Positions 1 to 64,000 of a DNA stretch of 64,000 nucleotides are shown piece after piece. Each line of letters opens with the position of its first letter. The first letter of the stretch is position 1. The notes beneath the pieces are model-generated. The model saw only the letters and a program-made list of their open reading frames with translations. It ran no database searches and was not told the DNA's origin. The position numbers were made by a program, and so were the translations under genes. Source of the stretch: a virus. The stretch covers positions 1-64,000 of the IMG/VR virus record IMGVR_UViG_3300030450_002944; one strand, given 5' to 3'.

Positions 1-127
1 CTAAAGACGCACTTATAGAAAACGAAATGAGGACTATCATGTCAGACCATTCAGGGTTTAGTGATGTCCTTAAACAACTAAATCTAGCAGGCTATGGAGA
101 CTCTAGAACATATGGAGATTATGACTA

Positions 128-409
128 ATGGAAGTACAGGTAGGAAAAACTAAATATAATATAAGCATGGGTGCTGTCATCTTTTTCTTTTCTATGTTAG
201 TGACTGTAATTGGGGGGTATCTTACTTTGCAAAATAATATTACAAATATGCAGGAAGATATTGCTACCTTACAGGCTGAAGTAAGAGAAGTAAAGGATAA
301 CTCAGGTGCAACTGGGATTATTGAACTAAGGGGATTACTAGACGTAACATCTACAAAGTTGAATTACATAGAAAAGACACTAGATGCTCTTGATTCAGCT
401 ATAAGATAA
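128..409 (+). CDS. membrane protein with one TM helix and a coiled coil (possible lysis accessory)
   Basis: Hydrophobic AVIFFFSMLVTVIGGYL followed by a heptad-rich C-terminus; lies in a cluster of small membrane ORFs. Confidence 0.5.
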   Translation: MEVQVGKTKYNISMGAVIFFFSMLVTVIGGYLTLQNNITNMQEDIATLQAEVREVKDNSGATGIIELRGLLDVTSTKLNYIEKTLDALDSAIR

Positions 410-427
410 ATAAAGGAGAAAACTATT

Positions 428-577
428 ATGGGACAATTTAGACCTCAAATATTTCTTTCTATAGGTTGCCTTACTACACTTTCTGTGGTAGGATTATTTC
501 AAGGAATGCCTGAAGTATCAACAGCTACTATTGGGGGCATAATTGCCCTAGGGATGAAAATTTTAGAAGGTGAGTAA
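428..577 (+). CDS. small two-TM membrane protein, holin-like (49 aa, not in ORF track)
   Basis: MGQFRPQIFLSIGCLTTLSVVGLFQGMPEVSTATIGGIIALGMKILEGE; AAGGAG SD upstream. Confidence 0.45.
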   Translation: MGQFRPQIFLSIGCLTTLSVVGLFQGMPEVSTATIGGIIALGMKILEGE

Positions 578-896
578 AAAGAATAGAAAAATAAATACAA
601 GTGCTTGGGAGTGGATTAAATTCTGGGCTTCAGGTATAACTGTTATAATATGTCTGATGACAATTATGTATATCGGACAAATGCATTCATAGAAGAAAGG
701 AGACATGATGTCAAAGAAGAGAATAGTAAAGTCAACTCTTATTAAAGGATTACCAATTGTAGGGGCTCTCGCAGTAGGTGTAGGGGCTACAATGATATTG
801 ATTAATAAGGATAAACTAGAAGATAAAGTTGCTGATAAATTACTAGCTAGACAGATAATAAAGGAAAATATTCCTCTACAGTGAGTATAATATATT

Positions 897-1526
897 ATGG
901 TAATGGATGAAGAATTTTCCCAAGAAGATCTGCTTGTAATGTTGCAAGAATTTGGGCAGGATGTATTTAATGAATCTCAAGCTAGATGTCCAGAAGACAC
1001 TGGATGGTTAAAGGAAAGCGGAGATATTATTATGAATGCAACTGGATTTGAAATAGTTTATAATGCTCCGCATGCAAGACTGATTCATGATGGGAAAGAA
1101 GCAGCCGAGCAGATTTATAAACAGAAAGTACAAAGGCATAGAAGAAGGAAGAGAGGAAGTACATCACCAGTTGCTTTAAATATTGATACTAAAGTTACTG
1201 GAGTAGGATCAGGAAATCCTAATAGAATGAAAAGACCTAGACAAGGTTCGTATAGTGATTTAAAAAAGATGGCGAATATAAAACGAAAATCTAATACAGT
1301 ATCAGTGAGAGCACATACTAAAACATATTATGGTCGTAGACCAATGTTAAATCCTAAAACAGGTGAGTGGAAAGTTGTAAATACAACTGCAAGACAACCC
1401 ACACCGTTTATTGATGATGCTTATAGAAAAGTATTGGCAAGTAGAAAGTATAGAGATCTTAGGAAGTTAGGTCTTCCTTCGAGTATGAAGAGGGGGAGAC
1501 AAGATGTTCTTAGAAGATTTTTATAA
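897..1526 (+). CDS. HK97 gp10-like neck/tail completion protein with a basic insertion
   Basis: SQARCPEDTGWLKESG...IVYNAPHA...PFIDDAY pattern; apparently leaderless (TATAAT at 886-891, ATG at 897). Confidence 0.65.
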   Translation: MVMDEEFSQEDLLVMLQEFGQDVFNESQARCPEDTGWLKESGDIIMNATGFEIVYNAPHARLIHDGKEAAEQIYKQKVQRHRRRKRGSTSPVALNIDTKVTGVGSGNPNRMKRPRQGSYSDLKKMANIKRKSNTVSVRAHTKTYYGRRPMLNPKTGEWKVVNTTARQPTPFIDDAYRKVLASRKYRDLRKLGLPSSMKRGRQDVLRRFL

Positions 1527-1541
1527 ACAAAGGAGGAAACT

Positions 1542-1757
1542 ATGGTAGACATTAGTAAAGTTACAGCTGAACAAGAATATATTATCGCCAGACATTCTAG
1601 GATGGTTGGTAAGGTATTAGATTTAGTTGAAGCATCTATGCCAGAAGGTAATCAACTCGAAAAACTCAAGAAACTTATTCAAGTTCCCTTGTATGACTAT
1701 CGAAACGAGATGATTAAACTTAATTCTGGTGAACTTATTGAAGAAAATATCGAATAA
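1542..1757 (+). CDS. hypothetical protein
   Basis: ORF with strong AGGAGG SD. Confidence 0.6.
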   Translation: MVDISKVTAEQEYIIARHSRMVGKVLDLVEASMPEGNQLEKLKKLIQVPLYDYRNEMIKLNSGELIEENIE

Positions 1758-1967
1758 TCTATACTTTTTATAGATAAAACTCGTAATATTTATGTAAAAA
1801 ATCCCTTTATTTATAGTATAATATAACAGATGGGGTAATATTACCCTTTTTATATTATAATTTCATAAAGGTCGGGGGTGGCTTAGACCAACCTTTTGAG
1901 AATTAATAAACTTTTAGACACTTTTAGTCTGGAATGGACTGGAAAGGTGACATAGGAGGTCGTAAAT

Positions 1968-2798
1968 ATGTCAGAAGAATTCACACAATTAGAGAACCAC
2001 ATGCAAGGTACTAACCTTGCTTTATCTGCAGTAGCAGAAGTGCTCGCTAAGATGGACGAAAGACTTACAAAAGAAGAAGAGGATGATAGAATAGATGAGG
2101 AAGAGAAGGCTATACAAGCCGAAAAAGCAGACTTAGTAAAAGCAGTCGCATCAGAAGTCGTTTCAATGATAAAAGAGGATAACCCTCTTGGAATGGATGT
2201 CGATGGTAGTAAAGAAAGGAAAGCAAAGAGTTCAGCACCTTCACATGATGATGCTCAATCTGCCGCTAACCCGACTACTAAAATAGAAGATCAGCAAGCT
2301 GTTATTCAAGCTGCCGACATGGAAAGTGATGACGAGGAAGAAGAAAAGGCTGCCTACAAAGCAGCTGATGATGAAGACAATGGTTCTGATGAAGAGCCAG
2401 TTGACAAAGCTGCTGATGAAGAAGAAGATGATGTTGAGAAAGCAGAAGATGAAGACGAAAAAGACGATGACGGAATGAAAGCAATGAGGAAAGAACTTGA
2501 TGCTTTGAGGAAGACAGTCGCTGCTTATGAAGCAAACATGGAAAAAGCTATCGAAGAAGAGTCTGTTGGAAGACTACGAAAGATGGGCTTTAGAGAAGAG
2601 AATGGTTTGCAAAGACCAGCTCTTTTAAATAATGATGCACTAGGAACAGATGGAACTACTCCAATTGTAAAAAGTGCTGCAAGTGGTGATGTAGTAGATG
2701 ACTTAACTAGTTTGTCTTACAAACAATTAAGAGACCTACAACACAAAATAGACTCTGGAGACACTTCTGGTGTACCTAGGGAACTACTTGGCAATTAA
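1968..2798 (+). CDS. capsid scaffolding protein
   Basis: Very acidic coiled-coil protein directly upstream of the major capsid gene; many xKA motifs. Confidence 0.7.
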   Translation: MSEEFTQLENHMQGTNLALSAVAEVLAKMDERLTKEEEDDRIDEEEKAIQAEKADLVKAVASEVVSMIKEDNPLGMDVDGSKERKAKSSAPSHDDAQSAANPTTKIEDQQAVIQAADMESDDEEEEKAAYKAADDEDNGSDEEPVDKAADEEEDDVEKAEDEDEKDDDGMKAMRKELDALRKTVAAYEANMEKAIEEESVGRLRKMGFREENGLQRPALLNNDALGTDGTTPIVKSAASGDVVDDLTSLSYKQLRDLQHKIDSGDTSGVPRELLGN

Positions 2799-2832
2799 TA
2801 AATTTTAGTAAAAGAACGAGGAGAAATTAATT

Positions 2833-4200
2833 ATGGCAACAAATCCATCATTATCTGAGTACGTTGCTCAGTCTCAAAGAGGTTTGTATTCTTCAGTATT
2901 CGGACCTGAATACTTACAGAAACAGACTTACTTTACAGTGGACACTGCTACAGGTATTTTTAATACTACCTATGGTAGAAAAGTTTGGCATTCATTAAAC
3001 AACCAAACTCGTTTCTTCAATGCTGTCCCAAGAACTGTTTGGGGTAACACAGCTGGTTGGAGGATAAGAACAGACAGAGGTTCAGGACGATCAAGACCTG
3101 TAACTGAAACTGGTTCACTTCCTACAGTTGACGTTTCTAACATTGAAAGCATTTCTAGTTTACCTAGAATTGTTTCAACTACTTTTGGTGCTTCAGTGAA
3201 GTCAGTCTTTACTGCACAGCTAGAAGGTGGTGTTGGTGATGTGTTAGCATTGGAAAACGAAAATGCACAACTTGACCACGTTAAAGAAATTAACGAAGAA
3301 CTAATGGCGGGATCTGGATACGTTGTATCTGCAGGTTCCTCAACTACTGGTACTGTACCAGCATCAGTAGCTAAAAACATAAAAATTGGAGACTCAGTTG
3401 CATACTGGGATACTTCTGCAAATGACTACATTGACTCATCTGGACTAGCAGTTTCAGCAGTAAACACATCTACGGGTGCTATTACTCACGCTACTGCATC
3501 AGCTACTATTGCTGACGGTGACGGTATGATCGTTGTAAAAAGAGCAGGACTAACTTCAATTGACGACATCGTTCAAGCTGACGGAGCTGTAGTAGGTGGG
3601 TCTTACGACTCTAACTCAAACTTCGCCGCAAACGGTGGTGTTAATGCTTATGACTTAACATTCGGAGCAAGGGCTGCAGGAAACTGGAACGCCGCTGCTA
3701 CAGTTAAGGATAACAACGGTGTAGGAAGAGACCTTTCTCTAAACCTACTTGATGACTGTATTCAGACAGTAAGAACTAATGGTGGAGAACCTAAACTAAT
3801 CGTTATGGGTCATGACCAATACTTCAAACTAGAAAGATTACTACAATCACAACAGAGATACTTAGGACAGGAAGAGTACCAAGTTGGTGTGGGTTCTGAA
3901 AGAACCTTCCCCGGAACTCGAACTGGACTAGTTCTTGCAACTTACCAAGGTATTCCAATCTTGCCAGATGCAGACACTCCAAAGGGTGTTAGCACAGCTG
4001 ACGCAGTATTGGGTTCAAACGTATATGTTTTGGACACAGACTATCTTGAAATAGCTGTGGCACAACCAACACAGTATATAGAAAACAGAGACTACTTTGC
4101 AGCTAACGCTCTAGTAGTAAGAGGATTACTATACACTATGGCAGAAATGCGATGTCACAACTTCTTCACACAAGCTAAGATTACAGACTTAAACGCGTAA
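2833..4200 (+). CDS. major capsid protein (HK97 fold)
   Basis: 455 aa; E-loop-like ETGSLP, TYQGIPILPD and C-terminal AKITDL; strong codon bias; follows the scaffold and precedes a hairpin. Confidence 0.85.
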   Translation: MATNPSLSEYVAQSQRGLYSSVFGPEYLQKQTYFTVDTATGIFNTTYGRKVWHSLNNQTRFFNAVPRTVWGNTAGWRIRTDRGSGRSRPVTETGSLPTVDVSNIESISSLPRIVSTTFGASVKSVFTAQLEGGVGDVLALENENAQLDHVKEINEELMAGSGYVVSAGSSTTGTVPASVAKNIKIGDSVAYWDTSANDYIDSSGLAVSAVNTSTGAITHATASATIADGDGMIVVKRAGLTSIDDIVQADGAVVGGSYDSNSNFAANGGVNAYDLTFGARAAGNWNAAATVKDNNGVGRDLSLNLLDDCIQTVRTNGGEPKLIVMGHDQYFKLERLLQSQQRYLGQEEYQVGVGSERTFPGTRTGLVLATYQGIPILPDADTPKGVSTADAVLGSNVYVLDTDYLEIAVAQPTQYIENRDYFAANALVVRGLLYTMAEMRCHNFFTQAKITDLNA

Positions 4201-4225
4201 TCTAAACTTGTAAAGAAAATTAATT

Positions 4226-4258
4226 AATGGGATGGGGGGCTAGTCTCCCCACCCATTA
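4226..4258 (+). terminator. hairpin after the major capsid gene
   Basis: TAATGGGATGGGG...CCCCACCCATTA inverted repeat. Confidence 0.5.
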
Positions 4259-4282
4259 TGCTAAACAAGGAGAAAATTAAAT

Positions 4283-5011
4283 ATGGCGAAACATTCATTT
4301 AAAATGTCCGATGTGACCGAAGACACTAGAGTTCTAGCTAGGTCTGCATTAGGATATGACTTTAACTATTTCGCTGATGATGAAACTATAATCTTCGGTA
4401 CAGATAGTGATGCTACACTTTCATGGGACGGTGATTCACTGAACGTAACATCATCTGCTACAGAAGTGTCAGGTACACTAGCAGTTGCAGGTGCAACTAG
4501 TCTAGGAACTACAGAAGCAGTGTCAGCTGGAACTGGTATCACTGGTGGTACTGGTACAGTTTACAAATCTTCAGTAGTAAAAATTGGTGGTTTATATGAA
4601 ACAACTATCTATATTGACCTAACTGGATTAAATTCCAATGTAGCTAACGATATTATTGGTAAAGATGCTACAGCTAACTGTCATATTGGACAGATAACTG
4701 CAGCTGTTAACGGTACTATCGTTGGTGGTTATATGCAATGTTTGGAAACACCTACAACTGGTGAACCAGATATTGACGTATGGTATGCTGACGAAGCTAC
4801 TGGTACAGAAGATGCAGCTATCTCTGGTTTATCTAACCAGACTGCTGTTCTAGCCGCTGGTGCGGACTGGACAGTTGCTGCAAACGTAAATATGAGACCT
4901 ATCACTGGAATGCCAGCTGCTGACAAGTATTTATACTTAACAGGTGGTGGAGGTACTACTGATGGTACTTATGATGCCGGTAAGTTTATAATTAAATTAT
5001 ACGGAACTTAA
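4283..5011 (+). CDS. virion structural protein (head decoration/fibre-like)
   Basis: G/T/A/S-rich beta protein right after the capsid gene. Confidence 0.55.
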   Translation: MAKHSFKMSDVTEDTRVLARSALGYDFNYFADDETIIFGTDSDATLSWDGDSLNVTSSATEVSGTLAVAGATSLGTTEAVSAGTGITGGTGTVYKSSVVKIGGLYETTIYIDLTGLNSNVANDIIGKDATANCHIGQITAAVNGTIVGGYMQCLETPTTGEPDIDVWYADEATGTEDAAISGLSNQTAVLAAGADWTVAANVNMRPITGMPAADKYLYLTGGGGTTDGTYDAGKFIIKLYGT

Positions 5012-5040
5012 ACATTAGCGATTAGCAAAAATCTACTAAA

Positions 5041-5071
5041 AGCTGCCTTGACTATATTGTCTTGGCAGCTA
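5041..5071 (+). terminator. intergenic hairpin
   Basis: AGCTGCC-TTGAC-TATATT-GTC-TTGGCAGCT. Confidence 0.45.
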
Positions 5072-5107
5072 GTAGAAAATATTTTATATATAAAGGAGAG
5101 CGAATAA

Positions 5108-6157
5108 ATGGCAGGCTTTACAAATAGTTATGATAAATCATGGGAATGGAAAGAATGGAATACTGATCCTAGTACTCGTACTTCCGTAGCTCCCTATGAT
5201 AGATATGTACCCTTTAGTGGTACTGTAGGAACAAGTGCTGTTGATATCTTAAACATTCATGCAGGACCATATTATGAATTAGATCAAGGTGGTTCAGCAG
5301 GTACTACTGCAAGTTGGGAACTAGCTACTTCAGGTAGTCCCGGAATAAATCAAATAACAAACCCATCAATAGAGAATGCAACTATATCAGAATTTACAGC
5401 AGACGGTTCAGCAATTTCTAGAACCACTGGTGCACCTCATTTGGGTTCAGCAGAACTTACAGCAAACCCATCAAACTCAGCAGCTAAAGAAGGATTTTAT
5501 GTAACTACAACTTCTATTTCTGGAGGTGGGGCTGATTTAAATCAAAACACAGATAGATGGATAGTAGCTTCAGGAATGGTAAGAGGAGCATCAGCATCAG
5601 GAGATGCAGTAATGCAGATTACAGATTCAAGTGGAACTGCTCTAGTTACTGGAACTGCAGTTAGTTTAACTACAGCTTACCAAAGAGTAAGTGTAGCATA
5701 CAATATTCCATCAGGAACAACCCCTGCTACATACAGAGTTAAGTTCTGTTCAAGTACACAACATAATATTAATATGTTATGGGATTGTTTGATGTGGGAT
5801 GTTAGAAAAGATTCAAGTATTATCGATTATATAGATGGTAGCCTAGCAGGTGGAAATGGATATGAATGGGAAGGCACTGCAAACCTCTCAAGATCAAGAC
5901 ATCTCTCACCTATAGGAGTAATTAGAGGCATTAGTATTAGAAACACACACGCCTCTCAAGTATTATATGTAGCATTTGATTGTACTGCAGAAGCAAGTAC
6001 AGCAGCAATTAAGCTGACTGGTAACGATACCACAGAACATAATTGGTTCCATAGTACGCATCCATTAGACTTTAGGAAGAATGCATCTATCTATGGTAGT
6101 GCATCAAGTACTGGATATGAAGGCGTAATTTGGGGAACATCATTCCCAGTAGGATAA
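5108..6157 (+). CDS. virion decoration protein with an inserted carbohydrate-binding-like module
   Basis: NQITNPSIE start typical of CBM4/9-like domains; C-terminal LYVAFD...EGVIWG resembles 36355..36675. Confidence 0.55.
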   Translation: MAGFTNSYDKSWEWKEWNTDPSTRTSVAPYDRYVPFSGTVGTSAVDILNIHAGPYYELDQGGSAGTTASWELATSGSPGINQITNPSIENATISEFTADGSAISRTTGAPHLGSAELTANPSNSAAKEGFYVTTTSISGGGADLNQNTDRWIVASGMVRGASASGDAVMQITDSSGTALVTGTAVSLTTAYQRVSVAYNIPSGTTPATYRVKFCSSTQHNINMLWDCLMWDVRKDSSIIDYIDGSLAGGNGYEWEGTANLSRSRHLSPIGVIRGISIRNTHASQVLYVAFDCTAEASTAAIKLTGNDTTEHNWFHSTHPLDFRKNASIYGSASSTGYEGVIWGTSFPVG

Positions 6158-6170
6158 GGAGACAACTGTC

Positions 6171-7448
6171 ATGACAATGACTGCAGAACGAATTACTACA
6201 ATAAATAGAGATATGTATCAGAATGTGTCTGATAGTTCTTCATTAGCTTTATTAGAAAAAGCTGAAGGAGGAAAGGTTTCACTTAAAGATATATCAAAAG
6301 CTTTAGATGAATTTAAAAGATTGTATAAAGCAGGGATTGCTTCCTCAGCTGAAATTATGACTTTACATAGAGCGTATCCAAATGATGAAACATATAAGAA
6401 AGCAGCTGTAAAATTAGAAAAAGAACCAGTAGTATTAGGAGGTCCAGCCTCTGTTGAATTAGTAGATAGAGAAGGACATCTTATTACTACAGTTGCTTTG
6501 GAAAAGGCATTTGACAATTACATGAAAAGTTTTAGAACTAGGAACGCTATGGTTCTACATTCAGATGTTCAAGTAGGTTGGGCTTTACCAGCTTATATTA
6601 ACAAAGCTGGTCAAATCTTTAAGAGTGGAGTAAATGAAAATGGTTTGTTCTTTATTACTGAGATGAGAAATGATACAAAGATTTCTGATAGAGTGAAAGA
6701 ACAAATAAATGAAGGAAAGCTCAAATCCTATTCTATAGCTGGTTCAGCAACTAAGATGCAGAATATGACAAAAGGTTTACAATCTTACATGCAAGTAGAT
6801 GATTTAGAACTTGCAGAGGTAACAGTATGTGAAAAAGGAGTGAATCAAGGAGCGTCATTTGATTTACTTAAATCAGACAACGTAGCACAGGGTTCTTGTG
6901 CAGATGGAAGTTGCTTAACAAAATCAACTTCAAAACCAAGAGAGGAAATAAATATGATTAGGAAATCAAACGGAAACATAGACTTTACAACAACTTTCTT
7001 TAATTGGCTTTCAAAAGAGAATGGGAAAGCAAGTGATCCTCTTTCAGGAAATAAGATGTTTGCTACCCTAGAAAACTATCATGGTAGAGAAAGAGTCCAC
7101 CATAATCTGTTAGACGAACAAGGATTTCCAAAGGAATTGGAAGCGGAATTTGCAAGGTACACTCCAGTAATGGAAAACCCAAAGTACGTTCCTTGGGTTG
7201 TTAATGAAGCAGGTGAGGAAGCTGGAGCAAATCATTATGAGGAAGCTCTAACACCTCCAAAGGCATCTCTTCCTCTTACAAAAACTTTCCTAAAATGGTT
7301 TGCAAAAGAAGGCAAAAAAGACTATACAAGTAATAGTCCTTATGCTCTTGCAACAGCACAAGCTAAAAAGGAAGGCTATGATGATTTTTCTGAAGGAAGC
7401 GAAGGACGAGAGAAACGTAACAAGTTAGCTGAAAAATTAAAAGACTAG
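6171..7448 (+). CDS. prohead (capsid maturation) protease, HK97/XkdF-type, with N- and C-terminal extensions
   Basis: ASVELVDREGHLI, LHSDVQVG, GKLKSYSIAG and LAEVTVC motifs. Confidence 0.8.
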   Translation: MTMTAERITTINRDMYQNVSDSSSLALLEKAEGGKVSLKDISKALDEFKRLYKAGIASSAEIMTLHRAYPNDETYKKAAVKLEKEPVVLGGPASVELVDREGHLITTVALEKAFDNYMKSFRTRNAMVLHSDVQVGWALPAYINKAGQIFKSGVNENGLFFITEMRNDTKISDRVKEQINEGKLKSYSIAGSATKMQNMTKGLQSYMQVDDLELAEVTVCEKGVNQGASFDLLKSDNVAQGSCADGSCLTKSTSKPREEINMIRKSNGNIDFTTTFFNWLSKENGKASDPLSGNKMFATLENYHGRERVHHNLLDEQGFPKELEAEFARYTPVMENPKYVPWVVNEAGEEAGANHYEEALTPPKASLPLTKTFLKWFAKEGKKDYTSNSPYALATAQAKKEGYDDFSEGSEGREKRNKLAEKLKD

Positions 7449-7782
7449 GAAGCGAGATGAACTCGTATTATAAAATATTAAAAGCTCTTTTTTTAAAGGA
7501 AAGCTTGGGTCCTATTATCTATGAAATCCAAGGAAACAAAAGGAAACCAAGAACTACTGGGAAACAAAATATTGGTATAGGACAAGGAAGCTATGGAAGA
7601 CGTAGCAAGTCAACGAGGGACACAAAATATGGCACTTATTAAAAAATCAAGGAAATGGGGAACACATCCTACTCAAATAACCAAATATGATATTCAAAAA
7701 AATATCAAGGAAAGAGAAGATAAGGAAACGAACCTCGATATTTTAGATGGGAAACCACTTGGAAAGCAGGAGGAGGACACCA

Positions 7783-7947
7783 ATGACGCAGAATGAATGT
7801 TGTAATCCAGAAGAATGTTGCTTAGAGGTAGAATGTGATTTAGATGAATGTATATGCAAAGAAGAAGGACTGTGTAAATGTGAATGTAATTGCGAAGATT
7901 TACAGAAAAATGAATGTTGTGGAGGTGAGTGTGATTGTTTAGATTAG
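7783..7947 (+). CDS. cysteine-rich metallothionein-like peptide (54 aa, 15 Cys)
   Basis: AGGAGGAGG SD precedes ATG 7783; CC and CxC clusters. Confidence 0.55.
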   Translation: MTQNECCNPEECCLEVECDLDECICKEEGLCKCECNCEDLQKNECCGGECDCLD

Positions 7948-7978
7948 ATTTTTTATAAACTAATCAAGGAGATACACT

Positions 7979-8116
7979 TTGAGGGTAAACATAATACTAA
8001 TATTGTATGAAGTTGGAAGCGATCTGATCAAAGGAATACTAGGAAAGGTCAAAGACTTACTACTAGGAATACTAGGAAAGGTCAGATGGGTATTGAAGAA
8101 GATACTACCAATTTAA
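7979..8116 (+). CDS. amphipathic cationic peptide with an 11-aa duplication (45 aa, not in ORF track)
   Basis: AAGGAG SD then TTG; ...DLIKGILGKVKDLLLGILGKVRWVLKKILPI; 20-bp direct repeat at 8032-8051 and 8065-8084. Confidence 0.55.
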   Translation: MRVNIILILYEVGSDLIKGILGKVKDLLLGILGKVRWVLKKILPI

Positions 8117-8121
8117 ATTAT

Positions 8122-8157
8122 ATCCCCTACTCGAATAAAATTGGGTAGGGGATTTTT
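8122..8157 (+). terminator. intrinsic terminator ending the late head operon
   Basis: ATCCCCTACTCGA...TTGGGTAGGGGAT followed by a T-run. Confidence 0.8.
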
Positions 8158-8615
8158 ATATGGTTTACTTGACTGGACTAAATATGATACAATTTAAATA
8201 TGAATTATATGAGAAGAAATATTTTATTGGACTTGACTTGATTAGGTTTAATATGATAGACTATATAAGAAGTGTATAAATTAGTAGAGGAGTAGATATT
8301 GAGTTTCAGTAATCCTGTTTCAGCATTATTTTGGATAATGGTACTAGGTTTAATATGTAGCATATCAGAGGGGTGTGTGGTAATATGAGAGAAACAATTT
8401 TAAGATATGGATTTATGGTAATTATATTTATCATAATATTGGGAGTAATTAAAATATGAGTGAAGAAATAAGAAAGGCACTAGATAGTGTAGATACTTTA
8501 GCAATATGGGATATATGTGGAGAAGAAGCATTAGAATTAATAAGTGAAGAAGTATTGCGTGAATTAGCATATGAGATTTGTATACGAGATGGATATACAG
8601 TAGAGGAGATTACAA

Positions 8616-8804
8616 ATGAATGAGTTGAATAAAAAAGAGTGGAGAATACTTTTAGATAATTATTTAGATTGCCCTAGATCTACTAGACTTAAATTCATTA
8701 AAATAATGATTAGTATAGCAGATAAACAAAAACAGGGAGAAATAATTGATCGAAATACTATTGCAGATACATTACAAATATTATTTAAGGGGATAAGCAA
8801 ATGA
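8616..8804 (+). CDS. early hypothetical protein
   Basis: SD GAGGAG; overlaps the next start. Confidence 0.6.
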   Translation: MNELNKKEWRILLDNYLDCPRSTRLKFIKIMISIADKQKQGEIIDRNTIADTLQILFKGISK

Positions 8805-9349
8805 CCGATTTAATAGATATGAGAAAAGATAGTATAGCATATAGAACTTGGGATAATGTAGGTGTTTACAGATATAGTGTTAGTACAAATACTACATTAA
8901 AAGGATTTCTATTACATAGACCTGAATATTTTGAACAGGTAAGAAAACATGAGGAATTTACAACCTTTGATTTAACAGATAGAGCAAAGGGAGATATAAA
9001 TACTTTTGTTGATTACTTTAAAATGTGGGTAAATGACTATGACAATAGGCATAACTTTGGTGGACACCCTGACGATTGGCACAAACTAGATAGGATAAAT
9101 GAGGTGGAATTACATGGAGAAGATATTGAAGTAACGAATGAAGAAATCTTTAATGAAGCAATCGATAATAGATATGATAATCATATCACTATAAATTTTG
9201 ATATGATAAGTGGTATAAATGGGGAAGTTGGATTTCACACTATGCCTTTCTCTGTTGAAATTTCTATATTCAATATCCTAAGTAGAACAGGAGATTGGTG
9301 GAACTTATGTAAAGATAGTCTACAAGATTGGTGGTTTGATAATGATTAA
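8801..9349 (+). CDS. early hypothetical acidic protein
   Basis: 182-aa ORF in a coupled operon. Confidence 0.65.
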   Translation: MTDLIDMRKDSIAYRTWDNVGVYRYSVSTNTTLKGFLLHRPEYFEQVRKHEEFTTFDLTDRAKGDINTFVDYFKMWVNDYDNRHNFGGHPDDWHKLDRINEVELHGEDIEVTNEEIFNEAIDNRYDNHITINFDMISGINGEVGFHTMPFSVEISIFNILSRTGDWWNLCKDSLQDWWFDND

Positions 9350-9738
9350 GAAGATATTAAGTCAATGGTTTGAACCTACATCAACAAAGCAATATCAGTT
9401 TTATCGTGATGGTATAACTGATGCTTTGCTTCATGGTCGTAGAGATGAGAAGAAATTAGATGAGTTCTTCTTTAGCCATTTTTATAAAAGAGGATATGAC
9501 TTTGGTATGTGGTTGTGGAATGAACAAGATGAAGATGCTAAAGATGAGTAATTTAATGGAATATATGATACAGATTGCAGATCAGATCCGAGAACTACAG
9601 GAAGATGCAGATGGTAAGATGGAAGTCATATTAAAAGAGATTGCCCTAATTCAAATCAAATTACATGAATTAGATGAAAAGATTAATAAATAGAGTATAA
9701 TAGTATATATGTATAAAACAAGAAAGTAGGTATAAAAT

Positions 9739-10317
9739 ATGGAAAGACACCCTGAAGATGAAAATGTTTCTAGTTCGACTTCTTTTCTACAAGAGGGAGA
9801 AAGTAAAATTATTTCATTAAATAAGAATGAATGTCTATTCTTAGATGATTGCTTTACAGTTATTATTGATGGTAGAGAAATGCAAGGATTGACAACATTA
9901 AGAAACATATCCTCTACTGCGAGTGTTCCTGTTACAGTTGATTTAATTCAGAAAATAGGTAGAGCAGTATTGTTTACTACTGATAGAAACAATGGTGGAA
10001 AAGAAGCATTAGTTGAAGTAGATGAAACAGACTTACTTGCATTAAGAGAAGTGGCTCAAAGTTATGTTAAGATGGAGGGAGAAGCAGTTGGAGTAAATTT
10101 AAAGAGGAAAATTCTATCTTTATTATTAGAGAACAGTTATGCACAAGAGGTTAAGAAGCAGAAAGATTATAGATATTGGTTAAGAACATTGAACCAAATT
10201 GCTCCTAGAAAGCATTTTGATCAACATGAATGGACTTACAATAGTAAAGAAAGTTATGATGAGATGTGGGAGAAACGAGCATCTAAGGAGAACAAAGGAG
10301 AAGATGGAAGTAAATAA
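9739..10317 (+). CDS. hypothetical protein
   Basis: 192-aa ORF preceded by an AGTATAAT element at 9694. Confidence 0.65.
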   Translation: MERHPEDENVSSSTSFLQEGESKIISLNKNECLFLDDCFTVIIDGREMQGLTTLRNISSTASVPVTVDLIQKIGRAVLFTTDRNNGGKEALVEVDETDLLALREVAQSYVKMEGEAVGVNLKRKILSLLLENSYAQEVKKQKDYRYWLRTLNQIAPRKHFDQHEWTYNSKESYDEMWEKRASKENKGEDGSK

Positions 10318-10537
10318 TATTAATCTTATAATAATTGCTTGGACATCTATCATTGTTACACTTGCAACATTCGTATTAACATTCATTAATTATAGAATTT
10401 TAATGGTAACATTGGATATTTCTCGTCAAGCAAAAGCAACGAGAAAAGAATTACAAAAATCAAATATGATAAATAAAGATATTAAAAGATTTATTGGTGG
10501 TCGCTGATGACTATCTTAAATATATTAATTTCAGTAG

Positions 10538-10564
10538 GGGACTTGACAGTCCCTTTTTCTTTTT
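10538..10564 (+). terminator. terminator whose hairpin contains the -35 box of the next promoter
   Basis: GGGACT-TGAC-AGTCCC then TTTTTCTTTT; TTGACA at 10543-10548. Confidence 0.7.
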
Positions 10565-10607
10565 GCTATAATATCATTAAGTCAATAATTTACAAGTAGG
10601 AGTAGAG

Positions 10608-10859
10608 ATGAGTTACGAACATAATGAACTAAAAGAAAAAGATAAGTATGGGGATACTAAGGAATATGAATTTATATTTTCAGTTCCATGCTACATGAAT
10701 TATACCATAGTAGCAGAGAGTGAAGAACAGGCTAGAGAAATACTTGAAAATGATGGTATTGAAATTGATGGCGAATGGATAGATTGTCCTGATGGGGATT
10801 TATCTATAGAAGCCGAAGATTATGGAGATGCAGATCTAATAGAACAGTTGGAGATATAA
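10608..10859 (+). CDS. small acidic early protein
   Basis: SD AGGAG; first gene after the promoter. Confidence 0.65.
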   Translation: MSYEHNELKEKDKYGDTKEYEFIFSVPCYMNYTIVAESEEQAREILENDGIEIDGEWIDCPDGDLSIEAEDYGDADLIEQLEI

Positions 10860-11074
10860 TGAGTAAAATAACACGAAAACAAAAGTACGAAACAATACTT
10901 GAATGGTGGTTAGATGGTTGGCTAGACTCACATCACGATATCAGTATACTTACTGATGAATTGATAAGGTTGCATACAACAGAGGAGATACGATTGTACG
11001 AATATAGTGATGATCAATTAAATGATGAATACGAAGAAGTAATGAAGCAACAGAAAGATTTGGGGTACGAATAA
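10859..11074 (+). CDS. small acidic helical protein, paralog family A
   Basis: ETILEWWLDGW...TDEL...YSDDQLNDEYE, similar to 11374..11583. Confidence 0.65.
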   Translation: MSKITRKQKYETILEWWLDGWLDSHHDISILTDELIRLHTTEEIRLYEYSDDQLNDEYEEVMKQQKDLGYE

Positions 11075-11186
11075 TTGGATCTAAGTAAATACGAACCGAA
11101 GATAGAACTAGCAGATCAGTATGAGAAGATTGAGGAATGGTTCTGTGATGAATGTAATGCTGACCAAGTATATGTTGGAGATGTAA

Positions 11187-11384
11187 ATGGACTTTAGCGA
11201 AGATAGAGAAACTTGGGTAGAGGAACTTATAGATAATTATAAAGGTTCTTGGGCATATTCAACTAAGGATCAACTCATAGATGAATTATCTATGGTTTAT
11301 TTAGAGGGGTTGACAGGGCTTAGACATATGAGTTATAATGAATTAGAAAGCGAATTAGCAAACTATAAGGAGAATGATGAGTAA
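11187..11384 (+). CDS. small acidic helical protein, paralog family A
   Basis: EELIDNY...LIDEL...GLRHMSYNELESE. Confidence 0.6.
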   Translation: MDFSEDRETWVEELIDNYKGSWAYSTKDQLIDELSMVYLEGLTGLRHMSYNELESELANYKENDE

Positions 11385-11583
11385 ACTTGATAGAGATGAC
11401 ATGATTGAAACTATATTAGATTATTGGCAAGAGGGTTGGTATGATGGCGACCAAAGTGATGTGATTGATGAGTTAAGAGGATTGCACAATGGTAGCGAGA
11501 AATCACTTGACAAATGGTCAGATAGTGATATAAAAAATGAATATGAAATAGCAGTTAAATTCTTAGAGGAATTAGAGGATTAA
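11374..11583 (+). CDS. small acidic helical protein, paralog family A
   Basis: ETILDYWQEGW...IDEL...WSDSDIKNEYE. Confidence 0.65.
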   Translation: MMSKLDRDDMIETILDYWQEGWYDGDQSDVIDELRGLHNGSEKSLDKWSDSDIKNEYEIAVKFLEELED

Positions 11584-11584
11584 T

Positions 11585-11968
11585 ATGGAAGAAGATATAA
11601 AACAATATAAGATTGACCTAGCGAATAAAATAGAGGATATCCTAAGCAGTCTTGATGAGCATAAGTTTAATGACGATAGAGTATATCCTATACTTATTAC
11701 TACTCTATTAGAGGATAGTTATGGAGAAGTCTTTTGTAGTGGCACATCTACTGATGATGCGTGGTTTACATTCTTAGATAATGTTGAAAGAGAAGAAAAT
11801 TTTATAAAGGACATGGGAATAGATAATTATCATGCGTTGTTAGACATTAAACCTTATGAATATGACCACGAACTACAGGGTAAATTAATAGACCTATATT
11901 GTTTCATGTTTAACTTAGAATGGGATTTCATTTATTCTGCATGGGATTTAAAGGAGCAAGAAGAATGA
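11585..11968 (+). CDS. acidic early hypothetical protein
   Basis: ORF with SD. Confidence 0.6.
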   Translation: MEEDIKQYKIDLANKIEDILSSLDEHKFNDDRVYPILITTLLEDSYGEVFCSGTSTDDAWFTFLDNVEREENFIKDMGIDNYHALLDIKPYEYDHELQGKLIDLYCFMFNLEWDFIYSAWDLKEQEE

Positions 11969-12100
11969 GTAGCACATTAGAAAAATTTATTGAGAGTGAA
12001 ATTCCTGAAGATGTAATATGGAGAAACAAGATGATTGAACTTGTTATCAAAGCATATGAATTAGGGCAAGTTACCAAAGCATATCAATTATTAGGAGAAG

Positions 12101-12454
12101 ATGATGAATAATTTAGAAGATGAATTGGAAAATTTTATGGAGAGTAATCAGTATAGGGAACAACCTAAAGTAGTAGAAGAAGAAGTAAGAGATTGTGAGT
12201 TCAGGGTTTATGGTATATCTAATACAATAGGTTTAGAGAAAGATGTAGTTAATATGTCTGATGATGAGTGGGTAGAAGAAGCAGAGCAGTTTGGATACAT
12301 TTCAACACTAGATACTTTTATGCACAATGTTAATAAAGGCATAATAGCCAAAGACCATTCTAACCTACAATTTAGAGTAGTACCTGTTGGGTATTATGAT
12401 AAACAAGTTGATGTAGTACCTAAAAGTAAACTACACTACATAATAAGGGATTGA
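12101..12454 (+). CDS. early hypothetical protein
   Basis: MSDDEWVEEAEQFGYISTLDTF motif; coupled ORF. Confidence 0.6.
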   Translation: MMNNLEDELENFMESNQYREQPKVVEEEVRDCEFRVYGISNTIGLEKDVVNMSDDEWVEEAEQFGYISTLDTFMHNVNKGIIAKDHSNLQFRVVPVGYYDKQVDVVPKSKLHYIIRD

Positions 12455-12497
12455 CACGCATATCTTTAATATGTTATAATTTAATTAAAGGAGAATA

Positions 12498-12761
12498 ATG
12501 ACAAAACGAGAAAAAGAATTACATAAAGATTTTGCAGAGATTTTAACTAAACTACATGAAGTAACAGGAGTAGTAGGAGAATTTTCTGATAGCACAATCA
12601 GAAGTTGGCTAGATGATTTATGGAACGATATAGAAGAAATGATGGCAAAGCATTTAGGATATACATTAGAAGATATGTCATATGAAGAATGGCAAGTAGA
12701 AAAAGATGATTTGAGAAAAGAAATTAAAGAATTACAAAAGCAAGTGAAGATAAAAGCATGA
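12498..12761 (+). CDS. early hypothetical protein
   Basis: Own promoter and AAGGAG SD. Confidence 0.65.
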   Translation: MTKREKELHKDFAEILTKLHEVTGVVGEFSDSTIRSWLDDLWNDIEEMMAKHLGYTLEDMSYEEWQVEKDDLRKEIKELQKQVKIKA

Positions 12762-12855
12762 AAAAAGATTTAGTATTAGTAACATTTATGTTGTTTGCAG
12801 TTATGTTACTATGGACAGTAACAGAAACAATCAAGAAAGTATTTGAGTTGACATT

Positions 12856-13149
12856 ATGAAAGTAAGAGAATTAGTAGGAGAATTGTGGAAACTTGATCCT
12901 GAAGCCGAAATAGGTTTCGCATTAACCTTACCACAAAGCGAGTGGGATAAAAATCGTAATAATCCAATTACAGACGATTTGGATATTACATTAGAAGATT
13001 GGATACACATAGATCGAAACTATACCGAACTCGAAGATGACTACTTTGCTTTGATGAGATTTAGAGTAGACGAAAGTCAAATTGATATGCTACCTACTTT
13101 TCAAGACGAGGGAAGAATGAATATAGATTATAGAAAATTAATGAATTAG
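12856..13149 (+). CDS. early hypothetical protein
   Basis: MKVRELVGELWKLDPEAEI N-terminus is common in small phage proteins. Confidence 0.6.
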   Translation: MKVRELVGELWKLDPEAEIGFALTLPQSEWDKNRNNPITDDLDITLEDWIHIDRNYTELEDDYFALMRFRVDESQIDMLPTFQDEGRMNIDYRKLMN

Positions 13150-13212
13150 GGTATTGACTTACCTCTTTCAAATATGTTATAATCGTAGTATAGTAAATAC
13201 AAAAGGAGTATT

Positions 13213-13542
13213 ATGCAAAACGAAAGTGTAGAAACACTAAACAATGAAATAGAAACTAGATTAATACAGATAGGTAGCGAACTAGCAGAATTTAGAGGAA
13301 TGAAAGCAGACTTAGAAAGGGCTATCAAGAAAATGAGTAGTCAAATAATTGAGATGTTAGATACTCTTGCTATTACTACTTATGAAGATGATGAGGTTAA
13401 GATATCTAAACAAGATGTAAGTAGGACTGTGATTGATAACAATGTAGCAAAGGTTGTTATCCCTAAGAAGTACCTAAGTCAAATTATGAAAACCACAGAG
13501 TTTTCTAAAGTCTTAGTGAAAGAGAAAGAGGTAGTAGTATAA
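13213..13542 (+). CDS. coiled-coil early protein (possibly Gam/Gp157-like)
   Basis: N-terminal coiled coil followed by a beta region; own promoter. Confidence 0.4.
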   Translation: MQNESVETLNNEIETRLIQIGSELAEFRGMKADLERAIKKMSSQIIEMLDTLAITTYEDDEVKISKQDVSRTVIDNNVAKVVIPKKYLSQIMKTTEFSKVLVKEKEVVV

Positions 13543-13819
13543 TGAGTGGAAGTGATGATTTATATGAAGTTACCATTACAACTTATACTGAAAAAGATTG
13601 GGAGTATGTCTTGGATAAAGTCCAAGAACTCGAAAGAAATGGTTACTTTGATGAACTAAGTATAAATGGAATGACAGTCTTTTCAGATATAGTCTATTAG
13701 TCTGACACCATATAGGTTATTAGAACGCCTGTAAGACGCTTTAAATGGCTTATATGCAGTCTTTTTAGAGGGTATTGACATTCCCTAACCAAATATGTTA
13801 CAATTAATTTAACAATAGA

Positions 13820-14068
13820 ATATAGAAAGTTGTTGGGAACATTTATGAAATCTCGATCAATGGATTAAATGTGAGTGGCAGAACTTTAGGTCGGTAACCT
13901 AGATTGCAGAGGACAAACGAACTGACGAACAAGTGTTTGAGGTCGTGATGAAGTCGTATGCGTTGAGTATAAATAAAGAAGGTGTACGAGAAAGTACAAA
14001 TACTACTCTTAGAGCATCAGAGGAACGAAAAATCCTATTTCCTCTCTCTTACCCAACTACTTCTATAT
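13820..14068 (+). ncRNA. candidate structured RNA 1 (about 250 nt)
   Basis: Follows promoter 13775; 13820-13837 pairs with 14052-14068; several internal hairpins. Confidence 0.6.
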
Positions 14069-14087
14069 CTTATAAAGGAAAAATTAT

Positions 14088-14301
14088 AGTGGAAAAAGAT
14101 CTACCAAAACACAAATATAGAATAGTGGTGGAAAAAACTTTAGAATACCACTTCGATATTCTAAGTGAAGATGTTAAAGATATTCAAAATAAACAACAAA
14201 TAATAAAAATGATTGAACTTGGTAAGTATGAATTACCTAAAACGCAAATAGAACACATTAGAGTAATATCTTGTGATGATAGTCAAGAATTGAGTATATA
14301 A
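14088..14301 (+). CDS. hypothetical protein (probable start at the GTG near 14089, not 13933)
   Basis: AAGGA SD lies just after the RNA 1 stem. Confidence 0.45.
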
Positions 14302-14303
14302 AT

Positions 14304-14642
14304 ATGAACAGAACTGAGTATAAATATTATGGTGTCCCAAACAAATCCGAGATATTAGAAAGTATTTTTGTAGCAAGTGATTGGATCGAAAAAGCCAAAG
14401 AATATAAAATGGTTTGGACTGAAAAATATTGGAATAAAATTAGACATACTATCAATCCTAACGAAACTAAAGTTACAAAGATAGAAGTGTGGAAAGATTT
14501 AGCGAAAAACAAAGAGGATATAATATACGCTATAACTGAAAGTCATAGGTATTGGTCTGATAATGGAGAATATATTTTTAGAATGGGTGGAATACCTAAA
14601 GAAGAATGGTATACATCTATAAAGCAAAATAAGGAGAAATAA
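14304..14642 (+). CDS. early hypothetical protein
   Basis: 112-aa ORF. Confidence 0.55.
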   Translation: MNRTEYKYYGVPNKSEILESIFVASDWIEKAKEYKMVWTEKYWNKIRHTINPNETKVTKIEVWKDLAKNKEDIIYAITESHRYWSDNGEYIFRMGGIPKEEWYTSIKQNKEK

Positions 14643-14806
14643 TGGATAGATATGAATTTGTAGACGAAATAGCACAAATACTAATAGATGAGAATAGTAT
14701 GGATTTGTTTGATATAGTGGTTCAGGGTTTGGACACTTGGTCAACTGCTGACTTACAAAACCTAGCAGAAGAATATTCATTAGTATTGTCTGTTGACAAT
14801 GCTTAA
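14642..14806 (+). CDS. small acidic protein, distant member of paralog family A (not in ORF track)
   Basis: MDRYEFVDEIAQILIDENSMDLFDIVVQGLDTWSTADLQNLAEEY; AAGGAG SD. Confidence 0.55.
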   Translation: MDRYEFVDEIAQILIDENSMDLFDIVVQGLDTWSTADLQNLAEEYSLVLSVDNA

Positions 14807-14850
14807 TTAAATATGTTACACTTTTAAGTAACAACGAATTTGGAGATCAA

Positions 14851-15936
14851 ATGGATAAAACACAATTTAAATTAGCAGAACGAAAACAGTTTAGAGGGGA
14901 TCTATCTAACATGATGAATGTAGTCAATGATTACATCAACATTGATAGACAAGATTTCTTGCAAAGTGCATATACTGAATTTTCTCCTGATGAAGATTGG
15001 CTCAAACACTATGCCAAAAAAGAGGGAGAATTTTGTGCAATAGGTTGGTTAGCAATAGCCAAAGACATTGATCTACCTAGCTTTACTCATAACCTAGAAC
15101 CAACAGGATATGTTTATAAAGGTAAACAGATGCAGAGTAAATATGGAACAGATGAGAATGGCGATATGATTAAAGTCGGCGAAAAAGAAGTAGTTCATGA
15201 AGTACATGAAAGAGCCTGTGAATGTGAATTACATACTCAACAAGATGATGAAGATAGAGAAACTTGGGTAGAAGATGACTACTTAGATTTTGGTGTAACT
15301 TATGCAGATACAGAGCATATACCTGTTCCCGAAGTAGATGATGATATTTCAAACAATACATATAAAGAATACTTTTTAAAATCTACTCTTGATTTAGAGA
15401 GTGTATCTAGCAGAGCATATGTAGATACTAAAAGATTTGTTAAAGACTTACTCTTGAATTATAGAGTACCAAATGCAATCTTAGAAGATATACAGTTGAT
15501 AAATGATAATCCCACTTTTACACGATTACATTCAATGTTGGGAGATTGTGGATCAGACTATGCTTATGATGAGTCATTTGCAGTATCCGAAGATATGTAT
15601 GGTAAAAGAAGTGGGCAATGTATTCACTTATTCACAGAAACTAATCCTGTTAGTTCCTGTATCAATGGATCATCTTATGGCTATCTAAAAGATAAAAAGA
15701 TAGGTAGTTGGAAGAAGAATGTTGTAGACTATTTAAAGAATACTCAAAGTTTTGCTTGGGCAGACGAAACAGAATTTGAGAAAATGATGGATTGTAATTA
15801 TCAAGCAAACGCAGTAAATTCTATTGATATGGTAAAAGCATATCTAAATCTATTATTAACGAATGATGATTATGCAGATTTCTATTTGCGTGGCGAAATG
15901 AGAACAGAACTAGATGATGAGATAAGTGGGACTTGA
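14851..15936 (+). CDS. large acidic early hypothetical protein
   Basis: 361-aa ORF with its own promoter. Confidence 0.7.
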   Translation: MDKTQFKLAERKQFRGDLSNMMNVVNDYINIDRQDFLQSAYTEFSPDEDWLKHYAKKEGEFCAIGWLAIAKDIDLPSFTHNLEPTGYVYKGKQMQSKYGTDENGDMIKVGEKEVVHEVHERACECELHTQQDDEDRETWVEDDYLDFGVTYADTEHIPVPEVDDDISNNTYKEYFLKSTLDLESVSSRAYVDTKRFVKDLLLNYRVPNAILEDIQLINDNPTFTRLHSMLGDCGSDYAYDESFAVSEDMYGKRSGQCIHLFTETNPVSSCINGSSYGYLKDKKIGSWKKNVVDYLKNTQSFAWADETEFEKMMDCNYQANAVNSIDMVKAYLNLLLTNDDYADFYLRGEMRTELDDEISGT

Positions 15937-15989
15937 CATAGGTATTTCATTTATGCTATTATCTAATTAACGAAACTAATTAAGGAGAA

Positions 15990-16610
15990 ATGATTATGCC
16001 AAATTGGTGTGAGAATACATTAGAGATATGGGGAGAAGAAGAACACATGAAAGAGTTTTATGACCTCTTTGGTGGGCAAGACAAGATACAAGAGAACTTT
16101 TGTTTTGATATGATTACCACTATGCCCAAAGAATTAGATGGGACACGCAGTCCACAGAAAATCGTACCTCAACATAAACTTGATTTATTTGAGAAATTTA
16201 AAAAAGAGATAGATCTTAATTCAACAGAGTTGGATTACCAAAGTAAAACAATAATGGATAAATCTGATAATAAAGAATTTTCTAAGTTTGAAAGTGTTAA
16301 TGAGATTGTAAAGGATTTCTTTTGGGATCACGATCAAGCAATTACTCTAGAAACATCTGATAGACTTAAATCAGAATATGGATCTGATAATTGGTATGAT
16401 TGGAGAAACAAGCATTGGGGAACTAAGTGGGACATCAATGGAGAGGTTGGAATAAATGACATTCATGATGAGGGTTGTACTTTAAACTTTAATACTGCTT
16501 GGAGTCCACCTCAACCAATCGTATTCAAGTTACAGGATATGTTCCCTGAACTAACTGTATATGGTGGATATATTGGAGAGGGCTATGAGTTCGCAGGAGT
16601 ATTTGAATAA
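15990..16610 (+). CDS. DUF1281/YubB (Api92-like) ferredoxin-fold protein
   Basis: MPNWCEN, WYDWRNKHWGTKWD and FNTAWSPP signature motifs. Confidence 0.8.
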   Translation: MIMPNWCENTLEIWGEEEHMKEFYDLFGGQDKIQENFCFDMITTMPKELDGTRSPQKIVPQHKLDLFEKFKKEIDLNSTELDYQSKTIMDKSDNKEFSKFESVNEIVKDFFWDHDQAITLETSDRLKSEYGSDNWYDWRNKHWGTKWDINGEVGINDIHDEGCTLNFNTAWSPPQPIVFKLQDMFPELTVYGGYIGEGYEFAGVFE

Positions 16611-16741
16611 GACAATGGAGAAGTGGGAAAAAAGAGATAAGAAACGAGATAGTAAAAAACGATTTAAAGATTATAAGAATAATATTAAGTCGATTACTAC
16701 GCTTTGGGATATTACTACAAAACCTAAAAGAAAGAAAGATT

Positions 16742-16990
16742 ATGAAAACGATAGCGAAGAATAGCCACACTTGTACAGAGTGTGGGAATAAAAAGAATAG
16801 CAGACATAATGCAAAACAAATATTCCATATAAAAACAAAGTGTGTTAGAAAGTCAAATTTTGTATTTGATAAAAGACATAAGATACAGGATAGATTTAAC
16901 TGTGTTTATATCTGTAAAGATTGTGGTGGCGAGAAATTATTTTTAGATATGACTAAGAAGAATATGCCAAAGTCAGAAGATGAAGAATAG
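16742..16990 (+). CDS. small zinc-ribbon protein
   Basis: CTEC...CKDC. Confidence 0.5.
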   Translation: MKTIAKNSHTCTECGNKKNSRHNAKQIFHIKTKCVRKSNFVFDKRHKIQDRFNCVYICKDCGGEKLFLDMTKKNMPKSEDEE

Positions 16991-17056
16991 GGTATTGACA
17001 TAGCCTATTCCAATATGATATAGTAAAGGTAACAACAGAAACGAAAGTATAGAACA

Positions 17057-17554
17057 ATGACTTTTAATAAAGCAAAAAACAAGTCAACAATTTGGCACAA
17101 CGAGGGACATCAATTAAGTGATTGGGCAAAGTCTGATTATAATTTAACTGTGACTCATAACAATTATGCAATTACAGATAATGGCAATCCTACAACTATT
17201 GAGGGTTTAGAAGAAGAATATAACCGAGTTGGTTGGCAGTCTTGTAATGAATGTTCTTATGATCCAAATGAACCATTTATTGAATGGAGATTGGTATCTG
17301 ATGACTATGATGAAGATGAACCTGATGATAGTGCATGGAACTTAGAAACTGTTGGTCATATCGGAATAATCTTTCCTATGCAAAGAACATTTCCAATCGA
17401 GGAATTTAGTTGTTTAAGTGGTGGTGGAAAAGTATGTTATTTATGCTTAGATACAATTACTTACAAATGGGCAGTTGATGAGGGTTGTCCACATATTCAA
17501 ATTAAAGAAAATGGTAAATGGGTAACTCAATACGATAGCAGTTTTTTTGGTTAG
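17057..17554 (+). CDS. early hypothetical protein with CxxC pairs
   Basis: CNEC...CYLC; own promoter. Confidence 0.6.
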   Translation: MTFNKAKNKSTIWHNEGHQLSDWAKSDYNLTVTHNNYAITDNGNPTTIEGLEEEYNRVGWQSCNECSYDPNEPFIEWRLVSDDYDEDEPDDSAWNLETVGHIGIIFPMQRTFPIEEFSCLSGGGKVCYLCLDTITYKWAVDEGCPHIQIKENGKWVTQYDSSFFG

Positions 17555-17619
17555 GGTATTGACTTAACTATATCAAATATGTTATATTGATTATAACAAC
17601 GAAAACTAAAGGAGAAAAT

Positions 17620-18054
17620 ATGGCTCTAACTTGGGACATAACAAAAGTAGATTTACCGAAAGAGGTAATATATGTAAAGAATGATGAGGGAGAAGAAAAC
17701 CTAAATCCAATTACTTGGTCAATTATTTGGTCAACAATCTTTCTTGGTATGAATGAACTTACCGAGAAGAACCTAAATGATTGGCACAGACGAATGAAAC
17801 AATTAGAAATGTGTGGAATGGGATTGCTTGGAGAAAAAGATAGTGATGTAAAACGTATGCCTAATCTAAGAGAACTCAAATTACACATTGGTTTAAAGAC
17901 AAATGGTTCTTTGATTAAAAAAGGTTCAGCATGGAATAGAGAATTAGTAAGACAAATTAATATGACTACTGATGAGATTGTTAAAAAAGAAAGAACAGAA
18001 TTAGCAGAAGTCGAACAAGTTGTAATAACTGATGATGAGGAAAATGATGAATAA
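17620..18054 (+). CDS. early hypothetical protein (start probably ATG 17620)
   Basis: AAGGAG SD before MALTWD. Confidence 0.65.
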   Translation: MALTWDITKVDLPKEVIYVKNDEGEENLNPITWSIIWSTIFLGMNELTEKNLNDWHRRMKQLEMCGMGLLGEKDSDVKRMPNLRELKLHIGLKTNGSLIKKGSAWNRELVRQINMTTDEIVKKERTELAEVEQVVITDDEENDE

Positions 18055-18265
18055 AGATTTATCAGAAATCAAAGTAGATGATGTAGAATTTACTAACTTA
18101 GATGATGAGATTTACGATAATTTATCGTGGTATTGTGATATGAATTTAGTAGATGAAACACCAAGATTAAAAAATAAGTTCTACGAAGTTAGAAACAAGA
18201 TGATTGATTTTATTGAAAGTGTAAGAGCAGAACAAGTAGAGGGCAAAGATGAAAGTAATTATTGA
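18032..18265 (+). CDS. small acidic early protein
   Basis: Coupled ORF. Confidence 0.55.
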   Translation: MMRKMMNKDLSEIKVDDVEFTNLDDEIYDNLSWYCDMNLVDETPRLKNKFYEVRNKMIDFIESVRAEQVEGKDESNY

Positions 18266-18599
18266 TTTAGAAGAGGATACTATCTACGCAGAAGATGATG
18301 AACAAGTAGAAGAAGAAATAATAATAGAAAATCCTACTGCTGAAAAGATTAAGAAATTAGTAGACTCTGGAATACCTGTTTATTGGTCTAATTGTAATTA
18401 TGAAATTATAAAAGACGAACATACTTACATGATTAAAGCAAAAACAAAAGAAGATGTTAGTCATCTTGAGGGTTATATCTTTACACTTATGGATAGTACA
18501 GGGTTCGACAGAGGTATTCGTTACTTAGACTTAACTGACAGAGCAGACAAATTATTAAATACACATGAGAAATATTTTTATATGAGAGGGCAAAGATGA
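18249..18599 (+). CDS. early hypothetical protein
   Basis: IKKLVDSGIPVYWSNCNYEIIKD motif recurs in phage early genes. Confidence 0.6.
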   Translation: MKVIIDLEEDTIYAEDDEQVEEEIIIENPTAEKIKKLVDSGIPVYWSNCNYEIIKDEHTYMIKAKTKEDVSHLEGYIFTLMDSTGFDRGIRYLDLTDRADKLLNTHEKYFYMRGQR

Positions 18600-18796
18600 A
18601 TAAAGAAAACGAAATGGATTTACATCAAGCGATTGAGATTATTGAAATGGAAGAAAATCCAACAGAAGATGAATATAGATGTGCTTGGCAATTTTTAGTA
18701 GATAAAGGACACGCTTGGAATTTACAAGGTTGGTATGGTAGAACTGCTATGAGTTTAATTGAAAGTGGATTTATACAGGGGAGAATAACAGGATAA
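18596..18796 (+). CDS. conserved small phage early protein
   Basis: AWQFLVDKGHAWNLQGWYGRTA is a widespread family motif of unknown function. Confidence 0.7.
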   Translation: MNKENEMDLHQAIEIIEMEENPTEDEYRCAWQFLVDKGHAWNLQGWYGRTAMSLIESGFIQGRITG

Positions 18797-19083
18797 TGAG
18801 TGAAGAAGAACTAACCATACAGAAACTACATTGGGATAATATTAAAAAAGGTTATCCACATATTGCAGATGATGATGACAATAATGGATATGTCTATGGC
18901 ATTGAATATAGTATAGGTTTGGGAGATACAGATCAACAATGGTTTAAGTCTGAAACAGAGCGAGATAGAATGGTAGAAGAAATGCTTATGGATATTTACC
19001 TAGAGATAGAAGAACCATATCAAGTCAATCCATTCGTAACAAATTTAATACAAGAACAAATGGATAAAGGATTATTAAGATGA
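18796..19083 (+). CDS. early hypothetical protein
   Basis: Coupled ORF. Confidence 0.55.
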   Translation: MSEEELTIQKLHWDNIKKGYPHIADDDDNNGYVYGIEYSIGLGDTDQQWFKSETERDRMVEEMLMDIYLEIEEPYQVNPFVTNLIQEQMDKGLLR

Positions 19084-19292
19084 TAGTAGATGTAAGAAGT
19101 GCTACAAGTGGATATATAGAAATTGGAGATTGGGTAGTTTATGTTGATGATAGTACAGGAGAAAGAATTATAAATTCTTGGGATAAGACTGACATAAGAC
19201 TTAACAATGAGGGGATAAAGTGTGGGGAAATAAAAGAACATACCTCAATGGGTACTAGATTAATAGACTACAAGAAAACAGGTCATGGATAA
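19080..19292 (+). CDS. early hypothetical protein
   Basis: Coupled ORF. Confidence 0.55.
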   Translation: MIVDVRSATSGYIEIGDWVVYVDDSTGERIINSWDKTDIRLNNEGIKCGEIKEHTSMGTRLIDYKKTGHG

Positions 19293-19524
19293 ACTATGTA
19301 GACAATTAAATAATGGTTTAACAATATTAGATGAAAACGAATTATCTGATAAGGATATAAACAACTGTGATAACTGTGGGGAATTAGACTATTATCCTAA
19401 TCTTATATGGGATAGTGATGAACTATGGTGGAGTAGTCAATATCTTTCAGATATGTCTGCTCAAAGTAAACTGAACGCTTTATGTGAAGAATGTTTTGTT
19501 CAATTAAAAGGTAGTAAAAAGTAG
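19285..19524 (+). CDS. small zinc-finger protein
   Basis: CDNC...LCEEC. Confidence 0.55.
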   Translation: MDKLCRQLNNGLTILDENELSDKDINNCDNCGELDYYPNLIWDSDELWWSSQYLSDMSAQSKLNALCEECFVQLKGSKK

Positions 19525-19584
19525 GGTATTGACTTATCTATTTTGATTATGCTATAATGATTATAGAAACTATAAAAGGAATAT

Positions 19585-20025
19585 ATGTTAAAAGATATAG
19601 AAATAAATACTAAAAGTTTAATCACTTTAATACAGGATATCTATGATACATTTGATGCTCTTGAAAAAGATAATGAGAAAGAAAACCTCAAATGGACAAT
19701 AGAGGGAAAATCAAAATCTCAACAAGCATTGATTATGACTTCTTTCTTTGAAGATATACAGAAGAAGAAAGGATTATCTGATCATTTAGTTAAGAGTTTA
19801 CAGAATGATAAATTCAAACTTACTAGAAAAATAGATAAATTGAAGAATGAAATCGCAGTATTGGAACAAGCCTACGATAATATTCAACATAAATATCTAA
19901 GCGTGGGGAGAGGAATAGATAGTACACATAGTGTATTAAAGAGATTAGCATTTGATAATAAACATCAAGTCTTTAAAGATGATATGTTAGTAAAGTTATG
20001 GAAGATTAAATCAGATTGGTATTGA
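19585..20025 (+). CDS. coiled-coil early protein
   Basis: Own promoter; heptad pattern. Confidence 0.6.
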   Translation: MLKDIEINTKSLITLIQDIYDTFDALEKDNEKENLKWTIEGKSKSQQALIMTSFFEDIQKKKGLSDHLVKSLQNDKFKLTRKIDKLKNEIAVLEQAYDNIQHKYLSVGRGIDSTHSVLKRLAFDNKHQVFKDDMLVKLWKIKSDWY

Positions 20026-20209
20026 AATGCGTGGGGAAAGAGAAATAGCCAAAGACTATGACTATAACATAGTATACTGTCAATGTAATAAACCTTTATA
20101 TATAGATGATATAGATGAAGAAAACAACTTGATAGCAATATGTGAAGATACAGATTGTGAGTATTGACTTACCTTTTATCAATATGCTATAATGATTATA
20201 GATAAAAAA

Positions 20210-20310
20210 GTAATTGATTAGAAACAATAAAGATACGAATGATTGAGTGTTGAGCAATGTATAGTTCATTACTAATCAACTCAACTGATCGCTAGTCGCT
20301 AATCAATTAC
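20210..20310 (+). ncRNA. candidate structured RNA 2 (about 100 nt, rod-like)
   Basis: Follows promoter 20164; perfect 12-bp GTAATTGATTAG/CTAATCAATTAC closing stem; inner TTGAGTGTTGA/TCAACTCAA stem. Confidence 0.6.
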
Positions 20311-20507
20311 ACTAATAAATAAGAGGTAAAAGACTATGAAAATGAGTAGAGGTTTAATGGAAATTAGTATAGATGAATTTCTTGCAGATAGAAAACCATG
20401 CGAATTACTATCAGAGTTTGGATTAGAACATAAACATACAACTGATTGTGATTTAATTGATGAAATAGTATATCAAGCGTATCTGTTAGGGGAGAGGAAT
20501 AGATAGT

Positions 20508-20801
20508 ATGAAAAAATATAGAGTAATATGCAATGAGGGAACAACATTTCTTTCAAGAACATGGAAGAATGGGGAAACAGAAGAAGAAATATATGAAATT
20601 TTTGAAGATTTCTATGAAACAGAGAATATGGGATTTGATGAAGAAATAGATGACTATATCCCAATGCCAAGAGAGTTAGATTATATTAGGGATCTATGGA
20701 ATGTAACCATAGAAGAAATAGAAGATCCTAATTACTCTGATGAAATAGGGGATTTATCTGAATGGGAATATAATAGTGGTAAAGTATCTTTATATAGATA
20801 G
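20508..20801 (+). CDS. very acidic small protein
   Basis: High E/D content. Confidence 0.6.
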   Translation: MKKYRVICNEGTTFLSRTWKNGETEEEIYEIFEDFYETENMGFDEEIDDYIPMPRELDYIRDLWNVTIEEIEDPNYSDEIGDLSEWEYNSGKVSLYR

Positions 20802-20915
20802 GGTATTGACTTACCTATATACGATATGCTATAATAGATATATAAGGTAAATAAAGATCGATATACAGAAATAGAGTAATAAATATATAGTAAATAAAAG
20901 GTAGGTATTGAATAT

Positions 20916-21404
20916 ATGGCTAAAACTAAGTTAAGAAAGCGAAAGCAATCTAATGGTACTTATAACCTAGAATATGACCCAATTCCAATGGATAGGGTAC
21001 GAAAACAGGGAATTGAGTACATAAAAGCAACAGAATTGGTTAATGGAACTATCTTTGAGGGTAGGAAGATACCAAGTAGAATAGTATGCTTTTATAATAT
21101 AAAAGACCAAGAGATATCTTGGAAGTATAATGAGGGGAAAGCAGAGGAAGTATGTAATGGGAATACAGACTATTGTTATCTAGTTAGAGATGATATGTTC
21201 TGTCCTAATGGATACTATCTATGTCTACCTCATAATCATATAGTGGATTGGAGAGTATCAGGATTGGATTATCACTTTCTCTCCCCACAGGAATTTGAAG
21301 AAGATGAGAAAATGACTATGGAAGAATATGGGAAAATACAGGAAAAAGACCATATTACTTCGTATGAGAATATGAAAGATAAATTTGATTATTTAAGTAA
21401 ATAA
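20916..21404 (+). CDS. early hypothetical protein
   Basis: 162-aa ORF with its own promoter and terminator. Confidence 0.65.
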   Translation: MAKTKLRKRKQSNGTYNLEYDPIPMDRVRKQGIEYIKATELVNGTIFEGRKIPSRIVCFYNIKDQEISWKYNEGKAEEVCNGNTDYCYLVRDDMFCPNGYYLCLPHNHIVDWRVSGLDYHFLSPQEFEEDEKMTMEEYGKIQEKDHITSYENMKDKFDYLSK

Positions 21405-21416
21405 CTTACCTTTTAT

Positions 21417-21452
21417 AAGGGGATAGGTTTTATGGTTTTTCCCTATCCCCTT
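21417..21452 (+). terminator. hairpin abutting the next -35 box
   Basis: AAGGGGATAGG...CCTATCCCCTT. Confidence 0.65.
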
Positions 21453-21489
21453 GACTTAGGTATAGCGAATATGTTATAATAATATTATA

Positions 21490-21593
21490 GGGTATTTAAG
21501 TATGCGAGGGTTGTCAGGGAAATTAGTAGTGAATGAACTGACCACAGAATGTGTTAATCCAACTACCCATACTTAACCACCCCCCCTTTTTTT
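21490..21593 (+). ncRNA. candidate structured RNA 3 (about 100 nt, standalone)
   Basis: Follows promoter 21451 with no ORF; TTAAGTATG/CATACTTAA stem, GTCAG/CTGAC and CAC/GTG hairpins, then a T-run. Confidence 0.6.
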
Positions 21594-21755
21594 CCTAAAG
21601 GAGTTATATGATATATCAGCAGCCACCACCACAGGAGAGGAAATAGGTATATATAAGGAATGGAAAAGGAGAGGAAATGGAGAAGGAAAGGGGTGGGAAA
21701 TGGAAAGGAAGGAAGGGGTCAAATGTCGCATAACTCCCCATGTGGTAGGGGGTAC

Positions 21756-22235
21756 TTAAAAGCACTCCCCTGATTGTTGCAATTCAAATATACTAGGTCC
21801 ACGATCTCTATGACGTATTAAGCTCTTATAGGCTTCTTGCAATCCCCATTCATAATAGAACGATTGACCAAATGACCTTTTGCACCACACAGTTAAACCT
21901 AGCATATCGTCAATTATAATTTCTCCCACTTCTCCGAGCCAATGTGCCAAATGATCAGAGATAAGAAAATATTGCATTACTTCTCCCTGTTTCCATTCAA
22001 TAAGTGCTTCTTTAAACTCTGGCTCTTCCATGTCTGGTAGGTTTTCAGGGTCATATCCCTGTCTAAAATCTTCTATATCTTCTGATGTTATAGCGTTTTC
22101 GGTTGCTATATATAAACTCTCGTAACTGTCGTCTTGCTCAAAGAACCTTTCGGCTACTTCGTTTACAAGATATAGTACGTTCTTATCACACCATTTCTTA
22201 AAGTCTTTATCTTCTGCTAATTTGTCGCTATTCAC
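21756..22235 (-). CDS. conserved phage early protein
   Basis: EVMQYFLISDHLAHWL...GE...GLTVW...GQ family pattern; two tandem promoters upstream. Confidence 0.7.
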   Translation of the reverse strand: MNSDKLAEDKDFKKWCDKNVLYLVNEVAERFFEQDDSYESLYIATENAITSEDIEDFRQGYDPENLPDMEEPEFKEALIEWKQGEVMQYFLISDHLAHWLGEVGEIIIDDMLGLTVWCKRSFGQSFYYEWGLQEAYKSLIRHRDRGPSIFELQQSGECF

Positions 22236-22498
22236 TTTTTACTCCTTTATTAGTTTTTACTTATATATCAATAATAGCATATATAGGGGGGGTAGGTCAA
22301 CCCCTGATATATCCTATAACTCCACCTACTATTATTATATCATATAGGGAAGGGGTCTGTCAAGGGAAAAGGGAAGGAAGGGAAAAGGGAAGGAAGGGGA
22401 TAGGGGGACTGGAGTTATGCGATTATGGGTAGTGGCTCAAAGAGAGAGCCACCACACAATTACGCCAACCACTATTAAGATTTCCAATCAATCCCCTT

Positions 22499-22753
22499 TT
22501 ACCACATAGAGTCAAATGCTTTAACCATGTTAGCCTGTACTTCATACCTAGATGCGTCTACCTGAACGTCTTGACCATCAATTATTACATAATCAATATC
22601 ATGAGCATAGATACTACCAATTTCTGTAGCATAGCCATACACTTTAGCCATTCTGATATTACCTTTTTTGTTGTCCATCATCTCAAACTTCCAACCATTT
22701 TTTTGGTATCCGACTGTCCCTTTTTTTATGTCATTAGGTTCAATAGTTTTCAT
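22499..22753 (-). CDS. conserved small phage early protein
   Basis: NDIKKG...MMDNKKGNIR...EIGSIYAHDI motif. Confidence 0.7.
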   Translation of the reverse strand: MKTIEPNDIKKGTVGYQKNGWKFEMMDNKKGNIRMAKVYGYATEIGSIYAHDIDYVIIDGQDVQVDASRYEVQANMVKAFDSMW

Positions 22754-22808
22754 AGTTCCTTTTTGCTAGTTTTTTCTTTATGTAATAAGTATATCATATT
22801 TGATCACT

Positions 22809-22973
22809 CTATGTCAACTCAATGTTTACAATTTCTTTGTCTGTTAATTTAATATTGTGTTGCTCATAAAAGTTATCTTTTACATTTTGGATAAATTCTT
22901 TTTTGGTTTCTCCATAATTATTTATCGCAAATGATAATTCTATTTCACAGAACCATTCTTTTTCTTCACTCAT
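22809..22973 (-). CDS. small hypothetical protein (54 aa, not in ORF track)
   Basis: AAGGAG SD and own promoter; MSEEKEWFCEIELSF... Confidence 0.6.
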   Translation of the reverse strand: MSEEKEWFCEIELSFAINNYGETKKEFIQNVKDNFYEQHNIKLTDKEIVNIELT

Positions 22974-23054
22974 TTTCGTACTCCTTTATTTAAGTATAGC
23001 ATATTTGATCATTCTATGTCAATAGGGATATATCATATAACTCCAAAAAAAATA

Positions 23055-23371
23055 AATTTAACTAAGCGTGGCGAAGGTGTCAGATTGAATGAAACTCACT
23101 TTCAAACTTAGACTTACGATATCATGATATGATCGTGCTACATCAGGCTACAACTTCGGCTTTCTATCCTAGGCTAGTGGCGGAAGTGATACATCTGGCT
23201 CAACGTCAGGGAACAGAGGGATCTGCAAGATACTCTATTTCTATTCGTTTATCTGAACTTGTACTAAAAGTTCGTTAACAATTAAGTACAACTGATAGTT
23301 TGACAATAACCTTCAAAAGTTTCTGTACAGGTTGCGAACCTATGAGCCTACTTAACCACGCTTATTAAATT
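23055..23371 (-). ncRNA. candidate structured RNA 4 (about 315 nt)
   Basis: No ORF; 16-bp closing stem 23055-23071/23356-23371; long-range GGCTCA/TGAGCC; several hairpins; U-run after the stem on the minus strand. Confidence 0.7.
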
Positions 23372-23376
23372 GTTAA

Positions 23377-23485
23377 ACAAGATTGATGATCGGTTGTTAT
23401 AGACCGAATTTAATCTGTCCACATTCCCTACTTCGTTGTATTGGTAAAATGTTATTCACATTCATCGTTACTTCCTCAACCTTGT
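23377..23485 (-). ncRNA. candidate structured RNA 5 (about 110 nt), co-transcribed upstream of RNA 4
   Basis: Starts at the predicted TSS; ACAAGGUUGA/UCAAUCUUGU stem includes a G-U pair valid only on the minus strand. Confidence 0.65.
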
Positions 23486-23616
23486 AATATAAGTATAGCA
23501 TATTAAAGAGTGGTAATGCAATACCTTGATATATCATATAACTCCTCTTAAAAAAAGAGGGCAGGTGGGGGAAGGGGAAAAATGAAAAAACCCCAAACCC
23601 CTCTTGTACCTACCTA

Positions 23617-23853
23617 TTACATTTCCTCAGCCATTGCCCAAAGGATAGGCTCAACTTCACTAGATATCTGTAAATGGAAGTCGCAACACTTTAACCTGTC
23701 GTTCATTTGATCTTTGGAAAAGATTAGAATATCCTTTATGGAAAAGGCTTTCCTATCTTTACAATCAAACCATTGTCGCCAATACCCTTTATCAGAGTCC
23801 ACTTCATAGTGAACATTCTCGTTTCTATATTTAAAAGTTCCTTTAGCTTTCAT
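23617..23853 (-). CDS. early hypothetical protein
   Basis: SD and downstream G/C hairpin terminator (23551-23612). Confidence 0.6.
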   Translation of the reverse strand: MKAKGTFKYRNENVHYEVDSDKGYWRQWFDCKDRKAFSIKDILIFSKDQMNDRLKCCDFHLQISSEVEPILWAMAEEM

Positions 23854-23854
23854 C

Positions 23855-24046
23855 TTAACCTCTATTCATTTCTATATATTTTTCATTTAGTTCTGTTCTT
23901 ATTACATCGCAATCATCAGAACACACAACATTATTTCCATAACATTCTGTATGATCTTTTTGATAGTTTTTCCACTCTAAAATTTCATCATCTGTTAGAG
24001 TGAAAGACTTAGGGTGTTTATGTGAGTTGCTAATCCAAGATATCAT
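23855..24046 (-). CDS. early hypothetical protein
   Basis: Promoter 24076-24105 and AAGGA SD. Confidence 0.6.
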   Translation of the reverse strand: MISWISNSHKHPKSFTLTDDEILEWKNYQKDHTECYGNNVVCSDDCDVIRTELNEKYIEMNRG

Positions 24047-24092
24047 TTTATTCCTTTACTTGTTTCTATACTTATATTATAGCATATTTAAT

Positions 24093-24191
24093 GTAGGCTT
24101 GTCAAGTGTGTCTTGTTTAGATTTACATATAACGACTTGCAAGAGCTTTCAGGATCAGGGAATACTTACTCAACCCCACTTGACTACCTAC
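24093..24191 (-). ncRNA. candidate structured RNA 6 (about 100 nt)
   Basis: Starts at the predicted TSS of promoter 24199-24228; GUAGG-UA-GUCAAGUG pairs with CACUUGAC-AAG-CCUAC; no ORF. Confidence 0.55.
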
Positions 24192-24250
24192 TAAGTATAT
24201 AATAACATATATGAAGTAGTGAAGTCAATACTGGATATATCATATAACTC

Positions 24251-24309
24251 CCATAAAGAATGTGTCCCATAAAGAATGTGTCCAGTAAAGAATGTGTCCA
24301 GTAAAGAAT
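24251..24309. repeat. 16-bp tandem repeat x3.7 (C(CA/AG)TAAAGAATGTGTC), iteron-like
   Basis: Units start at 24251, 24267, 24283 and 24299. Confidence 0.9.
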
Positions 24310-24379
24310 ACGAGGATTTTTTTCACAAAAAACTTTTCTCCCAAGTCAATGGGCTAGGTGGGCTAGATTTTTAAATCCT

Positions 24380-24517
24380 CTATTGGATGTCGTCTGAAAT
24401 CTTCAGATCAGGAGAGAGGTCATTCCAGTTAAGGATTTCCTCTACTTCTTTATCGGCAGACTCATCATTCCTACCGACACTCATTAGGATTTCATCTATT
24501 AGTTCTCTTAGAGTCAT
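24380..24517 (-). CDS. small acidic protein (45 aa, not in ORF track)
   Basis: GGAGGT SD; MTLRELIDEILMSVGRND... Confidence 0.6.
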   Translation of the reverse strand: MTLRELIDEILMSVGRNDESADKEVEEILNWNDLSPDLKISDDIQ

Positions 24518-24631
24518 AATAGACCTCCACTTTTTTTGGTTTTGTTTTATCGACCTAATATAAGTATAACATATATTCTTTTTACGTCAAACCCCTACCC
24601 CCCATTGATATATCATATAACTCCAAAAAAT

Positions 24632-24672
24632 GAGAGTATAGAAAGAAAAAATGTAAAACTTCCTATACTCTC
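24632..24672 (-). terminator. terminator abutting an 18-bp box
   Basis: GAGAGTATAG...CTATACTCTC with a minus-strand U-run. Confidence 0.7.
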
Positions 24673-24738
24673 TTAATTGTTAATGTTCTTCACATTTAGG
24701 GCAAATAATAGTTGAGCCATTTCTTATACAATCGCAAC

Positions 24739-24966
24739 TCATAAGGGTAATTTTCCAGACTCTTTTTTCTGTTCCCACGTTGCCGACTCTATAGCACCTC
24801 TGAAAATCTGTTCATTAAAGTTTGGGTTATCATCTGCAAATATTTTGCATAATTCTTGGTATAGTATATCAGGGTCTATATATTGAAAACTGCTTGTCGC
24901 AGAGTCAATAAATTTTATACTGTTTTTCCACACGTCCACAAATTTTATGTAATCTTTTTTAGTCAT
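24739..24966 (-). CDS. conserved small phage early protein
   Basis: MTKKDYIK...F.DDNPNF...F family pattern. Confidence 0.7.
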   Translation of the reverse strand: MTKKDYIKFVDVWKNSIKFIDSATSSFQYIDPDILYQELCKIFADDNPNFNEQIFRGAIESATWEQKKESGKLPL

Positions 24967-25069
24967 CTTTTTTTCCTTTTTATTAGTTGATACATTAAGT
25001 ATAGCACATTAAAGATTATTAATGCAATACCCCCACCCCTATTGATATATCCTATAACTCCAGTTGAAA

Positions 25070-25375
25070 TTAAATGAAATCAACTGAATTAGGTTCTTGT
25101 CTAGTTATTAGAACTGAATCTTGTTCAAATTTAGTTTTATATTTTAGGGCAACTTTATTAACCACGTTGATATAATTAATATTATTTTTTTCATGAAGGA
25201 TAGATACAACTTTAGTTTTCTCTTTAGTTCCCTTCCAATAACCTGTAATTTCTGATACTGAAAAACCTTCAACTTCATTAGCAAGTTCAGTATCTAGAAA
25301 ACTATTAAATTGTTTATCTGATACAACTGACTTATTTTTTATATCAGTTCCAAAATATATTAATGTGTTTATCAT
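25070..25375 (-). CDS. DUF3574-like protein, candidate SAM lyase (T3 SAMase-like fold)
   Basis: YFG...VSDKQF..FLD...GFSV....GYWKG..EKTKV...YK..FEQDSVL. Confidence 0.6.
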   Translation of the reverse strand: MINTLIYFGTDIKNKSVVSDKQFNSFLDTELANEVEGFSVSEITGYWKGTKEKTKVVSILHEKNNINYINVVNKVALKYKTKFEQDSVLITRQEPNSVDFI

Positions 25376-25379
25376 TTTA

Positions 25380-25559
25380 TTACCATACCTTCCGTTCTAG
25401 AGTTTGCTTTATTCTTAGTTCATTAATCTTAGCTTTAGTTAATGGTTTAGGTTTAGATCCATTGCCCTTAACAACTGTTATACATTTTCCATTTTTTCCA
25501 ATGGGTACAATCAGTCTTGACTTACTTCTTTTAACTTGTCTTTTACTTGGTATATTCAT
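25380..25559 (-). CDS. small basic protein (59 aa, not in ORF track)
   Basis: MNIPSKRQVKRSKSRL...; follows promoter 25592-25621 and an SD. Confidence 0.55.
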   Translation of the reverse strand: MNIPSKRQVKRSKSRLIVPIGKNGKCITVVKGNGSKPKPLTKAKINELRIKQTLERKVW

Positions 25560-25683
25560 TTTTTTAATCCTTCTTTTTAGTTACTATAATTATTCTATCA
25601 TTTTATTTACTACCATGTCAACCCCTGATATATCATATAACTCCCCCGAAAAATAATAAAAATCGGGGGGAGAGAGTAATTAA

Positions 25684-25911
25684 TTAATCGTCAATGTTTG
25701 GTTGTTCCATTCTTGCGATATGGTTATCCACAATGTACCCTGAATATATTTCATCAGAGAGAATGAAAATCTGTTTCCAGAATAACCCTGATTGAGTATC
25801 AAGAAAATCTTCATCTTCTTTAACACCTGATTTAATAATCGCTAATGCTAAATCGTTGTATCCCTGTGCTATTGCTTGTTCTTTATCTAATCCATTATAA
25901 TCTGTAGCCAT
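25684..25911 (-). CDS. early hypothetical protein
   Basis: Own promoter, AAGGAG SD and terminator 25641-25672. Confidence 0.65.
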   Translation of the reverse strand: MATDYNGLDKEQAIAQGYNDLALAIIKSGVKEDEDFLDTQSGLFWKQIFILSDEIYSGYIVDNHIARMEQPNIDD

Positions 25912-26019
25912 TTTTTAAATCTCCTTTGATTTAATTTATTTATTTATTTAACCTATAATTATTGTCTCATGGATTTGATTTTTTTACAACCCCCATGATA
26001 TATCCTATAACTCCTCTGC

Positions 26020-26244
26020 TTATTCGTACACCTCCCCTAATAAGTCGCCGTCTGCTTCTTGAGGTGTATCAAAATCTACAACCTCATAATTTTCTATGGC
26101 GTGTTTCTGTACTGTAGGTATGCCCTGATCCTCGCAAGCCTGCAACCTTTTTAAAGGCGTTTTGTAGCCGTCATCATCTGCCTGATACGCAGACTCCCAG
26201 TCCCAGTTCTCAGCCCAAAATTTTAAGTTCTCTAAGTTATCCAT
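26020..26244 (-). CDS. small acidic early protein
   Basis: Own promoter and AAGGAG SD. Confidence 0.65.
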   Translation of the reverse strand: MDNLENLKFWAENWDWESAYQADDDGYKTPLKRLQACEDQGIPTVQKHAIENYEVVDFDTPQEADGDLLGEVYE

Positions 26245-26380
26245 TTTTTCTCCTTAACTAAATTTAACTATACCTATAGTATATCACATATTCAAAACTT
26301 GTCAACCCTGTGCCACTCGGCTCAACTAGGGATATATCACATAACTCCACTTCAGCCGAAAAAAAACTGAAGTGAGTATA

Positions 26381-26524
26381 TTAATCGTTCTGAAAATATT
26401 CAATCATAAGTTTAAAGTGTTCCCTATCTAGTTTTTCAACTGGGACATGTTGCAATAATTCCATTAACATATTAACAATAGTATTTAATTTTATATCTAT
26501 TCGTTCTAAGTCTAATTTATCCAT
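26381..26524 (-). CDS. small helical protein (47 aa, not in ORF track)
   Basis: AAGGAG SD; MDKLDLERIDIKLNTIVNML... Confidence 0.6.
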   Translation of the reverse strand: MDKLDLERIDIKLNTIVNMLMELLQHVPVEKLDREHFKLMIEYFQND

Positions 26525-26623
26525 TTTATTATTTCTCCTTTAGTTGTTTATTGTTTTAATTTAATTTTTTATTTATTTTTTATTTCTCCCTTCTACTTAA
26601 TATTACGTGTAATAAAGGGTAAA

Positions 26624-26656
26624 AAACGTCAGAGAAACATCAGAAAAACGTCAGAG
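26624..26656 (-). promoter_or_regulatory. three 11-bp direct repeats (AAACRTCAGAR) in place of a -35 box
   Basis: AAACGTCAGAG-AAACATCAGAA-AAACGTCAGAG upstream of 26381..26524. Confidence 0.6.
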
Positions 26657-26716
26657 TTTTTTATATTCAAAAAACAAACTGAAGTAAGTATATTAAGATT
26701 ATGTATAATAAAATTT

Positions 26717-26947
26717 TCATTTTAAATCTCCTATAATAATTTGAAAATCCATATTCCCAGAGTTCTCATCACCTCCCACAATAGTGATGAAATCCTTTTG
26801 AGAAGGATCATCAATATCAAAATAGTGTGACTCCACCCAGTAGCAGTAACCACACATAACCACTTCATCACCATCTACATCAACCACCAATCCCCAAGAT
26901 GCTATTTGGTTTATTATTAAGTTGCAGAAGTTACATTCTTTATTCAT
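26717..26947 (-). CDS. small zinc-finger protein
   Basis: CNFC...CGYC; AAGGAG SD. Confidence 0.6.
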   Translation of the reverse strand: MNKECNFCNLIINQIASWGLVVDVDGDEVVMCGYCYWVESHYFDIDDPSQKDFITIVGGDENSGNMDFQIIIGDLK

Positions 26948-27124
26948 TTTTTTAAATCTCCTTTATTTGTTTTTTGGGCATAGTATCCCGTATTTATAAT
27001 ATTAGCACATTTGGGGTCAAAAGGAGTTATATGATATATCCCGTACCACTCCCATTTATTTACCTCAGCCGTAAACGAACTGGAGTAAATAAATTAAAAT
27101 GATATATAATAAAATTTTCATCAG

Positions 27125-27325
27125 TTACGCCTTTCTATCTACAATTGTTGCTGAATATTTTCTACTCATTAAAAATAATTTAGAACCATTAGGGCTAGTT
27201 ATTTCCAAATCTCCAAAATCATCATAATCATCTTTATCAACTGACTTTTCTATCGCTTCTTTTTTTGATTTAGCCACAACCGTTTTGTAAGCAATCTGGG
27301 TTTCTTTGATTAAGTATTCTTTCAT
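27125..27325 (-). CDS. small early protein
   Basis: V.AKSKKEAIEK motif; own promoter. Confidence 0.65.
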   Translation of the reverse strand: MKEYLIKETQIAYKTVVAKSKKEAIEKSVDKDDYDDFGDLEITSPNGSKLFLMSRKYSATIVDRKA

Positions 27326-27430
27326 TTTTTTCTCCTTTTGTTATTTAACCTTATATAGATATTTTACAATACCACCCCCCTTATTGCAACCCCTTTGGAG
27401 TTATATGATATATCCTTTGTATTTTTATTA

Positions 27431-27459
27431 TTTACAATGTGGCTTACATGTAATAGAAT
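27431..27459 (+). promoter_or_regulatory. rightward promoter TTTACA-N17-TAGAAT, 16 bp downstream of an 18-bp box
   Basis: Read directly from the sequence. Confidence 0.6.
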
Positions 27460-27500
27460 AATATTAGATTAAATAAATAAGTAAACCGAAAGGCGAAAAA

Positions 27501-27929
27501 ATGACTAAACAAGAAATTAAAGCGTGGGTGAAATTACAAGATAATATCAACATGCAAAAAACATTTGATACTATCACTACTAACTTACGCCCACTAGATA
27601 AAGAAATCCTTAGTAGATTTATTATAGAAAAGGACACTATAAAAAATATTACTGAATGGCTAAATTCAGAATTAGGTCTAAATTTAACTACTTTTAAAAC
27701 TTCCAAAATTATTAAGACAATTCAAAGATACTTAGTAGCTTTATATCATGACACACCACATCATATTAGAGATGCCCGAAAAATGGGAATGTCTGTTACA
27801 AGATTCGTACCTACAACCAATGCTCCCGCTACTCCACATATAATAGTGGAGCAGAAAAAATACATTGGGGACATCTGTATTTCTAGAACTATCAACATCA
27901 AAAGAAGCAAGAGCGGTTATTGGAAGTAA
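27501..27929 (+). CDS. sigma70 region-4-like helix-turn-helix protein, candidate regulator
   Basis: LRPLDKEILSRFIIEKDTIKNITEWL...TSKIIKTIQRYL matches the region-4 pattern by eye. Confidence 0.5.
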   Translation: MTKQEIKAWVKLQDNINMQKTFDTITTNLRPLDKEILSRFIIEKDTIKNITEWLNSELGLNLTTFKTSKIIKTIQRYLVALYHDTPHHIRDARKMGMSVTRFVPTTNAPATPHIIVEQKKYIGDICISRTINIKRSKSGYWK

Positions 27930-27940
27930 TTATTACTTAC

Positions 27941-27975
27941 TCCCCTTGTCAGAATAGATGAGGGGAATTTTCTTT
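27941..27975 (+). terminator. intrinsic terminator
   Basis: TCCCCTTGTC-AGAATA-GATGAGGGGA then a T-rich run. Confidence 0.7.
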
Positions 27976-28358
27976 CCCTTCTCCAATCCTCAGAGATACA
28001 CGCCACTATGACACGCTAAGAAATAGACGATATGATACATTCCCTATCATAAATGTTATTGTTTTGAACTAATAAAAGTTGAGTCGCTCCATATCAAGAA
28101 GCCTGATATAATAACCCCCTATTGTACTATATAACCCCCTTAAGGTTAACCAATAAAGGTAGGGTTAGCTACAGAGAGTACTTTTTTTAAAAATGAATGT
28201 TTCCAAAATGTTACATAGATGAAGGGTGGGGGGTACTAGATTTTGGCGATAGGTATAGGGTCCCATACACTAGGCTAAATTTTTTCAGAAAAAAATCTGA
28301 GAAAAACGGCGTTTCGCTTATGGCTAGGTTGGCGTTAACGCTATTCTTTGCTATTCTA

Positions 28359-28502
28359 TTATACTTGAGCTAAATAGTAAACTACTAATTCCTGTGATGG
28401 CTGATACTTAGGATAGTAGTAGTCGTCTTCTAGATGTAGAATTCTATTTAGACTATACGTTCTAGTATCCTTTGAAAATAGTGAACGAAAAAACTTGGTC
28501 AT
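28359..28502 (-). CDS. small hypothetical protein (47 aa, not in ORF track)
   Basis: AAGGAGG SD and TTGCAA-N18-TATAAT promoter at 28533-28562. Confidence 0.6.
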   Translation of the reverse strand: MTKFFRSLFSKDTRTYSLNRILHLEDDYYYPKYQPSQELVVYYLAQV

Positions 28503-28597
28503 TTAATCCTCCTTTACTAAGTCTTCCTTTATATTATATCATATTTGGGGTAGTAATTGCAAGTCTTTTATTAAATATGTGTTACAAAAAGAAGGGG

Positions 28598-28627
28598 TTG
28601 ACTCGGCTTATTGAAATATGCTATAAT
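28598..28627 (+). promoter_or_regulatory. early-type promoter
   Basis: TTGACT-N18-TATAAT driving a small ORF at 28687..28845. Confidence 0.75.
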
Positions 28628-29106
28628 ATATAAATAGTATATATAATAATATATAATAGTATAGAATAGATAAGAAAGAGAATAATATGAATAATAATAT
28701 AGAATTTAATGTTTTAGAGTATAGGATACAGAAAACTTTAGATAACAGATTACCAAATGATACTATGTTTGATTATCTTGGTGTAGTAGAAGATGCTAGA
28801 TATGAAGATTTTTATGATGGCTATAATTTAATAGAACGTGGATAATATGTATTTAGCTGTATAATAGTATATGGTTAGGGGAACATTAATTCTGTTTTTA
28901 ATAAGTGTCTGTGTATTATCATTACCAGACGTAATAAACTTGCAGCGACATTCAGATGATTTTATACAAATGGGATGGAGTCGTATAAAACGTGATATAT
29001 TTCGTGAGTCGCCTGCGGCTCCTCAAAAATATGTGGGGTTGCCGCCGCCCATCGAAAGAACTATATCTGGTGATAGGAAATTCTGAAAAAGGGAGTATAA
29101 TAGTAC

Positions 29107-29529
29107 ATGTATACATATAAATGCACAGTTACAAAAGTAATAGATGGAGACACTATTGATGTTGATATCCAATTAGGGTTTAATGTTATTCTATATAAAC
29201 AAAGAATAAGATTACATGGGATAGACACGCCAGAATCTAGAACTAGGAATTTGGAAGAAAAGGCTAGAGGATTACTTTCAAAAGATTTTATGAAGAAATT
29301 GGCTCCTGTCGGATCTTCCATTACTTTAAAGTCCTTAGAAAAAGGAAAATTTGGTAGGATATTAGGTATTATTTGGCAAGAAGGGGATGAATGGGAAACT
29401 GATTCTCCAATAAACGACTTAATGATTGAAAACTATCATGCAGTTCCATATACTGGACAAAACAAGAACGATGTAGAATCTTTACATGAAGCTAATAAAC
29501 TCAAGCTAATTGAAAAGGGAATCTTGTAA
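29107..29529 (+). CDS. thermonuclease (SNase-like) family protein
   Basis: KVIDGDTIDV, IRLHGIDTPE and KFGRILG. Confidence 0.9.
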   Translation: MYTYKCTVTKVIDGDTIDVDIQLGFNVILYKQRIRLHGIDTPESRTRNLEEKARGLLSKDFMKKLAPVGSSITLKSLEKGKFGRILGIIWQEGDEWETDSPINDLMIENYHAVPYTGQNKNDVESLHEANKLKLIEKGIL

Positions 29530-29530
29530 A

Positions 29531-32500
29531 ATGCCAGACATTGATGCAATGACAGAAAAGTTAATGAAGGATCCTGATTTTCAGGCTAAGATAGGTAAAA
29601 CTAAGCGTGAAACTGCTCAAGAAGAGGCTACTCAAAGAGCACATCAACATAGAAAAAATTCTATGGCATTAGCATTAGGTAATGAGAGTAAGACTGCTGT
29701 AGAACATTTAAGTGAATATGCTAAATTAGAGGCTCAACGAAAAGAGATTGATGAAATGGTTTTCGGTGTTCCTACTGAAGAAATTCGAGATAAGATGGCA
29801 CGTCCTCTCAATGTGGTTGATATAGACATAAATGATCTTACTTTGAGTCCACCACCAGCTAATACAAGTACTCAGGTTAAAGAAGAATTAGAGACCATCA
29901 TTGATAAACATCTTCAAACAAAAGAAGATACAGATAATTTTGAATTTGAGATTGCAAAGCCTGCTGAAATACAAGATTTAGATATTTTAAAATCTTTCAT
30001 TAAATTAGCTGAAGAATTGGGACTTAGTGATGATATTACTAAAAAGAAATTAGAAGTAATAAAAGATGATTCTGCTACTATTGTTTTAAATCTAAAATAT
30101 TATTTCAATAGACCTAGACCTGAACAATTAATGGACTATCATGGAGTAGATTTTAAACCTGCAGATTTCAAAACTTCTGATACTCCTGCTTATCCATCTG
30201 GACATGCCTTTCAAGGTACATTAATTGCATTGATTTTATCTGAAGTGTTTCCACAACATGCAGATTCGTTTATGAAACTTGGTGAATCTATTGGTGAGAA
30301 TAGAGTAATTTTCGGTGTTCATTATCCTTCAGACCACGCCGCTGGTATAGAATTAGCAAAACAGGTTTTTCCTTATGTAAATTTTGAGAAATTAGATTTT
30401 AAACCCATTCCACAGGAATCCCAACCTTTAGAAAAAGACTTACCTAATATAGAAAAAGCTACAGGTATAGAAATTGCAGCTACAGGAGCAGCTCTAGCAT
30501 CTGGAGGAATAGCATTATGGGATTTATATCAAGCTTTTAAGAAAAATAAAAAATTAAAGCAGGAAGATAAAGTAGAATTAAACGAAGCTTTAGAGGAAAA
30601 TGAAGATAGTTTAAAAGAAACAAAAATTGATATAAAAGAAGATGAATTACCAGATTTAGAAAATGCTGATAATGTAGATGAATTAATAAGTGGTGTAAAA
30701 AATCCAGACAAAGCTGAACCAATTATTGAGAAAGTTAGGAAAAAAAGATGGGATTCTGGACTAAGTAAAGAAGACGCAGCTAAAATTAGAGCTGAACGTG
30801 AGGCTAAAAGAAAGGATGCTGCTACTCCTTTACCTAAAATTGGAGAAGGTGTAGAAGAACCAAAAGGTGAAGAACCTAAAAAAGTAGACGCTGAAAAGAA
30901 AGAGTCTGAACAAGTAGAGGAGAAGAAAGAGCCTCGAAAAATTCCTTTAGATATCCATAGTAAAAAAACTCTTATTGATAACATTGGTAAATTAGTAAAT
31001 CATATTCCTACTCATAGAGGAAAAAATGATAGTGATACTTCTAGAGGAAAATTTAATGCTTCTCAAATAAATCCAGATACATCATCTTTAGATCCTGTAG
31101 TACATCAATCATTTGAAAATTGGAGTACCCGAAACCCAGAAGATTTACATGATCATTTAAATTCCCTATCTGAAGAGAAATTAAGAGCTATAGCTTCAGC
31201 GTTAGGAGAACAAGCTAACCAAGTCGCTCCGGGTAGTGAATTGAATCCAGTAGGTTCATCAACAAGATTAGGTATTTTAGGTAGAATGCTTAGAGACGAT
31301 AAATCAGGTAAAAAAGAAATAGAAGGTGTATCTAATAAGGATTACCAAACAGCTTTAAGAGATTCTTTAAGTAGAGCTGTAAATTCTAATCACGATATAA
31401 CAGTTCCGGGTGGTGAAGAAGAAATTGTAGAAGCTGCTAATGAGAATTTAGAAGAAGAAACAAGACCTTCACCTGAAGAAGAGGCTAGAAGAAAATATGA
31501 AGCGGAACAAAAAGCAAAACGAGATGCTGAAGAGGCAGATAAAAAAGAAGAGGAATCTAAAGATAAAAAAACAGGGGGTCCTTCTCCTTTTGCAGTAGAA
31601 GAAGAGAGTAAACCAATTAATTTAGATGAAGCTGATTTAGGTAAGATTAAACTTGGTGACTCTAAAGAACTTACTAATTTAAATGGTTATCTATCAGATG
31701 CTAAATATGGTGGAATAAAAGGTCAAGAATTTACTAATGAAGATGGTACAGTAAAATCAAGATACATGCATGGTTTACAAGAATATATTAAAAAGAATCC
31801 TACTTCAGCTAAAATTGGTACTGATGGTTCAGTAGAGTTTGATCCTGAATACATAGGTAATTTAACAAAACACTTCTCAGAAAACCATGATGATGCTGCT
31901 ATGAGTAGATTATGGGAGAAAAACTATAGACATAAAGGAGCAAGTGATACATCTTCTATTGGATATGGTGATTATTCTCCATCAAAAGAAGCAAGAGGGG
32001 CTATACTTTCTAGAAAAGAAAAAATGGATAAAGTTATGGAACAACAATTTGGAGAAGATTGGGAAGATTCTAATGACTTTGATGTGAGAGCTGAAAGAGA
32101 ACATCTTCAATCAATGGATTCAAAAACATTTAATAAACATTTTGATACTGCATATTTAAAACCATTGAGATCTCAGAGACAAAAAGATAGGACTGCAGGT
32201 ATAAAAGCAGAGACCCCCAAAGATCCTAATAAAGAACGATGGAATTTAAAGGATTCTAGTCCTGATGAAGCCTATGAAAAAGCTAAAGAAATGATAGCTC
32301 ATTCACTTGAACATAGTGAAGAACATGGTGGAAAAGGTTTAGACGAAAAGACTGTTTCTCATATGAATAAACAACTATCAGCTGCTCGTAAAGCAATGGG
32401 AGCTGATAATATTAAAAAACTTAACCAAGAAATCAAAGATGGTAGTATCCAACCTACTAAAGCTGAAGAGCCTAAAGAGGATAAAGATTACGAAGGATCA

Positions 32501-33205
32501 GATATTCCAGATGAAGCAAGAGGATATGGAGATGCTCCTGAAGGTGTTAAGACATATAAAGGACCATCAGGTGGAGTATTTTATGATAAGAGGGAAGCAA
32601 AAAAGAAAGATAGTGAAGGTGGGGGTGACGGAACATCTGATTCTGGTGATACGGGAGACTCAGGTGAAAAAATGCCTCCACCATCTATACCAGAAGATTC
32701 TAAAATATCTTCAGATGAACCTGTTGGAGATAAAGCATCTGCATGGGGAGATAAAATCGGATCTGCTGTAAGTGCTTTAGGTAGACTTACTGGAAAAGCA
32801 GGTAAAGAAGATAGAAAAAAATTAATAGCTGATGCGGCTAAGACATTTAAAGAAGCTGGTAAAGCAGTTGGAAAAGAAGGTAAAAGAGCTTTTAATGAAA
32901 TTGGATCAGCAATGGCTGAAGAAATAGCTAGATCTAGAGGTTATGGTGAGGCTCAAGCCAAAAATGCTAAACTTAAATATCAATTACAAGCTGCTGCCAG
33001 AGGTATTCCAATAGCAGGTAAAATAATTCCTAAAACTGAAGGATATAAAGGAGAATCAAAGGCTGGAGTCAGAGGGGCAAAACAAGAAACAAGAGCTAAA
33101 GAACAAGCAGCTTATGAGAAATTAACCTATGGAGACAAAGTAGATTTTGAAGTTTCTAAGAGTAATTTAAAAAAACTACAGGATTTTACTAAAAATAGAG
33201 TATAA
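29531..33205 (+). CDS. large charged, probably internal head protein with a PAP2 phosphatase/haloperoxidase domain
   Basis: KYYFNRPRP, YPSGH and RVIFGVHYPSD catalytic motifs; APEGVKTYKGPSGGVFY motif; ATG 29531 is likelier than TTG 29510. Confidence 0.7.
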   Translation: MPDIDAMTEKLMKDPDFQAKIGKTKRETAQEEATQRAHQHRKNSMALALGNESKTAVEHLSEYAKLEAQRKEIDEMVFGVPTEEIRDKMARPLNVVDIDINDLTLSPPPANTSTQVKEELETIIDKHLQTKEDTDNFEFEIAKPAEIQDLDILKSFIKLAEELGLSDDITKKKLEVIKDDSATIVLNLKYYFNRPRPEQLMDYHGVDFKPADFKTSDTPAYPSGHAFQGTLIALILSEVFPQHADSFMKLGESIGENRVIFGVHYPSDHAAGIELAKQVFPYVNFEKLDFKPIPQESQPLEKDLPNIEKATGIEIAATGAALASGGIALWDLYQAFKKNKKLKQEDKVELNEALEENEDSLKETKIDIKEDELPDLENADNVDELISGVKNPDKAEPIIEKVRKKRWDSGLSKEDAAKIRAEREAKRKDAATPLPKIGEGVEEPKGEEPKKVDAEKKESEQVEEKKEPRKIPLDIHSKKTLIDNIGKLVNHIPTHRGKNDSDTSRGKFNASQINPDTSSLDPVVHQSFENWSTRNPEDLHDHLNSLSEEKLRAIASALGEQANQVAPGSELNPVGSSTRLGILGRMLRDDKSGKKEIEGVSNKDYQTALRDSLSRAVNSNHDITVPGGEEEIVEAANENLEEETRPSPEEEARRKYEAEQKAKRDAEEADKKEEESKDKKTGGPSPFAVEEESKPINLDEADLGKIKLGDSKELTNLNGYLSDAKYGGIKGQEFTNEDGTVKSRYMHGLQEYIKKNPTSAKIGTDGSVEFDPEYIGNLTKHFSENHDDAAMSRLWEKNYRHKGASDTSSIGYGDYSPSKEARGAILSRKEKMDKVMEQQFGEDWEDSNDFDVRAEREHLQSMDSKTFNKHFDTAYLKPLRSQRQKDRTAGIKAETPKDPNKERWNLKDSSPDEAYEKAKEMIAHSLEHSEEHGGKGLDEKTVSHMNKQLSAARKAMGADNIKKLNQEIKDGSIQPTKAEEPKEDKDYEGSDIPDEARGYGDAPEGVKTYKGPSGGVFYDKREAKKKDSEGGGDGTSDSGDTGDSGEKMPPPSIPEDSKISSDEPVGDKASAWGDKIGSAVSALGRLTGKAGKEDRKKLIADAAKTFKEAGKAVGKEGKRAFNEIGSAMAEEIARSRGYGEAQAKNAKLKYQLQAAARGIPIAGKIIPKTEGYKGESKAGVRGAKQETRAKEQAAYEKLTYGDKVDFEVSKSNLKKLQDFTKNRV

Positions 33206-33211
33206 TATATT

Positions 33212-34834
33212 ATGGACATACTAAAACGGTTAGCAAAACTTACATTAAAAAAGGCTCAGAGGGTTAGAGACCCTTGGGCTGTCGCTACGTCTATGACTGA
33301 AGGTAACAATAAGAAGAATAATCCGGGTGGTACTCCAAAAGGAGCTATTGTTGAAGGTATAAAAAGAAATGAATGGAACTCACCAGAAGGTTTAGATGGA
33401 GCAATGGAGCGACATGGGGAACATCATGGAACAAGTTCAGAACGAAAAAAAGGACACTCTTACGATAGAGACTATAAAGAGGGTCAGAAGTATGATTCAT
33501 CTAAAAGAAATACAGATGCTGTAACCCCAGAAGAAAAAAAGAAGACTAAAGAAGAATATGCAGCTAGAAAACCTGTAACTGAAACAGAGATGAGTCAAGA
33601 AACTGCTTTAAGAGAGGCAGTAGATTCAATAAAAGACGAATTAAAGACCAGTCAAAAAGATAGAACCTTCGTATATTCTCAAATTAGAGATGCTTTAGCT
33701 AAAATTACTGGTGATAGTAAAGCAGAAACTGATAAAGATATTAAAGATAAACTTACTCCTGAAGAACAGGAGAAAATTAAAGATGAACCTCCTATAAAAG
33801 ATGTAGTCGAAAAGGTCCCAGAACCGAAAGAAGGAGACACTATATCAAAAATAAATTCAAAGGTTAATGAAGGTAATATTAACCAAATACGACAACAGGT
33901 TGAATCGGAAGTAAAAAGTGTTTTATCAGTTAAAAGAGAAGGTAAAAAACCTGATATTGCAGATGCTAAAAATAAAGTACAAAATGCTCTTGATGCATAC
34001 AGTAGTAAAGCAACTGATTTATCAGTTGGATATGGGGGTGAATCCGAGGTTAAAGATGCTGCCAAGAAAATAGATTCTGCTTTAAAAGACTTAAATAATT
34101 TCAAAGTTGAAAAATCTACATCATCTTCTAGAAGATTACTTAATATATTAAAAGAAACAACTACTGTAAATAATGACCAACTTGAAAAAGATCTTATATC
34201 AGCTCTAAGTCAAGCAATGAAAAAACATTCAGATGGATTTAAAGTACCTACTGGTAACAATGAAATTTTAAAAAATATTAGAAAACAATATGTTAAAAAA
34301 GGTATAGGAAGTGCTTTACTAGCTATGCTAGCAGGGTATGCTCTAACACCTAAAGTAAGTTCGGGTGAGATGACACCAGCTCAACAAAGACAATGGGAGA
34401 GAACTCTCGCAAATCAAATGAGAAAAAAGAATATAGACATCGACTCGGACACATTTAAAGCCCTACAAAATTTCTATAAAGATCAATCAGATACTTATAC
34501 TAGAAAAAAACCAGCTAAAAATGGTGTAAATATTGAAAAGATATTAACTTCTCCACCATTTCAAGGAGCAGAATTTGATCCAACTTCTCACAGATGGAAG
34601 AAAGCTGGACAAGTTTCAGCTCAAACTGGACAAGTAAATGTTGGAACTGGTGGTAAAAGAAGAATTAGAGGAGCTGGAACAGGAGCTGCTCAAAGATCTG
34701 TAGGTGGACATAAACGAGGAATAGTAAGAGAAGCAAGAAGAGGAATTGGAGCAAGAGCTGCTAGAAGAAAATCTGATATTAAAAGTAGGTCTTCTAGAAT
34801 TAAAGCGTATAAAAAATTAACACGAAAGAAATAG
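33212..34834 (+). CDS. charged putative internal head protein
   Basis: DPWAVAT and PPFQGAEFDPTSHRW motifs; basic C-terminus; leaderless start. Confidence 0.5.
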   Translation: MDILKRLAKLTLKKAQRVRDPWAVATSMTEGNNKKNNPGGTPKGAIVEGIKRNEWNSPEGLDGAMERHGEHHGTSSERKKGHSYDRDYKEGQKYDSSKRNTDAVTPEEKKKTKEEYAARKPVTETEMSQETALREAVDSIKDELKTSQKDRTFVYSQIRDALAKITGDSKAETDKDIKDKLTPEEQEKIKDEPPIKDVVEKVPEPKEGDTISKINSKVNEGNINQIRQQVESEVKSVLSVKREGKKPDIADAKNKVQNALDAYSSKATDLSVGYGGESEVKDAAKKIDSALKDLNNFKVEKSTSSSRRLLNILKETTTVNNDQLEKDLISALSQAMKKHSDGFKVPTGNNEILKNIRKQYVKKGIGSALLAMLAGYALTPKVSSGEMTPAQQRQWERTLANQMRKKNIDIDSDTFKALQNFYKDQSDTYTRKKPAKNGVNIEKILTSPPFQGAEFDPTSHRWKKAGQVSAQTGQVNVGTGGKRRIRGAGTGAAQRSVGGHKRGIVREARRGIGARAARRKSDIKSRSSRIKAYKKLTRKK

Positions 34835-34846
34835 GAGATTATTATT

Positions 34847-35422
34847 ATGGCAGATAAAAAGAATGCTAAAACTAAATCGACTACTAAGAAAGTAGCAGAA
34901 AAGAAACCAAGATATGCAACATTAGAACCTCAAGTAGAGGAAGAAGAAGTTGTAGAAGAAAAGGTAGTAGAGGAAAAAATTGTAAATTCTTTTTCAACAG
35001 AAAAGGTAACTAAAAAAGCACCTAAAAAAACTGTGGAAGATGAGGAAGTTTTAAAAGAAAAAGCTAGAGCTGCAACAGTCGCTGCAGCAGAAAAAGCTAA
35101 TCAACCTAAAGAAGTTAAACGATACGAAACTAAAATACTCATTAAAAAAGAGCCTATTGCTAAGAATATTTATGCAGCAACTTATGGGTATCATGAAACT
35201 ACTGGTGAATTATCTATACTTCAAGGGGAAAATGGAGCATATGGTGCTGACATAGAAAATTTATTTAACAATGACATTATAATAATCGATAAAGAGACTG
35301 GGGCTAAATCAGTAGTAAGTAGAACTGAAAATCCAAAATTATGGATCCAAAGTTTATATAAAGCTGAGTTAGGTAAACCATATATAGCTGAAGAGGCAAG
35401 GTCTTTTTATGAAACTGAATAA
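34847..35422 (+). CDS. hypothetical protein
   Basis: K/E-rich N-terminus; SD. Confidence 0.6.
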   Translation: MADKKNAKTKSTTKKVAEKKPRYATLEPQVEEEEVVEEKVVEEKIVNSFSTEKVTKKAPKKTVEDEEVLKEKARAATVAAAEKANQPKEVKRYETKILIKKEPIAKNIYAATYGYHETTGELSILQGENGAYGADIENLFNNDIIIIDKETGAKSVVSRTENPKLWIQSLYKAELGKPYIAEEARSFYETE

Positions 35423-36344
35423 TTTTTTTGAGAAAAGAACAGCAAGGAAGGTAACAAAGAAAATAATTTCTTTTAATAATGAAAAAAAGGAAAACGAGTT
35501 ACATCAAAAAATAAATGAATTAGAAACAGAATTGAATAGATTAAAGGATATTGAAACACGAAGTGATCAGTTAGTAAACTCTAATAATGTTTTTATGAAT
35601 GAGAAATCAGGTTATTTAAAAGAAATTGATAACCAACATTCTGAACTTGAAGACTTAAAACTTTATATTTCTAATTTAGAGCCTAAAGCAACTGCAATGG
35701 AAGATGCTGTTAAAAGCTCTAAAGAACATCAAGATGCTTTAAATCAAGCAAAAGCGGATTTACAACAAAGTAAAAATAGTAGATTACAACAAGATAAGAA
35801 CATTCATATGTTGTCTAAAGAGAGATCTGAGTTTCAACTTGAACTAAAAGATGTAGTAAAGAAGTATGAAGTGGAGAAAATGACCCATAAAAAGGTACAT
35901 GATTTGTATCAACATTTGAAAAAAGAATATGAAAATGTGTTGGGTTTTTCAAAAGAAAATAGTAAAATAAATATAGAGGCAAAGAATAAGATTAGGGATT
36001 TAGAACGAGAACTTAATTTTCTCGAACCTATGGTAATTGGACTTAGAAAACAATTAGCTAAAGCTGATAGTAATGAAGTCGAATTAAAAGAATGGCTTAC
36101 TTCTTTAAAAGAAGAAATCCAAGAAAATGGAACTGGGGATTATGATTTCACGTTCCGTAAACTAAATGATTTAATATTAGATCATTATAGAAGATATAAG
36201 AAAGAATTAGAAAAGCCTAGATACATGTCGATGGAGTCGATAGCTAGAAAGGAAGGGTTTAGAATGCCCGGAATTGCATCAGCTAAAAACTATACTAAGT
36301 TACATCTAGGTAATGCTAAACCAACATTATTAAAGTTTAAATAA
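35409..36344 (+). CDS. long coiled-coil protein
   Basis: Continuous heptads. Confidence 0.65.
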   Translation: MKLNNFFEKRTARKVTKKIISFNNEKKENELHQKINELETELNRLKDIETRSDQLVNSNNVFMNEKSGYLKEIDNQHSELEDLKLYISNLEPKATAMEDAVKSSKEHQDALNQAKADLQQSKNSRLQQDKNIHMLSKERSEFQLELKDVVKKYEVEKMTHKKVHDLYQHLKKEYENVLGFSKENSKINIEAKNKIRDLERELNFLEPMVIGLRKQLAKADSNEVELKEWLTSLKEEIQENGTGDYDFTFRKLNDLILDHYRRYKKELEKPRYMSMESIARKEGFRMPGIASAKNYTKLHLGNAKPTLLKFK

Positions 36345-36354
36345 GGAGTAAAAT

Positions 36355-36675
36355 ATGGCAAAACCTTGGAGACAAGAAATTGAACTGCTTCAGAGCTATT
36401 CTAAGCATAAGACGTTTACTTTTACAACGTCTAGTGGTTCTGCTGAAACAGCAGTAGATCTTGCAGCTAACTTTGAAGAAGTGAATAAAATTTCATTTGT
36501 TGTAGAACTAGCAGACGCGTATGTAGCCTTCGATGAAGACGCAACTTCATCATCTATGCTTATCCCTGAAAATGAGGGGTATTTTGATGAAGGAGTATTT
36601 ATGTCAAATAAAATCAGTATTATACGTTCTAGCTCTACAAATGCAAGAGTTAGAGGTATAGTCTGGGGTAGATAG
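36355..36675 (+). CDS. small virion structural protein
   Basis: YVAFD...RGIVWG, similar to the C-terminus of 5108..6157. Confidence 0.55.
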   Translation: MAKPWRQEIELLQSYSKHKTFTFTTSSGSAETAVDLAANFEEVNKISFVVELADAYVAFDEDATSSSMLIPENEGYFDEGVFMSNKISIIRSSSTNARVRGIVWGR

Positions 36676-36698
36676 ATTATACATAGGAGCAACAACAA

Positions 36699-39600
36699 AT
36701 GCCAAAAAGTAGAGGAATACAAGGTGGACTTACCAGAGGTCGACTATTTGATACTAATATAAAAGCTACATCTATTGATGAGGATATTTTTACTGATCAA
36801 GAGGTATTATCTTCTATTGCAGGAGATGATTTAGTATTAGTTCTTGATGTTTCAGAAACACCTGATAAAATTAAATATATTACTAGAACCAACTTTACAG
36901 CTGGTATTACTACAGTAACAGTTACTGATAACGAATCTACTGCAGAAAATAATTTAATTACATTCGTAGCCGATGCAGCTACTGCAACAGGTGCTCATGG
37001 GTTAGAAATGGATGGAGATTTCCATTATAATCCAAATACTGGCACTTTAACAGCTACTAATCTTACAGGAACTTTAGGTACAGCATCACAACCTAATGTA
37101 ACCACTCTTGCTGGTGTAACAACGATGGGGACTGTATCAAATGCATTAACTCTTACTTTTAGTGATGCAACTTTATATCATGACGCAAATAATGCAGATA
37201 CCTCATTTGCAATGGGTACTAGTGCAACTGAAGCATTAAAAATTGAAGTATTAAATGGTGGCTCTAATAAAACAGCAGAATCAATTGCTTTTACTACCTA
37301 TACAGCATCTAGTACAGGAGACCATGGAAAAATTACATTTAGTGTTGACGAAGCAGATGTTATGCTTACGATTGATGATGGTGGAATTTCAATTGCAGAA
37401 AGTGGGGCGTATGAAATAGATGGTACTGCAATATTATCAGATTCATCAGGCACTTTAACATTACAAAATGTAGATGCATTAGATGCTACTACAGAATCTA
37501 CTATTGAATCTGCACTAGATACATTATCTAATCTAACATCAATAGGTTCAACTGGTTCTACAACCAACTTTGTTGCAGGAGATGTAACAGTATATAATGC
37601 TGTAAACGGTGGAAACCCTAGCGTTAGTTTGGGATCAGGAGCTAATGAGAGATTAGCAATAACTACAACTTATGATACAAGTGCTCAGACTTTAGATAAG
37701 GTAGAATTTGCTACCCACGCAGCTTCAGGAACTGCAAATAAAGGTAAATTTGTATTTGATGTAGATGGCACAGATATTTTTGATATTGATGATTCAGGTA
37801 TTAATTTAGCTTCTGGAAAAACTTTTAGAGTTAATGGAGCTACTACTATTGGAAGTGTTTATGATTTTTCAGATGCAGCAATAGCAGATGGGGATTCAAT
37901 ACTCTTTTCTGATTCAGATGATAGTAATGCTACTAAAAGAGATGCACTAGCAGACGTTGCAACATTGTTTGCAGGTGCTGGTATGACAGCTACAAGTTCT
38001 GTATTAAACGTAATCGCAGGTACAGGTATAGATGTAACTTCTGATGCAGTTGCAGTAGATGTTTCCGACTTTATGTCTAATGGTGCTAATAATTATGTTG
38101 TAACTGCAACAGGCACAGATGCTATGAACGCAGAGGCTCAATTAACTTTTGATGGAGATGTGCTTGCAATTACAGGTACAGGTTCAGCAACAGGTAATAA
38201 AGATATTTTAACAATTACAAATGATGCAAATGCTTCTAGTATGACTGCTACTGAAACATCCATCTTATTTAATCAATGGTATTACGATGGTTCTAGTCCA
38301 GCAGTAGCAGATGCTGGTAGAATTTCTATAGGTACTGAAGGAAACTGGACTTCTACTGGTAGTACTCAAGATGCTTACATGGCATTAGAAACTGCACTTA
38401 ATGGAACTGTAACTGAAAATGTTAGAATTACAAGTGCGGGTCTTGTAGGAATTAATAATACAGACCCCGGTAGTTTATTAGATGTTCGTGGAGATGCTGG
38501 AGCACCGGGAATTTTAACTTTATCTACTGCTGAAACAACAGTTGTTGATGGAGATAAATTAGGTAGGATTGATTTCCAAGCTCCTAAAGAAACTGGAGCA
38601 GATGCACTTCTTGTATCTGCAGCTATTTGGGCAGAATCAGATGTTACTTTTGATGCCACTAACAATGCAACAGATTTAGTTATAGCATTAGGACATTCTG
38701 AAGCAGCAGCAGAAAAATTTAGATTTACAAGTCAAAATGAACTAGGTATAGCAGGAGCTAACTATGGTACTGATGGGCAAGTACTAACTTCAGGTGGTGC
38801 TGGAGCTGCAGTGGCTTGGGAAGATGCTGCAACTGGAGATATTACAGGTGTAACAGCAGGTGTAGGACTTAGTGGAGGTGGAACTTCAGGTGGTGTAACA
38901 TTAACACTAGACTTATCAGAATTAAGTGCAGTAACACCAGCGGCTAGTGATAGCTTTTCAACATTAGATTCAGATGGTGCAAATGAACAACTTACAACAA
39001 CTGATGCTCTTGCGACATTATTTGCTGGAACTGGTTTAACAGCATCAAGTGCTGTTATAGGTGTAGATGCTTCACAAGCAATTAATGCATTAACTGGAGG
39101 AGATTTAACAATATATGATGACCAAAATAATGCTGATGTGTCCTTCAAAATGGGAACAAGTGCGACTGAAGCATTAAGTATAGAGGTTCTTAATGGTGGT
39201 AGTGATAAGATAAACGTAGAAACTAAATTTCAAACGACTACAGGTGATGGCACAGCAAACTATGGTAAGTTTTCATTTTATGTTGATGAAGCAGAGATAT
39301 TAGACATTGATGACGGTGGTATTGATTTAGCTTCTGGTATGACTTTTGCAGTAAATGGCACAGATGTTGTTTCTGCAACTGGTGCTAATACAGCACTTAC
39401 ATCTGTATATAACTCAAGTCTTGCAGTTGGATATGGAGCTTCCCACGCTAATATAGATTTTGGAACTGATAACAGTATTATTTTTGATATTGATGGAACA
39501 TCACAGATACAACTAGATGATGGAATATTAAAACCAACTACAGATGTTGATGTTGATTTGGGTACTGCTACTTTAAGATACAAGAGTTTATATGCTCAAA

Positions 39601-40025
39601 AATTTGCAATGGATGCTTCTGCTGATGGAATAGCAGAACATGATTATTCAGGTATAACTGCTTTGCTTAGAGTAGGTGATGGAGCTGATGTAGGAGCTTT
39701 TGACTTAGTATGTATAAGTGATGTGACTAATGAGGTTCAAATAGCAGATGCAGATGCAGTTGCAACATCTAAGGTTATAGGAATAAACCCAAGCAATAGT
39801 GCTATTTCAGACAATTCAGAGGGAATCATATTATTACATGGAATTGTTAGAGATGATTCTTGGAGCTGGACTACTGGGCAAACATTATACCTATCTACAA
39901 CGGCAGGAGATATAACGGCTACAGCTCCAACAGGTTCAGGTGATTGTGTTGTTCCTATTGGTGTAGCACTAGAACCAGACATGATATATTTTAATCCAAC
40001 TCAAAGTATTGTTGAATTAGCATAA
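36699..40025 (+). CDS. long fibre protein with internally repeated modules
   Basis: T/G/D/A-rich; repeated NNAD.SF.MGTSATEAL.IEVLNGG; C-terminal YLSTTAG.IT.TAP...IGVA domain. Confidence 0.75.
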   Translation: MPKSRGIQGGLTRGRLFDTNIKATSIDEDIFTDQEVLSSIAGDDLVLVLDVSETPDKIKYITRTNFTAGITTVTVTDNESTAENNLITFVADAATATGAHGLEMDGDFHYNPNTGTLTATNLTGTLGTASQPNVTTLAGVTTMGTVSNALTLTFSDATLYHDANNADTSFAMGTSATEALKIEVLNGGSNKTAESIAFTTYTASSTGDHGKITFSVDEADVMLTIDDGGISIAESGAYEIDGTAILSDSSGTLTLQNVDALDATTESTIESALDTLSNLTSIGSTGSTTNFVAGDVTVYNAVNGGNPSVSLGSGANERLAITTTYDTSAQTLDKVEFATHAASGTANKGKFVFDVDGTDIFDIDDSGINLASGKTFRVNGATTIGSVYDFSDAAIADGDSILFSDSDDSNATKRDALADVATLFAGAGMTATSSVLNVIAGTGIDVTSDAVAVDVSDFMSNGANNYVVTATGTDAMNAEAQLTFDGDVLAITGTGSATGNKDILTITNDANASSMTATETSILFNQWYYDGSSPAVADAGRISIGTEGNWTSTGSTQDAYMALETALNGTVTENVRITSAGLVGINNTDPGSLLDVRGDAGAPGILTLSTAETTVVDGDKLGRIDFQAPKETGADALLVSAAIWAESDVTFDATNNATDLVIALGHSEAAAEKFRFTSQNELGIAGANYGTDGQVLTSGGAGAAVAWEDAATGDITGVTAGVGLSGGGTSGGVTLTLDLSELSAVTPAASDSFSTLDSDGANEQLTTTDALATLFAGTGLTASSAVIGVDASQAINALTGGDLTIYDDQNNADVSFKMGTSATEALSIEVLNGGSDKINVETKFQTTTGDGTANYGKFSFYVDEAEILDIDDGGIDLASGMTFAVNGTDVVSATGANTALTSVYNSSLAVGYGASHANIDFGTDNSIIFDIDGTSQIQLDDGILKPTTDVDVDLGTATLRYKSLYAQKFAMDASADGIAEHDYSGITALLRVGDGADVGAFDLVCISDVTNEVQIADADAVATSKVIGINPSNSAISDNSEGIILLHGIVRDDSWSWTTGQTLYLSTTAGDITATAPTGSGDCVVPIGVALEPDMIYFNPTQSIVELA

Positions 40026-40042
40026 TAGCATAAGGAGAACTT

Positions 40043-42331
40043 ATGGCAGATATAAGTAAAATTAATGGAGTCGATATAGGCGACATTGAAAAAATTAATG
40101 GTGCAGATAAAGGTGACCTAGAGAAATTCAATACTGGAGAAGTACCTGCATCACAAACAGATCCAAGTGTTTCAGCATTAACAAACTACCAATTTGATTC
40201 TGGAGATGCTAAAAATGGGGCAATGGCATATAGCCCAGATGATTCTACACTAGGTGTTGCATACTGTGATGGTGGGAACAGTAGTTATCCTACAGTAAGA
40301 TTAGGAACTTTATCAGGTACAACAATTACATGGGGAAATGAGACAGTTTGTGAGTCTGCGTCATGTGGACCAATGGGGCTTGCATATGATACAAATGTTG
40401 ATAGATATGTGGTAGCTTGGCAGGTAAGTGGTTCAGGTAACGCCCCTAAAGTAGCAGGAGCAAGTGTGGAAAGTGGACCAGTTATAGGTAGCCTACAAAC
40501 AGATTCACTCTCACAAGTAAGTGGTAAAGGTGATGGAAAAACACCTGAAGGTAATATGCTTATTTACGACCCAGCAGGTTCAAGAACGCTTTTATATTTT
40601 GGTAGGTCAGGTAGTCATAACATGGACCAAGATGATATTTTTCCAATTACATTTGATGATGTAGGTAGTGATAATAGTGTAACAATTAATTCAGCTACAA
40701 CAGTATCAAATAGTGGTGCAGATTATACACAAGCAATGTCTTTGGCTTATGATGCATCAGCAAATAAAGTAGTAGGTATATATCAAGGTAGGGGTTCTCC
40801 ATATAAAGTAACTGCTTTTGTAGTGTCAGGCACAGGTACAACTGTAACTGCGAATACAGGAGTAGAATATGCAAATACAAGCATAATGTGCCATAATGGA
40901 GACTCTGGTGGAAGTAGTTTAAATAGGCACAGAGCAGATAATTCACAATTGTTAGTTCATGTAAACGGAGTAAATCATTGCCTGCTTTTTGATGATAGTG
41001 ATGATACATATGTTTTAACTGGATTTACAGTATCTGGAACCACACCAACTTGGCTAGTTGATTCACACCAAAGTAAACCAATAAGGTCAAATGATATACT
41101 CAACCAATTTGACGCTGAACTTAGTTATGGTGATGATGATGACCGGGATGGTGGAGGCGAAGATGAATATGCTACCTATGGTTTATTTGCTAACTCTGGT
41201 AGAAACAGATTTGCACTTGCAGGTCCAGAAGATAAAAGCGACACAGGTGATATGAATGTAGTTGGCGTAGAATATGCTGCTGCTACTGGGTATCATTTTA
41301 TTGGTGGGTATTTAGAATTGCATAGTGAACAGGTGCATTTTAATTATGGAGATGTAGATATAAACAACGATTCATGGTATTCAAAACATGCTTTAATAAC
41401 AGGGCAACCTATTGATGATAGTGGGGGTTATGTATTAGCCTTTGACCCCGGTGTAGGGCAAAGAGCTACTAGTGGTGCTATATGGAGTTTATCAAGTGCA
41501 ACACTAAGTACTGCACGAAGTAGAAACGGTATAGGAATAGGAACTTCAAGAATTGCAAGTATGACGGGTGGTGGAACTAATACAAGTGCTACTAAATTAG
41601 TCAGTACAGAGGAATATAATGGTAGTACCATTACTGCTGGTGGTAATATGGCAACTGCGAGAATGGCACCATCAGGAACAGGAACATTAACAGCAGGTTT
41701 AGTATTAGGTGGTACAACTGCATCTGGAGAAGTATTAACTACAGAAGAATATGATGGCTCATCTTTTAGTAGTGGGGGAACTGCTAATGTAGTTGGTGGC
41801 GAACAAGCTGGCATGTGTGGCACTCAAACTTCTGCGATAGCAGCAGGTGGTTATGTGGGTAGCTACGCTACTCAAATAGAAACATACAATGGTAGTTCTT
41901 GGTCAGATACGGGTGCAGATTTGGATGATGGTAAGGGATATCTGGGAGCTGCTGGAACTTCAAGTGATTGCATATTTTTTGGAGGTACAGGTAGTGGTGG
42001 TGGTGCAAATAGACAAAGAACAGAAGGCTGGGATGGAAGTTCATTAACAACATTAAACAGTATGTCCAATGGTAGAAATGTATTCCAATCTGCTGGAACT
42101 AGAAATGATGTTGTCTTAACTGGGGGTAGTAGATATTCAAATAATGATGGAGAGGTTTGGAATGGTACGTCTTGGGCAGCATCCTCTACAAATGGTCTTT
42201 CAGGTGCAGATTTATATTCATCATCAGACAATGTAGATTGTAGTGGTACATCTGCTGCCGTATTTTTTGGTGGTGGTACAGCTACTGGTTATGGCGATGC
42301 AACTAATAGAATAGCACATTACGATAGGTAA
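40043..42331 (+). CDS. kelch-like beta-propeller virion/receptor-binding protein
   Basis: Repeated TEEY(N/D)GS...GG...GT motifs. Confidence 0.75.
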   Translation: MADISKINGVDIGDIEKINGADKGDLEKFNTGEVPASQTDPSVSALTNYQFDSGDAKNGAMAYSPDDSTLGVAYCDGGNSSYPTVRLGTLSGTTITWGNETVCESASCGPMGLAYDTNVDRYVVAWQVSGSGNAPKVAGASVESGPVIGSLQTDSLSQVSGKGDGKTPEGNMLIYDPAGSRTLLYFGRSGSHNMDQDDIFPITFDDVGSDNSVTINSATTVSNSGADYTQAMSLAYDASANKVVGIYQGRGSPYKVTAFVVSGTGTTVTANTGVEYANTSIMCHNGDSGGSSLNRHRADNSQLLVHVNGVNHCLLFDDSDDTYVLTGFTVSGTTPTWLVDSHQSKPIRSNDILNQFDAELSYGDDDDRDGGGEDEYATYGLFANSGRNRFALAGPEDKSDTGDMNVVGVEYAAATGYHFIGGYLELHSEQVHFNYGDVDINNDSWYSKHALITGQPIDDSGGYVLAFDPGVGQRATSGAIWSLSSATLSTARSRNGIGIGTSRIASMTGGGTNTSATKLVSTEEYNGSTITAGGNMATARMAPSGTGTLTAGLVLGGTTASGEVLTTEEYDGSSFSSGGTANVVGGEQAGMCGTQTSAIAAGGYVGSYATQIETYNGSSWSDTGADLDDGKGYLGAAGTSSDCIFFGGTGSGGGANRQRTEGWDGSSLTTLNSMSNGRNVFQSAGTRNDVVLTGGSRYSNNDGEVWNGTSWAASSTNGLSGADLYSSSDNVDCSGTSAAVFFGGGTATGYGDATNRIAHYDR

Positions 42332-42335
42332 AATT

Positions 42336-42626
42336 ATGATTTATTTTTATGGACAACAAATAACTGAATATACACACAGTGATGCAAAAAGATTTAAACT
42401 TACAGGGTATCCGGGTGACATCTATAAAGCAGTAGATAATGCTGATTATGGTGGTGGCGTAGAACATTGTACAGAGTGGGTAAATAAATATAGTTATACA
42501 ATTAAAACAAAAGCAGAAGCACAAGAACTAGTAAATGCTGGTATAATAGAAGAGAATAATAAATATAGCAATGATGCCTTAATAGGTGGAGAGAAACCAG
42601 TACAAGGAGAGATAACACTTGAATAA
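42336..42626 (+). CDS. hypothetical protein (fibre-associated)
   Basis: Position after the kelch gene. Confidence 0.55.
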   Translation: MIYFYGQQITEYTHSDAKRFKLTGYPGDIYKAVDNADYGGGVEHCTEWVNKYSYTIKTKAEAQELVNAGIIEENNKYSNDALIGGEKPVQGEITLE

Positions 42627-43263
42627 TTTTCCAATGTTAAAAAAAGAAGATAATAACTTCTTAAAAGAATTAAAAAAAGAATTAGAAGCAACACATAATA
42701 AAGTACAGATATACAGAACTGAAACAGAAATGCGATATTCTGTTTTAAATGATGCTAGCTTTCCTACAAAAGCCAGTAAATATTGGCAATGTGTTAGAGA
42801 ACAAGATGTTTTTTATACTAATTTAAGAGAAGAATCTTATGCATATAGAAAACTTTTAGTTGAAATACAAAAAATAGAAAGAGCAATAAAAAACGAACAG
42901 GATGATTTAGAGATAGAATTACTGGAAATAGGACTTGAACAAAAATTATGGGAAAAAGAAGAAAGAGAAAGAATGGGTAAAGATAGAGTAAGAGAAATAG
43001 AACATTGGTCTAGGCTTAAAAAAGAACTAGATGATGGTTCATTCGATACAAAAAATGTTAATGTACATCAAAAAGAATCATTAAAGCTACAGTTACAAGA
43101 GAGAGCAAAAAACTTAACACCGGGCAGTTCTCAAGGGGAAGCATTAAATGTAATAGGTCCTCTTAAAACAATAGACCCAGAGTTTAGAAACCAACTTGAA
43201 GCACAAGAGAGGATAGCTCTTGAGGCAAACAAAAGGCAGGCATTAAATGGCAAAAATAATTAG
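42619..43263 (+). CDS. conserved phage protein often adjacent to kelch genes
   Basis: RTETEMRYSVLND..FPT.ASKYWQCVREQ. Confidence 0.6.
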   Translation: MNNFPMLKKEDNNFLKELKKELEATHNKVQIYRTETEMRYSVLNDASFPTKASKYWQCVREQDVFYTNLREESYAYRKLLVEIQKIERAIKNEQDDLEIELLEIGLEQKLWEKEERERMGKDRVREIEHWSRLKKELDDGSFDTKNVNVHQKESLKLQLQERAKNLTPGSSQGEALNVIGPLKTIDPEFRNQLEAQERIALEANKRQALNGKNN

Positions 43264-43555
43264 AAGAAAGTCTGATAATAAGGTATTTTACTGTTTAGAT
43301 AATGCAGAAACTGCTGACCTTACATCTACAGTATTTAATTTTACACTAGATAATGGTGGAAGAACATTAACAGCATTAGACATAAACTCATCTACACACG
43401 AACTACTAACTGGTATTACACCACCCACAACATTTACTGGAAGTGGCGTTTTTACTTATGATGGAAGTTCATGGACAATAGATACTGACTTGTTAAATAA
43501 GATTAATGCAGGTAGAACAATACACGATAGCCCTAATATAGTAGCAGAAGTTTAA
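43247..43555 (+). CDS. hypothetical protein (fibre assembly-like)
   Basis: Coupled ORF. Confidence 0.5.
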   Translation: MAKIIRRKSDNKVFYCLDNAETADLTSTVFNFTLDNGGRTLTALDINSSTHELLTGITPPTTFTGSGVFTYDGSSWTIDTDLLNKINAGRTIHDSPNIVAEV

Positions 43556-43664
43556 ATATTTAGTGGAAAAAAGTCGTAAATCTATAGAAAATTAGTATAA
43601 TAGTAAGAGAGGGTTGACTTAGGTATAAGGATTATGATATAATTACTTATAGGGAGGTCTACTA

Positions 43665-44021
43665 ATGAAGACATTATATAGTAAATGGACTAAAGAAGAG
43701 TATAAGGTTGCAGAAGTAACTTATAAAACACACTTCAAAAGAACTAAGACAGTTGAAGCGAAAATACGGAGATATGAAAAAAGTCATATCCCTTATTTTT
43801 TAACTACAAATGCTTTAGAAAATGAGAAGGTGCAATGGACAACTAAAAATTTTACCTATGAAGGTATGGATGAAAGAGTTTTTGATAAAGAAGAAGAACT
43901 TTTTATAGATAGTGCAGGTTGGGTAATACAAAAAGGTAAACTTTTAAGATATAATAATGGGAAATCAATCCATATAAAGAATTTACTGCCTGAATTATGG
44001 GCAACAAAGAATAGAAAATAG
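43665..44021 (+). CDS. moron-like hypothetical protein with its own early-type promoter
   Basis: TTGACT-N18-TATAAT at 43614-43643; GGAGGT SD. Confidence 0.6.
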   Translation: MKTLYSKWTKEEYKVAEVTYKTHFKRTKTVEAKIRRYEKSHIPYFLTTNALENEKVQWTTKNFTYEGMDERVFDKEEELFIDSAGWVIQKGKLLRYNNGKSIHIKNLLPELWATKNRK

Positions 44022-44032
44022 GAGGACATAAT

Positions 44033-44287
44033 ATGTCAGAGACTAATGAAGTTAAAGAGATAGATATAACTAATGATCTAGGTTTACTAGAAAAAGAAAT
44101 AGGGAATATTTCTGAACAACTTAGACAAGTAGATGAGAATAGAATGCAACTAATAACTAAGTTACAACAAATACAGGGAGCGGCTGCTTATTTAAGAGGC
44201 AAACAAGACCCAACACCTGAAGAAAATGTAGCAGCAGTATTGGATGAAGAAGAAAAGTCTGAGGAGGAATCAACAGATAATAAATAA
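44033..44287 (+). CDS. small coiled-coil protein
   Basis: SD; heptads. Confidence 0.6.
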   Translation: MSETNEVKEIDITNDLGLLEKEIGNISEQLRQVDENRMQLITKLQQIQGAAAYLRGKQDPTPEENVAAVLDEEEKSEEESTDNK

Positions 44288-44299
44288 TAGGAGGGTTAA

Positions 44300-45418
44300 A
44301 TGCCATCTACTGTAGAACAATATTTTGACATCGTAGAAGTTTATGATGGTAGTTCATTTACAGATAGGACATTAGAAGCACAGTCACCAGCTGGTACTGC
44401 ATTTTCCGTATTAGCAGGCACTGATGACTTTTTATATTTAGGAGATGCGTCTAAATTTGATATGGCTTTGTTTGATATAGACACAGCTGGTAGTCTAGGC
44501 ACGCTTAAATATGAATACTATAATGGTTCTGCATGGAAGGAATTTATACCTTTGTCTGGAACATATCAACATGATCCTGATGATAACGAATATACTGCTT
44601 ATGGATTTGATGAAGATGGAGCTGAAACATTTCCAGTAAATAGGTTAGGTAATTGGGCTGAAGTAGCTATTGATGGTGAATCAGCTTTTTGGATTAGGAT
44701 TAGTAGCCCAACTTCTGTATCAACTGCACCCACTATAAAGAGTATTAGAAAACGTGGAGTACAAGCATATTGTACAACAGCAGATGTATTTCAATTATTA
44801 CAACTAGGAAATGTAATAGGGGGAGATAACTTTACCTCATCTACAACACCTAGTCTAGCTACAGTAGAAAATTTTATTCATGAAGCTCAATCTAAAATAG
44901 ATTATTACACAAGAAAATCTTGGAGACCTAATATAGTTTATAATGAATATCATGAATTTAATCTTAATGGATTTAAATTAGACAGATTAGATCCATACAA
45001 AGTAATAAAAGTTCAAATATGGAATGGTGGAAACTGGGATAGTAAAAGTCCCGGAAGAAAAAGTGATTTCTTCCTAATTCCAAATACAGGAATGGTACAA
45101 TTTTCTAGATATTTCTTACTTCCTGCAAGATTCACATCTTACAATGCTCCAGTTTGGAGATGGGGAGGTGGAGAATTCACAATGCCTGTTAAGGTAACTT
45201 ATTTATATGGTCGAGATTTAACAACAGACGGTAGAGATGGACCTCTAATTACAGATGTATGTAAAAAATTAGCAGCTATTGATGTACTTAGAGACGCTGA
45301 TTTTGGTGGTGTAACAGTGAGTGGTATGGATAGAGTACAATTATCTCAAAAAATTGATGGTTGGACTGCTGAAACACTAGAAATTATGGATTCTCTCCGA
45401 TCATTTGAGGTATTTTAA
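44300..45418 (+). CDS. head-tail adaptor/connector with an extra N-terminal domain
   Basis: YCTTADV...I.EAQSKIDYYT...VKVTYLYG...DVCKKLAA pattern. Confidence 0.7.
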   Translation: MPSTVEQYFDIVEVYDGSSFTDRTLEAQSPAGTAFSVLAGTDDFLYLGDASKFDMALFDIDTAGSLGTLKYEYYNGSAWKEFIPLSGTYQHDPDDNEYTAYGFDEDGAETFPVNRLGNWAEVAIDGESAFWIRISSPTSVSTAPTIKSIRKRGVQAYCTTADVFQLLQLGNVIGGDNFTSSTTPSLATVENFIHEAQSKIDYYTRKSWRPNIVYNEYHEFNLNGFKLDRLDPYKVIKVQIWNGGNWDSKSPGRKSDFFLIPNTGMVQFSRYFLLPARFTSYNAPVWRWGGGEFTMPVKVTYLYGRDLTTDGRDGPLITDVCKKLAAIDVLRDADFGGVTVSGMDRVQLSQKIDGWTAETLEIMDSLRSFEVF

Positions 45419-45855
45419 TGGCTAATGAACCAATGCCAGCTAAAGAATTTACTGATGAATTAAATTCACAATGGAATGCAAGTAATGTTACTGAACCTAA
45501 TTATATTGTGGTTACAGGGGCAAGCGAACAACTAAGATATGATCTTAATAAAGGAGATTATATTATTGCTGGTCCCGGAAGTCCTGAAATTCAAGAAATT
45601 CCTATTGGAAACCATAAATATGGGGATAGAATTTATGCTGTAGATTTAGAATTATATACTAATGATAGTCGTCAAAGACTATATAATTTAATGCAAGAGG
45701 TAAGACGAATATGTCATGCTAGACGACATAGTTTAACTAATTTTCAGAGGGTAACCTTTGAGAGTTTTTCTGAAGATATGGACGAAAACGTCAATGTTTG
45801 GAGCGGTACTATTGGAATTGAGTTAGAAAATAGCTCTGTTTTGTTGGAAACTTAA
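45418..45855 (+). CDS. tail terminator/completion protein
   Basis: Size and position between the adaptor and the tail tube. Confidence 0.6.
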   Translation: MANEPMPAKEFTDELNSQWNASNVTEPNYIVVTGASEQLRYDLNKGDYIIAGPGSPEIQEIPIGNHKYGDRIYAVDLELYTNDSRQRLYNLMQEVRRICHARRHSLTNFQRVTFESFSEDMDENVNVWSGTIGIELENSSVLLET

Positions 45856-45891
45856 GTAATTCTAGTATAATATATATGAGGAGAAAATAAT

Positions 45892-47769
45892 ATGGCTATA
45901 TATAGAAGTGATCAATCACAATTAACATTTGCAGCTGAGGCTGCCCAAGGTGGTGACCCAGAAATGAACTCTGGAACTAGAGTTAGTAGTGGATGGTACG
46001 GAGATATTAATGAAACAGACGGTGTTCCTGCAGGAAGTATTAGTTTCGCATTTAATAATGGTAACAATACTTTAAAAGTAGGGGATTTTATTCGTATTGG
46101 GGATGTAAATCCTAGTGGAACTGAACAAACTTCTGATGCGGCTGATGGAACAACTAACAGTGAATATGAATTACGAAGAGTAGAACATTTTGGAACAAGT
46201 AGTTCATCAGGAACTATTTATTTAGATAGACCAACCGCATTTTTCCATGCTAATGATGATAAACTTGTAGAAGTAGAAGCAACTAGGACTACATGGGAAC
46301 ATACTTATATAAATCGAATTCCGGGAGTATATGAATCAGTATCAGTACCTGATATAGCCCCTACAATTGAGCCTAGATATTATTTAGGTACAGCATCTAA
46401 AAGACAAGCAACAGAATTTTATGCTGGACAACAGGCTTATGCAGGATCTATTAGTGGAATGGTTGTATTAGATCCATCTGCTTTGAGATTCCCTATAGGA
46501 AAAATGGTATCAACAGCTAGTACAGCTGTGTCAAGTAGTCCTTTTGATTCTACTATTCAAACTGCAGCTAAGAAGGGGGATACGTTTATTAATTTTGCAA
46601 CCCATAGTAATTTAGCAGACGATGAATATCTTCAAATTTCAGGTGGAACTGGTGATGTAGTAAGCAGTACAACTATTGGTAATGTAACAGGAAATTATGA
46701 AATTGTTAGAGTTAGAGATATAATTGGTTCAAGTTCAAGTACTATTGCCCATTTATATACTCCATTAAAGTTTGATCATGCAGCTGGAGAAACAGTAGGT
46801 GAAATTGATGAAGCATCTACTGATAATGTATATACTCATATAATTACACCTGAAAATGATTTAGATACAATGACTTGGCATCTTCATATGAAAGATAGTG
46901 CAGAGTCAGAGGAAGCCCTAGCTAGTAGTCACCATTTTAATAGACGATATTATGGTGGTATGGTTGACTCAGCATCAATTACAGCCGAAGAAGGTGGATT
47001 ATTAACAATGGGTTGGGATACTGTAAACTTTATGGGTATGCTACATAACCAAAAGAATCAAGGAACTGTAAGTACTAATGAATATAATGGGGACTCATCT
47101 ACAGCTGGTATGCCAAAATATGCCATAATGAATGATGTTGAATCAACAGATATAACCTTCCCTTCAAATAATCCATATTATTTCTCACAAGGATCAATTA
47201 CTTTATTTGGACAAGAAGTTGCAAGAGTTAGAAACTTTAGTATAAGTATATCAAATGCAACAGAACCTAGATATTATATTTCAACTAGATATGGTAGGAA
47301 TAGAGGACCAAGTGAAATAAGAGAAGGTAGAAAATCTTATACAATGAGTTGCACATTAGCATTACCAGATACAGTTTTATCAAATGCTACTACATATACA
47401 GGGACAACAGGAGCTTTAGAAATATTTAAGCAATTGATATTAGAAGGAAACTATGGAGCTGCGGCTGGAATGAATGGATTTGACTTAGAATTAACCTTTA
47501 CTAGAGGTACTAATGATTATATTAAAATCACTACAAAGAAAACATCTACTCCACTGACCCCAGCCGATTTTGGAGATACTGCAGCAACGACTGGAATAAA
47601 TAATCAGGGAGCTTTTATAACAAGTGCTCCACATAATGTTACTGGAGATGGTTCTGCAATGCAAGTAGATGTGGATATGGTATTAAGATCTATACAAATA
47701 GAAATTAAAGAGCCGTATACTGCCGCAACTACTACAGCAGATTCTATAACCGGAGCAATATATCCATAA
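45892..47769 (+). CDS. major tail (tube) protein with inserted domains
   Basis: YGGMVDSASITAEEGGLL, PYYFSQG and FSISISN...EIREG tail-tube motifs. Confidence 0.75.
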   Translation: MAIYRSDQSQLTFAAEAAQGGDPEMNSGTRVSSGWYGDINETDGVPAGSISFAFNNGNNTLKVGDFIRIGDVNPSGTEQTSDAADGTTNSEYELRRVEHFGTSSSSGTIYLDRPTAFFHANDDKLVEVEATRTTWEHTYINRIPGVYESVSVPDIAPTIEPRYYLGTASKRQATEFYAGQQAYAGSISGMVVLDPSALRFPIGKMVSTASTAVSSSPFDSTIQTAAKKGDTFINFATHSNLADDEYLQISGGTGDVVSSTTIGNVTGNYEIVRVRDIIGSSSSTIAHLYTPLKFDHAAGETVGEIDEASTDNVYTHIITPENDLDTMTWHLHMKDSAESEEALASSHHFNRRYYGGMVDSASITAEEGGLLTMGWDTVNFMGMLHNQKNQGTVSTNEYNGDSSTAGMPKYAIMNDVESTDITFPSNNPYYFSQGSITLFGQEVARVRNFSISISNATEPRYYISTRYGRNRGPSEIREGRKSYTMSCTLALPDTVLSNATTYTGTTGALEIFKQLILEGNYGAAAGMNGFDLELTFTRGTNDYIKITTKKTSTPLTPADFGDTAATTGINNQGAFITSAPHNVTGDGSAMQVDVDMVLRSIQIEIKEPYTAATTTADSITGAIYP

Positions 47770-47804
47770 AAATTAAATAGCAAAAGTAAAGTAAGGAGAG
47801 AATT

Positions 47805-48158
47805 ATGAGTTTCGATTTAGCGAAATATCAGATAGGTAATGAGCCTACTAAAATAACAGTAGAGATACCAGAAACTGGAGACTCATTTGAATTAACAGTA
47901 AAGAATTTAAGTTGGAGTAAACAAAATAGACTCCTCTCTAATTCAGTTATTATTTCAAAAGGGGGAGGAACATCTTTTGATGGTGATGCCTATGTAAAGA
48001 GTTATCTAAAAGAATATATTATAGAGGCTCCATGGGGTAAAACTACTGAAGCCTTCTTAGTATCGATTGATGAAAGATTAGGTAGAGCATTAGAAACTCT
48101 AGTGCCAAAACTTGATGATGAAGAAACAGTAGATACTGCAGAAGTAAAAAAAGAGTAG
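47805..48158 (+). CDS. tail assembly chaperone (G-like)
   Basis: Lies between tube and tape measure; ends at a slippery site. Confidence 0.75.
   Translation: MSFDLAKYQIGNEPTKITVEIPETGDSFELTVKNLSWSKQNRLLSNSVIISKGGGTSFDGDAYVKSYLKEYIIEAPWGKTTEAFLVSIDERLGRALETLVPKLDDEETVDTAEVKKE
48146..48152 (+). other. -1 programmed ribosomal frameshift site A-AAA-AAA
   Basis: GTA AAA AAA GAG TAG; the -1 frame is open (R V D A Y L K G Q) into 48167..48406. Confidence 0.75.
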
Positions 48159-48166
48159 ACGCTTAT

Positions 48167-48406
48167 TTGAAAGGACAAAAGTCTAAGTTAGATGAAAAGT
48201 CCATGTTAGATATAGCATATTGGGTGACTATGATTAGACTTGTTCAAATGGGTATACCTTGGGAGGTAGCTATAGATTTAAGTAAACCAGATTTAAATCT
48301 AGTAATAGCAACTCTCACTTCTATGTCCGAAGTAAATGGGAATCAACAAACAGAATTAGACTTAGCAACAAATTATAGTGCTATGGCTAAACAATTTGGA
48401 GGATAA
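48167..48406 (+). CDS. tail assembly chaperone frameshift extension (T-like)
   Basis: In the -1 frame of the upstream gene; no good independent start. Confidence 0.7.
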   Translation: MKGQKSKLDEKSMLDIAYWVTMIRLVQMGIPWEVAIDLSKPDLNLVIATLTSMSEVNGNQQTELDLATNYSAMAKQFGG

Positions 48407-48411
48407 TAATC

Positions 48412-49320
48412 GTGGTGTTTAAACGAATGGCAAAAGCTTTACCTAGTAGGGCTGGATTAAGTGCAATAGGATCTGCTTATAGAAAAGGCGGAGCTGCATC
48501 TGCATCTTATTCAGGCATTGGTACTGCTATGGCTTCTCCGTTTAAAGCCTTAGCTGAAACTGCAAAAGAGATGAAAAGTCCTGCAGGTAAGTTTTGGGGA
48601 GCTTTAACTAAAAATAAAAGTATATTAGGAATTAATCTTGGTATTGGTTCACTCTTAAAACAATCTCAGGTATTTACTGGGGCAGTAAGTACAATTATGC
48701 AAATCATTGGAGCTATGGTGGATGTTTTAATTGCACCTTGGATTGTTCCTTTATTTATACCATTAGCTAAAAAAATGGTTTCATTTATACCTAAAATTCG
48801 AGAATGGTCAGCGGATTTAGCTGAAAAATATGTTCCAAAAATTAAAGCTATATTTGATAATTTAGTTACTGGTGAAGGAACTCTTTGGGAAAGAATAGGA
48901 GAATTTATTGGCGAGAGTTGGAATCTAATTTGGGAAGATACCGGACTATCAAAATGGTGGAATGAGCAAACAGGAATTTTAGGAGTATTTACAAAAACAT
49001 TATCAGCTGCTGGTACAGGATTAGCAAAAGTGTATAATTTCTTTGCGAATATTGGAGAAGGTCCATTTAATAATTATTGGGCTAATATGGCTTGGAACGC
49101 AATTTCAGTATCTGCCTCATTTGCTGCTGGTCCAATGTCTAGCAGAGCTGTCAGTCGACTTTTTAACCTTTTAGAAAGTTTAATTGAAGGGGGAGATCCA
49201 GCACCTGACTTTCCTCAAATACCAACATCACCTCCAGCCCCAGCTGCATTTCAAGATATATATGAAAAATCTGGTGTAGGACTAGGAGTAAGCTATGATC
49301 CATATGGGGGTAATGTATAA
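48412..49320 (+). CDS. short tape-measure-like protein, paralog 1
   Basis: Position after the chaperones; amphipathic A/G/W-rich helices. Confidence 0.6.
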   Translation: MVFKRMAKALPSRAGLSAIGSAYRKGGAASASYSGIGTAMASPFKALAETAKEMKSPAGKFWGALTKNKSILGINLGIGSLLKQSQVFTGAVSTIMQIIGAMVDVLIAPWIVPLFIPLAKKMVSFIPKIREWSADLAEKYVPKIKAIFDNLVTGEGTLWERIGEFIGESWNLIWEDTGLSKWWNEQTGILGVFTKTLSAAGTGLAKVYNFFANIGEGPFNNYWANMAWNAISVSASFAAGPMSSRAVSRLFNLLESLIEGGDPAPDFPQIPTSPPAPAAFQDIYEKSGVGLGVSYDPYGGNV

Positions 49321-50360
49321 TGGTATTTAAAGCAGCAGGAGCAGGAATTAGAGGTGTTAAGGGCACATATCAATTTGGAAAAAGAATGCATAAAGAGGTA
49401 GGTCGTGCTCATAGAACAGGTGGGAGAGCATCAGCAGCTTATAAAGCAGCCGGAATGCTTGCAAGTGGTCCCGGAAAACTTGTAGCCGAATCTGCTAAAG
49501 ATGTACTAAAACCGAGTGGTAAATTTTGGTCAATATTATCTAAAAATAAAACTATATTAGGAATAAATGTAGGTGTTGGGGCATTTTTAAAACAATCTCA
49601 GGTATTTACTGGAGCTATCAGCTCTATTTTACAAATTGTTGGAGCTATGGTTGACGTATTGATAGCTCCTTGGTTAATACCATTAATTATTCCATTAGCT
49701 AAAAAAATGGCATCAGCCATTCCAAAAATTCAAGAATGGTCACAAGCATTAGCAGATAAATATGTTCCAATTATTAAGGATAAACTTAGTGCAATTTGGA
49801 ATGGTGAAGGAAGCTTTATGGGTAAAATCTGGGATTCTATAAAAGGTGTAATTAATATAGTATGGACAGAAAGTGGTTTACAAAAATGGTGGCAAGAGGC
49901 AGAAGGTATAATGGGATTTTTTAGAACCACTGTTGAGGCTACAGTTGGTATATTACGATTTATGGGATTAATTGAAAAACCAGCAGTTCAAATGACTCAG
50001 GGAGATATGGATAGAGAGGCATTTGGAGCTAAATATAAAGATGCAGCTTATGAAAGATCTCATCAAGAAGGATTAGCCTTTGAGGGTCGCTGGGCATATT
50101 ATACTGGGCATATGGAAAGATATGGAAATATGTACGACTCAGGTAAAAATGAATGGTCAGGTACTGATTATGGTGGTTTTGGGACAGGACCCGGATTTGC
50201 TAACGTACCCGGAGGAGCTGGTGGAGTAATGGCTCCTGCAAATAGTTTAGCCCAAACGATTCAAAAATCACATACACAAAATTCAGCTGAAGGTATAGAA
50301 AAAGTCTTAGAGTGGTTAACAGATCCAGCAGGGATTTTCAGTAATTGGAAACCATGGTAA
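49320..50360 (+). CDS. short tape-measure-like protein, paralog 2
   Basis: Near-identical core (LKQSQVFTGA...GAMVDVLIAPW..PL.IPLAKKM) to paralog 1. Confidence 0.6.
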   Translation: MVFKAAGAGIRGVKGTYQFGKRMHKEVGRAHRTGGRASAAYKAAGMLASGPGKLVAESAKDVLKPSGKFWSILSKNKTILGINVGVGAFLKQSQVFTGAISSILQIVGAMVDVLIAPWLIPLIIPLAKKMASAIPKIQEWSQALADKYVPIIKDKLSAIWNGEGSFMGKIWDSIKGVINIVWTESGLQKWWQEAEGIMGFFRTTVEATVGILRFMGLIEKPAVQMTQGDMDREAFGAKYKDAAYERSHQEGLAFEGRWAYYTGHMERYGNMYDSGKNEWSGTDYGGFGTGPGFANVPGGAGGVMAPANSLAQTIQKSHTQNSAEGIEKVLEWLTDPAGIFSNWKPW

Positions 50361-50382
50361 AATTTAAATAAGGAGATAAATT

Positions 50383-50925
50383 ATGGCAGAAGGAACATTA
50401 TCAATATTATTAAGAGACGGAACACATGCATCAGCAGCTAAAAGATTAGCTTTAAAATGTGAAAATATAACTGTAAATATTGGACGTACTCCAATCCAAG
50501 TACCTATACCTACAAATAGTCCATATCTTATTGATTTAGGTATAGTAAGACCCACTATTTCAGTTAGTGGACTAGTAGATAATATTGGAGGAGATACAAG
50601 TAATACCACATCAGTTGTTGGTGGAATGTCAAGTTTTTCATATAATGATGGCTCAAGTAGTCAAACTTATTATATTCCATATAAAAATTTCTTAGAAGAA
50701 TTTTGCTGTGAAGAAATGTATTCTGATGATAATTTAATTCAAATACAAATAGGTGATACTACAAGACCACTGTATACATCAAGTACAAATTTTTCAACGG
50801 GTGGTGCAACTTATCATGTTGCAATACAAAGTGCTAACTTTACTCAGACACCGGGATTAGAAGATAGATGGCAATTTGCAATTCAATTTGTGTCTAAAAC
50901 TGCAAGTCACATTGACTTTGCGTAG
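50383..50925 (+). CDS. distal tail protein
   Basis: IDLG...PTISVSG motif; position after the tape measure. Confidence 0.6.
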   Translation: MAEGTLSILLRDGTHASAAKRLALKCENITVNIGRTPIQVPIPTNSPYLIDLGIVRPTISVSGLVDNIGGDTSNTTSVVGGMSSFSYNDGSSSQTYYIPYKNFLEEFCCEEMYSDDNLIQIQIGDTTRPLYTSSTNFSTGGATYHVAIQSANFTQTPGLEDRWQFAIQFVSKTASHIDFA

Positions 50926-50933
50926 GAGAATTT

Positions 50934-53900
50934 ATGGCTATATCAAATGCAAATAAGAAAATAGAGCTTTATTATTGGATTGGAGATAATTCTAATTACG
51001 ATCCTGATGATTCAGGTACAACTAGTAGATGGTTAAGAGCCAATACTTCAGAGGGTAAAAATGCTGTTCTATCAGTTGATTATGAACATGCATTAGGTAA
51101 ACCAGCAACTGCAAAAGTAACATTACAAAATGGTGTACCTAATTTTAAAGCTGGAGATGCAGATAGTTATTCATCTGTTTTTGCAAGTCTACCTGCTGCG
51201 GATGATGGAGGTTCAGCAAGTCCTGTATTTACAGATTTTATGCGAGTAAAACTGGTAGATATAAATACTAAACTTGTTATTTTATATGGACGTATATATG
51301 ATATTAAGAATGAATATAATAACTTTGAAGGAAATACTTGTAAATTAGTAATTAAAGATGAATTAGAAGTATTACGAGGAATTTATTCATCAGAATTACC
51401 AGATCAATCATATACTGGTGGATCAACAAAACGATCAACCATGATAAAAACTAATATTTTAGCCAATTCAGCGTGGAATACTCCAGCTGCTGACGCTCTT
51501 AAAGTAGATACTTCTGATGGAGATAGATTTGAAGACTCAATATCGGAATATGGAACAACTGGAGTCTTAAAGCTTAAAAAATCTGGTAATAATATATTAA
51601 ATGAAATTGCAATTATAGCTAGAGCAGATCCAAATGATATTACAAGCGGAGACGATAGAAGAGCGAAATCTTTTGGATATGATTATTATTTAGATGCTAA
51701 CCAAACTCAAATGGATGTGTCTAGTATTAATAGTGTTATATATGATGTTACAGCTCCAGCAAGTGCTCATTTAAATTATTTTAAACGAGGTAGTCGAACA
51801 GCGACTCCAGCAACATATGGATTAACTGTTGAGTTACCAAATGCAGCATTTACCCCTACAGGACAAAAACTTCCAATGCTACAAGATTTTAGTTTTGATA
51901 GACCAAAACATGAGGTTTATACAGAAGCTCAAGTTACTGGAATATTTAAAGGTAATATAAAATCAACAAAAACTTTTGAATCGATCATCGTTTCTGGTAT
52001 GAGCTCTGGACATGAATTTGATTATGAAGGTAAACCATTTTCTACAGGATTTGAAGGTGGTACTCCATCAGCTACTGCAGACTCATTAACATCTGAATAC
52101 TTAGATGAGTATACTGCAGATGGAAGTAGTAAAGTTCATGATGATATATGTAAAGTACAATGGCAATCAGATACAGGAACTGGAACTAAATATTTATTAA
52201 TCTCTGATTTAACTAGTGACTTTCCAGAGGGTACAACGCAAGTAATGTTAAAGGGAGCATCATCTGGTAGATCATGTTTATTTACTCCAAGTACAGGAAG
52301 ATTAAGAAATAAAACAGGAGTCAAAAGAACTTTTAAAACTCAATGGGGTTTAGATGGAGAACCTGCAAGTGCAGCTGGAAGTGGAGCCACTTATGATCGA
52401 GCTAGAGAACGATTAGCAACTATTTTATCAAGAGCAGGAGGAACTGGAACTGAAATAATTAGAGGTAGTTTTAGTATACCTCAATATCCTTCTTATTATA
52501 AAGATGTTACCCCAACTTCTACATCCTCGACTGTTTGTAATACATCGGTTAATTTAGAAACTTATGGTGTTAAAAAAGGTATGCCAATAGGAATTTTAGA
52601 TTCTAATAGTAACTTTATGGAATATCATAGCTATGCTTCTGCAACAGCGTCTGGTGCAATAACTGTTGGGGATGCTCCTACGAAAAGTGATCCTACAGCA
52701 ACACATGGATGGACAGCAAGTACAGCTCAATTTTCAGGTGCTATAACTGCAAGAGCACAGGTTCCAGTACGAGCTGGGGATTTAATAAAAGTCATAAATA
52801 AAATAGAGAATATTAATACTGATATGTTAGTAACTAAGGTTAGTTACATGGAAGGACCGGGAGTACAAAATGCAAGAATAGAAGTTGTAGGGGAACAAGC
52901 AGCTCTTGCAGGTAGAGTACCAAAAACTACTTCAAATAATATGCCAGAAGAGTTTGGAGCTAGTGGTGAAGTTAATCTAACAGGAAATTATTCTACCACG
53001 TTCTCAAAAGATGGTGATAATAGTGTAATTGAATTTACTGCAGCTACCAGAAATACAGTAACTTGGACTGCAGGATTACTAAATTTGGAAGATGGGCAAC
53101 CTTTAGAAACTAATGTTAATAGCTTTGCTATTGGATCAGGTACTACTGGAACTATGAGTGAATTTAATACTAGCAGTGCTTCTACTAGAGCTGATACAAC
53201 TTATGTTGTGTATCTAGATCTAGATGTATCTAAAACAGCTTTACAAGTAACTACTCAAACTTTATATGCACAAGTAGATGATTCTAATACAACAATAATA
53301 GCATTATGTAAAGCAACAGAAAGTGATTCAGGTGCAGCTTCATTAGGTTTGTCAGAATTTGTAGCTACAAATACTTCATCAACACCATTAGCATTGGGTA
53401 GAAGTAACGTAATTACTGGAAGTCAATTCCAAACTGCAATCGCAACAGATGGTACTAATTCAGCTACAGCCAGTTCTTCAGAGGGTAGAATTGTAATTCT
53501 AGATGATAAAATAATTATTCATGACGGAGCCAGTACCACCAAACATCTTCAATGGTATAAAGCTGGAACTGAAATTGCTTTTATAGGACATTCAGTAGAT
53601 TCTGGTACACCCAAGTTTGAGGGTATGTATGTAATAAATTATGATAATACCTCTAGTCCTGAAAGTAGAAATCTAACTTTATGGTCTCAAAATGGTAAAA
53701 CAGTTCTAAGAGGTGGTTTAGGTGTTGATGTAGTTACTGGAAATCTAAATATTCAACATGCTGCCTCATCTGGTGATGTTCCAAACCTTTCGTTTTCTAA
53801 CCAAGCTACAGGCACTCTAAGATGGCGTATAGGAGTAGATGGTGATGATTCAGATAAAATGAAATGGGATTGGCAAGACCTTGTAGGTGATGCAACCAAG

Positions 53901-54962
53901 ATGACATTAGATTCATCAGGTAATCTCTATGTTGGACCTTCAGGAAGCTTCGCTGGATTTTATTCATGGCTAAATGATCAAAATACATACATGGATAATC
54001 CAGCAGCTGACCAGCTGAGAATTGTAACTGGTGGAACACAAAATACTCTATTTGAAGCTGGTAATATATATGTTGGACCGGGTGGAGGTTTTAGTGGTGT
54101 TTATACATGGCTAAATGACACTAATACATACATAGATAATCCACAAGCCGATACTATAAGATTAATGACTGGTGGAACACAAAATACTCACTTTGAAGCT
54201 GGTAATATATATGTTGGAGCTGGTGGAGATTTTGGAGGTGCTTATACATGGATTTATGATCCAAATACATATATATCAAACCCATCAGCAGATAGAATAG
54301 CTCTTTATACTGGTGGAACATTAAATGCCACTTTTGAAGCCAATAATATATATATAGGACCGAGTGGAGATTTTGGAGGTGCTTATACATGGTTTTATGA
54401 TCCAGATACTTCTATACAAAACCCATCAGCTGATCTTATGAGAATTAATGTTGGGGGTGATACACTTGCAGAGTTTAGAGAGTCCGGGGGGTCATATTTT
54501 ACAGGTATAAATCAAGCTTATAATGGTTCATATAATTTCATAGTTGCCGGAAGTGTTGCTAAAACAACTGCAGGTACAGTATGGACATCAACTTCAGATG
54601 ATAGATTAAAACAAGATATAGCCTCAATTACTAATGCAACTGATGTCTTAAAAACATTAAATCCTGTTGAATATAACTGGAAAGATGAGTGGAAAGATGC
54701 AGAAGCATCTATACCCAATCATAAAGTACATGGATTTTTAGCTAGTGAATACGAAGATACTTTTTCTGATTTCGTAGACACTACAGATATGAAACTAATT
54801 AAAAGAACAGATGATAGTTATAGACAATCAAATGAAGTAGAAGAAAATGAAACAATTATCTATGACAATATTAAATTTATAAATACTGACTCATTAGTAC
54901 CGCATTTAGTTGCGGCAATAAAAGAACTAGATGCTAGAATAGCTAGCTTAGAAGGAGGATAA
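50934..54962 (+). CDS. tail tip/baseplate hub fused to a spike, with a C-terminal S74 intramolecular chaperone
   Basis: N-terminal hub pattern; SDDRLK...LNPVEYNWK...HGFLA...LVAAIKEL. Confidence 0.8.
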   Translation: MAISNANKKIELYYWIGDNSNYDPDDSGTTSRWLRANTSEGKNAVLSVDYEHALGKPATAKVTLQNGVPNFKAGDADSYSSVFASLPAADDGGSASPVFTDFMRVKLVDINTKLVILYGRIYDIKNEYNNFEGNTCKLVIKDELEVLRGIYSSELPDQSYTGGSTKRSTMIKTNILANSAWNTPAADALKVDTSDGDRFEDSISEYGTTGVLKLKKSGNNILNEIAIIARADPNDITSGDDRRAKSFGYDYYLDANQTQMDVSSINSVIYDVTAPASAHLNYFKRGSRTATPATYGLTVELPNAAFTPTGQKLPMLQDFSFDRPKHEVYTEAQVTGIFKGNIKSTKTFESIIVSGMSSGHEFDYEGKPFSTGFEGGTPSATADSLTSEYLDEYTADGSSKVHDDICKVQWQSDTGTGTKYLLISDLTSDFPEGTTQVMLKGASSGRSCLFTPSTGRLRNKTGVKRTFKTQWGLDGEPASAAGSGATYDRARERLATILSRAGGTGTEIIRGSFSIPQYPSYYKDVTPTSTSSTVCNTSVNLETYGVKKGMPIGILDSNSNFMEYHSYASATASGAITVGDAPTKSDPTATHGWTASTAQFSGAITARAQVPVRAGDLIKVINKIENINTDMLVTKVSYMEGPGVQNARIEVVGEQAALAGRVPKTTSNNMPEEFGASGEVNLTGNYSTTFSKDGDNSVIEFTAATRNTVTWTAGLLNLEDGQPLETNVNSFAIGSGTTGTMSEFNTSSASTRADTTYVVYLDLDVSKTALQVTTQTLYAQVDDSNTTIIALCKATESDSGAASLGLSEFVATNTSSTPLALGRSNVITGSQFQTAIATDGTNSATASSSEGRIVILDDKIIIHDGASTTKHLQWYKAGTEIAFIGHSVDSGTPKFEGMYVINYDNTSSPESRNLTLWSQNGKTVLRGGLGVDVVTGNLNIQHAASSGDVPNLSFSNQATGTLRWRIGVDGDDSDKMKWDWQDLVGDATKMTLDSSGNLYVGPSGSFAGFYSWLNDQNTYMDNPAADQLRIVTGGTQNTLFEAGNIYVGPGGGFSGVYTWLNDTNTYIDNPQADTIRLMTGGTQNTHFEAGNIYVGAGGDFGGAYTWIYDPNTYISNPSADRIALYTGGTLNATFEANNIYIGPSGDFGGAYTWFYDPDTSIQNPSADLMRINVGGDTLAEFRESGGSYFTGINQAYNGSYNFIVAGSVAKTTAGTVWTSTSDDRLKQDIASITNATDVLKTLNPVEYNWKDEWKDAEASIPNHKVHGFLASEYEDTFSDFVDTTDMKLIKRTDDSYRQSNEVEENETIIYDNIKFINTDSLVPHLVAAIKELDARIASLEGG
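53919..54458 (+). repeat. four 141-bp (47-aa) tandem repeats in the tail tip
   Basis: Units start at 53919, 54060, 54201 and 54342 (GNIYVG.GG.F.G.YTW..D.NTYI.NP.AD). Confidence 0.9.
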
Positions 54963-54963
54963 A

Positions 54964-55155
54964 ATGCCAGACGTAACAGTGTCATTTACAGATGCACAAT
55001 GGACAAGAGTAGTTGCAGCATCATCTCAAATTAAAGGAATGTTAAATGATGGAACAGATGTGGATGCAGATTATTTAGCCGCTGATTTCAAGAAGAAAAT
55101 AGAGGCTATCGTTAAAGAATATGAAAGACAACAAGCATCCGTTGATGACTTCTAA
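54964..55155 (+). CDS. small hypothetical protein
   Basis: AGGAGG SD. Confidence 0.6.
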   Translation: MPDVTVSFTDAQWTRVVAASSQIKGMLNDGTDVDADYLAADFKKKIEAIVKEYERQQASVDDF

Positions 55156-55530
55156 ATGAAGCTTACTACTAAAGTAATTAAATATAGGACTAGAAATCCT
55201 TTGATGTCAACACATCAAATTTCAAGAGAAACTGGAGTTTCATATTCTTGGGTACATGCTATATTAAAGAAAGCAAATCTATCAACAAACCCACCCAAAA
55301 GAAATAAGAGTTCTCGTATATGTCCTGAATGTAATGAACTCTTTACATCAAGACGTAAATTTTGTAGTTCTGAGTGTAAATATAATTATCAGCGTCCTGT
55401 GTTTGAATGCCATTACTGCCATTCTAAATTTCGTAGATTACGAAAAGATGTGGTTAGATCTATTAAAAAAGGCTCAAAACACATATTTTGTGATATAAAA
55501 TGTTGGAATAGATATAGGAGAGTAGAGTAA
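55156..55530 (+). CDS. HTH plus zinc-finger (TRASH-like) protein
   Basis: THQISRETGVSYSWV; CPEC...FCSSEC; CHYC...FCDIKC. Confidence 0.7.
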   Translation: MKLTTKVIKYRTRNPLMSTHQISRETGVSYSWVHAILKKANLSTNPPKRNKSSRICPECNELFTSRRKFCSSECKYNYQRPVFECHYCHSKFRRLRKDVVRSIKKGSKHIFCDIKCWNRYRRVE

Positions 55531-55736
55531 TGCCAACTTATGAATATAAATGCAATAATGAAAAATGTTCTGAATACTTCGAGAAAATTCAGAAGTTCAC
55601 CTCTAAGGCTGTAGCCAAATGCCCTAGCTGTAGTACAAAAGCAACCAGATTAATCAGTGGGGTTGCTGTCCAATTCAAAGGTTCTGGGTGGTATTCAACA
55701 GCAAATAGAAGTTCAAAAGAGTCAGATTCCGATTAA
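55530..55736 (+). CDS. FmdB family zinc-ribbon protein
   Basis: MPTYEYKC...CPSC...FKGSGWY. Confidence 0.9.
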   Translation: MPTYEYKCNNEKCSEYFEKIQKFTSKAVAKCPSCSTKATRLISGVAVQFKGSGWYSTANRSSKESDSD

Positions 55737-55741
55737 AAAGC

Positions 55742-55771
55742 TTGACTTGGCTACCCCCAATATGATATAAT
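55742..55771 (+). promoter_or_regulatory. early-type promoter of the replication module
   Basis: TTGACT-N18-TATAAT; similar ones at 57195-57224 and 59620-59649. Confidence 0.75.
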
Positions 55772-55827
55772 TACTATAGAGGGTATAATTATGTGCCCTT
55801 TTGTTAATTTAAAATATAGGAGGAAAT

Positions 55828-56250
55828 ATGACATTAGCATATACTAATCGTACAGATCCATTTAATATTTTTGGAGATTTTCTAAATAGAGAATGGTCAG
55901 CTTCAAGAGCTACCGTAAAATATCCATTAGATATTGTGGAATCTAAAGATGCATATAAAGTTAAGATTTCGTTACCCGGTGTGGAAAAAGGGAATCTTTC
56001 AGTTACTATAGATAAGGACATTCTAGTTATAGAGGCAAAGGATGTAGCAGCTGAAAAAGAAGCAGAGAAAGGTACATATATTTATAAAGGTATTAGAACA
56101 GGTTCTTACAAGAGAGAAATCTCTGTAAAAGATTACGGTGTAGACAGTAAGAAAGTTACTTCTGTTTACAAGAATGGTATCCTAACTATAAACATGCCTA
56201 AAACTAAGGAGGCAAAACCACAGATTATTTCTGTGGCTATGGATGGATAA
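55828..56250 (+). CDS. small heat-shock protein Hsp20
   Basis: PLDIVE...LPGVEK...YKNGILTINMPK. Confidence 0.9.
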   Translation: MTLAYTNRTDPFNIFGDFLNREWSASRATVKYPLDIVESKDAYKVKISLPGVEKGNLSVTIDKDILVIEAKDVAAEKEAEKGTYIYKGIRTGSYKREISVKDYGVDSKKVTSVYKNGILTINMPKTKEAKPQIISVAMDG

Positions 56251-56774
56251 TGGAGATAAACGATGAATTAATTAGGCAATGGGAACCTAAAATTCATAAA
56301 ATGCTCCAAACATCGTATGTAATTGGGTATGATCGTGATGATCTTGCTCAAGAACTTAGAATTGCTATTATGAAAGCAGCTAAATCCTTTAACCCAGAGC
56401 GAGGTGTAATCTTTCATACCTATTTACATACTACAATGGTTAATACTATTAGAACTTTAATATCAAAAGCACAGAAGAAACCTGTGACTGTTAGTTATGA
56501 TGAACGCTTTTATGGTGATGATTCCGATATTTTACCTAAGAAACTTGGCGAAGCCTTAACATATGCCGAGGATTGGGAAATATTAGAATTATATGATGAA
56601 CTAGAGAAGTTTAATCTAACTGATAGAGAGAAAAGATTTATAGAATTAAGATTAGAAGGTTGGACCATGGATGAAATTTCCACTGATTTAGAGAAATCTG
56701 CCTATAGAATTAGACAAAATTTAAGAATAAAAGTAGAGAATATTTTTTATGGTAAAGAAACAGAAAAGGATTGA
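56250..56774 (+). CDS. phage sigma70-family sigma factor
   Basis: DDLAQE...KAAKSFNPERG..FHTY (region 2); LTDREK...GWTMDEIS (region 4). Confidence 0.85.
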   Translation: MEINDELIRQWEPKIHKMLQTSYVIGYDRDDLAQELRIAIMKAAKSFNPERGVIFHTYLHTTMVNTIRTLISKAQKKPVTVSYDERFYGDDSDILPKKLGEALTYAEDWEILELYDELEKFNLTDREKRFIELRLEGWTMDEISTDLEKSAYRIRQNLRIKVENIFYGKETEKD

Positions 56775-57174
56775 TCAATATAATTCTAAAGATTTATTTG
56801 AAGATTTTAAGACCCTATATGCTCGTAAACATAAGAAAGAATATGAGCCCAAGAACTTTATTGGGAATGAGCTAAAGTCTTTAAAAATTTTATTAGATAA
56901 ATACTCAGCCTATGAAATATTATCGGCTATTTATAACTGTATTTCAAAGAATACGGACAATATCTCTGTGAATTATTTCGCAGGGGGTGTTAAATACTAC
57001 TTAACTGACCATGATCCTAAGTTGTATTGGTCAGTTATGTCCTCTCCAGATCCTATGATTAAAAAGAAATGGAGACTTTTTACTATTCTAAACTCAAAAT
57101 GGTTACCTACTGCCACAGATAAGAAGAGGCTTGAAGCTCTTGAACAAGAATTGCAGGAGGTTTTATCTAAATGA
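56749..57174 (+). CDS. hypothetical replication-module protein
   Basis: Position upstream of the helicase. Confidence 0.55.
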   Translation: MVKKQKRIDQYNSKDLFEDFKTLYARKHKKEYEPKNFIGNELKSLKILLDKYSAYEILSAIYNCISKNTDNISVNYFAGGVKYYLTDHDPKLYWSVMSSPDPMIKKKWRLFTILNSKWLPTATDKKRLEALEQELQEVLSK

Positions 57175-57423
57175 GATCTAAAAGAAAAGGGGGGTTGACA
57201 CAGACTACCCAAAAAGTGTATAATAGTAATATAGATAATAAATATAATAGTAAATATAGAGTTATTAGTATACATAATATAACAAAACATATAATGATTA
57301 TTGGAGTATATGATTGTTTAGAAGCAGCTAAGTTAATAGCAGAAGATATGTCTAAACAAGACGATTTAAAATGTTATGTACATAGTGACGACAACAGAGT
57401 TTTACATATAGCAGGGGAGTAAT

Positions 57424-58677
57424 ATGGAAAGTTATGAATATATAGAGTCTGGGATTGTACTAAATCTAGACAGTAAGGAATCTTTACGAAAGTTTAAACA
57501 TTCTTCTAAGGATTTTGCTAAACATGGAGACGCATTAAAATTCATCAATAAACATTTTGATGATTATGGAAGCTTTCCATCAACTGATACCTTAGTTGAG
57601 AATTTTCCTACAATTGACACTACTGCAAATAGTTTAAATTTAGATTATGCAATTGACTCTTTTAAAAGTCAAGTCTTATTTAGAAATATTGTTTCTTCAT
57701 TTCAGTCAAATAAAGATTTATTAAAAGAAGATCCTAAGAAAGCTCTCTCATATATTCAATCTAACTTAAATGATATAGAAGTTGTTTACGATGAAGATGT
57801 AATTTCATATGATTCAGCAGCAGATGGAAGATTTGATGCATGGCAGGCTAGAAGTAAGAAACGAAAGATGGGGGAAGGTATGATGGGTATACCAACACCT
57901 TTCAAGTCTTTGAATAAAACAGGTGTAGGATGGATGCCGGGAGAATTAATTGCAATGTTTGCTAGACCAACTGTTGGTAAAACATGGATGTGTATTCAAG
58001 TAGCAGCAACTGCAATGATGAATGGACATAAAACACTTATGATTTCTACAGAAATGCCTGTAGATGCTATTAGCTTAAGAGCAGATGTTGTCTTAGCTAA
58101 TATGATGGGATACAAATTCTCTCATTCAGCTCTTAGAACAGGTAAACCCATAGATGAAGATAAGTATAAAGAATTTTTACAGAAATTAAATGGACGACCA
58201 TTATTAATATGTGATCATATTCAAGGAGAAAGCAGTATATCATTAGAAAGTATTGCTGCATTAATAAGAAAACACAATCCAGACTTAGTTGTTTTGGATG
58301 GAATTTATTTAGTATCATCGGGAGATGGTAGAAAAGCAATGTGGGAACAGTCCCATTCATTGTTTTATGGTATGAAGACTCTTGCTCTTAGTACTAATAC
58401 TCCTGTATTCGTTTCTACACAAGCTACTAGGGAAGCTGCAAATATGTTTGAGCCACCTAGAGCAGATCAAGTTGCATTTGGGGATGCTTTAATTCGTTCT
58501 TCAGATGTTGCAATGGCAATGTGTAGAGTTGAGAATGAGGAAGATAAGAGATTAGTTCAATACCAAAAATACAGAGATGGAGTCCTTGCATCTGATGTTT
58601 CTATTATGGATTGGGATGTGGATAGAGGGCGTATAGAAGAAACAGATGAGGATATCTGGAGCAACGATAGCTTTTAA
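57424..58677 (+). CDS. dnaB: DnaB-like replicative helicase
   Basis: Walker A ARPTVGKT, STEM, VVLDG, STQ and K.RDG. Confidence 0.9.
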   Translation: MESYEYIESGIVLNLDSKESLRKFKHSSKDFAKHGDALKFINKHFDDYGSFPSTDTLVENFPTIDTTANSLNLDYAIDSFKSQVLFRNIVSSFQSNKDLLKEDPKKALSYIQSNLNDIEVVYDEDVISYDSAADGRFDAWQARSKKRKMGEGMMGIPTPFKSLNKTGVGWMPGELIAMFARPTVGKTWMCIQVAATAMMNGHKTLMISTEMPVDAISLRADVVLANMMGYKFSHSALRTGKPIDEDKYKEFLQKLNGRPLLICDHIQGESSISLESIAALIRKHNPDLVVLDGIYLVSSGDGRKAMWEQSHSLFYGMKTLALSTNTPVFVSTQATREAANMFEPPRADQVAFGDALIRSSDVAMAMCRVENEEDKRLVQYQKYRDGVLASDVSIMDWDVDRGRIEETDEDIWSNDSF

Positions 58678-58686
58678 GGAGGCGAT

Positions 58687-58878
58687 ATGAAAGTTCTAGG
58701 AATGATTATGAAATATTACTCTCTCTTTAATAAGTACTCAGACGTAATACCTGAATTGGTTAAGCTTGTAGATACTGCAGTAAAAGCAGTTGAAGACAAA
58801 AAGATCAGTAAGGCAGAACAGAGTGCTTTGATGAAAGAGTATTGGAACGTAATTAACAAAATAAAAGAGGCAAAATAA
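58687..58878 (+). CDS. small hypothetical protein
   Basis: AAGGAGG SD. Confidence 0.6.
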   Translation: MKVLGMIMKYYSLFNKYSDVIPELVKLVDTAVKAVEDKKISKAEQSALMKEYWNVINKIKEAK

Positions 58879-59741
58879 TGATAGATTGGGCACAAGTGCT
58901 ATTAGATACAGGAATTGATGTACCTGAAGACTATGATGAGTTTTCAATAAGATGTCCATTCCATGATGATGGTGTCGCTTCATGCTCAATCAATATCGAA
59001 AAAGGGTTGTGGATATGCTTCGCAGGGTGTGGTCAAGGAAGTCTAAAGAATTTTCTTAGAAAATATCTAGATTGTAATGGAGTAGAGCTAGAAAAATTAT
59101 TAGTTGATAGTCAAATGGATTTTTCCATTAACTTCTTTGATGATTTAGTAGCTACTATTGAAGAACGAGAAGAGTTTTTTATGAAAGCAGATACATCAAA
59201 ACATCCAAGTTGGATATTTGATAGAGGTTTCTCTGAAGAAACCCTGAAAGAGTGGGGTTGTGGAACAACAGAATACAATGATTTAGTAATTCCAATTCAT
59301 GACTTGGAGTCAAATCTAGTTGGATCAGTAACAAGAAGGGTAAATGCTACCCCAAAGTACATGTATTCAAAAGGATTAAAGAAATCACAGGTCATATTTG
59401 GAGCACATAAGTTAACTGAACCTAAAAAATACGTCTGTATTACAGAGGGGTCACTTGATACAATGTGGTTAAATCAAAAGGGTTATCCAAGTGTAGCTAT
59501 TCTAGGAGCAACTATGTCTAGAGCACAATTGGATATTCTGCGATCATTAAGAACAGAAGAATATATCTTATGTTTCGATAATGATGAGGCAGGACAAAGG
59601 GCGATATCGAAAGCAATGCTTGACATATCAACCAGCTTTATGGTATCATATATAAAGATGCCGAAAAAATATAAGGACGTACAAGATGTACGTTCCGAGG
59701 CATTACTCAAAGAAGTAATAGCAAAACGACATTATTGGTAA
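58878..59741 (+). CDS. dnaG: DNA primase (CHC2 zinc finger plus TOPRIM)
   Basis: CPFHDD...CFAGC; ITEG..D; FDNDEAG. Confidence 0.9.
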   Translation: MIDWAQVLLDTGIDVPEDYDEFSIRCPFHDDGVASCSINIEKGLWICFAGCGQGSLKNFLRKYLDCNGVELEKLLVDSQMDFSINFFDDLVATIEEREEFFMKADTSKHPSWIFDRGFSEETLKEWGCGTTEYNDLVIPIHDLESNLVGSVTRRVNATPKYMYSKGLKKSQVIFGAHKLTEPKKYVCITEGSLDTMWLNQKGYPSVAILGATMSRAQLDILRSLRTEEYILCFDNDEAGQRAISKAMLDISTSFMVSYIKMPKKYKDVQDVRSEALLKEVIAKRHYW

Positions 59742-59754
59742 AGGAGGATTTACT

Positions 59755-60441
59755 ATGTCAGGAATAGCAAAAATTTTGCAAAAGAGAGAAGCCATATTAA
59801 ATCCATCAGATAATCAATCTTTTGGTAAAGAGATTTGGTTTAAAGATGGAGATCAAGCATTTCTTACTCCAGTGGCTTCAGGAGAAGAAGGGGATGCTTT
59901 ATTAGATGAAATCTATCTGTATACATACAGATCAGGTAATAGGTGGATTAACCTATTATCAGACGATTCAGTCGACTCAAGTGCTGTACCATCTGATTCT
60001 AGACCATCACATAAGTTTGCCTTTTGGGCATACGTTCACGAAATTATCCACACTGAAAAGAAAATGGATGATTGGGAAGAAGTTGAAGGTCCAGCTGGCA
60101 AGAAGATGTACAAACAAGTCGTAGATGACTTTAAAGTTGTACCTCTAGGGTTTGGAAGAAGTGATTACGTTTGGAACCAGATTGTAGACATCTACAATGA
60201 TTGGGGAAATCTAAATAAAGGTGTAATTAGGATCAAGAGAACAGGTGCAGGAATGTATGATACTTCATATACTATTGCAGCAACTACTAGATCATCAGAC
60301 ATACCTGAAGACAAACAGCCTGAAATCAGTGACTTACCATCTATCAAAGACTATTACATGGATAGATATGGTAACACACCTGAAACTGAAGACACAAATA
60401 ACTCATTTAGTACTGATGATACAGAGGATGATTTATTTTAA
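59755..60441 (+). CDS. single-stranded DNA-binding protein (gp32-like)
   Basis: IKRTGAG..TSY and an acidic tail ending DDLF; lies between primase and polymerase. Confidence 0.7.
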   Translation: MSGIAKILQKREAILNPSDNQSFGKEIWFKDGDQAFLTPVASGEEGDALLDEIYLYTYRSGNRWINLLSDDSVDSSAVPSDSRPSHKFAFWAYVHEIIHTEKKMDDWEEVEGPAGKKMYKQVVDDFKVVPLGFGRSDYVWNQIVDIYNDWGNLNKGVIRIKRTGAGMYDTSYTIAATTRSSDIPEDKQPEISDLPSIKDYYMDRYGNTPETEDTNNSFSTDDTEDDLF

Positions 60442-62442
60442 ATGCTAGTAAGAGATCAAAATACATTTAACAAGGTTCTACCTACACTTAACAATCATAC
60501 TGTGGTAGTGGATGTAGAGACAAATGGTTTTGATTCTTATGGTATAAATCAAATTTGTGGAATCGGAGTCGGATTTGTAGACAACTTAGACTCGTACTAC
60601 TTCCCTTTCCGACATCAACAAGTAGGAAATAACCTTCCTAGCGAGTGTTTAGATACCCTCATCGAGTGGTTAAATCAATCCAAGCACCTTGTTGGTTACA
60701 ACATCAAGTTCGATCTTCGATTCCTTGAAAAAGAAGGACTATTAGTTGAAGACAAGACTTTAATTGATGTACTCACGATGGTTCGTTTGACTGAACCATC
60801 CACAGTTAAAGACTTGGATCTCACTAATACGATAAAAAGAAGCTATGGGGAAAGTCATGCAAGCTATGATTTAGAGACAAAAAAAGTTTTACGCTCTAAT
60901 AAATGGAATAAGGATTTTTCCCTAGCTCCTATAGAAGTTTTAGGACCATATTGTGAAAAAGATGTGCTCTATACTGCAAAACTTTTTAATGATAGATTAG
61001 AAGTCATTAAAAAATCTAAACAGTTAGACGTATTTAAATCTCAAATGGAATTGACTAAAGTTCTGTATGTTATGGAAGGGCATGGAATTAAAATAGATAA
61101 CAACTATGTGCATGAAACTATGCTCAAACTAGAGAAACGTAAGGATGAGATTAAAAAAAGAGTTTTAGATCTTGCAGGGAAGGAATTTAATCTTAATAGT
61201 ACACAACAACTAGGGGAAGTACTTAATGAAAGAGGTATAAAATCTCCTGAGAAGACTGCAAAAGGACAACAGTCATGGAATGAAGCTGCGTTAGTACAAA
61301 TAAATGATCCGATTGCTGGATATGTACGTCAATATAGAGCTTTAGAGAAATTGAGGTCTACATATTTAGAGCCTTTCTCGGTAAAGAACGAATTACATAC
61401 AACTTTTTGTAATTGGGGTACTTTAACAGGAAGACTATCATCTAGGAATCCAAATTTGCAGAACATTCCTCGAAACCATTTCAATCTAATGGATAAAAAG
61501 TTAACTGAGGAAGATAAGAAAGAATTGAAAAGTAGAATTAATGCTACATTAGCTGCCAAAGGGCAAACAAGTAGAGTTGAAGGATTAAGTGATGAGGTTT
61601 TAAATACTTGGACGTTTGTTGGAGACGAATCTTTTGATAAATCACAAGAAGGGCAGATAGCAATTAGGAATTTATTTGTACCAAGAGATGATTATAAGTT
61701 AGTTTCGTTTGATTATTCTCAAATGGAAGTAAGAGTATTCTTAAGCTATCTTCAAAATGAAGAAGTTAATCAAATGTTGACTAAATCAAATGTAGATTTT
61801 CATGGGGAAGCAGCAAAATTAGCATTTAATGTAACTGAAGATGATGAAACATTTAAAATGTTTAGGCAAACTGCTAAGAGTATTACATTTGGAACTATAT
61901 ATGGTATAGGAAATCAAAAGTTAGGTATTCAATTAGGTGTTCCAGCTCAAGAAGCTGCCGCTTATAAGAAAAGATACTTTGATGGTATTAAGGGTTCAAG
62001 AGAATTTTTTAATGCAGTAGTGAGGAAAGTAGAATTATTAGGACAAATAAAGAATAAATATGGTAGGGTTTATCAAATTCCTAAGAATTTAGGATACAAA
62101 GGGATAAACTATCTTGTACAAGGCACAAGTGCCGACATTCTTAATGAAAGAATGATACAAGTACATAAATTATTAGAAAACTTTAAGAGTAATTTACTTT
62201 TACAAGTGCATGATGAAATAATATGTGAGATACATAAGGATGAAATGGAGACATTGCCAAACTTAATTAGGGATGTTTTAGTAGAGAATACTTTACGCAT
62301 ACCTTTAGAAGTTGATATAGAAATATGCGAACCATCATGGGCAGTAAAAAAAGATTATTTTAAAAAAGAAGAGTCTATACAGGAAGAACCTGTAGTAGAA
62401 GTAAAAGAAAAAGAATTAGCATATAGTATAGATTGGAGCTAA
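60442..62442 (+). CDS. polA: family A DNA polymerase with 3'-5' exonuclease
   Basis: DVETNG, YNIKFD, TGRLSS.NPNLQNIP, DYSQMEVR, AKSITFGTIYG (Phe at the 762-equivalent) and QVHDE. Confidence 0.95.
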   Translation: MLVRDQNTFNKVLPTLNNHTVVVDVETNGFDSYGINQICGIGVGFVDNLDSYYFPFRHQQVGNNLPSECLDTLIEWLNQSKHLVGYNIKFDLRFLEKEGLLVEDKTLIDVLTMVRLTEPSTVKDLDLTNTIKRSYGESHASYDLETKKVLRSNKWNKDFSLAPIEVLGPYCEKDVLYTAKLFNDRLEVIKKSKQLDVFKSQMELTKVLYVMEGHGIKIDNNYVHETMLKLEKRKDEIKKRVLDLAGKEFNLNSTQQLGEVLNERGIKSPEKTAKGQQSWNEAALVQINDPIAGYVRQYRALEKLRSTYLEPFSVKNELHTTFCNWGTLTGRLSSRNPNLQNIPRNHFNLMDKKLTEEDKKELKSRINATLAAKGQTSRVEGLSDEVLNTWTFVGDESFDKSQEGQIAIRNLFVPRDDYKLVSFDYSQMEVRVFLSYLQNEEVNQMLTKSNVDFHGEAAKLAFNVTEDDETFKMFRQTAKSITFGTIYGIGNQKLGIQLGVPAQEAAAYKKRYFDGIKGSREFFNAVVRKVELLGQIKNKYGRVYQIPKNLGYKGINYLVQGTSADILNERMIQVHKLLENFKSNLLLQVHDEIICEIHKDEMETLPNLIRDVLVENTLRIPLEVDIEICEPSWAVKKDYFKKEESIQEEPVVEVKEKELAYSIDWS

Positions 62443-62443
62443 C

Positions 62444-62626
62444 ATGGAAGTTACAGCAAAGAATAATGAACCCTTTGAAAAGCTTATGAAGCGTTTTACA
62501 AAGAAAGTTCAAAAAGAAGGTTTATTAGAGACTTATAGGGATCATTTAGTATTTGAGCCTAAGAGTGTTAAAAGACAACAACAAAAAGCGAATAAGCTAA
62601 GAAAGAGTAGACAAAATGAATCTTAA
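62444..62626 (+). CDS. rpsU: 30S ribosomal protein bS21
   Basis: NEPFEKLMKRFTKKVQKEGLL...FEPKSVKR; 60 aa, basic. Confidence 0.85.
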   Translation: MEVTAKNNEPFEKLMKRFTKKVQKEGLLETYRDHLVFEPKSVKRQQQKANKLRKSRQNES

Positions 62627-62936
62627 TGAAAAATTAGAGAAATTTTTAGAGTCAACCGAAGAAGAAGTAATGTTATATGATGATTACGAAGATGCATTTA
62701 TAGGGTTAGGATATCAACAATATAATGGTCCTATTGCTATATATGATGCATCAAAGTGTATTGAAATCTTAACTAATAATTTTATGGATGATCCTGATTG
62801 TGACGATTGGGATGATGCAAATGAAATGGCTGTAGAATATTTTGATTATAATAGTGTTGGAGCATGGTATGGGGACAAAACACCCATATTCATAATGACA
62901 ACAAATGAAGATATAAACGAACACATAGGAGAATAA
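62616..62936 (+). CDS. conserved phage protein
   Basis: DAFIG...AIYD...A.EYFDYN..GAW.G..TP.F family motif. Confidence 0.65.
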   Translation: MNLNEKLEKFLESTEEEVMLYDDYEDAFIGLGYQQYNGPIAIYDASKCIEILTNNFMDDPDCDDWDDANEMAVEYFDYNSVGAWYGDKTPIFIMTTNEDINEHIGE

Positions 62937-62937
62937 T

Positions 62938-63357
62938 ATGGTAGGATCATGGAAAAACCCTGACTTTAAAGGAGACTTTACACAAGGAGAATGGGATGAT
63001 AAAAAAGCAAATTATCCGGATCTAAGTTGGGATGAGTATCGAAAAATAAAAAAGACTGAAGAAGAATTAATTGCTGAAGTCGATATAAAAATGCCGGAAG
63101 AAGAACTTGTAGAAGTACAAACAAAAAAATATAGTTTTAAAGAAGCTTATGAAAGAGATAATGCAGTAGATCCAGAACATTATCATTTCGCTATAGAACC
63201 ATGGAAATTTATAGCTGAGAATAACCTTGACTTTGCTCAAGGCAATGTGGTAAAATATATATGTAGATATAAATATAAGAATGGTATTGAAGACCTTAAG
63301 AAGGCAAAACAATACATAGATATGCTAATTGATAAGGAGGAAAATGCCGATAACTAA
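62938..63357 (+). CDS. DUF3310 (T7 gp1.7-like) domain protein
   Basis: P.HY...F..GNVVKY..RY..KNGIEDLKKAKQY. Confidence 0.85.
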   Translation: MVGSWKNPDFKGDFTQGEWDDKKANYPDLSWDEYRKIKKTEEELIAEVDIKMPEEELVEVQTKKYSFKEAYERDNAVDPEHYHFAIEPWKFIAENNLDFAQGNVVKYICRYKYKNGIEDLKKAKQYIDMLIDKEENADN

Positions 63358-63733
63358 CCCTGTACAAAGAGGTGATGGTATTATCATAGGAAAATATTAT
63401 TCAGATAAAAATATTTTTGTTAGAAAACTTAACTATAAAAGCCATATTTTCAGAAAAACTAATTCATCAACTTTTGATGAAAATGTAATAAAACACTTAG
63501 AAGCATATGTAGATTATTATGACAATGCTTTAGAAGAATTAGTTATGGTAAATGAGTATAAAGACAAACCTTATAATCATTCAATAACTTATAAAGAATT
63601 TTTAAAATGTACAGATAATAAAGAAAATTTAATATTCCATCATGGGAAGAATATAGGTAAATATAAACCTAGATATAAACAATATGAAATCCCTATAGAG
63701 AATATGGTAAAGGAAACAAATGGCAAGACGTAA
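63329..63733 (+). CDS. hypothetical protein
   Basis: ORF with SD. Confidence 0.5.
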   Translation: MIRRKMPITNPVQRGDGIIIGKYYSDKNIFVRKLNYKSHIFRKTNSSTFDENVIKHLEAYVDYYDNALEELVMVNEYKDKPYNHSITYKEFLKCTDNKENLIFHHGKNIGKYKPRYKQYEIPIENMVKETNGKT

Positions 63734-63870
63734 TTGGAGTAAATGTTATGACTGTGGTAAAAAAATAAATACTAAACGCAATGCCATCTCAAGACATGGG
63801 CATGGTTGTGAGGCGTGTTGGTTAAAGAAAAGAAGAAAAGAACGTAGAGAAGAAAGGAGGGCTATAACAA

Positions 63871-64000
63871 ATGGCTAAAGTAGGAGTGAAATTAGGCTTT
63901 ACTTATAGAGTAGGAGATCTAAATAATAATCAATATGGAAGGATAGATGTAGATATACATGATATAGATACAGAACTACCATTAGATGAGCAATTAGATA
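63871..64000 (+). CDS. hypothetical protein, truncated by the window end
   Basis: AAGGAGG SD; MAKVGVKLGFTYRVG... Confidence 0.55.
   Translation, partial: MAKVGVKLGFTYRVGDLNNNQYGRIDVDIHDIDTELPLDEQLD

Follow-up and report, generated by a model that had tools for sequence, protein, structure and literature searches.

A sharply bounded early block of an uncultured marine phage genome is purged of about a dozen short words, many of them classical restriction sites

Introduction

Restriction of phages T5 and BF23 depends on sites within their first-step-transfer DNA alone, while sites elsewhere in their genomes are tolerated (PMC10644984; bioRxiv 10.1101/866236). The restriction sensitivity of marine Autographiviridae is set solely by motifs in the leading region, and the T7-like leading region, as in the marine Murciavirus case, varies strongly and includes anti-defence genes (PMC12455610); a plasmid parallel, as cited in that paper, concerns single-stranded transfer. 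One of the earliest genes of phage T3 encodes a SAM-cleaving enzyme (PMC7877911).

Here, we describe a probable further case, from another lineage, of the avoidance strategy already known from phage T5. The genome, 81 kb in size, belongs to an uncultured, marine, tailed phage, and the analyzed stretch of 64,000 nt is referred to below as the window. The phage is unrelated to T5 and BF23, with an SU10-type capsid protein, a DNA polymerase at most 29% identical to that of any cultured phage and a marine source. Nevertheless, its early region resembles the pre-early DNA of these Tequintavirus phages, with ∼10–13 kb of small early genes and host-type promoters followed by a repeat-rich region. It also resembles the T7-like leading region, in that it is early, its host-type promoters point rightward and its genes lie mostly on one strand; an adjoining genome end is a feature of the T7-like phages. 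In contrast to that type, however, the block is much longer and is succeeded by leftward genes, and neither an Ocr homologue nor a single-subunit RNA polymerase was detected, the phage having its own sigma factor instead. Moreover, SAMase or Ocr is the first gene in the T7-like type, whereas the SAM lyase-like gene found here is not first and is read leftward. Classical genome-wide site avoidance follows the same selective logic; it was seen here only for GGCC, GCGC and CCWGG (other words are avoided in other lineages), while the main signal is regional and sharply bounded.

Results and Discussion

A sequence-only reading of the window had proposed that AGCT and GAAGG are purged between 8160 and 21600, and both losses were borne out. 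AGCT occurs 271 times in the window, and between 7589 and 21821 only at 15079; likewise, the copy at 13978 is the sole GAAGG/CCTTC between 7864 and 21682. AGCN tetramers inside the segment end in A 68 times, in C 11 times, in G 14 times and in T once. The two words nevertheless made an incomplete list, since at least ten more are purged too, the full set being AGCT, ACGT, CCAG/CTGG, GAWTC, GAAGG, GGTGA, GGATG, CGATG, ACGG, GTCTC, CTCAG and CTCTTC. GCWGC and CCGG are likewise absent from the block, with expected counts (0.6 and 1.1, respectively) too low to test; the block's own codon use already explains their absence. When these 14 words were pooled, only six sites were left in 13.4 kb (Table 1), compared with ∼12 per 500 bp (∼25 per kb) elsewhere. 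The proposed edges held as well, the last sites before the block lying at 7924 and 8173 and the next one after it at 21619, as did the match of the right edge with the first 18-bp box and the purine tract. The block carries ∼35–40 small rightward open reading frames (ORFs), mostly acidic (pI 4.1–5) and without assigned function, and has a G+C content of 31%, compared with 34–38% elsewhere.

Table 1. Coordinates of the purged block, its edges and associated features in the window
Feature	Position	Strand	Remarks
Terminator-like hairpin	8122..8158	+	13-bp stem, then T run; ends the rightward late (head) genes
First early promoters, sigma-70 type	8164-8194 and 8233-8262	+	-35 TTGACT, TG-extended -10
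Purged block	8174..21618	none	residual sites at 13978, 14314, 15079, 17853, 18270, 18367
Early gene common to the family	9739..10317	+	near the block's left edge
Promoter family, at least 12 near-consensus	10543..21480	+	TTGACA/T, 18 nt, TG-n-TATAAT; -35 starts at 10543, 12451, 13154, 13775, 14793, 15933, 16995, 17559, 19529, 20164, 20806, 21451
Right edge	21600..21725	+	first 18-bp box (21600-21617), then purine-rich tract
Partly depleted block	21619..28650	none	mostly leftward single-gene cassettes
Probable SAM lyase, 101 aa	25070..25375	-	Pfam DUF3574 match and weak S-AdoMet_lyase match
Phage-encoded sigma factor	56250..56774	+	downstream of the host-type promoter match at 55742

To correct for codon use, synonymous codons were shuffled within the segment 200–500 times for AGCT and GAAGG. 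Against one observed copy of each, 19–20 AGCT and 20–22 GAAGG were expected, and none of the shuffles was as low as the observed count; maximal-order Markov models gave expectations of 20.9 and 12.0, respectively. Thus, the depletion survived both kinds of correction. The other words behaved similarly: CCAG/CTGG (2 observed vs. 26 expected), GAWTC (0 vs. 19), GGTGA (0 vs. 16), GGATG (0 vs. 14), ACGG (0 vs. 12), CTCTTC (1 vs. 10), CGATG and GTCTC (0 vs. 9 each), CTCAG (1 vs. 9) and ACGT (1 vs. 7). Taking as purged any word observed at 15% of expectation or less for which 0 of 200 codon shuffles was as low, we found 16 of the 496 testable 4- and 5-mers purged in 8160–21600, but only 0–1 in each of the other six tiles, while one-mismatch neighbors of the purged words stayed at expectation (median ratios 0.97–1.26). 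As in T5 and BF23, sites are therefore selected against inside the block and tolerated outside it, a likeness in sequence signature only; the signature here is on a far larger scale, with at least 12 words.

The purge is also seen in the choice of glutamate codon. Glu-Gly pairs in the early genes are written 19 times as GAG-GGN and once as GAA-GGN (at 13978), compared with 285 GAA and 104 GAG (27% GAG) among all Glu codons there (Fisher p = 5.5 × 10^-11). All 13 such pairs in 1–8000 use GAA, and from 29.1 kb onward there are 70 GAA and 12 GAG. Glu codon choice in the block is thus context-dependent, varying with a following Gly, and the Glu-Gly counts given earlier for the early genes and for 1–8000 were exact.

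We then asked at which level the words are lost. Each orientation is purged in CCAG (0 vs. 10.3 expected) and CTGG (2 vs. 16.1), as well as in GAATC (0 vs. 9.7) and GATTC (0 vs. 9.2), and the intergenic DNA of the block holds 1 site where 40.5 were expected. For most asymmetric words, the sense orientation alone has enough expected copies for testing, so that selection at the RNA level can be dismissed for CCAG/CTGG, GAWTC and the palindromes alone.

These data bear on the idea that the block is a recent module from a wholly purged donor phage, or that the pattern results from composition or codon use, from avoidance of words resembling ribosome-binding sites, or from RNA selection. Its lower G+C content fits such an origin, several of the words are rich in purines and look like ribosome-binding sites (GGAGG is depleted about twofold over the whole genome), and codon use accounts for the missing GCWGC and CCGG. 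However, codon-aware and Markov models alike rejected composition, with neighbor words at expectation, and a by-product would hardly extend to two orientations and to intergenic DNA. Import is opposed by four relatives (G001, L100, L104 and L105), in which the block is syntenic and has diverged together with the rest of the genome, and by one block gene that occurs family-wide. Moreover, AGCT differs at orthologous positions between the present genome (G000) and G001, which indicates turnover in place. The models, neighbor words, synteny, AGCT turnover and DNA-level purge together largely refute this group of explanations, to which we give very little credence.

The relatives differ in the words they lack. 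In G001 (91% identity in the major capsid protein), the purged block spans 11.9 kb between the same landmarks, yet 14 AGCT are retained inside it, and the partners of G001, namely L100, L104 and L105, behave in the same way. The early parts of more distant relatives are without other words, namely CATCG and GCAGC in L108 and CCGG, CATCC and CCAGA in L118, as judged by early versus late word density rather than by a codon-aware model. Close relatives therefore share the block and its landmarks, while more distant ones purge other word sets.

Among the purged words are many classical recognition sequences of Type II or IIS restriction enzymes. We take their prototypes (REBASE) to be AluI for AGCT, TfiI for GAWTC, HphI for GGTGA, FokI for GGATG, BsmAI for GTCTC, EarI for CTCTTC, HpyAV/Hin4II for CCTTC, BseMII/BspCNI for CTCAG and MaeII for ACGT, while to our knowledge no 4- or 5-bp prototype matches CCAG, ACGG or CGATG. 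Classical words, neighbors at expectation, purging of both orientations where testable, purged intergenic DNA and the differing sets of the relatives together give good support to restriction-site avoidance as the cause, in line with the sequence-only reading. The words would be restriction sites of the host. Selection would strip about a dozen words of 4–6 bp from the block through context-dependent synonymous and some non-synonymous changes, and the recognizers would be the hosts' sequence-specific double-strand DNA nucleases, mostly restriction enzymes of Types II and IIS. No known anti-restriction or DNA-entry protein was matched when 30 early ORFs were scanned against PHROGs and 10 of these against Pfam.

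An SNase-like nuclease gene lies at 29107–29529. It could be taken to favor another view, namely that the words are targets of nucleases of the phage itself, or of co-resident elements, directed against host DNA, to which the early block must be immune; SNase-type enzymes, however, act without sequence specificity. Davison proposed a similar role for A1 of T5 (bioRxiv 10.1101/866236), but a single phage is unlikely to encode anywhere near a dozen specificities, the PHROGs and Pfam scans found no restriction-like or HNH nuclease in the early block, and the remaining phage genome, full of the words, would be destroyed too. This origin of the words appears highly improbable.

We also examined how the block is delimited. 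On the left, the purge ends in a single sharp step, directly right of the terminator-like hairpin, which is kept in G001; the only composite site here, the CTGG at 8173, sits within the -35 region of the first promoter. Genome-wide, the host sigma-70-type promoter family is limited to 8.16–28.65 kb (last member at 28598), bar weaker matches at 43614 and 55742. The phage sigma factor implies that promoters of the host-sigma kind define the early class, with another type of promoter serving the later genes. On the right, word density climbs in two steps. The edge is a convergent junction with leftward genes at 21.5–21.75 kb, the first GAAGG to return (21682, 21708 and 21712) fall within its purine tract, and G001 has a purine tract at the equivalent place. 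Residual sites lie distally within the block, both in the present genome (p = 0.034) and in G001 (p = 0.010).

In the adjacent leftward block, AGCT (7 vs. 16.9 expected), GAWTC (2 vs. 8.9) and GGATG (1 vs. 7.7) remain low, while CCAG, GAAGG, ACGT and ACGG are again at expectation. The 18-bp box is present there in 12 copies, nine of which lie upstream of leftward -35 elements. Such a layout recalls a strict T5-type arrangement, in which the block, perhaps to ∼28.3 kb, would lie in a long direct terminal repeat and enter in a discrete first step, the boxes and purine tract being the stop and early proteins restarting transfer. Indeed, a repeat-rich, gene-poor region follows the block, the two early transcription units are oppositely oriented as in BF23 (PMC10644984), AGCT, GAWTC and GGATG stay low to ∼28.6 kb, and a collapsed terminal repeat would account for assemblies that cross the junction. 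Homologues of the T5 pre-early proteins A1, A2 and dmp, however, were not found among the ∼30 early proteins (PHROGs, 30 early ORFs; Pfam, 10 of these). The injection stop of T5 consists of ordered DnaA boxes and large inverted repeats, whereas the repeat system here is a different one, the 18-bp box: TTWTNCACA matches 13 times in the window, compared with 9.9 expected, with no cluster at 21.4–22 kb and none at the edge. In addition, the boxes lie just upstream of -35 elements, as operators do, a position that points to a role in transcription control rather than in stopping entry. We consider the strict T5-type arrangement unlikely.

Our preferred explanation, to which we assign a probability of roughly 0.6, is that restriction avoidance is limited to the DNA exposed before counter-defence is in place, that is, to the early rightward block with its host sigma-70-type promoters. 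The regional limit would most likely reflect timing, in that the DNA of the block has to be inside the cell, intact and transcribed before the counter-defence of the phage works. The simplest route would be polar entry that starts at an end just to the left of 8164, whether staged or slow and driven by transcription, with the block entering first and early products then neutralizing restriction for the DNA that follows. The sharp left edge with its terminator and first host-type promoter, the rightward transcription and the distal residual sites make the anatomy fit first entry, so that the earlier suggestion of a segment that "enters the cell first and unprotected" is consistent with it, as well as with the literature on T5/BF23 and Autographiviridae. 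As for the ends themselves, all 16 distinct contigs that carry the junction marker extend 689 bp or more beyond the junction, 74 IMG/VR contig ends downstream of the capsid gene did not pile up there, and end repeats were absent from the records examined. These observations fit terminal redundancy or concatemers, and none of them points positively to an end near 8160.

Because the assemblies give no pointer to fixed ends, they would also suit entry of the whole genome at once, with only the early block having to remain uncut until inhibitors or repair functions are expressed, and breaks elsewhere being tolerated or mended by phage recombination. The recombination and repair set is rich (a UvsX-like recombinase, Cas4-like and SbcD-like nucleases, RuvC and possibly a Gam-like protein, one early gene having a weak Mu Gam-like match, E = 9.5 × 10^-4). 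On the other hand, a lone infecting genome has no template for mending double-strand cuts, and the ∼25 sites per kb in its remainder would see it cut to pieces. Nor would a random entry point, as under headful packaging, give a sharp one-sided edge at the first promoter (PMC12455610). Simultaneous entry thus seems quite unlikely.

If avoidance does follow exposure time, one candidate for a protective early product is the gene at 25070–25375, probably a SAM lyase on the basis of its predicted structure and hence, SAM lyases being an established type of anti-restriction enzyme, a candidate anti-restriction gene, located in the adjoining partly depleted block, 3.5 kb outside the fully purged one. 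SAM depletion would leave SAM-independent enzymes of the AluI, HphI and FokI kind unaffected. The Pfam S-AdoMet_lyase match scored 24.6 bits, under the cut-off of 28. In the PDB, the top fold matches of the model (pLDDT 95.3) were 6ZM9 and 6ZNB (E = 8.9 × 10^-5, TM 0.64), with PII proteins close behind, and the best of them is the phage SAM lyase Svi3-3, whose family has a ferredoxin-like (PII-like) fold and strictly conserved Gly56, Glu69 and Gln104 (PMC7877911). E52, invariant in the family, and Q85, nearly so, pair with Glu69 and Gln104 of Svi3-3 in a profile match that is not significant on its own (E = 0.58), and G45 and W47 correspond to Gly56 and Tyr58 in order alone. The gene was not detected in G001.

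Word loss falls into three tiers: that of the three words avoided genome-wide; that of AGCT, GAWTC and GGATG, which extends to ∼28.6 kb; and that of CCAG, GAAGG, ACGT, ACGG, GGTGA and others, confined to 8.2–21.6 kb. Tentatively, and with less confidence than in the timing of exposure itself, we suggest that an abundant uncultured marine lineage unrelated to T5 and T7 may deliver its genome in a polar, staged manner, and that the tiers may reflect both the sequence in which its parts enter and the set of restriction enzymes in its host. Were this so, entry polarity and host restriction specificities could be read from sequence alone.

Near the left edge, the gene at 9739–10317 yielded an AlphaFold model with a mean pLDDT of 73.5, for which a fold search of the PDB returned no match. 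It is the only early gene found across the family, with 36–70% identity in 17 relatives.

Purging of restriction-site-like words from the early genes

The sequence-only reading had reported that AGCT and GAAGG are missing between positions 8160 and 21600, and all of its numbers were borne out: AGCT occurs once (15079) between 7589 and 21821, and GAAGG/CCTTC once (13978) between 7864 and 21682. AGCN tetramers in the segment end 68 times in A, 11 times in C, 14 times in G, and a single time in T, while before Gly the early genes encode Glu by GAG 19 times and by GAA once. GAA is nonetheless the main Glu codon of these genes (GAA 285 vs. GAG 104), giving a p value of 5.5e-11 for the bias before Gly. 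Outside the early genes, Glu-Gly pairs use GAA 83–84 times and GAG 12 times.

The depletion persisted after codon correction, when synonymous codons were permuted inside the segment so that the proteins and the segment's own codon use were kept; no shuffle came near the single observed copy of either AGCT or GAAGG, and maximal-order Markov expectations were in agreement with the shuffles. When all 4- and 5-mers were scanned without bias, 16 of 496 testable words proved purged in 8160–21600, compared to 0–1 in each of the other six tiles, the lone purged word outside the block being CCAGG, which falls under a genome-wide avoidance. The earlier observation is thus confirmed and widened, since it had captured only part of the pattern. 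GCWGC and CCGG also have zero copies in the segment, but only about one copy is predicted from the segment's codon use, and they are therefore kept as absent but not testable. GGAGG was dropped as a restriction word, being about twofold low elsewhere too.

Observed and expected copies of purged words in the early segment
Word	Observed	Expected
AGCT	1	19–20
CCAG/CTGG	2	26
GAWTC	0	19
GAAGG	1	20–22
GGTGA	0	16
GGATG	0	14
ACGG	0	12
CGATG	0	9
GTCTC	0	9
CTCAG	1	9
CTCTTC	1	10
ACGT	1	7

Such a purge might stem from a gradient in composition, or from ribosome-binding-like words being avoided in general, but the one-mismatch neighbours of each purged word were found at expectation (median ratios 0.97–1.26), which excludes both. 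Both orientations were purged where expected copies suffice (CCAG and CTGG, GAATC and GATTC); most asymmetric words have enough expected copies in the sense orientation only. Intergenic DNA, 2.6 kb in all, carried 1 site vs. 40.5 expected, so that protection covers the whole duplex and not gene units alone. Most of the purged words are classical recognition sequences (AluI, TfiI, HphI, FokI, BsmAI, EarI, HpyAV/Hin4II, BseMII/BspCNI, and MaeII), while for CCAG, ACGG, and CGATG we know of no 4- or 5-bp prototype. Restriction avoidance is thus a well-supported reading of the purge.

Sharp edges coincide with transcription boundaries

With 14 words pooled, about 12 sites per 500 bp were counted up to 7924, one more at 8173, inside the −35 element of the first early promoter, and then only 6 up to 21618. 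The density thus drops and recovers where the sequence-only reading had placed its boundaries, 8160 and 21600; a dozen words are gone from 13.4 kb, with edges sharp to about 250 bp. Its right edge, said to coincide with an 18-bp box and purine tracts, likewise held: past the last rightward promoter come the box and a purine tract, and the gene beyond them points leftward.

Coordinates of features in the window and the adjoining DNA of the same genome (L099)
Feature	Position	Direction	Remark
Head genes	0.1–7.4 kb		
Two small ORFs	7796–8117		End of the late block
16-nt direct repeat	8040–8085		
Terminator-like hairpin	8122–8158		Left edge, end of late genes
First early promoter	8164–8194		Left edge, immediately after hairpin
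Small ORFs	8.2–21.6 kb	Rightward	
109-aa early protein	13213–13542		
Last rightward promoter	21451		Right edge, convergent junction
First 18-bp box	21600–21617		Right edge
Purine-only tracts	21640–21725; 22362–22400		Flank first leftward gene
Small cassettes	21.7–27.4 kb	Leftward	
Candidate SAM lyase, 101 aa, Pfam DUF3574	25070–25375	−	In partly purged block
Tail genes	29.1–55 kb		
SNase-like gene	29107–29529		First in long rightward block
1231-aa protein	29510–33205		
Hsp20, phage sigma factor, helicase, primase, polymerase, recombination genes	55.8–68 kb		
Hsp20-family gene	55828–56250		
Phage sigma factor gene	56250–56774		
Terminase, ribonucleotide reductase, portal	68–81 kb		
1129-aa protein	L099 9902–13291 (genome 73902–77291)		Beyond window
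Bmp/PnrA-like protein	L099 14219–15367 (genome 78219–79367)		Beyond window

The purged block holds at least 12 rightward promoters that are near consensus and have a TG-extended −10 element, and across the genome this promoter family is confined to 8.16–28.65 kb, save for weaker matches at 43614 and 55742. The match at 55742, of host type, is followed by the Hsp20-family gene and then by the phage sigma factor gene (Sigma70_r2, E 2.6e-12). Given this confinement, we take host-sigma promoters to mark the early class; later genes are probably read with the phage sigma factor.

To the right, between 21.6 and 28.6 kb, site density is intermediate: AGCT (7 vs. 16.9 expected), GAWTC (2 vs. 8.9), and GGATG (1 vs. 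7.7) are still low, and CCAG, GAAGG, ACGT, and ACGG are back at expectation. All twelve copies of the 18-bp box GGAGTTATATGATATATC (0–1 mismatch) in the 81-kb genome lie within 21600–27414. Nine of the 12 are in minus orientation, several of these directly following a T run and preceding, by a few bases, the −35 element of a leftward consensus promoter; in its layout the box resembles an operator through which a regulator would control single-gene cassettes. The purine-only tracts nearby are rich in GGA/GGAA, with a longest run of 39 nt, and it is within them that GAAGG first reappears beyond the purged block; a purine tract also lies at the matching junction of a close relative, G001 (10158–10245). 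At the other edge, both small ORFs that end the late block are kept in G001. One is Cys-rich, with many TGT/TGC codons, and the other encodes a short hydrophobic peptide whose repeated GILGKV unit accounts for the 16-nt direct repeat.

Avoided words differ between lineages

In G001 (82,411 bp; capsid protein 91% identical), the purged block extends over 11.9 kb, from the same terminator to a purine tract; it contains 9 sites of 13 words, where the genome-wide density of G001 would give about 183. This block retains 14 AGCT, and the orthologous positions in our phage show synonymous or replacement changes, which indicates that AGCT loss went further here, and in place; the sole AGCT of our block is common to both. 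Three relative loci (L100, L104, and L105) resemble G001. Distant relatives have a conserved 192-aa early gene and early parts without other words: CATCG and GCAGC in locus L108; CCGG, CATCC, and CCAGA in locus L118; and GCAGC and CATCC in genome G005. Some show little depletion, and all these distant comparisons, not being codon-aware, are indicative only; on loci of 20 kb, the site-free-run test has little power. Promoters were not found in distant relatives with a matrix built from our phage.

GGCC, GCGC, and CCWGG do not occur at all in the 81-kb genome or in G001, while relatives G002 and G003 lack CCGG and GCGC and have CCWGG, and G004 and G005 lack GCGC and CCWGG and have GGCC. Since these zero sets differ, genome-wide avoidance sets switch between lineages. 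Such lineage-to-lineage change of word sets is what host-specific restriction pressure would predict. The strongest avoidance signal can escape genome-wide site tests.

Proposed genome entry from the left edge

Only the first-step-transfer DNA of T5 and BF23 is subject to restriction and CRISPR, and sites in the rest of these genomes do no harm (PMC10644984; bioRxiv 10.1101/866236). Similarly, the motifs that count in marine Autographiviridae are solely those of the region injected first, and the authors of that work predict that regional avoidance is sensible only for phages with fixed ends (PMC12455610). As our block carries the sequence signature of this situation, polar entry is favoured: with a probability of roughly 60%, the genome would enter, stepwise or slowly, beginning at an end near 8160, and early products would afterwards shield the rest of it. 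The sequence-only proposal that the segment enters first is plausible but unproven. The remaining sites fall distally within the block (p = 0.034; in G001, p = 0.010), and the left edge is one sharp step while the right side rises in two; these features hint at exposure starting at the left edge and lessening with distance.

Contig ends lying beyond the capsid gene on its downstream side in IMG/VR, 74 in all, were evenly spread, with no pile-up at the junction near 8160. A 22-nt marker about 80 bp to its left recovered 9 viral and 8 metagenome contigs; of these, 16 are distinct, and every one continues across the junction, a result that speaks neither for nor against an end with terminal redundancy. 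Unlike T5, our phage lacks A1, A2, and dmp (PHROGs scans of 30 early ORFs, Pfam scan of 10) and a DnaA-box array, and unlike T7, no Ocr or single-subunit polymerase was detected.

The principle of regional restriction avoidance is already known; this block is notable for its sharp edges, number of words, and tiered structure, and is among the cleanest cases of restriction pressure on part of a phage genome seen from sequence alone. It extends the rule of T5, and lately of T7-like phages, to an abundant marine lineage without a cultured member. We predict that virion ends are fixed, one lying just left of 8164, and that the host has restriction-modification systems for AGCT, GAWTC, GGTGA, GGATG, GTCTC, CCTTC, and CTCAG.

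Early proteins and a candidate protector

The early proteins are mostly strongly acidic and without known family. No function emerged when 30 early ORFs were scanned against PHROGs and 10 of these against Pfam, except DUF1281_C, in a 206-aa protein, and a weak Mu Gam-like end-protection match in the 109-aa protein (PHROG 253, E 9.5e-4; no Pfam match), which, if real, would fit a linear genome whose ends need early shielding. The conserved 192-aa protein had no PDB fold match, and an Atlas search with a 361-aa protein returned nothing above chance.

The sole protector candidate found was a predicted SAM lyase encoded among the leftward cassettes. Its model is ferredoxin-like (pLDDT 95.3) with the phage SAM lyase Svi3-3 as best PDB match. 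In a profile alignment that falls short of significance by itself, E52, invariant in the family, pairs with Glu69 of Svi3-3, and Q85, nearly invariant, with Gln104, both of which bind SAM in that enzyme (PMC7877911). The family has 350 relatives in a representative library, some being repeated domains in 400–800-aa proteins; no counterpart was detected in G001. Such an enzyme could explain relief from SAM-dependent enzymes only. New anti-restriction functions may be sought among these acidic proteins and in the array of cassettes to their right.

Phage and genome layout

The IMG/VR record (81,307 bp, CheckV 99% complete), whose bases 1–64000 form the window, is without end repeats, and 20 marine metagenome runs, belonging to 15 studies, contain near-identical DNA. 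The segment had no megablast match among cultured phages, whose DNA polymerases share at most 29% identity with the one encoded here. The capsid protein, of the Pfam SU10 family, has more than 1,100 unnamed metagenome relatives, and among cultured viruses matches haloarchaeal ones only, weakly; the large terminase subunit has two matches only (23–24% identity), neither of them informative. IMG/VR holds 441 related contigs. No tRNA genes were found in the window, nor Rfam families at 7–30 kb.

The SNase-like (staphylococcal nuclease) gene (E 1.1e-8) lies downstream of the last early-type promoter (28598), and the 1231-aa protein next after it contains a PAP2 phosphatase domain (E 3.1e-13), not a usual feature of tail-region proteins. 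Beside the portal gene, the 1129-aa protein combines a poly(A) polymerase/CCA-adding head domain with a eukaryotic-type topoisomerase I core, and a gene for a Bmp/PnrA-like substrate-binding protein lies nearby.

Follow-up and report, generated by a model that had tools for sequence, protein, structure and literature searches.

Candidate conserved structured RNAs among six helix-closed domains in the early region of an uncultured marine phage

Phages are known to produce RNA decoys, among them the pseudo-ToxI repeats, which mimic a 36-nt antitoxin repeat. Long-range helices also serve as processing stalks for RNase III, flanking the 16S and 23S rRNAs, and the early mRNA of T7 carries sites for this enzyme. 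The takeover of the host by virulent phages is thought to proceed almost wholly through small proteins; non-coding RNAs described from phages are very few, and those with a function fewer still (PMC4933390). The band C and D RNAs of T4 and sRNA1 and sRNA2 of PAK_P3 are stable small RNAs of virulent phages to which no function has been assigned (PMC4933390). The Racr RNA anti-CRISPRs are phage RNA decoys against defence that mimic CRISPR repeats (PMC10651486). In T4-type phages, PeSL cassettes, which combine a strong sigma-70-like early promoter with a stem-loop terminator, mediate modular shuffling (PMC2839356, PMC4122927).

The locus described here lies in a window of 64,000 nt, the whole stretch of DNA that was analyzed, taken from the 81-kb IMG/VR genome of an uncultured marine phage with an SU10-type capsid. 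The phage has no cultured relative and carries no tRNA genes, and it is widespread, being present in 20 marine metagenome runs from 15 studies. In its early region, units composed of a promoter, a terminator and an 18-nt box recur and punctuate small orphan genes; the box, operator-like in appearance, is abundant across the region. An earlier note had described six non-coding RNA domains here, interleaved with host-takeover proteins, which are delimited in this analysis as d1 (13819-14074, +), d2 (20210-20310, +), d3 (21490-21593, +), d4 (23377-23485, -), d5 (23055-23371, -) and d6 (24093-24191, -). The host-takeover label is an assumption, since the proteins neighbouring the RNA domains are ORFans. 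Comparison with related contigs indicates that d1, d4 and d5 at least are true non-coding RNAs, structured and conserved, which belong to uncatalogued families and stand behind strong host-type promoters. The original description is thus borne out by conservation and covariation for these three, but not as a uniform set of six. The chance is close to even that two kinds of element are mixed, d1, d4 and d5 being non-coding RNA genes, d2 and d6 structured mRNA leaders, and d3 an unsupported short transcript.

Sigma-70-type consensus promoters (TTGACA, 18 nt, TGnTATAAT; 10-12 of 12 matches) were found upstream of d1, d2, d3 and d6, in agreement with the strong promoters proposed earlier. The TG-extended promoter of d1 (13775-13804, +) reads TTGACA-18-TACAAT and is not found in front of d1 in relatives. 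Those of d2 (20164-20193, +) and d3 (21451-21480, +) match the consensus, and d6 is read from the upstream member of a tandem pair (24199-24228, -), which is conserved in contig L057; the downstream member (24076-24105, -) drives gene 23855-24046. The promoter of the d4-d5 unit (23492-23521, -) reads TTGCAT in the window, though TTGACA in five of five relatives. In this phage and in its relatives, the other promoters are followed by a start codon at a distance of 11-36 nt, so that the long leaders at the RNA domains are clear outliers.

The end-to-end stems were confirmed: in six of six minimum-energy folds the two ends of the domain are paired with each other, the stem starts ~1-10 nt past the predicted transcription start as had been stated, and no sequence is common to the interiors of the six. 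The closing helices measure ~22 bp (d1), ~16 bp (d5), ~15 bp (d6), 13 bp (d4) and 12 bp (d2); that of d3 is ~13 bp, with loops. When the duplex energies of the closing stems were compared with 3000 random anchors, p values of 0.29, 0.09, 0.057, 0.21, 0.009 and 0.0017 were obtained for d1 to d6, four of the six being above 0.05; taken singly, the stems of d1 and d4 do not exceed random anchors in strength. Considered together, the six long-leader promoters far outscore the 16 short-leader promoters in closing-stem energy, the median p of the latter being ~0.9. The shuffle control suggested earlier gave whole-domain z values against dinucleotide shuffles of -2.35 (d1), -3.2 (d2), -2.5 (d4) and -1.8 (both d5 and d6), and of only -0.2 for d3, which folds no better than its shuffles. 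Two domains end in U-runs, as described: T7 at 21587-21593 after d3, and T8 at 23045-23052 (-) 3' of the d5 closing helix; a U-run also follows d1 in relatives. At these sites the place of the hairpin is taken by the long-range closing helix, and a consensus terminator scan called none of the three.

d1, d4 and d5 recur in five to six related contigs with 75-95% identity; the protein genes of the same region share 66-87% DNA identity among relatives. The claim of ORF-free DNA holds in the sense that d1, d4 and d5 contain no ORF which the lineages have in common: those of 22-53 codons are lineage-specific, indels of 1, 2, 5 and 7 nt in the homologs break the reading frames, and no RBS-preceded ORF is conserved among the homologs. 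A 122-aa ORF (13933-14301) was rejected as an artefact, its upstream frame being broken by a 2-nt indel in relatives. Lineage conservation and compensatory pairing combined with the lack of a conserved frame were seen in d1, d4 and d5 only. The search for covariation among homologs gave compensatory changes in d1 and d5 and wobble changes only in d4, and the closing helix covaries in all three; the counts are small because they draw on only ~3 independent lineages. The reported fit of G-U pairs to the transcribed strand holds for d1, d4 and d5 and, to a mild degree, for d6, but not for d2 and d3.

Rfam 15 was employed to identify known families. Its 4227 models include 6S, Y RNA/YrlA, pRNA, ToxI, CRISPR-DR, retron msr, the self-cleaving ribozymes, GOLLD/ROOL/HEARO and IMES. 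Nothing in the whole window reached the gathering score, and at E <= 10 the segment 13000-28300 gave five chance-level matches, none of which was inside any domain. At this threshold no domain matched the CRISPR-repeat, ToxI, 6S, Y-RNA or retron models, consistent with the earlier statement that no known family could be assigned. Furthermore, no antisense target for these RNAs was found in the phage genome.

The first of the three, d1, is a conserved multi-branched RNA of ~255 nt with homologs in five contigs (L163, G001, L123, L160 and G003). Seven of its 74 pairs changed on both sides, compared with 0-1 in six slid controls and 0/500 in shuffles, and invariant G-U pairs make the structure strand-specific. 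In relatives, d1 adjoins the 3' end of a different gene and has no promoter of its own, and its closing helix is terminator-like, with an A-tract and a U7 run. In the window it has its own promoter and is a 5' leader continuous with the downstream mRNA, which removes it from the stand-alone RNAs originally envisaged; the gene 3' of it (14089-14301, +) most probably has GTG 14089 as its start codon, preceded by AAAGGA. In G001, d1 is placed between homologs of ORFs 17057-17554 and 17587-18054, and the site occupied in the window is cleanly without it, both junctions lying at GGTATTGACA. The G001 homolog of gene 14089-14301, without d1, begins directly after the upstream terminator. One RNA tolerates different transcript contexts, as a 5' leader here and a 3' trailer in relatives.

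d4 and d5 form an RNA-only unit in the order box, promoter, RNA, RNA, U-run, box, bounded upstream by an 18-nt box at 23528-23545 (-) and downstream by the box GGAGTTATATGATATATC at 23027-23044 (-). The unit is kept in six of six contigs while the flanking protein genes vary; its neighbours in the window and in G001 are not the same, and the gene next to it carries its own promoter. Judged from gene order, d1 and the d4-d5 unit evidently move round the genome like gene cassettes. d4, for which there are six homologs, is an RNA of 86-113 nt whose 13-bp closing helix begins at the predicted +1. Its stem varies only between G-C and G-U or between U-A and U-G, changes that are wobble-compatible on the minus strand, and closure is lost when the opposite strand is folded. 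A window-specific 24-nt insertion in d4 itself forms a hairpin. d5 is a multi-branched RNA of ~317 nt with a closing helix (P1), a long-range helix (P2) and a covarying hairpin. Six compensatory pairs were counted in P1, P2 and the hairpin, compared with 0-1 in slid controls, and invariant G-U pairs again make the structure strand-specific; the six single-sequence folds agree on the closing helix only. Twin direct repeats of 18-20 nt, ~65 nt apart, lie on both sides of a variable arm, which adds to these six pairs by switching from ACCAU/AUGGU to CUGUU/AACAG. The T8 run of d5 has the same position as the U-runs of the protein-cassette terminators. In relatives, the U-run lies 7-17 weakly paired nt away from the helix core, and termination at d5 is therefore uncertain there.

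The remaining domains are of another character. d2 is the leader of gene 20336-20506 and is closed by a perfect 12-bp inverted repeat. Its opposite strand folds as well or better (z = -4.0, compared with -3.2 for the transcribed strand), and no homolog of d2 or d3 was found anywhere searched; d2 is a singleton. d3, the weakest candidate, is an ORF-poor predicted transcript of ~100 nt ending in T7, with a 24-codon ORF lacking a Shine-Dalgarno sequence. Its slot is absent from relatives, its opposite strand folds as well or better, and the view of it as a structured RNA finds neither thermodynamic nor comparative support. d6 is a 99-nt mRNA leader between tandem promoters, and the 3' strand of its closing stem includes the -35 element of the next promoter. 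Its one homolog has 82% identity and an interior block that is ~95% conserved over 40 nt. Both d2 and d6 run on into downstream mRNAs and are not the stand-alone RNAs initially supposed.

It is conceivable that the domains are purely cis-acting RNA punctuation, namely RNase III-type stalks, 5' stabilisers or terminators whose interiors only hold the helix or tune processing. The run of d1 (in the window), d2 and d6 into downstream mRNAs is consistent with such a role, as are the terminator-like helix, A-tract and U7 of d1 in relatives and the U-runs of d5 and d3 at the terminator position of adjoining protein cassettes; moreover, the d1 helix is long enough for RNase III, which needs ~20 bp or more of near-continuous dsRNA. 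However, an interior of 200-300 nt, invariant blocks of 20-38 nt and covarying inner helices would be superfluous for a stalk or terminator, most closing helices (12-16 bp) are short for RNase III, and in d4-d5 there is no gene on which processing or stabilisation could act, the next gene being self-promoted. Cis action alone is a serious but unlikely account. Stems formed by chance, in neutral spacers or in decayed genes, might explain d2, d3 and perhaps d6, or all six. The z scores of d3 and d6, the want of homologs for d2 and d3, and the four closing stems that fail to stand out from random anchors point in this direction, but conservation and covariation exclude it for d1, d4 and d5, the long-leader promoters as a set are far above the short-leader ones, and the conserved interior of d6 in its single homolog also argues against it. 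The chance is slim that such stems explain the locus.

A slimmer chance is given to action at the level of DNA, with the domains as protein-binding or recombination sites (operators, iterons or a transcription-activated origin) and the RNA folds incidental. This is most plausible for d2, whose palindromic pair gives an even better fold on the opposite strand, and for d6, whose 3' arm doubles as the -35 region of the promoter that follows; the twin repeats in d5 and the frequent operator-like box could be read likewise. However, the changes seen in d1, d4 and d5 preserve pairing through wobble on just one of the two strands, several of the invariant G-U pairs would turn into A-C mismatches on the complementary strand or in a cruciform of DNA, and the compensatory changes occur in short inner hairpins without the palindromic character of protein sites. 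The slimmest chance is that the conserved RNAs include a riboswitch or ribozyme of an undescribed class. Long invariant cores and multi-branched folds would suit this, as would a P1-like closing helix directly 5' of a U-run in d5 (window) and d1 (relatives), an arrangement seen where an aptamer P1 doubles as terminator. A riboswitch is inconsistent with the placement of d1, before a gene here and behind one in relatives, and with that of d5, which controls nothing downstream; against a ribozyme, the hammerhead, twister, pistol, hatchet and HDV models gave no match at E <= 10.

The reading preferred here is that d1, d4 and d5 are probably stable RNA modules which are insulated by their closing helices and bind protein in trans. 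The terminal helix would insulate the fold from flanking RNA and leave no single-stranded 5' end for end-dependent RNases, and together with a U-run it would provide termination and 3' protection. Because of these properties, the helix-sealed RNAs are predicted to accumulate from the first minutes of infection. The protein may be contacted by the long invariant blocks of loops and junctions and, in the case of d5, also by a pair of equivalent 18-20-nt sites whose changes run in parallel. That the three RNAs act through a bound protein, as decoys or sponges for host factors or as scaffolds for phage proteins, is quite possible, at somewhat less than an even chance. A fuller proposal, rather improbable as a whole, is that the phage clade holds a small pool of portable, helix-insulated RNA genes, moved by the promoter/terminator cassettes of orphan proteins, of which at least d1 and the d4-d5 unit would act in trans during the first minutes of infection, capturing as decoys or scaffolds a host protein of defence or RNA metabolism. 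If this were true, lytic marine phages would routinely rely on RNA in taking over their hosts. The region supplies three conserved structured early-region RNAs that are clearly bounded, together with their native sigma-70 consensus promoters. By letting one RNA serve as leader, trailer or stand-alone transcript, the closing helix offers a simple design rule for spotting RNA cargo in other phage genomes.

Among known systems, phi29 pRNA (RF00044) and 6S RNA (RF00013) are likewise early or abundant, have paired 5' and 3' ends and bind a protein machine, binding that is here proposed; the window RNAs match neither model and have multi-branched folds of other shapes, and the phage is not phi29-like. 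Like the Racr and pseudo-ToxI RNAs, they are small early phage RNAs that could titrate a host protein, an idea put forward in the earlier note, but they match no CRISPR-repeat or ToxI model, and the twin repeats of d5 are shorter than CRISPR repeats. With T4 band C and D and the PAK_P3 sRNAs they share phage encoding, the lack of coding capacity, strong promoters or transcription and unassigned function. Those RNAs are ~100 nt, late-expressed or tRNA-linked and seen experimentally (PMC4933390), whereas the window RNAs span 90-320 nt, belong to the early region of a phage without tRNA genes and are known from sequence only. As in RNase III stalks, a helix between two flanks, ~22 bp in d1, encloses structured RNA within a longer transcript; most of the window helices differ in being 12-16 bp, and d4, which starts at +1, needs no 5' processing. 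Compared with PeSLs, the window units carry an extra 18-nt box and a cargo of structured RNA, not ORFan proteins, in a phage of ~81 kb with an SU10-type capsid that is unrelated to T4-type phages. The likeness to PeSLs is an analogy of architecture, with no sequence relation: repeated promoter and terminator units punctuate small orphan genes, the cargo is exchanged and varies between close relatives, and the exchange points lie at the promoter, the junctions of d1 being at GGTATTGACA.

Three of the six candidate early RNA domains, d1 (13819-14074, plus strand), d4 (23377-23485, minus strand) and d5 (23055-23371, minus strand), are, on comparative sequence evidence, new structured RNA families that, as far as the collections reach, are limited to this marine phage clade. 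The other three are d2 (20210-20310) and d3 (21490-21593), both on the plus strand, and d6 (24093-24191, minus strand). The window, which covers the first 64 kb of an 81,307-nt IMG/VR record rated 99% complete, has a GC content of approximately 32-35% and encodes a capsid protein of the SU10 type as well as a Phage_tube_2 tail tube. The region had no match among cultured-phage records in either the near or the distant DNA mode, and a search with the tail-tube protein returned only remote haloarchaeal virus matches. Marine metagenome data containing the phage came from 15 studies, with at least 20 runs, all of them DNA. Between approximately 10.5 and 28.6 kb there are about 21 consensus promoters (TTGACA, 18 nt, TGnTATAAT), those up to 21.5 kb being rightward and those from 26.3 to 22.3 kb leftward. 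Nearly every one is 11-36 nt away from a start codon that has a strong Shine-Dalgarno sequence; the exceptions are those preceding the flagged domains.

The earlier note had proposed that each domain is closed by a stem joining its two ends. The minimum-energy folds bore this out, with the 5' end joined to the 3' end in all six and the stems beginning approximately 1-10 nt downstream of the predicted start sites. The U-runs said to close two domains were recovered as T-runs after d3 and d5, and the interiors were, as claimed, unrelated to one another. Profiles of d1, d4 and d5 searched with nhmmer against every locus collected detected neither distant copies nor paralogs; the six domains are therefore mutually unrelated. 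Folding better than shuffled sequence received modest support, the whole-domain z-scores being -2.35 for d1, -3.2 for d2, -0.2 for d3, -2.5 for d4, and -1.8 for both d5 and d6. The closing stems were evaluated by taking a 22-nt 5' anchor, finding its best duplex 60-350 nt downstream and comparing this with 3000 random window anchors, which gave p values of 0.29 (d1), 0.09 (d2), 0.057 (d3), 0.21 (d4), 0.009 (d5) and 0.0017 (d6). The six domains stand out as a set because 16 control promoters with a short leader had a median p near 0.9; taken individually, only the closing stems of d5 and d6 stand out. The claim that G-U pairs fit the transcribed strand held for d1, in which five G-U pairs are invariant and the fold is therefore plus-strand-specific, for d4, whose stem variation is wobble-compatible, for d5 and, mildly, for d6; it failed for d2 and d3. 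The opposite strand folds at least equally well for d2 (z = -4.0) and d3 (z = -0.9), while on that strand the closure of d4 is lost and d6 is weaker.

Relatives were probed for with an 18-nt box, GGAGTTATATGATATATC, present in 12 copies at 21600-27414 (0.16 expected) and absent from the rest of the 81-kb genome. The probe recovered from IMG/VR the sister phages G001 (82 kb, complete), G002 and G003, as well as the short marine metagenome contigs L048, L057, L099 and L123; probing with a conserved 361-aa early protein added contigs L160, L161 and L163. Five homologs each were collected for d1, d4 and d5 and one for d6, and d2 and d3 had none among the collected relatives. The comparative evidence comprises only three lineages, which for d1 are the window with L163, the G001 group and G003. 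Pattern scans of IMG/VR for further d1 and d5 homologs found nothing outside the same clade, the d5/d1 loci L164 and L165 being rejected as chance matches, and those for d6 and d2 found no match. As in the earlier note, none of the domains could be assigned to a known family: Rfam gave no match at the gathering score, nor any when the cut-off was E <= 10.

Domain d1 has 75-95% identity over the three lineages, contains a 38-nt invariant block and has indels of 1, 2 and 6 nt, with no ORF common to the lineages. The RNA structures proposed earlier should covary among homologs, and in the d1 consensus fold of nine helices and 74 pairs, seven pairs were indeed changed on both sides with pairing kept. 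Three of these lie in the closing helix (GUUGUUGGG/CCCAACUAC in the window vs. GGGUUUUGG/CCAAAACC in relatives), three in hairpin 13881-13899 and one in a further hairpin. Six slid alignments gave 0-1 compensatory pairs, and none of 500 shuffles reached seven. Domain d1 is portable between genome positions. At the G001 site matching 13776-14108, d1 is absent and the upstream terminator is followed directly by the downstream gene's start codon. The G001 copy is placed between homologs of ORFs 17057-17554 and 17587-18054 and has no promoter of its own; its closing helix is an A-run with a U7 run, and a promoter follows immediately. The presence of GGTATTGACA at the d1 junction in both arrangements points to exchange at promoter sequences.

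The unit order box, promoter, d4, 5-nt spacer, d5, T-run, box was kept in 6/6 contigs, and the flanking genes on both sides differ between the window and G001. In relatives d4 is 86-91 nt long; the window copy carries a 24-nt insertion, itself a hairpin. The d4 closing helix of 13 bp has its first nucleotide at the predicted +1, and on the minus strand each of the helix's four variant cells is either G-C/G-U or U-A/U-G. The conservative nine-helix structure of d5 also covaries, with 6 of 57 pairs compensatory vs. 0-1 when slid. There is one A-U to G-C change in the closing helix P1, two compensatory changes in the long-range helix P2 (UGAAGGU with ACCUUCG), which stacks under P1, and three in a hairpin with the loop UCGCAA. 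Single-sequence folds of d5 agree on P1 only, and the conservative helices are the resolved part of the fold. At window 23148-23215, twin direct repeats of 18-20 nt, GAGCC[A/U]GAUGUA[U/G]CAC, flank a variable arm, the stem of which is ACCAU/AUGGU in the G001 group, CUGUU/AACAG in G003 and shortened in the window. In G003 both repeats have undergone an identical A-to-U change, which suggests that they evolve in concert or share a partner.

Several structural candidates were rejected. The RNAalifold long-range helices of d5, 37-44/150-158 and 27-33/240-246, were discarded because they clash with better-supported covarying helices and are broken in G003. A T-loop reading of the d5 hairpin loop UUCGCAA was not retained; position 1 varies (U, A, G) and position 5 is C. 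Hammerhead-like CUGANGA strings in d1 and d5 had no ribozyme model match, and the gap 42325-42625 was rejected as a structured RNA (z = +0.8).

Domain d6 lies between tandem promoters, with the next -35 element inside the 3' arm of its stem. Its single homolog keeps both promoters and has a closing stem of different composition and a 40-nt interior block approximately 95% identical. Three tandem units of about 17 nt (GGACACATTCTTTAY...) at 24255-24310 (minus strand) immediately precede the box and promoter firing into d6; the related contig L057 lacks them. Domain d2 forms the leader, 136 nt long, of a cassette of two genes; G001 lacks this cassette. For d3, a unit of about 100 nt from promoter to T7, there is no support beyond layout. 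Its slot is missing in relatives, where a minus-strand promoter faces the terminator instead. In G001 this consensus promoter (L162 9803-10075) fires straight back into the hairpin that terminates a Cys-rich gene of 44 aa, and it is also found in G002, G003, L048 and L123, the same window slot holding the plus-strand d3 promoter. The back-firing promoter would yield a short antisense RNA.

The 18-nt box usually follows a terminator U-run, 4-16 nt upstream of the -35 element and in the same orientation, and in some cassettes the 3' end of the terminator stem is formed by the GGAG of the box. No box accompanies the early promoters that point rightward. Against GTDB genomes the box gave seven single chance matches and no host clue. 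C/U-rich tracts (CCUUCC-type repeats) occur on the minus strand at 21640-21740 and 22365-22420, purine-rich on the plus strand, and each adjoins one arm of an inverted pair, GCATAACTCC / GGAGTTATGC, which encloses gene 21756-22235 together with its tandem promoters. An equivalent tract in G001 is approximately 130 nt long. These tracts may represent anti-Shine-Dalgarno-like or 16S-mimic sequences.

About 750 nt (27930-28690) separating the leftward early array from the rightward genes are without a convincing gene; a canonical terminator (27941-27966) and two divergent consensus promoters, 28562 (-) and 28598 (+), lie there. Near the N-terminus of a 1231-aa protein (29510-33205) is a PAP2 (phosphatidic acid phosphatase-type) domain, the remainder of the protein being long, charged and of low complexity. 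Directly after the portal gene, a 1129-aa protein (G000 73902-77291; L169 9902-13291) joins the core of a type IB topoisomerase to a class II nucleotidyltransferase head of the CCA-adding / poly(A) polymerase family (PolyA_pol plus the RNA-binding domain that goes with it). A search of the whole 81-kb genome found no tRNA gene and, speculatively, the helix-closed RNAs are one candidate substrate of this protein.

The comparisons show for d1, d4 and d5 that the terminal helix covaries and that the RNAs are autonomous with respect to neighbouring genes, lack coding capacity and are strand-specific. Sequestered ends would make the RNAs stable, and the closing helix with its U-run may bring about termination. 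The main rival explanation, under which the RNAs would act only in cis, in processing, stabilisation or termination, is considered somewhat less probable than protein binding. Protein binding, as a decoy or scaffold, is tentatively favoured as the function, at less than even odds, because long invariant blocks lie outside the helices and there is no antisense target in the phage; a search with the six RNAs across all 81 kb of the genome yielded no match better than chance. The RNAs may be abundant early and act in trans.

The cassette logic is similar to that of the PeSL units of T4-type phages (PMC2839356, PMC4122927), a likeness and not a membership. The same kind of likeness relates d1, d4 and d5 to the handful of stable RNAs without a function that virulent phages make (PMC4933390). 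Without any membership being implied, the Racr RNAs (PMC10651486) provide a precedent for the decoy idea.

Follow-up and report, generated by a model that had tools for sequence, protein, structure and literature searches.

An uncultured marine phage (G000) carries, between positions 21600 and 27414, twelve copies of an 18-bp box, GGAGTTAT-nn-GATATATC, and the evidence supports its being a discrete, strongly selected element phased to promoters. We see about an even chance that the box is an operator for a protein acting on RNA polymerase and doubles as a crossover point resembling the PeSL (promoter-early stem-loop) motifs of other phages.

The box and its conservation

At up to three mismatches, 12 matches were found against 0.21 expected, and none of 100 shuffles reached 12; eight copies are perfect and four carry one mismatch. 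The coordinates and strands of all twelve, as given in an earlier sequence-only reading of the window (the whole 64,000-nucleotide stretch analysed), were reproduced, and its claim that there are no copies elsewhere held for the window and for the whole 81,307-bp record, where none was found beyond the twelve. The boxes span 5.8 kb of 81.3 kb rather than being distributed through the genome, and in both G000 and its complete relative G001 every copy is restricted to one array. All G000 copies are intergenic and flanked by real genes, and only two half-site remnants of GGAGTTATGCGA are present in this genome.

Box copies and remnants in G000
21600..21617, minus strand: copy 1, perfect; plus strand reads GGAGTTATATGATATATC; after the T-run of a rightward RNA unit; no promoter follows
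22306..22323, plus strand: copy 2, one mismatch, central AG; 5 bp upstream of −35 TTGACC, promoter for 21756..22235; a tandem upstream promoter (22363-22334) would start transcription at about this copy
23027..23044, plus strand: copy 3, perfect; gap 4 to TTGACA; directly after the T-run of the RNA cassette
23528..23545, plus strand: copy 4, perfect; gap 6 to TTGCAT; heads the ORF-free RNA cassette
24234..24251, plus strand: copy 5, perfect; gap 5 to TTGACT
24607..24624, plus strand: copy 6, perfect; gap 16 to TTGACG; G-rich filler
25044..25061, plus strand: copy 7, one mismatch; gap 16 to TTGCAT
25627..25644, plus strand: copy 8, perfect; gap 5 to TTGACA
25997..26014, plus strand: copy 9, one mismatch; gap 7 to TTGTAA (weaker promoter)
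26331..26348, plus strand: copy 10, one mismatch, central GT; gap 25 to TTGACA
27023..27040, minus strand: copy 11, perfect, inverted; GGAG end 2 bp from −35 TTGACC, leftward promoter for 26717..26947
27397..27414, minus strand: copy 12, perfect, inverted; in a divergent promoter region, 16 bp to rightward TTTACA (27501..27929) and 7 bp to leftward TTGCAA (27125..27325)
21720..21737, plus strand: degenerate half-site remnant, GGAGTTATGCGA on the minus strand; beside a purine-rich tract
22408..22425, minus strand: degenerate half-site remnant, GGAGTTATGCGA on the plus strand; at the corresponding position, behind the same hairpin, G001 carries a complete box

The identical box is present in at least nine other marine contigs. 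Across 53 non-redundant copies from 10 contigs, 16 of the 18 positions are invariant, an apparent invariance inflated by the collection of some copies through exact-pattern scans, while the flanks show background frequencies; variation is confined to positions 9-10 of GGAGTTAT[AT]GATATATC. Since orthologues encoded by the two complete genomes often share just 40-90% protein identity, this constancy points to strict selection on the box.

The box is an invariant mixed sequence that includes GGAG and a terminal C, with a core that alternates TA and has no A-tracts. It had been described as a 7-1-7 pseudo-palindrome and proposed to bind a dimeric protein. The resemblance between the arms stands, with agreement at six of seven positions, but the invariant half GGAGTTAT is asymmetric, and the two 8-mers are unlike each other and lie at variable spacing (0 or 1 nt in three G001 copies, 0-2 nt across some copies), making a rigid dimer site of this form doubtful. 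Of the two, GATATATC, the 8-mer nearer the promoter, forms a perfect palindrome; in a more distant relative the site reads GGAGTTAT-A-GATATC.

Position and phasing relative to promoters

The box comes after one unit has ended and before the −35 of the following σ70-type promoter, and a strong σ70-like promoter, TTGACw-16/18-TAtAaT with TG, adjoins 41 of the 53 copies. The leftward gaps originally read as 5, 4, 6, 5, 16, 16, 5, 7 and 25 bp were recovered, as was the distance of 16 bp that separates the inverted copy at 27397-27414 from the rightward promoter of 27501..27929 (TTTACA-17-TAGAAT). Among all contigs the gaps are 3-7, 14-16 or 25-26 bp, with no intermediate values, and the helical phasing proposed for the window extends to 23 promoter clusters or families in 10 contigs (R = 0.80, period 10.5 bp, Rayleigh p ~4e-7, an approximate value because many of the families are related). 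Fillers in the long gaps are unrelated in sequence, so the constraint is on length. Inverted copies are still 2-9 bp from a −35; those at 27023 and 27397 have a leftward −35 at 2 and 7 bp, on the GGAG side.

With a 5-bp gap the box covers about −42 to −59, the UP-element zone, which raises the question of whether it is an unusually specific UP-like element that boosts the array promoters and is read by host RNA polymerase itself, through the alpha C-terminal domains or sigma, with no extra factor. UP elements reportedly work after whole-turn and not half-turn displacement (Meng et al. 2001), a tolerance matched by the three gap classes, and the box core is AT-rich. The agreement in position (−40 to −60) and whole-turn spacing is one of geometry only, however: UP elements are degenerate A/T tracts, whereas the box combines 16 invariant positions with GGAG, a terminal C and alternating TA. 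Equally strong phage promoters elsewhere lack it and some boxes lack a promoter, and we judge this explanation quite unlikely. The promoters in question are at least 13 box-less, equally strong rightward ones (TTGACw-18-TATAAT), located at 10.5-21.5 kb and at 28598; the array, too, has internal promoters without a box, at 24105, 22817 and 28562. The box is therefore not part of the basal promoter but an addition peculiar to the leftward array. For five copies (G000 21600, G001 12596, L078 1113, L099 364 and L048 3435) neither side carries a promoter, so promoter control cannot be the box's sole role.

All five promoter-less copies come after a terminator hairpin, in the standard orientation. 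At least six T are found in the 12 nt preceding 19 of the 53 boxes, and a hairpin with a T-run is visible before many; a strict-consensus scan returned 3 terminator-like sites against 4.1 expected. Relative to incoming transcription, about 46 of the 53 copies are oriented alike. These features, and the asymmetry of the box, would suit a roadblock or insulator of the “stoperator” kind, in which protein bound after a terminator stops read-through and leaves each cassette on its own promoter. Cluster A mycobacteriophages (L5, Bxb1, TipsytheTRex) likewise have many short asymmetric sites in short intergenic spaces, theirs with an orientation bias relative to transcription; L5-type repressors bind more than 20 such orientation-dependent sites as monomers with two DNA-binding domains (PMC9283540), a mode of recognition that would suit the two unlike 8-mers. 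In contrast, stoperators are 13-mers placed genome-wide in temperate phages whose repressor is known (PMC9283540), while the sites described here are 18 bp long, phased to the −35 and gathered in one array within 5.8 kb, and no repressor or lysogeny genes were found. About seven copies face incoming transcription in reverse, and the phasing to the downstream −35 would be left unexplained. We therefore hold a stoperator role to be very unlikely.

Cassette exchange at the boxes

Most units have the layout first described for them, with a box followed by a promoter, a small ORF or RNA, and a terminator.

Cassettes of the array
21756..22235, minus strand: gene “A”, the last cassette, encoding an acidic 159-aa protein without a family; found in all arrays recovered, at 51-57% identity
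22499..22973, minus strand: two small ORFs, 84 aa and 54 aa, each with its own TTGACA-18-TATACT promoter; 84-aa gene inverted in G001
23055..23485, minus strand: ORF-free transcribed cassette, candidate structured RNA; box-to-box conservation of 76-79% in six contigs
23617..24046, minus strand: two small ORFs, 78 aa and 63 aa; internal box-less promoter at 24105-24076; short leader from the boxed promoter
24380..24517, minus strand: 45-aa ORF cassette
24739..24966, minus strand: 75-aa ORF cassette “D”; G001 homology ends at the outer box edge
25070..25559, minus strand: two-gene cassette, 59-aa ORF and 101-aa DUF3574 / SAM-lyase-like protein; candidate anti-restriction function
25684..25911, minus strand: 75-aa ORF cassette
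26020..26244, minus strand: 74-aa ORF cassette
26381..26947, minus strand: cassette of a 76-aa ORF (79% identical in G001) and a 47-aa ORF
27125..27325, minus strand: 66-aa ORF cassette between two inverted boxes; missing from L057, replaced in L045
27501..27929, plus strand: 142-aa protein, rightward cassette; own terminator at 27941-27966

The SAM-lyase-like protein and the acidic 159-aa protein are in keeping with early anti-defence genes, the likely content of the array. The RNA cassette has no Rfam match, and its homology runs exactly from box to box.

Comparison of the sequences indicates that the boxes mark where related phages have swapped cassettes. The cassettes run A B C D E F G H in G000 but A D B(inverted) G F E C H in G001, genomes that are otherwise syntenic. 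Homology blocks end within 10 bp of a box in 54 of 283 cases against about 16 expected (about threefold), and these ends concentrate at box positions 1 and 18-19, a pile-up exaggerated by the extension through the box of alignments that stop near one. Between close relatives, indel and replacement ends fall in the box-containing motif; the 66-aa cassette, for example, is a box-bounded indel or replacement. With this shuffled order and the homology breaks at box edges, the suggestion that the boxes make the cassettes modular, offered at first as an alternative to regulation, is supported.

Exchange of this kind might also reflect site-specific recombination at a dedicated site, the phage counterpart of integron attC/attI, where a phage recombinase cuts and rejoins inside the box to capture, excise or invert cassettes, the promoter association being secondary. 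Box-bounded cassettes that are inserted, deleted, replaced, reordered and in one case inverted between relatives are in keeping with this, as are the symmetric centre of the palindromic GATATATC, which would allow both deletion and inversion, the promoter-less boxes, and the several contigs that end at a box, as expected of a population polymorphic there. A topoisomerase-IB / tyrosine-recombinase-like domain is present in a 1129-aa fusion protein of the phage, although the matches are to Topoisom_I (1e-07) and, below threshold, to Phage_integrase only, and the ORFs scanned yielded no integrase or resolvase family. An 18-bp site with unconserved flanks is short for the core site of a tyrosine or serine recombinase, and the helical phasing to the −35 would be left without a reason. 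In replacements, moreover, homology reaches 60-70 bp past the box into the promoter and terminator flanks, which looks homologous rather than site-specific. Integrons also delimit arrays of small exchangeable accessory genes with a repeated site, but their cassettes are promoterless and their attC sites are imperfect palindromes of 57-141 bp recombined as folded single strands by IntI, whereas each unit here has its own promoter and an 18-bp site. Site-specific recombination is thus unlikely, if the least improbable of the alternatives.

The box and its promoter and terminator flanks are the sole sequence common to otherwise unrelated cassettes, which would make them a crossover point for homologous exchange. 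Such exchange at the boxes would insert, delete, replace and reorder cassettes in the manner of the PeSL motifs of T4-type phages. Genes for RecA and RuvC are present in the phage.

PeSLs were described in T4-type phages as mobile regulatory cassettes (Arbiol et al. 2010, PMC2839356; Comeau et al. 2014, PMC4122927), for which homologous exchange has been proposed as the mechanism (PMC2839356, PMC4122927). In both systems a strong early promoter of σ70 type, combined with a terminator in PeSLs and probably also at many of the boxes, lies between small ORFan genes of a plastic region, and indels, replacements and reordering between close relatives end in the motif. Upstream of the −35, PeSLs have only a loose AT-rich stretch, in contrast to the exactly conserved, helically phased 18-bp bipartite box. 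They belong to hyperplastic regions of T4-type myoviruses, whereas this phage is not T4-like, having an SU10-type MCP, a podovirus-type tail tube protein, an 81-kb genome and its own ECF-like sigma, with no T4 core genes seen. The box array behaves like a PeSL without belonging to that class.

A putative box-binding protein

In the reading we favour, an operator that doubles as a crossover point, the two parts of the box (GGAGTTAT + GATATATC) would together form an asymmetric site recognised by a putative sequence-specific DNA-binding protein, most likely encoded by the phage and conserved in both complete genomes. Occupying about −42 to −59, directly upstream of the −35, or a place shifted outward by one or two turns, this protein would lie beside host RNA polymerase on a single helical face. 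The leftward accessory/anti-defence cassettes would be co-regulated as one block, apart from the box-less rightward early promoters. As the boxed promoters are already near-consensus, coordinated damping or shut-off seems somewhat more probable than activation, and would resemble the action of Aca repressors at anti-CRISPR promoters or of phi29 p4 at A2c.

Several known systems share parts of this arrangement. Class I activator sites, UP elements and phi29 p4 likewise occupy one helical face upstream of the −35 and tolerate whole-turn displacement, and p4 activates or represses through the same alpha-CTD contact according to promoter strength; the box differs in being neither A-tract-like nor symmetric like a CRP site. 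In the P1 C1 and RK2 KorA/KorB operator circuits, a mobile genome repeats one regulator site at some 10 or more of its promoters, and KorB class I sites lie just upstream of the −35. As with the box, a single site is repeated at many promoters, but theirs are replicon-wide and their regulators known, and we know of no relationship to cassette junctions described for them.

The sequence-only reading had put forward the product of 27501..27929, a sigma-region-4-like protein, as a candidate that would bind the box and possibly autoregulate the regulon. A probable likeness to sigma region 4 was recovered by structural comparison; it involves the N-terminal ~86 residues (AF2 pLDDT 70-80 over residues 1-90, the C-terminal part being poorly modelled), and about 25 of the top 30 VIA-align matches are sigma region 4 domains (Z 5.2-7.6 over 57-80 aligned residues, a Z range common for small helical domains). 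Foldseek E-values were 0.7 or worse, and Pfam, PHROG and PDB-sequence searches gave no match, Sigma70_r4 included. The gene lies behind a boxed promoter, and its homologues in L057 and L045 also have a box upstream, but such adjacency is uninformative because every array cassette does. In the other contigs the gene is just another cassette with different promoters, and its box-promoter gaps vary from 16 bp here to 6 and 3 bp. A sigma region 4 domain normally reads a −35-like hexamer as a monomer, and a single one is not expected to cover an 18-bp site. The pairing failed in the complete G001 genome, which keeps 10 boxes and has no homologue of the protein, an outcome that the original reading had itself set against the pairing. 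Across the contigs compared, the 142-aa HTH gene is a mobile cassette and not the dedicated partner of the box, and we find the autoregulatory model highly improbable.

Except for this non-conserved protein, no recognisable DNA-binding domain was found among the array ORFs of G000 and G001. Conserved candidate binders are encoded outside the array, namely a 124-aa protein with an HTH and two zinc ribbons (55156..55530) and the ECF-like sigma.

The leftward array and its 18-bp box

The stretch from 21.7 to 28.5 kb is the sole leftward block of the genome by GC skew and ORFs. Read leftward, its units run from a box through 3–25 bp to a σ70-type promoter with an extended −10, a strong Shine-Dalgarno sequence, one or two ORFs (45–159 aa) and a hairpin/T-run, after which the next box follows. 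ORF-free transcribed DNA takes the place of ORFs in some units, box-less internal promoters occur in some (24105, 22817 and 28562), and one promoter (22363–22334) is directed into a box. In and beside the array lie:

27397: inverted box copy within a divergent promoter region
27023: inverted box copy, GGAG side 2 bp from a leftward −35
21600: inverted box copy without a promoter, behind a rightward RNA unit's T-run
25070–25375 (−): DUF3574/S-adenosylmethionine-lyase-like protein, 101 aa (3.6e-15)
23055–23485 (−), 24093–24191 (−) and 21490–21593 (+): ORF-free units with strong promoters

The array products, for the most part ORFans, include the SAM-lyase-like protein, whose candidate anti-restriction function, suggested by sequence similarity, recalls T3 SAMase, and the strongly acidic 159-aa protein of the terminal cassette (gene A); this content fits an early accessory/anti-defence module. 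The ORF-free units are candidate structured RNAs of the phage. The largest (23055–23485) is 76–79% conserved in six contigs, precisely box to box; it falls in no Rfam family, and scanning the array for Rfam families and tRNAs gave no significant match. The array resembles an interchangeable kit of small RNAs and of early genes that are probably anti-defence.

The count of 12 boxes made in the sequence-only reading was reproduced: the 18-mer, GATATATCATATAACTCC on the + strand and GGAGTTATATGATATATC along the leftward genes, matches 12 times in the window versus 0.21 expected, perfectly in eight copies and with one mismatch, always at the central dinucleotide, in four. No further copy lies outside the array in the whole 81,307-bp IMG/VR virus record that contains the window (estimated 99% complete). 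Both 8-mer halves are essentially array-restricted, GGAGTTAT occurring 14 times, all within 21600–27414 (two as GGAGTTATGCGA remnants), and GATATATC 13 times in the genome, 12 of them inside boxes. Exact-pattern scans found the identical box, clustered, in nine further sequences: six contigs from metagenomes and three records of IMG/VR, among them the complete G001. Across 53 non-redundant copies, 16 of the 18 positions are 100% conserved, and a single base beyond its ends conservation is already at background. The box is a real element under strong selection.

The promoter-proximal 8-mer is a perfect palindrome. A rigid 7-1-7 palindrome, after the 7-1-7 pseudo-palindromic core first noted, is disfavoured: in G001, a complete relative of 82,411 bp with 10 boxes, three copies beyond those of the exact pattern have the 8-mers 0 or 1 nt apart, and a more divergent contig, IMGVR_UViG_3300037586_001921, which came in through aligning protein A and whose own protein A is 55% identical, has a shortened variant, GGAGTTAT-A-GATATC, in two places (150–176 and 918–935). 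Judged from these spacings and this variant, the element is best read as two unlike 8-mers. A scan for the variant revealed no additional arrays. Around gene A of the same record lie GGAGTTATGC half-sites and pyrimidine-rich tracts.

A role as translation start (GGAG-4 nt-ATG) was ruled out, the ATG being lost in variants AG, GT and AC and in deletions. Full-text search found no paper containing the 18-mer. When 185,579 species genomes were scanned for the exact pattern, the matches listed were all single and at chance level, with no box cluster and no host regulon among them.

Repeats of other kinds adjoin some boxes. At 24249–24309, a 16-bp unit (TCCAATAAAGAATGTG; 95% matches) repeated 3.8 times in tandem adjoins the box at 24234, downstream of a 45-aa ORF. 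Gene A is flanked by purine-rich + strand repeats of the GGAAAGG type (21655–21710 and 22362–22398); both tracts adjoin a box or a GGAGTTATGCGA remnant, and the second lies upstream of promoter 22363–22334.

Helical phasing of box and promoter

A simple promoter scorer was run on all box copies. The −35 gaps noted earlier were recovered, as was the geometry given for inverted copy 27397; gaps on the ATC side measure 3–7, 14–16 or 25–26 bp, with none at 8–13 or 17–24. When promoters more than 75% identical were merged, the proposed phasing held across the resulting 23 families (R=0.80, Rayleigh p about 4e-7 at 10.5 bp). A gap of 5 bp places the box at roughly −42 to −59. The 14–16-bp fillers range in composition from G-rich through AT-rich, which argues that filler length is conserved and that the filler is not an inserted element. 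Where a copy is inverted, the promoter next to its GGAG side is 2–9 bp off, so the box centre stays at a similar distance.

The box is missing from at least 13 rightward promoters whose consensus is equal or better (10.5–21.5 kb and 28598), and is therefore an added layer that only the leftward array has. These promoters share just GGG(TA) ahead of the −35 plus an ATATGy extended −10. Those at 10543–21480 (+) are near-identical (GGGTA-TTGACw-18-TATAAT, ATATGy) and drive small ORFs and RNAs.

Because conservation is sharp over 18 bp, confined to one array and coupled to whole-turn phasing, the box is best explained as a protein operator, the predicted protein acting on RNA polymerase from one helical face. 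Direct, UP-like contact by RNA polymerase itself would account for the geometry but leaves the specificity unexplained, while a stoperator-like roadblock would account for the orientation bias and the promoter-less copies and fails to explain the phasing.

Exchange of cassettes between boxes

The whole record and G001 are syntenic gene for gene everywhere but in the array, where the eight shared genes run A B C D E F G H in the former and A D B(inverted) G F E C H in the latter. The RNA cassette aligns precisely box to box (23027–23545 versus G001 11713–12205, 77%), and for cassette D the alignment with G001 reaches as far as the box's outer edge. When all contig pairs are pooled, 54 of the 283 ends of homology blocks fall within 10 bp of a box versus about 16 expected, and these cluster at box positions 1 and 18–19. 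A 66-aa cassette between two inverted boxes is absent in contig L057 and replaced in contig L045, where 60–70 bp of flank homology is kept. The shuffled order and the homology breaks at box edges uphold the other suggestion of the sequence-only reading, that the boxes make the cassettes modular. The same shuffling behaviour has been described for the PeSL motifs of T4-type phages (PMC2839356, PMC4122927), which this box-bounded shuffling resembles; at the array junctions a regulatory cassette junction of PeSL-like type and a putative multi-copy operator come together.

On the operator reading, cassettes would be shuffled as a result of having no sequence but the box in common. Among the gene products of the phage are RecA and a RuvC-like resolvase, along with DnaB, primase, PolA, RNR, small terminase, portal, an SU10-type major capsid protein (MCP), tail tube and tail fibre. 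A pure site-specific recombination site would account for the modularity and, if real, would define a new cassette-capture system in lytic-type phages, but it leaves the phasing unexplained, and no recombinase for it turned up among the ORFs scanned. A long shot is an "integron-like" platform in which a dedicated phage enzyme targets the box, excising, capturing and inverting self-promoted anti-defence cassettes. Its enzyme might be an unrecognised recombinase/nickase or part of the following protein, which is conserved in G001:

73902–77291 of the whole record (L034:9902–13291), beyond the window: CCA-type nucleotidyltransferase (PolyA_pol 3e-20) plus HD, fused with a topoisomerase-IB-like catalytic domain (1e-07), 1129 aa in all

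If true, this would place a site-specific gene-shuffling system in an abundant marine phage lineage. The operator reading and its rivals could be true together; we infer the binder, the pathway of exchange and the sign of regulation.

The lineage is a common marine one: IMG/VR has 441 capsid relatives, and the array is present in runs from 14 studies. Against 50,697 phage records, megablast with the array gave no match and tblastn with the DNA polymerase and MCP gave distant matches only, so neither a cultured relative nor a host was found. Searches with neighbouring proteins reached close relatives only, and long contigs bearing the MCP end short of the array region. Neither the box nor a repeated 12-mer occurs in more distant phages that have the SNase gene too; they are not syntenic with this genome and hence uninformative on the box. 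The invariant, promoter-phased 18-mer at every junction offers a handle for array discovery in viromes, and the array a natural test case for regulatory sites doubling as recombination linkers behind phage mosaicism.

Candidate binding proteins and a second motif

The 142-aa product of 27501..27929 had been put forward as a region-4-like protein and as the box's cognate regulator. It has eight marine homologues and no match in Pfam, PHROG or, searched with the family, PDB sequences. Its AlphaFold model is confident for residues 1–90 only and gave nothing significant in Foldseek; the VIA-align list consists mainly of sigma region-4 domains (SigB, SigL, sigma-28, SigF, sigma-A, SigR and others; Z 5.2–7.6), making the resemblance plausible at the level of the predicted fold. 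The pairing with the box did not survive comparison: the gene is absent by three methods from the complete G001, though G001 has 10 boxes, and no DNA-binding family was found among the G001-specific array ORFs. In L057 and L045 the gene lies behind different promoters, with box gaps of 6 and 3 bp. By this distribution it is a cassette, not a dedicated array regulator.

Elsewhere the genome holds:

55156–55530: conserved 124-aa protein with an HTH and two zinc ribbons, just upstream of the ECF-like sigma gene
55828–56250: Hsp20 gene, likewise just upstream
56250–56774 (+): ECF-like sigma (Sigma70_r2 2.6e-12; ECF and r4 weaker)
9693, 28857, 29093, 40018, 43593 and others (+): motif tAGTATAATAGTATA, also before late genes beyond the window

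The arrangement of the first three genes is reminiscent of phiEco32-type temporal control, and the 124-aa protein is a reasonable candidate for the box binder, unlinked to the box; the 18-mer provides a defined bait for the putative regulator. The box was rejected as the ECF-like sigma's own promoter, late and rightward genes all being box-less, with tAGTATAATAGTATA recurring among them. This motif, found before rightward genes (seven matches with at most two mismatches versus 1.0 expected), might serve as promoter for the phage sigma; it has no relation to the box. A staphylococcal-nuclease-like gene (29107–29529, +) and the gene for a 1231-aa protein with a PAP2 phosphatase domain (29510–33205, +; 3e-13) open the long rightward block.

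Follow-up and report, generated by a model that had tools for sequence, protein, structure and literature searches.

A probable gene for a conserved, structured RNA in the early cassette array of an uncultured marine phage

The window analysed here, meaning the whole stretch of DNA under study, comprises the first 64 kb of an 81,307-bp IMG/VR virus record that is ~99% complete, and its GC content is ~34% (33.9%). The phage genome codes for an HK97-type major head protein, a maturation protease, a tail tube protein and a DnaB-type helicase. No close cultured relative of the phage was found, either at the DNA level (blastn against cultured phage DNA) or at the protein level, and IMG/VR contigs include 441 relatives of the capsid gene. 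Among cultured viruses, the haloarchaeal tailed viruses HCTV-1 and HVTV-1 and a Methanofastidiosa virus have the proteins closest to the major head protein (window positions 2833-4200, plus strand), with ~27-32% identity in the C-terminal third. An archaeal host was judged unlikely on account of the canonical -35/extended -10 promoters, the strong SD sites and the DnaB-type helicase.

Positions 23046-23485 of the minus strand hold a self-contained transcription unit of ~430 nt (about 410-440). Read along that strand, the unit and its borders are arranged in the following order:

23545-23528, minus strand: upstream copy of an 18-nt box (GGAGTTATATGATATATC), one of 12 copies in an array, each preceding a promoter
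23521-23492, minus strand: sigma70-type promoter, with -35 TTGCAT (23521-23516; TTGACA in relatives), an 18-nt spacer ending in TG-n, and -10 TATACT (23497-23492)
about 23485, minus strand: start of the ~430-nt RNA (predicted at ~23483-23485)
23465-23442, minus strand: lineage-specific 24-nt insertion, absent from 14 of 14 other homologues, which supplies the ATG of a 22-codon ORF
23056-23046, minus strand: U-tract directly after the 3' strand of helix P1, the probable transcript end as predicted from sequence
23044-23027, minus strand: downstream box copy, which starts the next cassette (promoter and 54-aa ORF)

The promoter hexamers and the TGn motif are kept in all 15 of the 15 homologues, and the 5' stem of the RNA begins at the predicted +1. 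In every homologue, 6-8 consecutive U follow P1 at a distance of 0-8 nt, ahead of the next box. The first-pass annotation had described the GC content as visibly above that of the flanks. An excess does exist, but it is modest: 37.6% in the locus against 30-35% in the flanks and 33.9% in the window as a whole. The window holds no second copy of the RNA.

The 18-nt box is pseudo-palindromic and occurs 12 times within 21600-27414, against 0.16 copies expected. Most copies lie after a terminator-like hairpin or a T-run and before a near-consensus sigma70 promoter (TTGACA, 18 nt ending in TGn, TATACT), an SD site and a small ORF. The earlier proposal that such boxes bound the RNA locus on each side is correct as to their presence at 23528-23545 and 23027-23044, but these are two of the 12 copies in the array and not specific to the locus. 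Elsewhere, seven copies were found in a related 82-kb genome and none in four more distant capsid relatives.

On the minus strand of the window the order is p78, the RNA, p54, p84 and p159, while the 16 related loci have p84 (inverted), the RNA, p75a or p59, and p159. The gene downstream of the RNA therefore varies by genome between p54, p75a and p59, and every unit carries its own box and promoter. These features bear on the possibility that the RNA is a cis-acting leader, such as a riboswitch, attenuator or processing signal, for the gene that follows. Such a role would agree with the position of the RNA upstream of a small same-strand ORF in the window, and with an SD-like GAGGAAG motif in its 5' part that is sequestered in a stem. 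However, between the RNA and the next ORF lie a U-tract, a new box and a full promoter, the downstream gene is not the same among relatives, and no riboswitch or leader family matches. Given these separate boxes and promoters and the differing downstream neighbours, we regard the RNA as a separate cassette, and consider a leader function exceedingly unlikely.

The order and orientation of the cassettes are reshuffled between close relatives, with an inversion of p84 and a rearrangement of p59, p75a and p78. This suggests that the boxes or promoters may also be recombination joints, besides being regulatory sites. In T4-type phages, 'PeSL' early cassettes are promoter-early and stem-loop modules that shuffle small early genes. 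The array resembles them in that its units are bounded by a repeated regulatory element and a strong early promoter and vary in order and orientation among close relatives. Unlike in the T4-type cassettes, the repeated element here is the 18-nt pseudo-palindromic box, and the cargo is an RNA rather than a protein.

The 84-aa protein p84 (22499-22753, minus strand) adjoins the RNA in 17 of 17 loci. Its family of small phage proteins is widespread, with 58 database relatives and 63 IMG/VR loci, and has a near-invariant MDNKKGNIRM...E(I/M)GSIYA motif. The AlphaFold model, a confident one (pLDDT 88.6), is a small beta-barrel with a C-terminal helix, and the best fold matches are the KOW domains of Spt5 and NusG, whose Z values of 7.2-5.8 are in the generic range; the predicted fold belongs with the generic small barrels of KOW/Tudor/SH3 type (Z 7.2, rmsd 2.2 A over 56 aligned residues). 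We considered p84 as a dedicated partner of the RNA and rejected it, as the family occurs in 63 other viral loci that have neither the RNA nor sizeable ORF-free neighbours. The adjacency, a matter of gene position, is treated here as synteny. Among the early proteins scanned, none was recognised as a reverse transcriptase, as IscB/TnpB-like or as the product of another RNA-partner gene. A 101-aa protein of the early cassettes (25070-25375, minus strand) matches DUF3574 (E 3.6e-15) and, below the cut-off, the S-adenosylmethionine lyase family (E 2.7e-05), which makes it a candidate anti-restriction SAM lyase.

To find homologues we proceeded from p84, which led to two related contigs, to pattern scans of IMG/VR and of a metagenome collection. 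This recovered 15 distinct sequences of the RNA, all of them from marine metagenomes (e.g. TARA, Ga0098xxx). From box to box, the unit of the window is ~76% identical over 537 nt to those of the first two related contigs. The sequences fall into three lineages, namely the window, an 'L003' group and an 'L002' group, with 76-87% identity between groups. Pattern scans of IMG/VR with three different conserved blocks returned the same three relatives only, and the RNA is absent from 20 longer contigs of capsid-related phages. A scan of a bacterial and archaeal genome collection yielded no homologue, only two chance matches in MAGs of 51-56% GC. Literature searches returned no description of this RNA.

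The variation between the lineages is not that of a coding sequence. No reading frame is open across lineages, the indels between them measure 1, 2, 5, 6 and 7 nt, and of the 125 variable columns 49, 36 and 40 fall in the three codon phases, so that no 3-nt periodicity is seen. The sole combination of an SD motif with an ATG belongs to the 22-codon frame at 23465-23397, where the SD-like motif lies 7 nt before the start codon. This spacing is the one feature noted in favour of the unit being an mRNA for one or more micro-proteins, but the ATG itself stands in the 24-nt insertion that all other homologues lack. Given the absence of a cross-lineage frame, the frame-breaking indels, the phase-even variation and the dependence of the ORF on the insertion, we conclude that the unit is non-coding; the probability that it serves as a micro-protein mRNA is close to negligible.

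A structural model of 77 pairs in 12 helices was obtained with RNAalifold and an exhaustive helix scan, and was scored on our alignment A3. As controls we used models in which the 3' partners were slid by 1-3 columns, together with column shuffles (n = 30). Conserved pairing in homologues had been set beforehand as the test of the structure, and 98.5% of the cells form standard pairs in the model, compared with 28-43% in the slid controls. Nine pairs show changes on both sides against 0-2 in the slid controls, and the covariation score is 0.140 against 0.02-0.05. The consensus (alifold) folding energy of -58.7 kcal/mol compares with -37.9 +/- 5.7 for the column shuffles, and the structure conservation index is 0.63 against 0.41. 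The MFE z-scores of single sequences are ordinary (-1.6, -0.5 and -0.3), no better than for shuffled sequence. On the promoter-sense strand, substitutions that are compensatory or compatible with wobble pairing maintain at least six helices. Independent compensatory events are few, as all covariation comes from only three deep lineages. The model contains many G-U pairs, which on the opposite strand would be A-C mismatches; this indicates that the structure belongs to the promoter-sense strand.

The first-pass annotation had proposed a transcript of two domains, and this layout is present and kept in relatives. Its elements are as follows:

23485-23379, minus strand: 5' domain, with a 12-bp closing stem (23473-23485 with 23379-23389)
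23378-23057, minus strand: 3' domain, closed by helix P1
23378-23371 with 23064-23057, minus strand: outer part of P1, an 8-bp outer helix in relatives
23362-23356 with 23071-23065, minus strand: inner GC-rich core of P1, 7 bp (GGCGUGG/CCACGCC), 100% paired
23348-23345, minus strand: GGCU, candidate partner of AGCC at 23200-23197, invariant in 15 of 15 sequences, with no covariation
23343-23327, minus strand: hairpin A (AGGUUCGCAACCU), 5-bp stem and 7-nt loop N-U-C-G-C-A-A
23315-23309, minus strand: 5' strand of P2 (UGAAGGU), pairing with 23078-23072
23272-23256, minus strand: hairpin C (AACUU/AAGUU), closing pair AU (4 sequences), GU (6) or GC (5)
23204-23135, minus strand: long irregular arm D, flanked by twin ~19-nt direct repeats and formed in every homologue
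23140-23109, minus strand: hairpin E (UAGC-ACGAU / AUCGU-aag-GCUA), with a variable 11-nt loop
23107-23079, minus strand: hairpin F (GUUUGAAAGUGA ... CAUUCAAUCUGAC), 97% paired, with one GU->GC change
23078-23072, minus strand: 3' strand of P2 (ACCUUCG), adjoining the 3' strand of P1

Within the 5' domain, a hairpin (23418-23423 with 23398-23403) is accompanied by two conserved single-stranded ACAAC(C)GA blocks. The two helices of the domain, helices 1 and 2, are 100% and 96.5% paired, with four one-sided, wobble-compatible changes between GU and GC or AU in the closing stem. In two homologues (L046 and L050) the inner hairpin has changed from GGA/UCU to GAAUU/AAUUU with pairing kept.

The closing helix of the 3' domain had been described as 16 bp long. 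In the window it does have 16 bp, with one bulge, and in relatives it consists of the 7-bp core and the 8-bp outer helix. One compensatory exchange between AU and GC occurs in its core, at pair 169-479, which is AU in the window but GC in the other 14 sequences. Hairpin A and hairpin C, both proposed earlier, hold up in the comparison. Three of the five pairs of hairpin A covary, changing on both sides (AUAGG/CCUGU, UUAGG/CCUAA and UAAAG/CUUUG), and the last six bases of its loop are invariant. The GAACUU/AAGUUC pairing of hairpin C is maintained through the AU, GU and GC forms of its closing pair. Hairpin E, the ACGAU/AUCGU element, is present in the window and conserved at 95-97% pairing, but it displays no covariation and has four uncompensated single changes, two of them in ACGAU/AUCGU itself.

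Two long-range interactions had been proposed, with one crossing the other. The pairing of GAAGG-UUAU-UGUCA with UGACA-CCUUC survives in its first half only: GAAGG/CCUUC is part of P2, whereas UGUCA/UGACA is found in the window alone, its UGUCA strand lying in a window-specific insertion or variable patch. P2 is the best-supported long-range helix, with 7 bp that are 100% paired and two pairs, 217-471 and 219-469, that change on both sides in different lineages; the other lineages have UAAGGGU/ACCCUUG and UAAAGGU/ACCUUUG. It nests inside P1 and probably stacks on it. The GGCUCA/UGAGCC helix is present in the window and its GGCU/AGCC part is invariant, but the fifth and sixth pairs break in relatives with no compensation. 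The pseudoknot claimed from these two pairings is not established, since P2 nests within the closing helix and crosses only the invariant 4-bp GGCU/AGCC, which shows no covariation; a pseudoknot would exist only if GGCU/AGCC forms.

The apical and middle stems of arm D are rebuilt in each lineage and sub-lineage (ACCAU/AUGGU, AUCAU/AUGAU and CUGUU/AACAG; UUCC/GGAA, UUUG/CAAA and UUCUC/GAGAA), and three of the four pairs of helix 9 change on both sides. The arm is capped by a 9-nt loop with the invariant palindrome CCUAGG (23168-23173). The twin repeats lie at 23186-23204 and 23135-23154, and their CAG/CUG cores pair at the base of the arm. In the L002 lineage the same A-to-U change is seen at corresponding positions in both repeats (CCAGAUG to CCAGUUG and CCUGAUG to CCUGUUG). 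No pairing partner that would explain this concerted change was found; gene conversion or a shared ligand are possible causes. At 23273-23286 (minus strand) the window has UUGUUAAC with the palindrome GUUAAC, and all relatives have UCAUGAU within the palindrome AUCAUGAU. Self-complementarity was kept there despite the change, in what amounts to one evolutionary event that may be due to chance.

Contigs from 18 runs recorded as RNA, belonging to 14 marine metatranscriptome studies, contain the sequence; such contigs reveal neither the strand nor the ends nor the level of a transcript, and DNA can be present in RNA libraries. Seven of the 18 runs hold at least half of the sampled words, and the top share, 0.80, was reached in a run of 37 M letters. 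The predicted transcript makes up ~0.82 of the library query, and we infer that the top share fits coverage of the transcript alone.

An alternative to an RNA gene is that conservation acts on the DNA, whether as a replication origin, as a landing pad for a regulator or as what is left of a decayed gene and retained through linkage. In its favour, the locus has long invariant blocks, twin direct repeats and the palindromes CCTAGG and GTTAAC or ATCATGAT, its thermodynamic z-scores are weak, and the alifold energy of the 3' domain is alike on both strands. Against it stand the compensatory changes in several helices, the many G-U pairs that fit the promoter-sense strand only, the dedicated promoter that places the 5' stem at +1, and the occurrence of the sequence in the 18 RNA libraries. 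We give a function at the DNA level very little credence. The locus is very probably a genuine structured non-coding RNA gene.

No known family accounts for the RNA. Rfam 15 (4227 models) gave no matches over the whole window at the gathering threshold and none in 22950-23600 at E<=10; in the three relatives it gave only noise at E<=10, none of it inside the RNA on its own strand, and on the rest of the genome nothing. Thus down to E<=10 no match was obtained to the Rfam models of RNase P, tmRNA, group I and II introns, GOLLD, ROOL, OLE, HEARO, raiA, IMES, 6S, pRNA or self-cleaving ribozymes. ARAGORN detected no tRNA or tmRNA in the window or the rest of the 81-kb genome. We rejected a tmRNA, whose two ends form a tRNA-like domain, on the ARAGORN result and the absence of a conserved ORF that could serve as a tag frame, and a group I intron, which would be inserted in a gene between exons, on the absence of an Rfam match and the nature of the unit, a free-standing cassette with its own promoter and variable neighbours. 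RNase P RNA, defined by a P4 pseudoknot core with conserved CR-I to CR-V, was set aside as well, with no match to the bacterial or archaeal models at E<=10. GAGGAAG and ACAGAAAC resemble CR motifs of RNase P, with the wrong order and spacing and no model support; hairpin A similarly resembles an anticodon arm (5-bp stem, 7-nt loop, U at position 2, A at position 6), again with no model support. The central proposal of the first-pass annotation, a discrete, promoter-driven non-coding RNA of ~430 nt that is conserved, structured in two domains and without a match in Rfam, is borne out by these results. Sequence comparison indicates that it forms a new, narrowly distributed family of structured non-coding RNA.

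The complexity of the locus had also been placed in the range of ribozymes. This is an analogy only: no sign of catalysis was seen and the folding energy is no better than that of shuffled sequence. A ribozyme, self-cleaving or otherwise catalytic, would be in keeping with the size, the multi-helix build, the possible pseudoknot and the invariant unpaired blocks, all of which are typical of large functional RNAs. But no Rfam ribozyme family matches even at E<=10, the unit lies outside any context of flanking exons or mobile elements, and no sign of processing was seen. Catalysis appears very unlikely.

Taken as a whole, the findings are best explained, we believe with reasonable confidence, by a stand-alone gene for a conserved structured non-coding RNA. 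The RNA would be transcribed early in infection from a strong promoter for host RNA polymerase in the early cassette array, and would accumulate. Its base-paired 5' and 3' ends would stabilise and protect it. Its action would be in trans: as a scaffold or decoy it would bind a protein of the host or the phage, or else associate with itself, and could have a role in host take-over or counter-defence. The invariant unpaired blocks, the twin repeats and the palindromic loop suggest a putative binding surface for a protein, for RNA or for the RNA itself, and contacts would most likely be made by the twin 19-nt repeats and by those long single-stranded blocks that are invariant. That the RNA is a scaffold or decoy in take-over or counter-defence specifically is a guess, which we offer tentatively; it fits the place of the RNA in an array of small early genes that includes the SAM-lyase-like protein, a kind that phages use against restriction. 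With ~430 nt that can be transcribed in vitro and 15 natural variants, the RNA is a tractable candidate for RNA-based host take-over or counter-defence. The early promoter, the 441 capsid relatives and the 14 RNA studies raise the prospect that it may be among the unexplained abundant transcripts of ocean metatranscriptomes.

The same single-stranded blocks might instead pair with host or phage transcripts, the RNA being a base-pairing regulator or sponge. Several invariant unpaired stretches of 10-20 nt and the early promoter are compatible with this. An RNA of ~430 nt with an elaborate conserved fold is, however, far larger than typical base-pairing sRNAs, and no complementarity was seen to the phage's own box or leaders, so that such a regulator is quite unlikely. 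The stand-alone scaffold or decoy RNA that we prefer shares with 6S RNA and the CrcZ/CsrB-type sponges the character of a stable trans-acting RNA with repeated blocks, here the twin 19-nt repeats and the two ACAAC(C)GA blocks, although abundance and trans action are in our case inferred. It differs from them in having no family match and in lacking their defining repeated GGA or A-rich motifs. To our knowledge, structured bacterial and phage RNAs longer than ~300 nt are few, and nearly all of the understood classes are ribozymes, ribonucleoprotein scaffolds or self-assembling particles.

The pRNA of phi29 works as a multimer through loop-loop pairing. It too is a phage-encoded structured RNA from an early promoter, but no Rfam pRNA match was obtained here, the size and fold differ, and our phage is unlike phi29 in its 81-kb genome, its HK97-type capsid protein and its DnaB helicase. 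GOLLD and ROOL resemble the RNA in several respects: they likewise are phage-encoded, several hundred nt long and multi-helix, with a possible pseudoknot, no associated protein and a conserved palindromic hairpin loop (here CCUAGG). On the other hand, their covariance models do not match, they measure ~580-800 nt against ~430 nt, they often adjoin tRNA genes whereas the 81-kb genome has none, and the present RNA stands in an early-promoter cassette array and has a narrow distribution. In GOLLD and ROOL, palindromic hairpin loops form symmetric kissing loops, and ROOL, GOLLD and OLE self-assemble (PMC12286853). By analogy, the RNA might represent a new class of large 'ornate', protein-independent phage RNA that assembles with itself through the CCUAGG loop, or a new ribozyme, in either case made in large amounts; we consider this unlikely. 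If true, a common group of uncultured ocean phages would make such an RNA abundantly. Self-assembly of the ROOL/GOLLD/OLE kind, a formation of homo-oligomers by kissing loops or A-minor bridges, would overlap with the scaffold or decoy reading, and is by the same comparison an improbable, though not a negligible, variant of it. The argument from the palindrome is weak, as several self-complementary hexamers are expected by chance in 430 nt.

The same array has another ORF-free, stem-closed unit, of ~100 nt, at 24093-24200 (minus strand), behind its own box and promoter, with an MFE z-score of -1.4. It is followed by a perfect promoter at 24105-24076. A region near the 5' end of this unit (GGTTGAGTAAGTA) and the 5' domain of the RNA studied here (GGTTGAGGAAGTA) have a 13-nt motif in common. 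Three tandem copies of a ~16-nt unit (GGACACATTCTTTA..) occupy 24252-24300 on the minus strand, immediately upstream of the box at 24234-24251.
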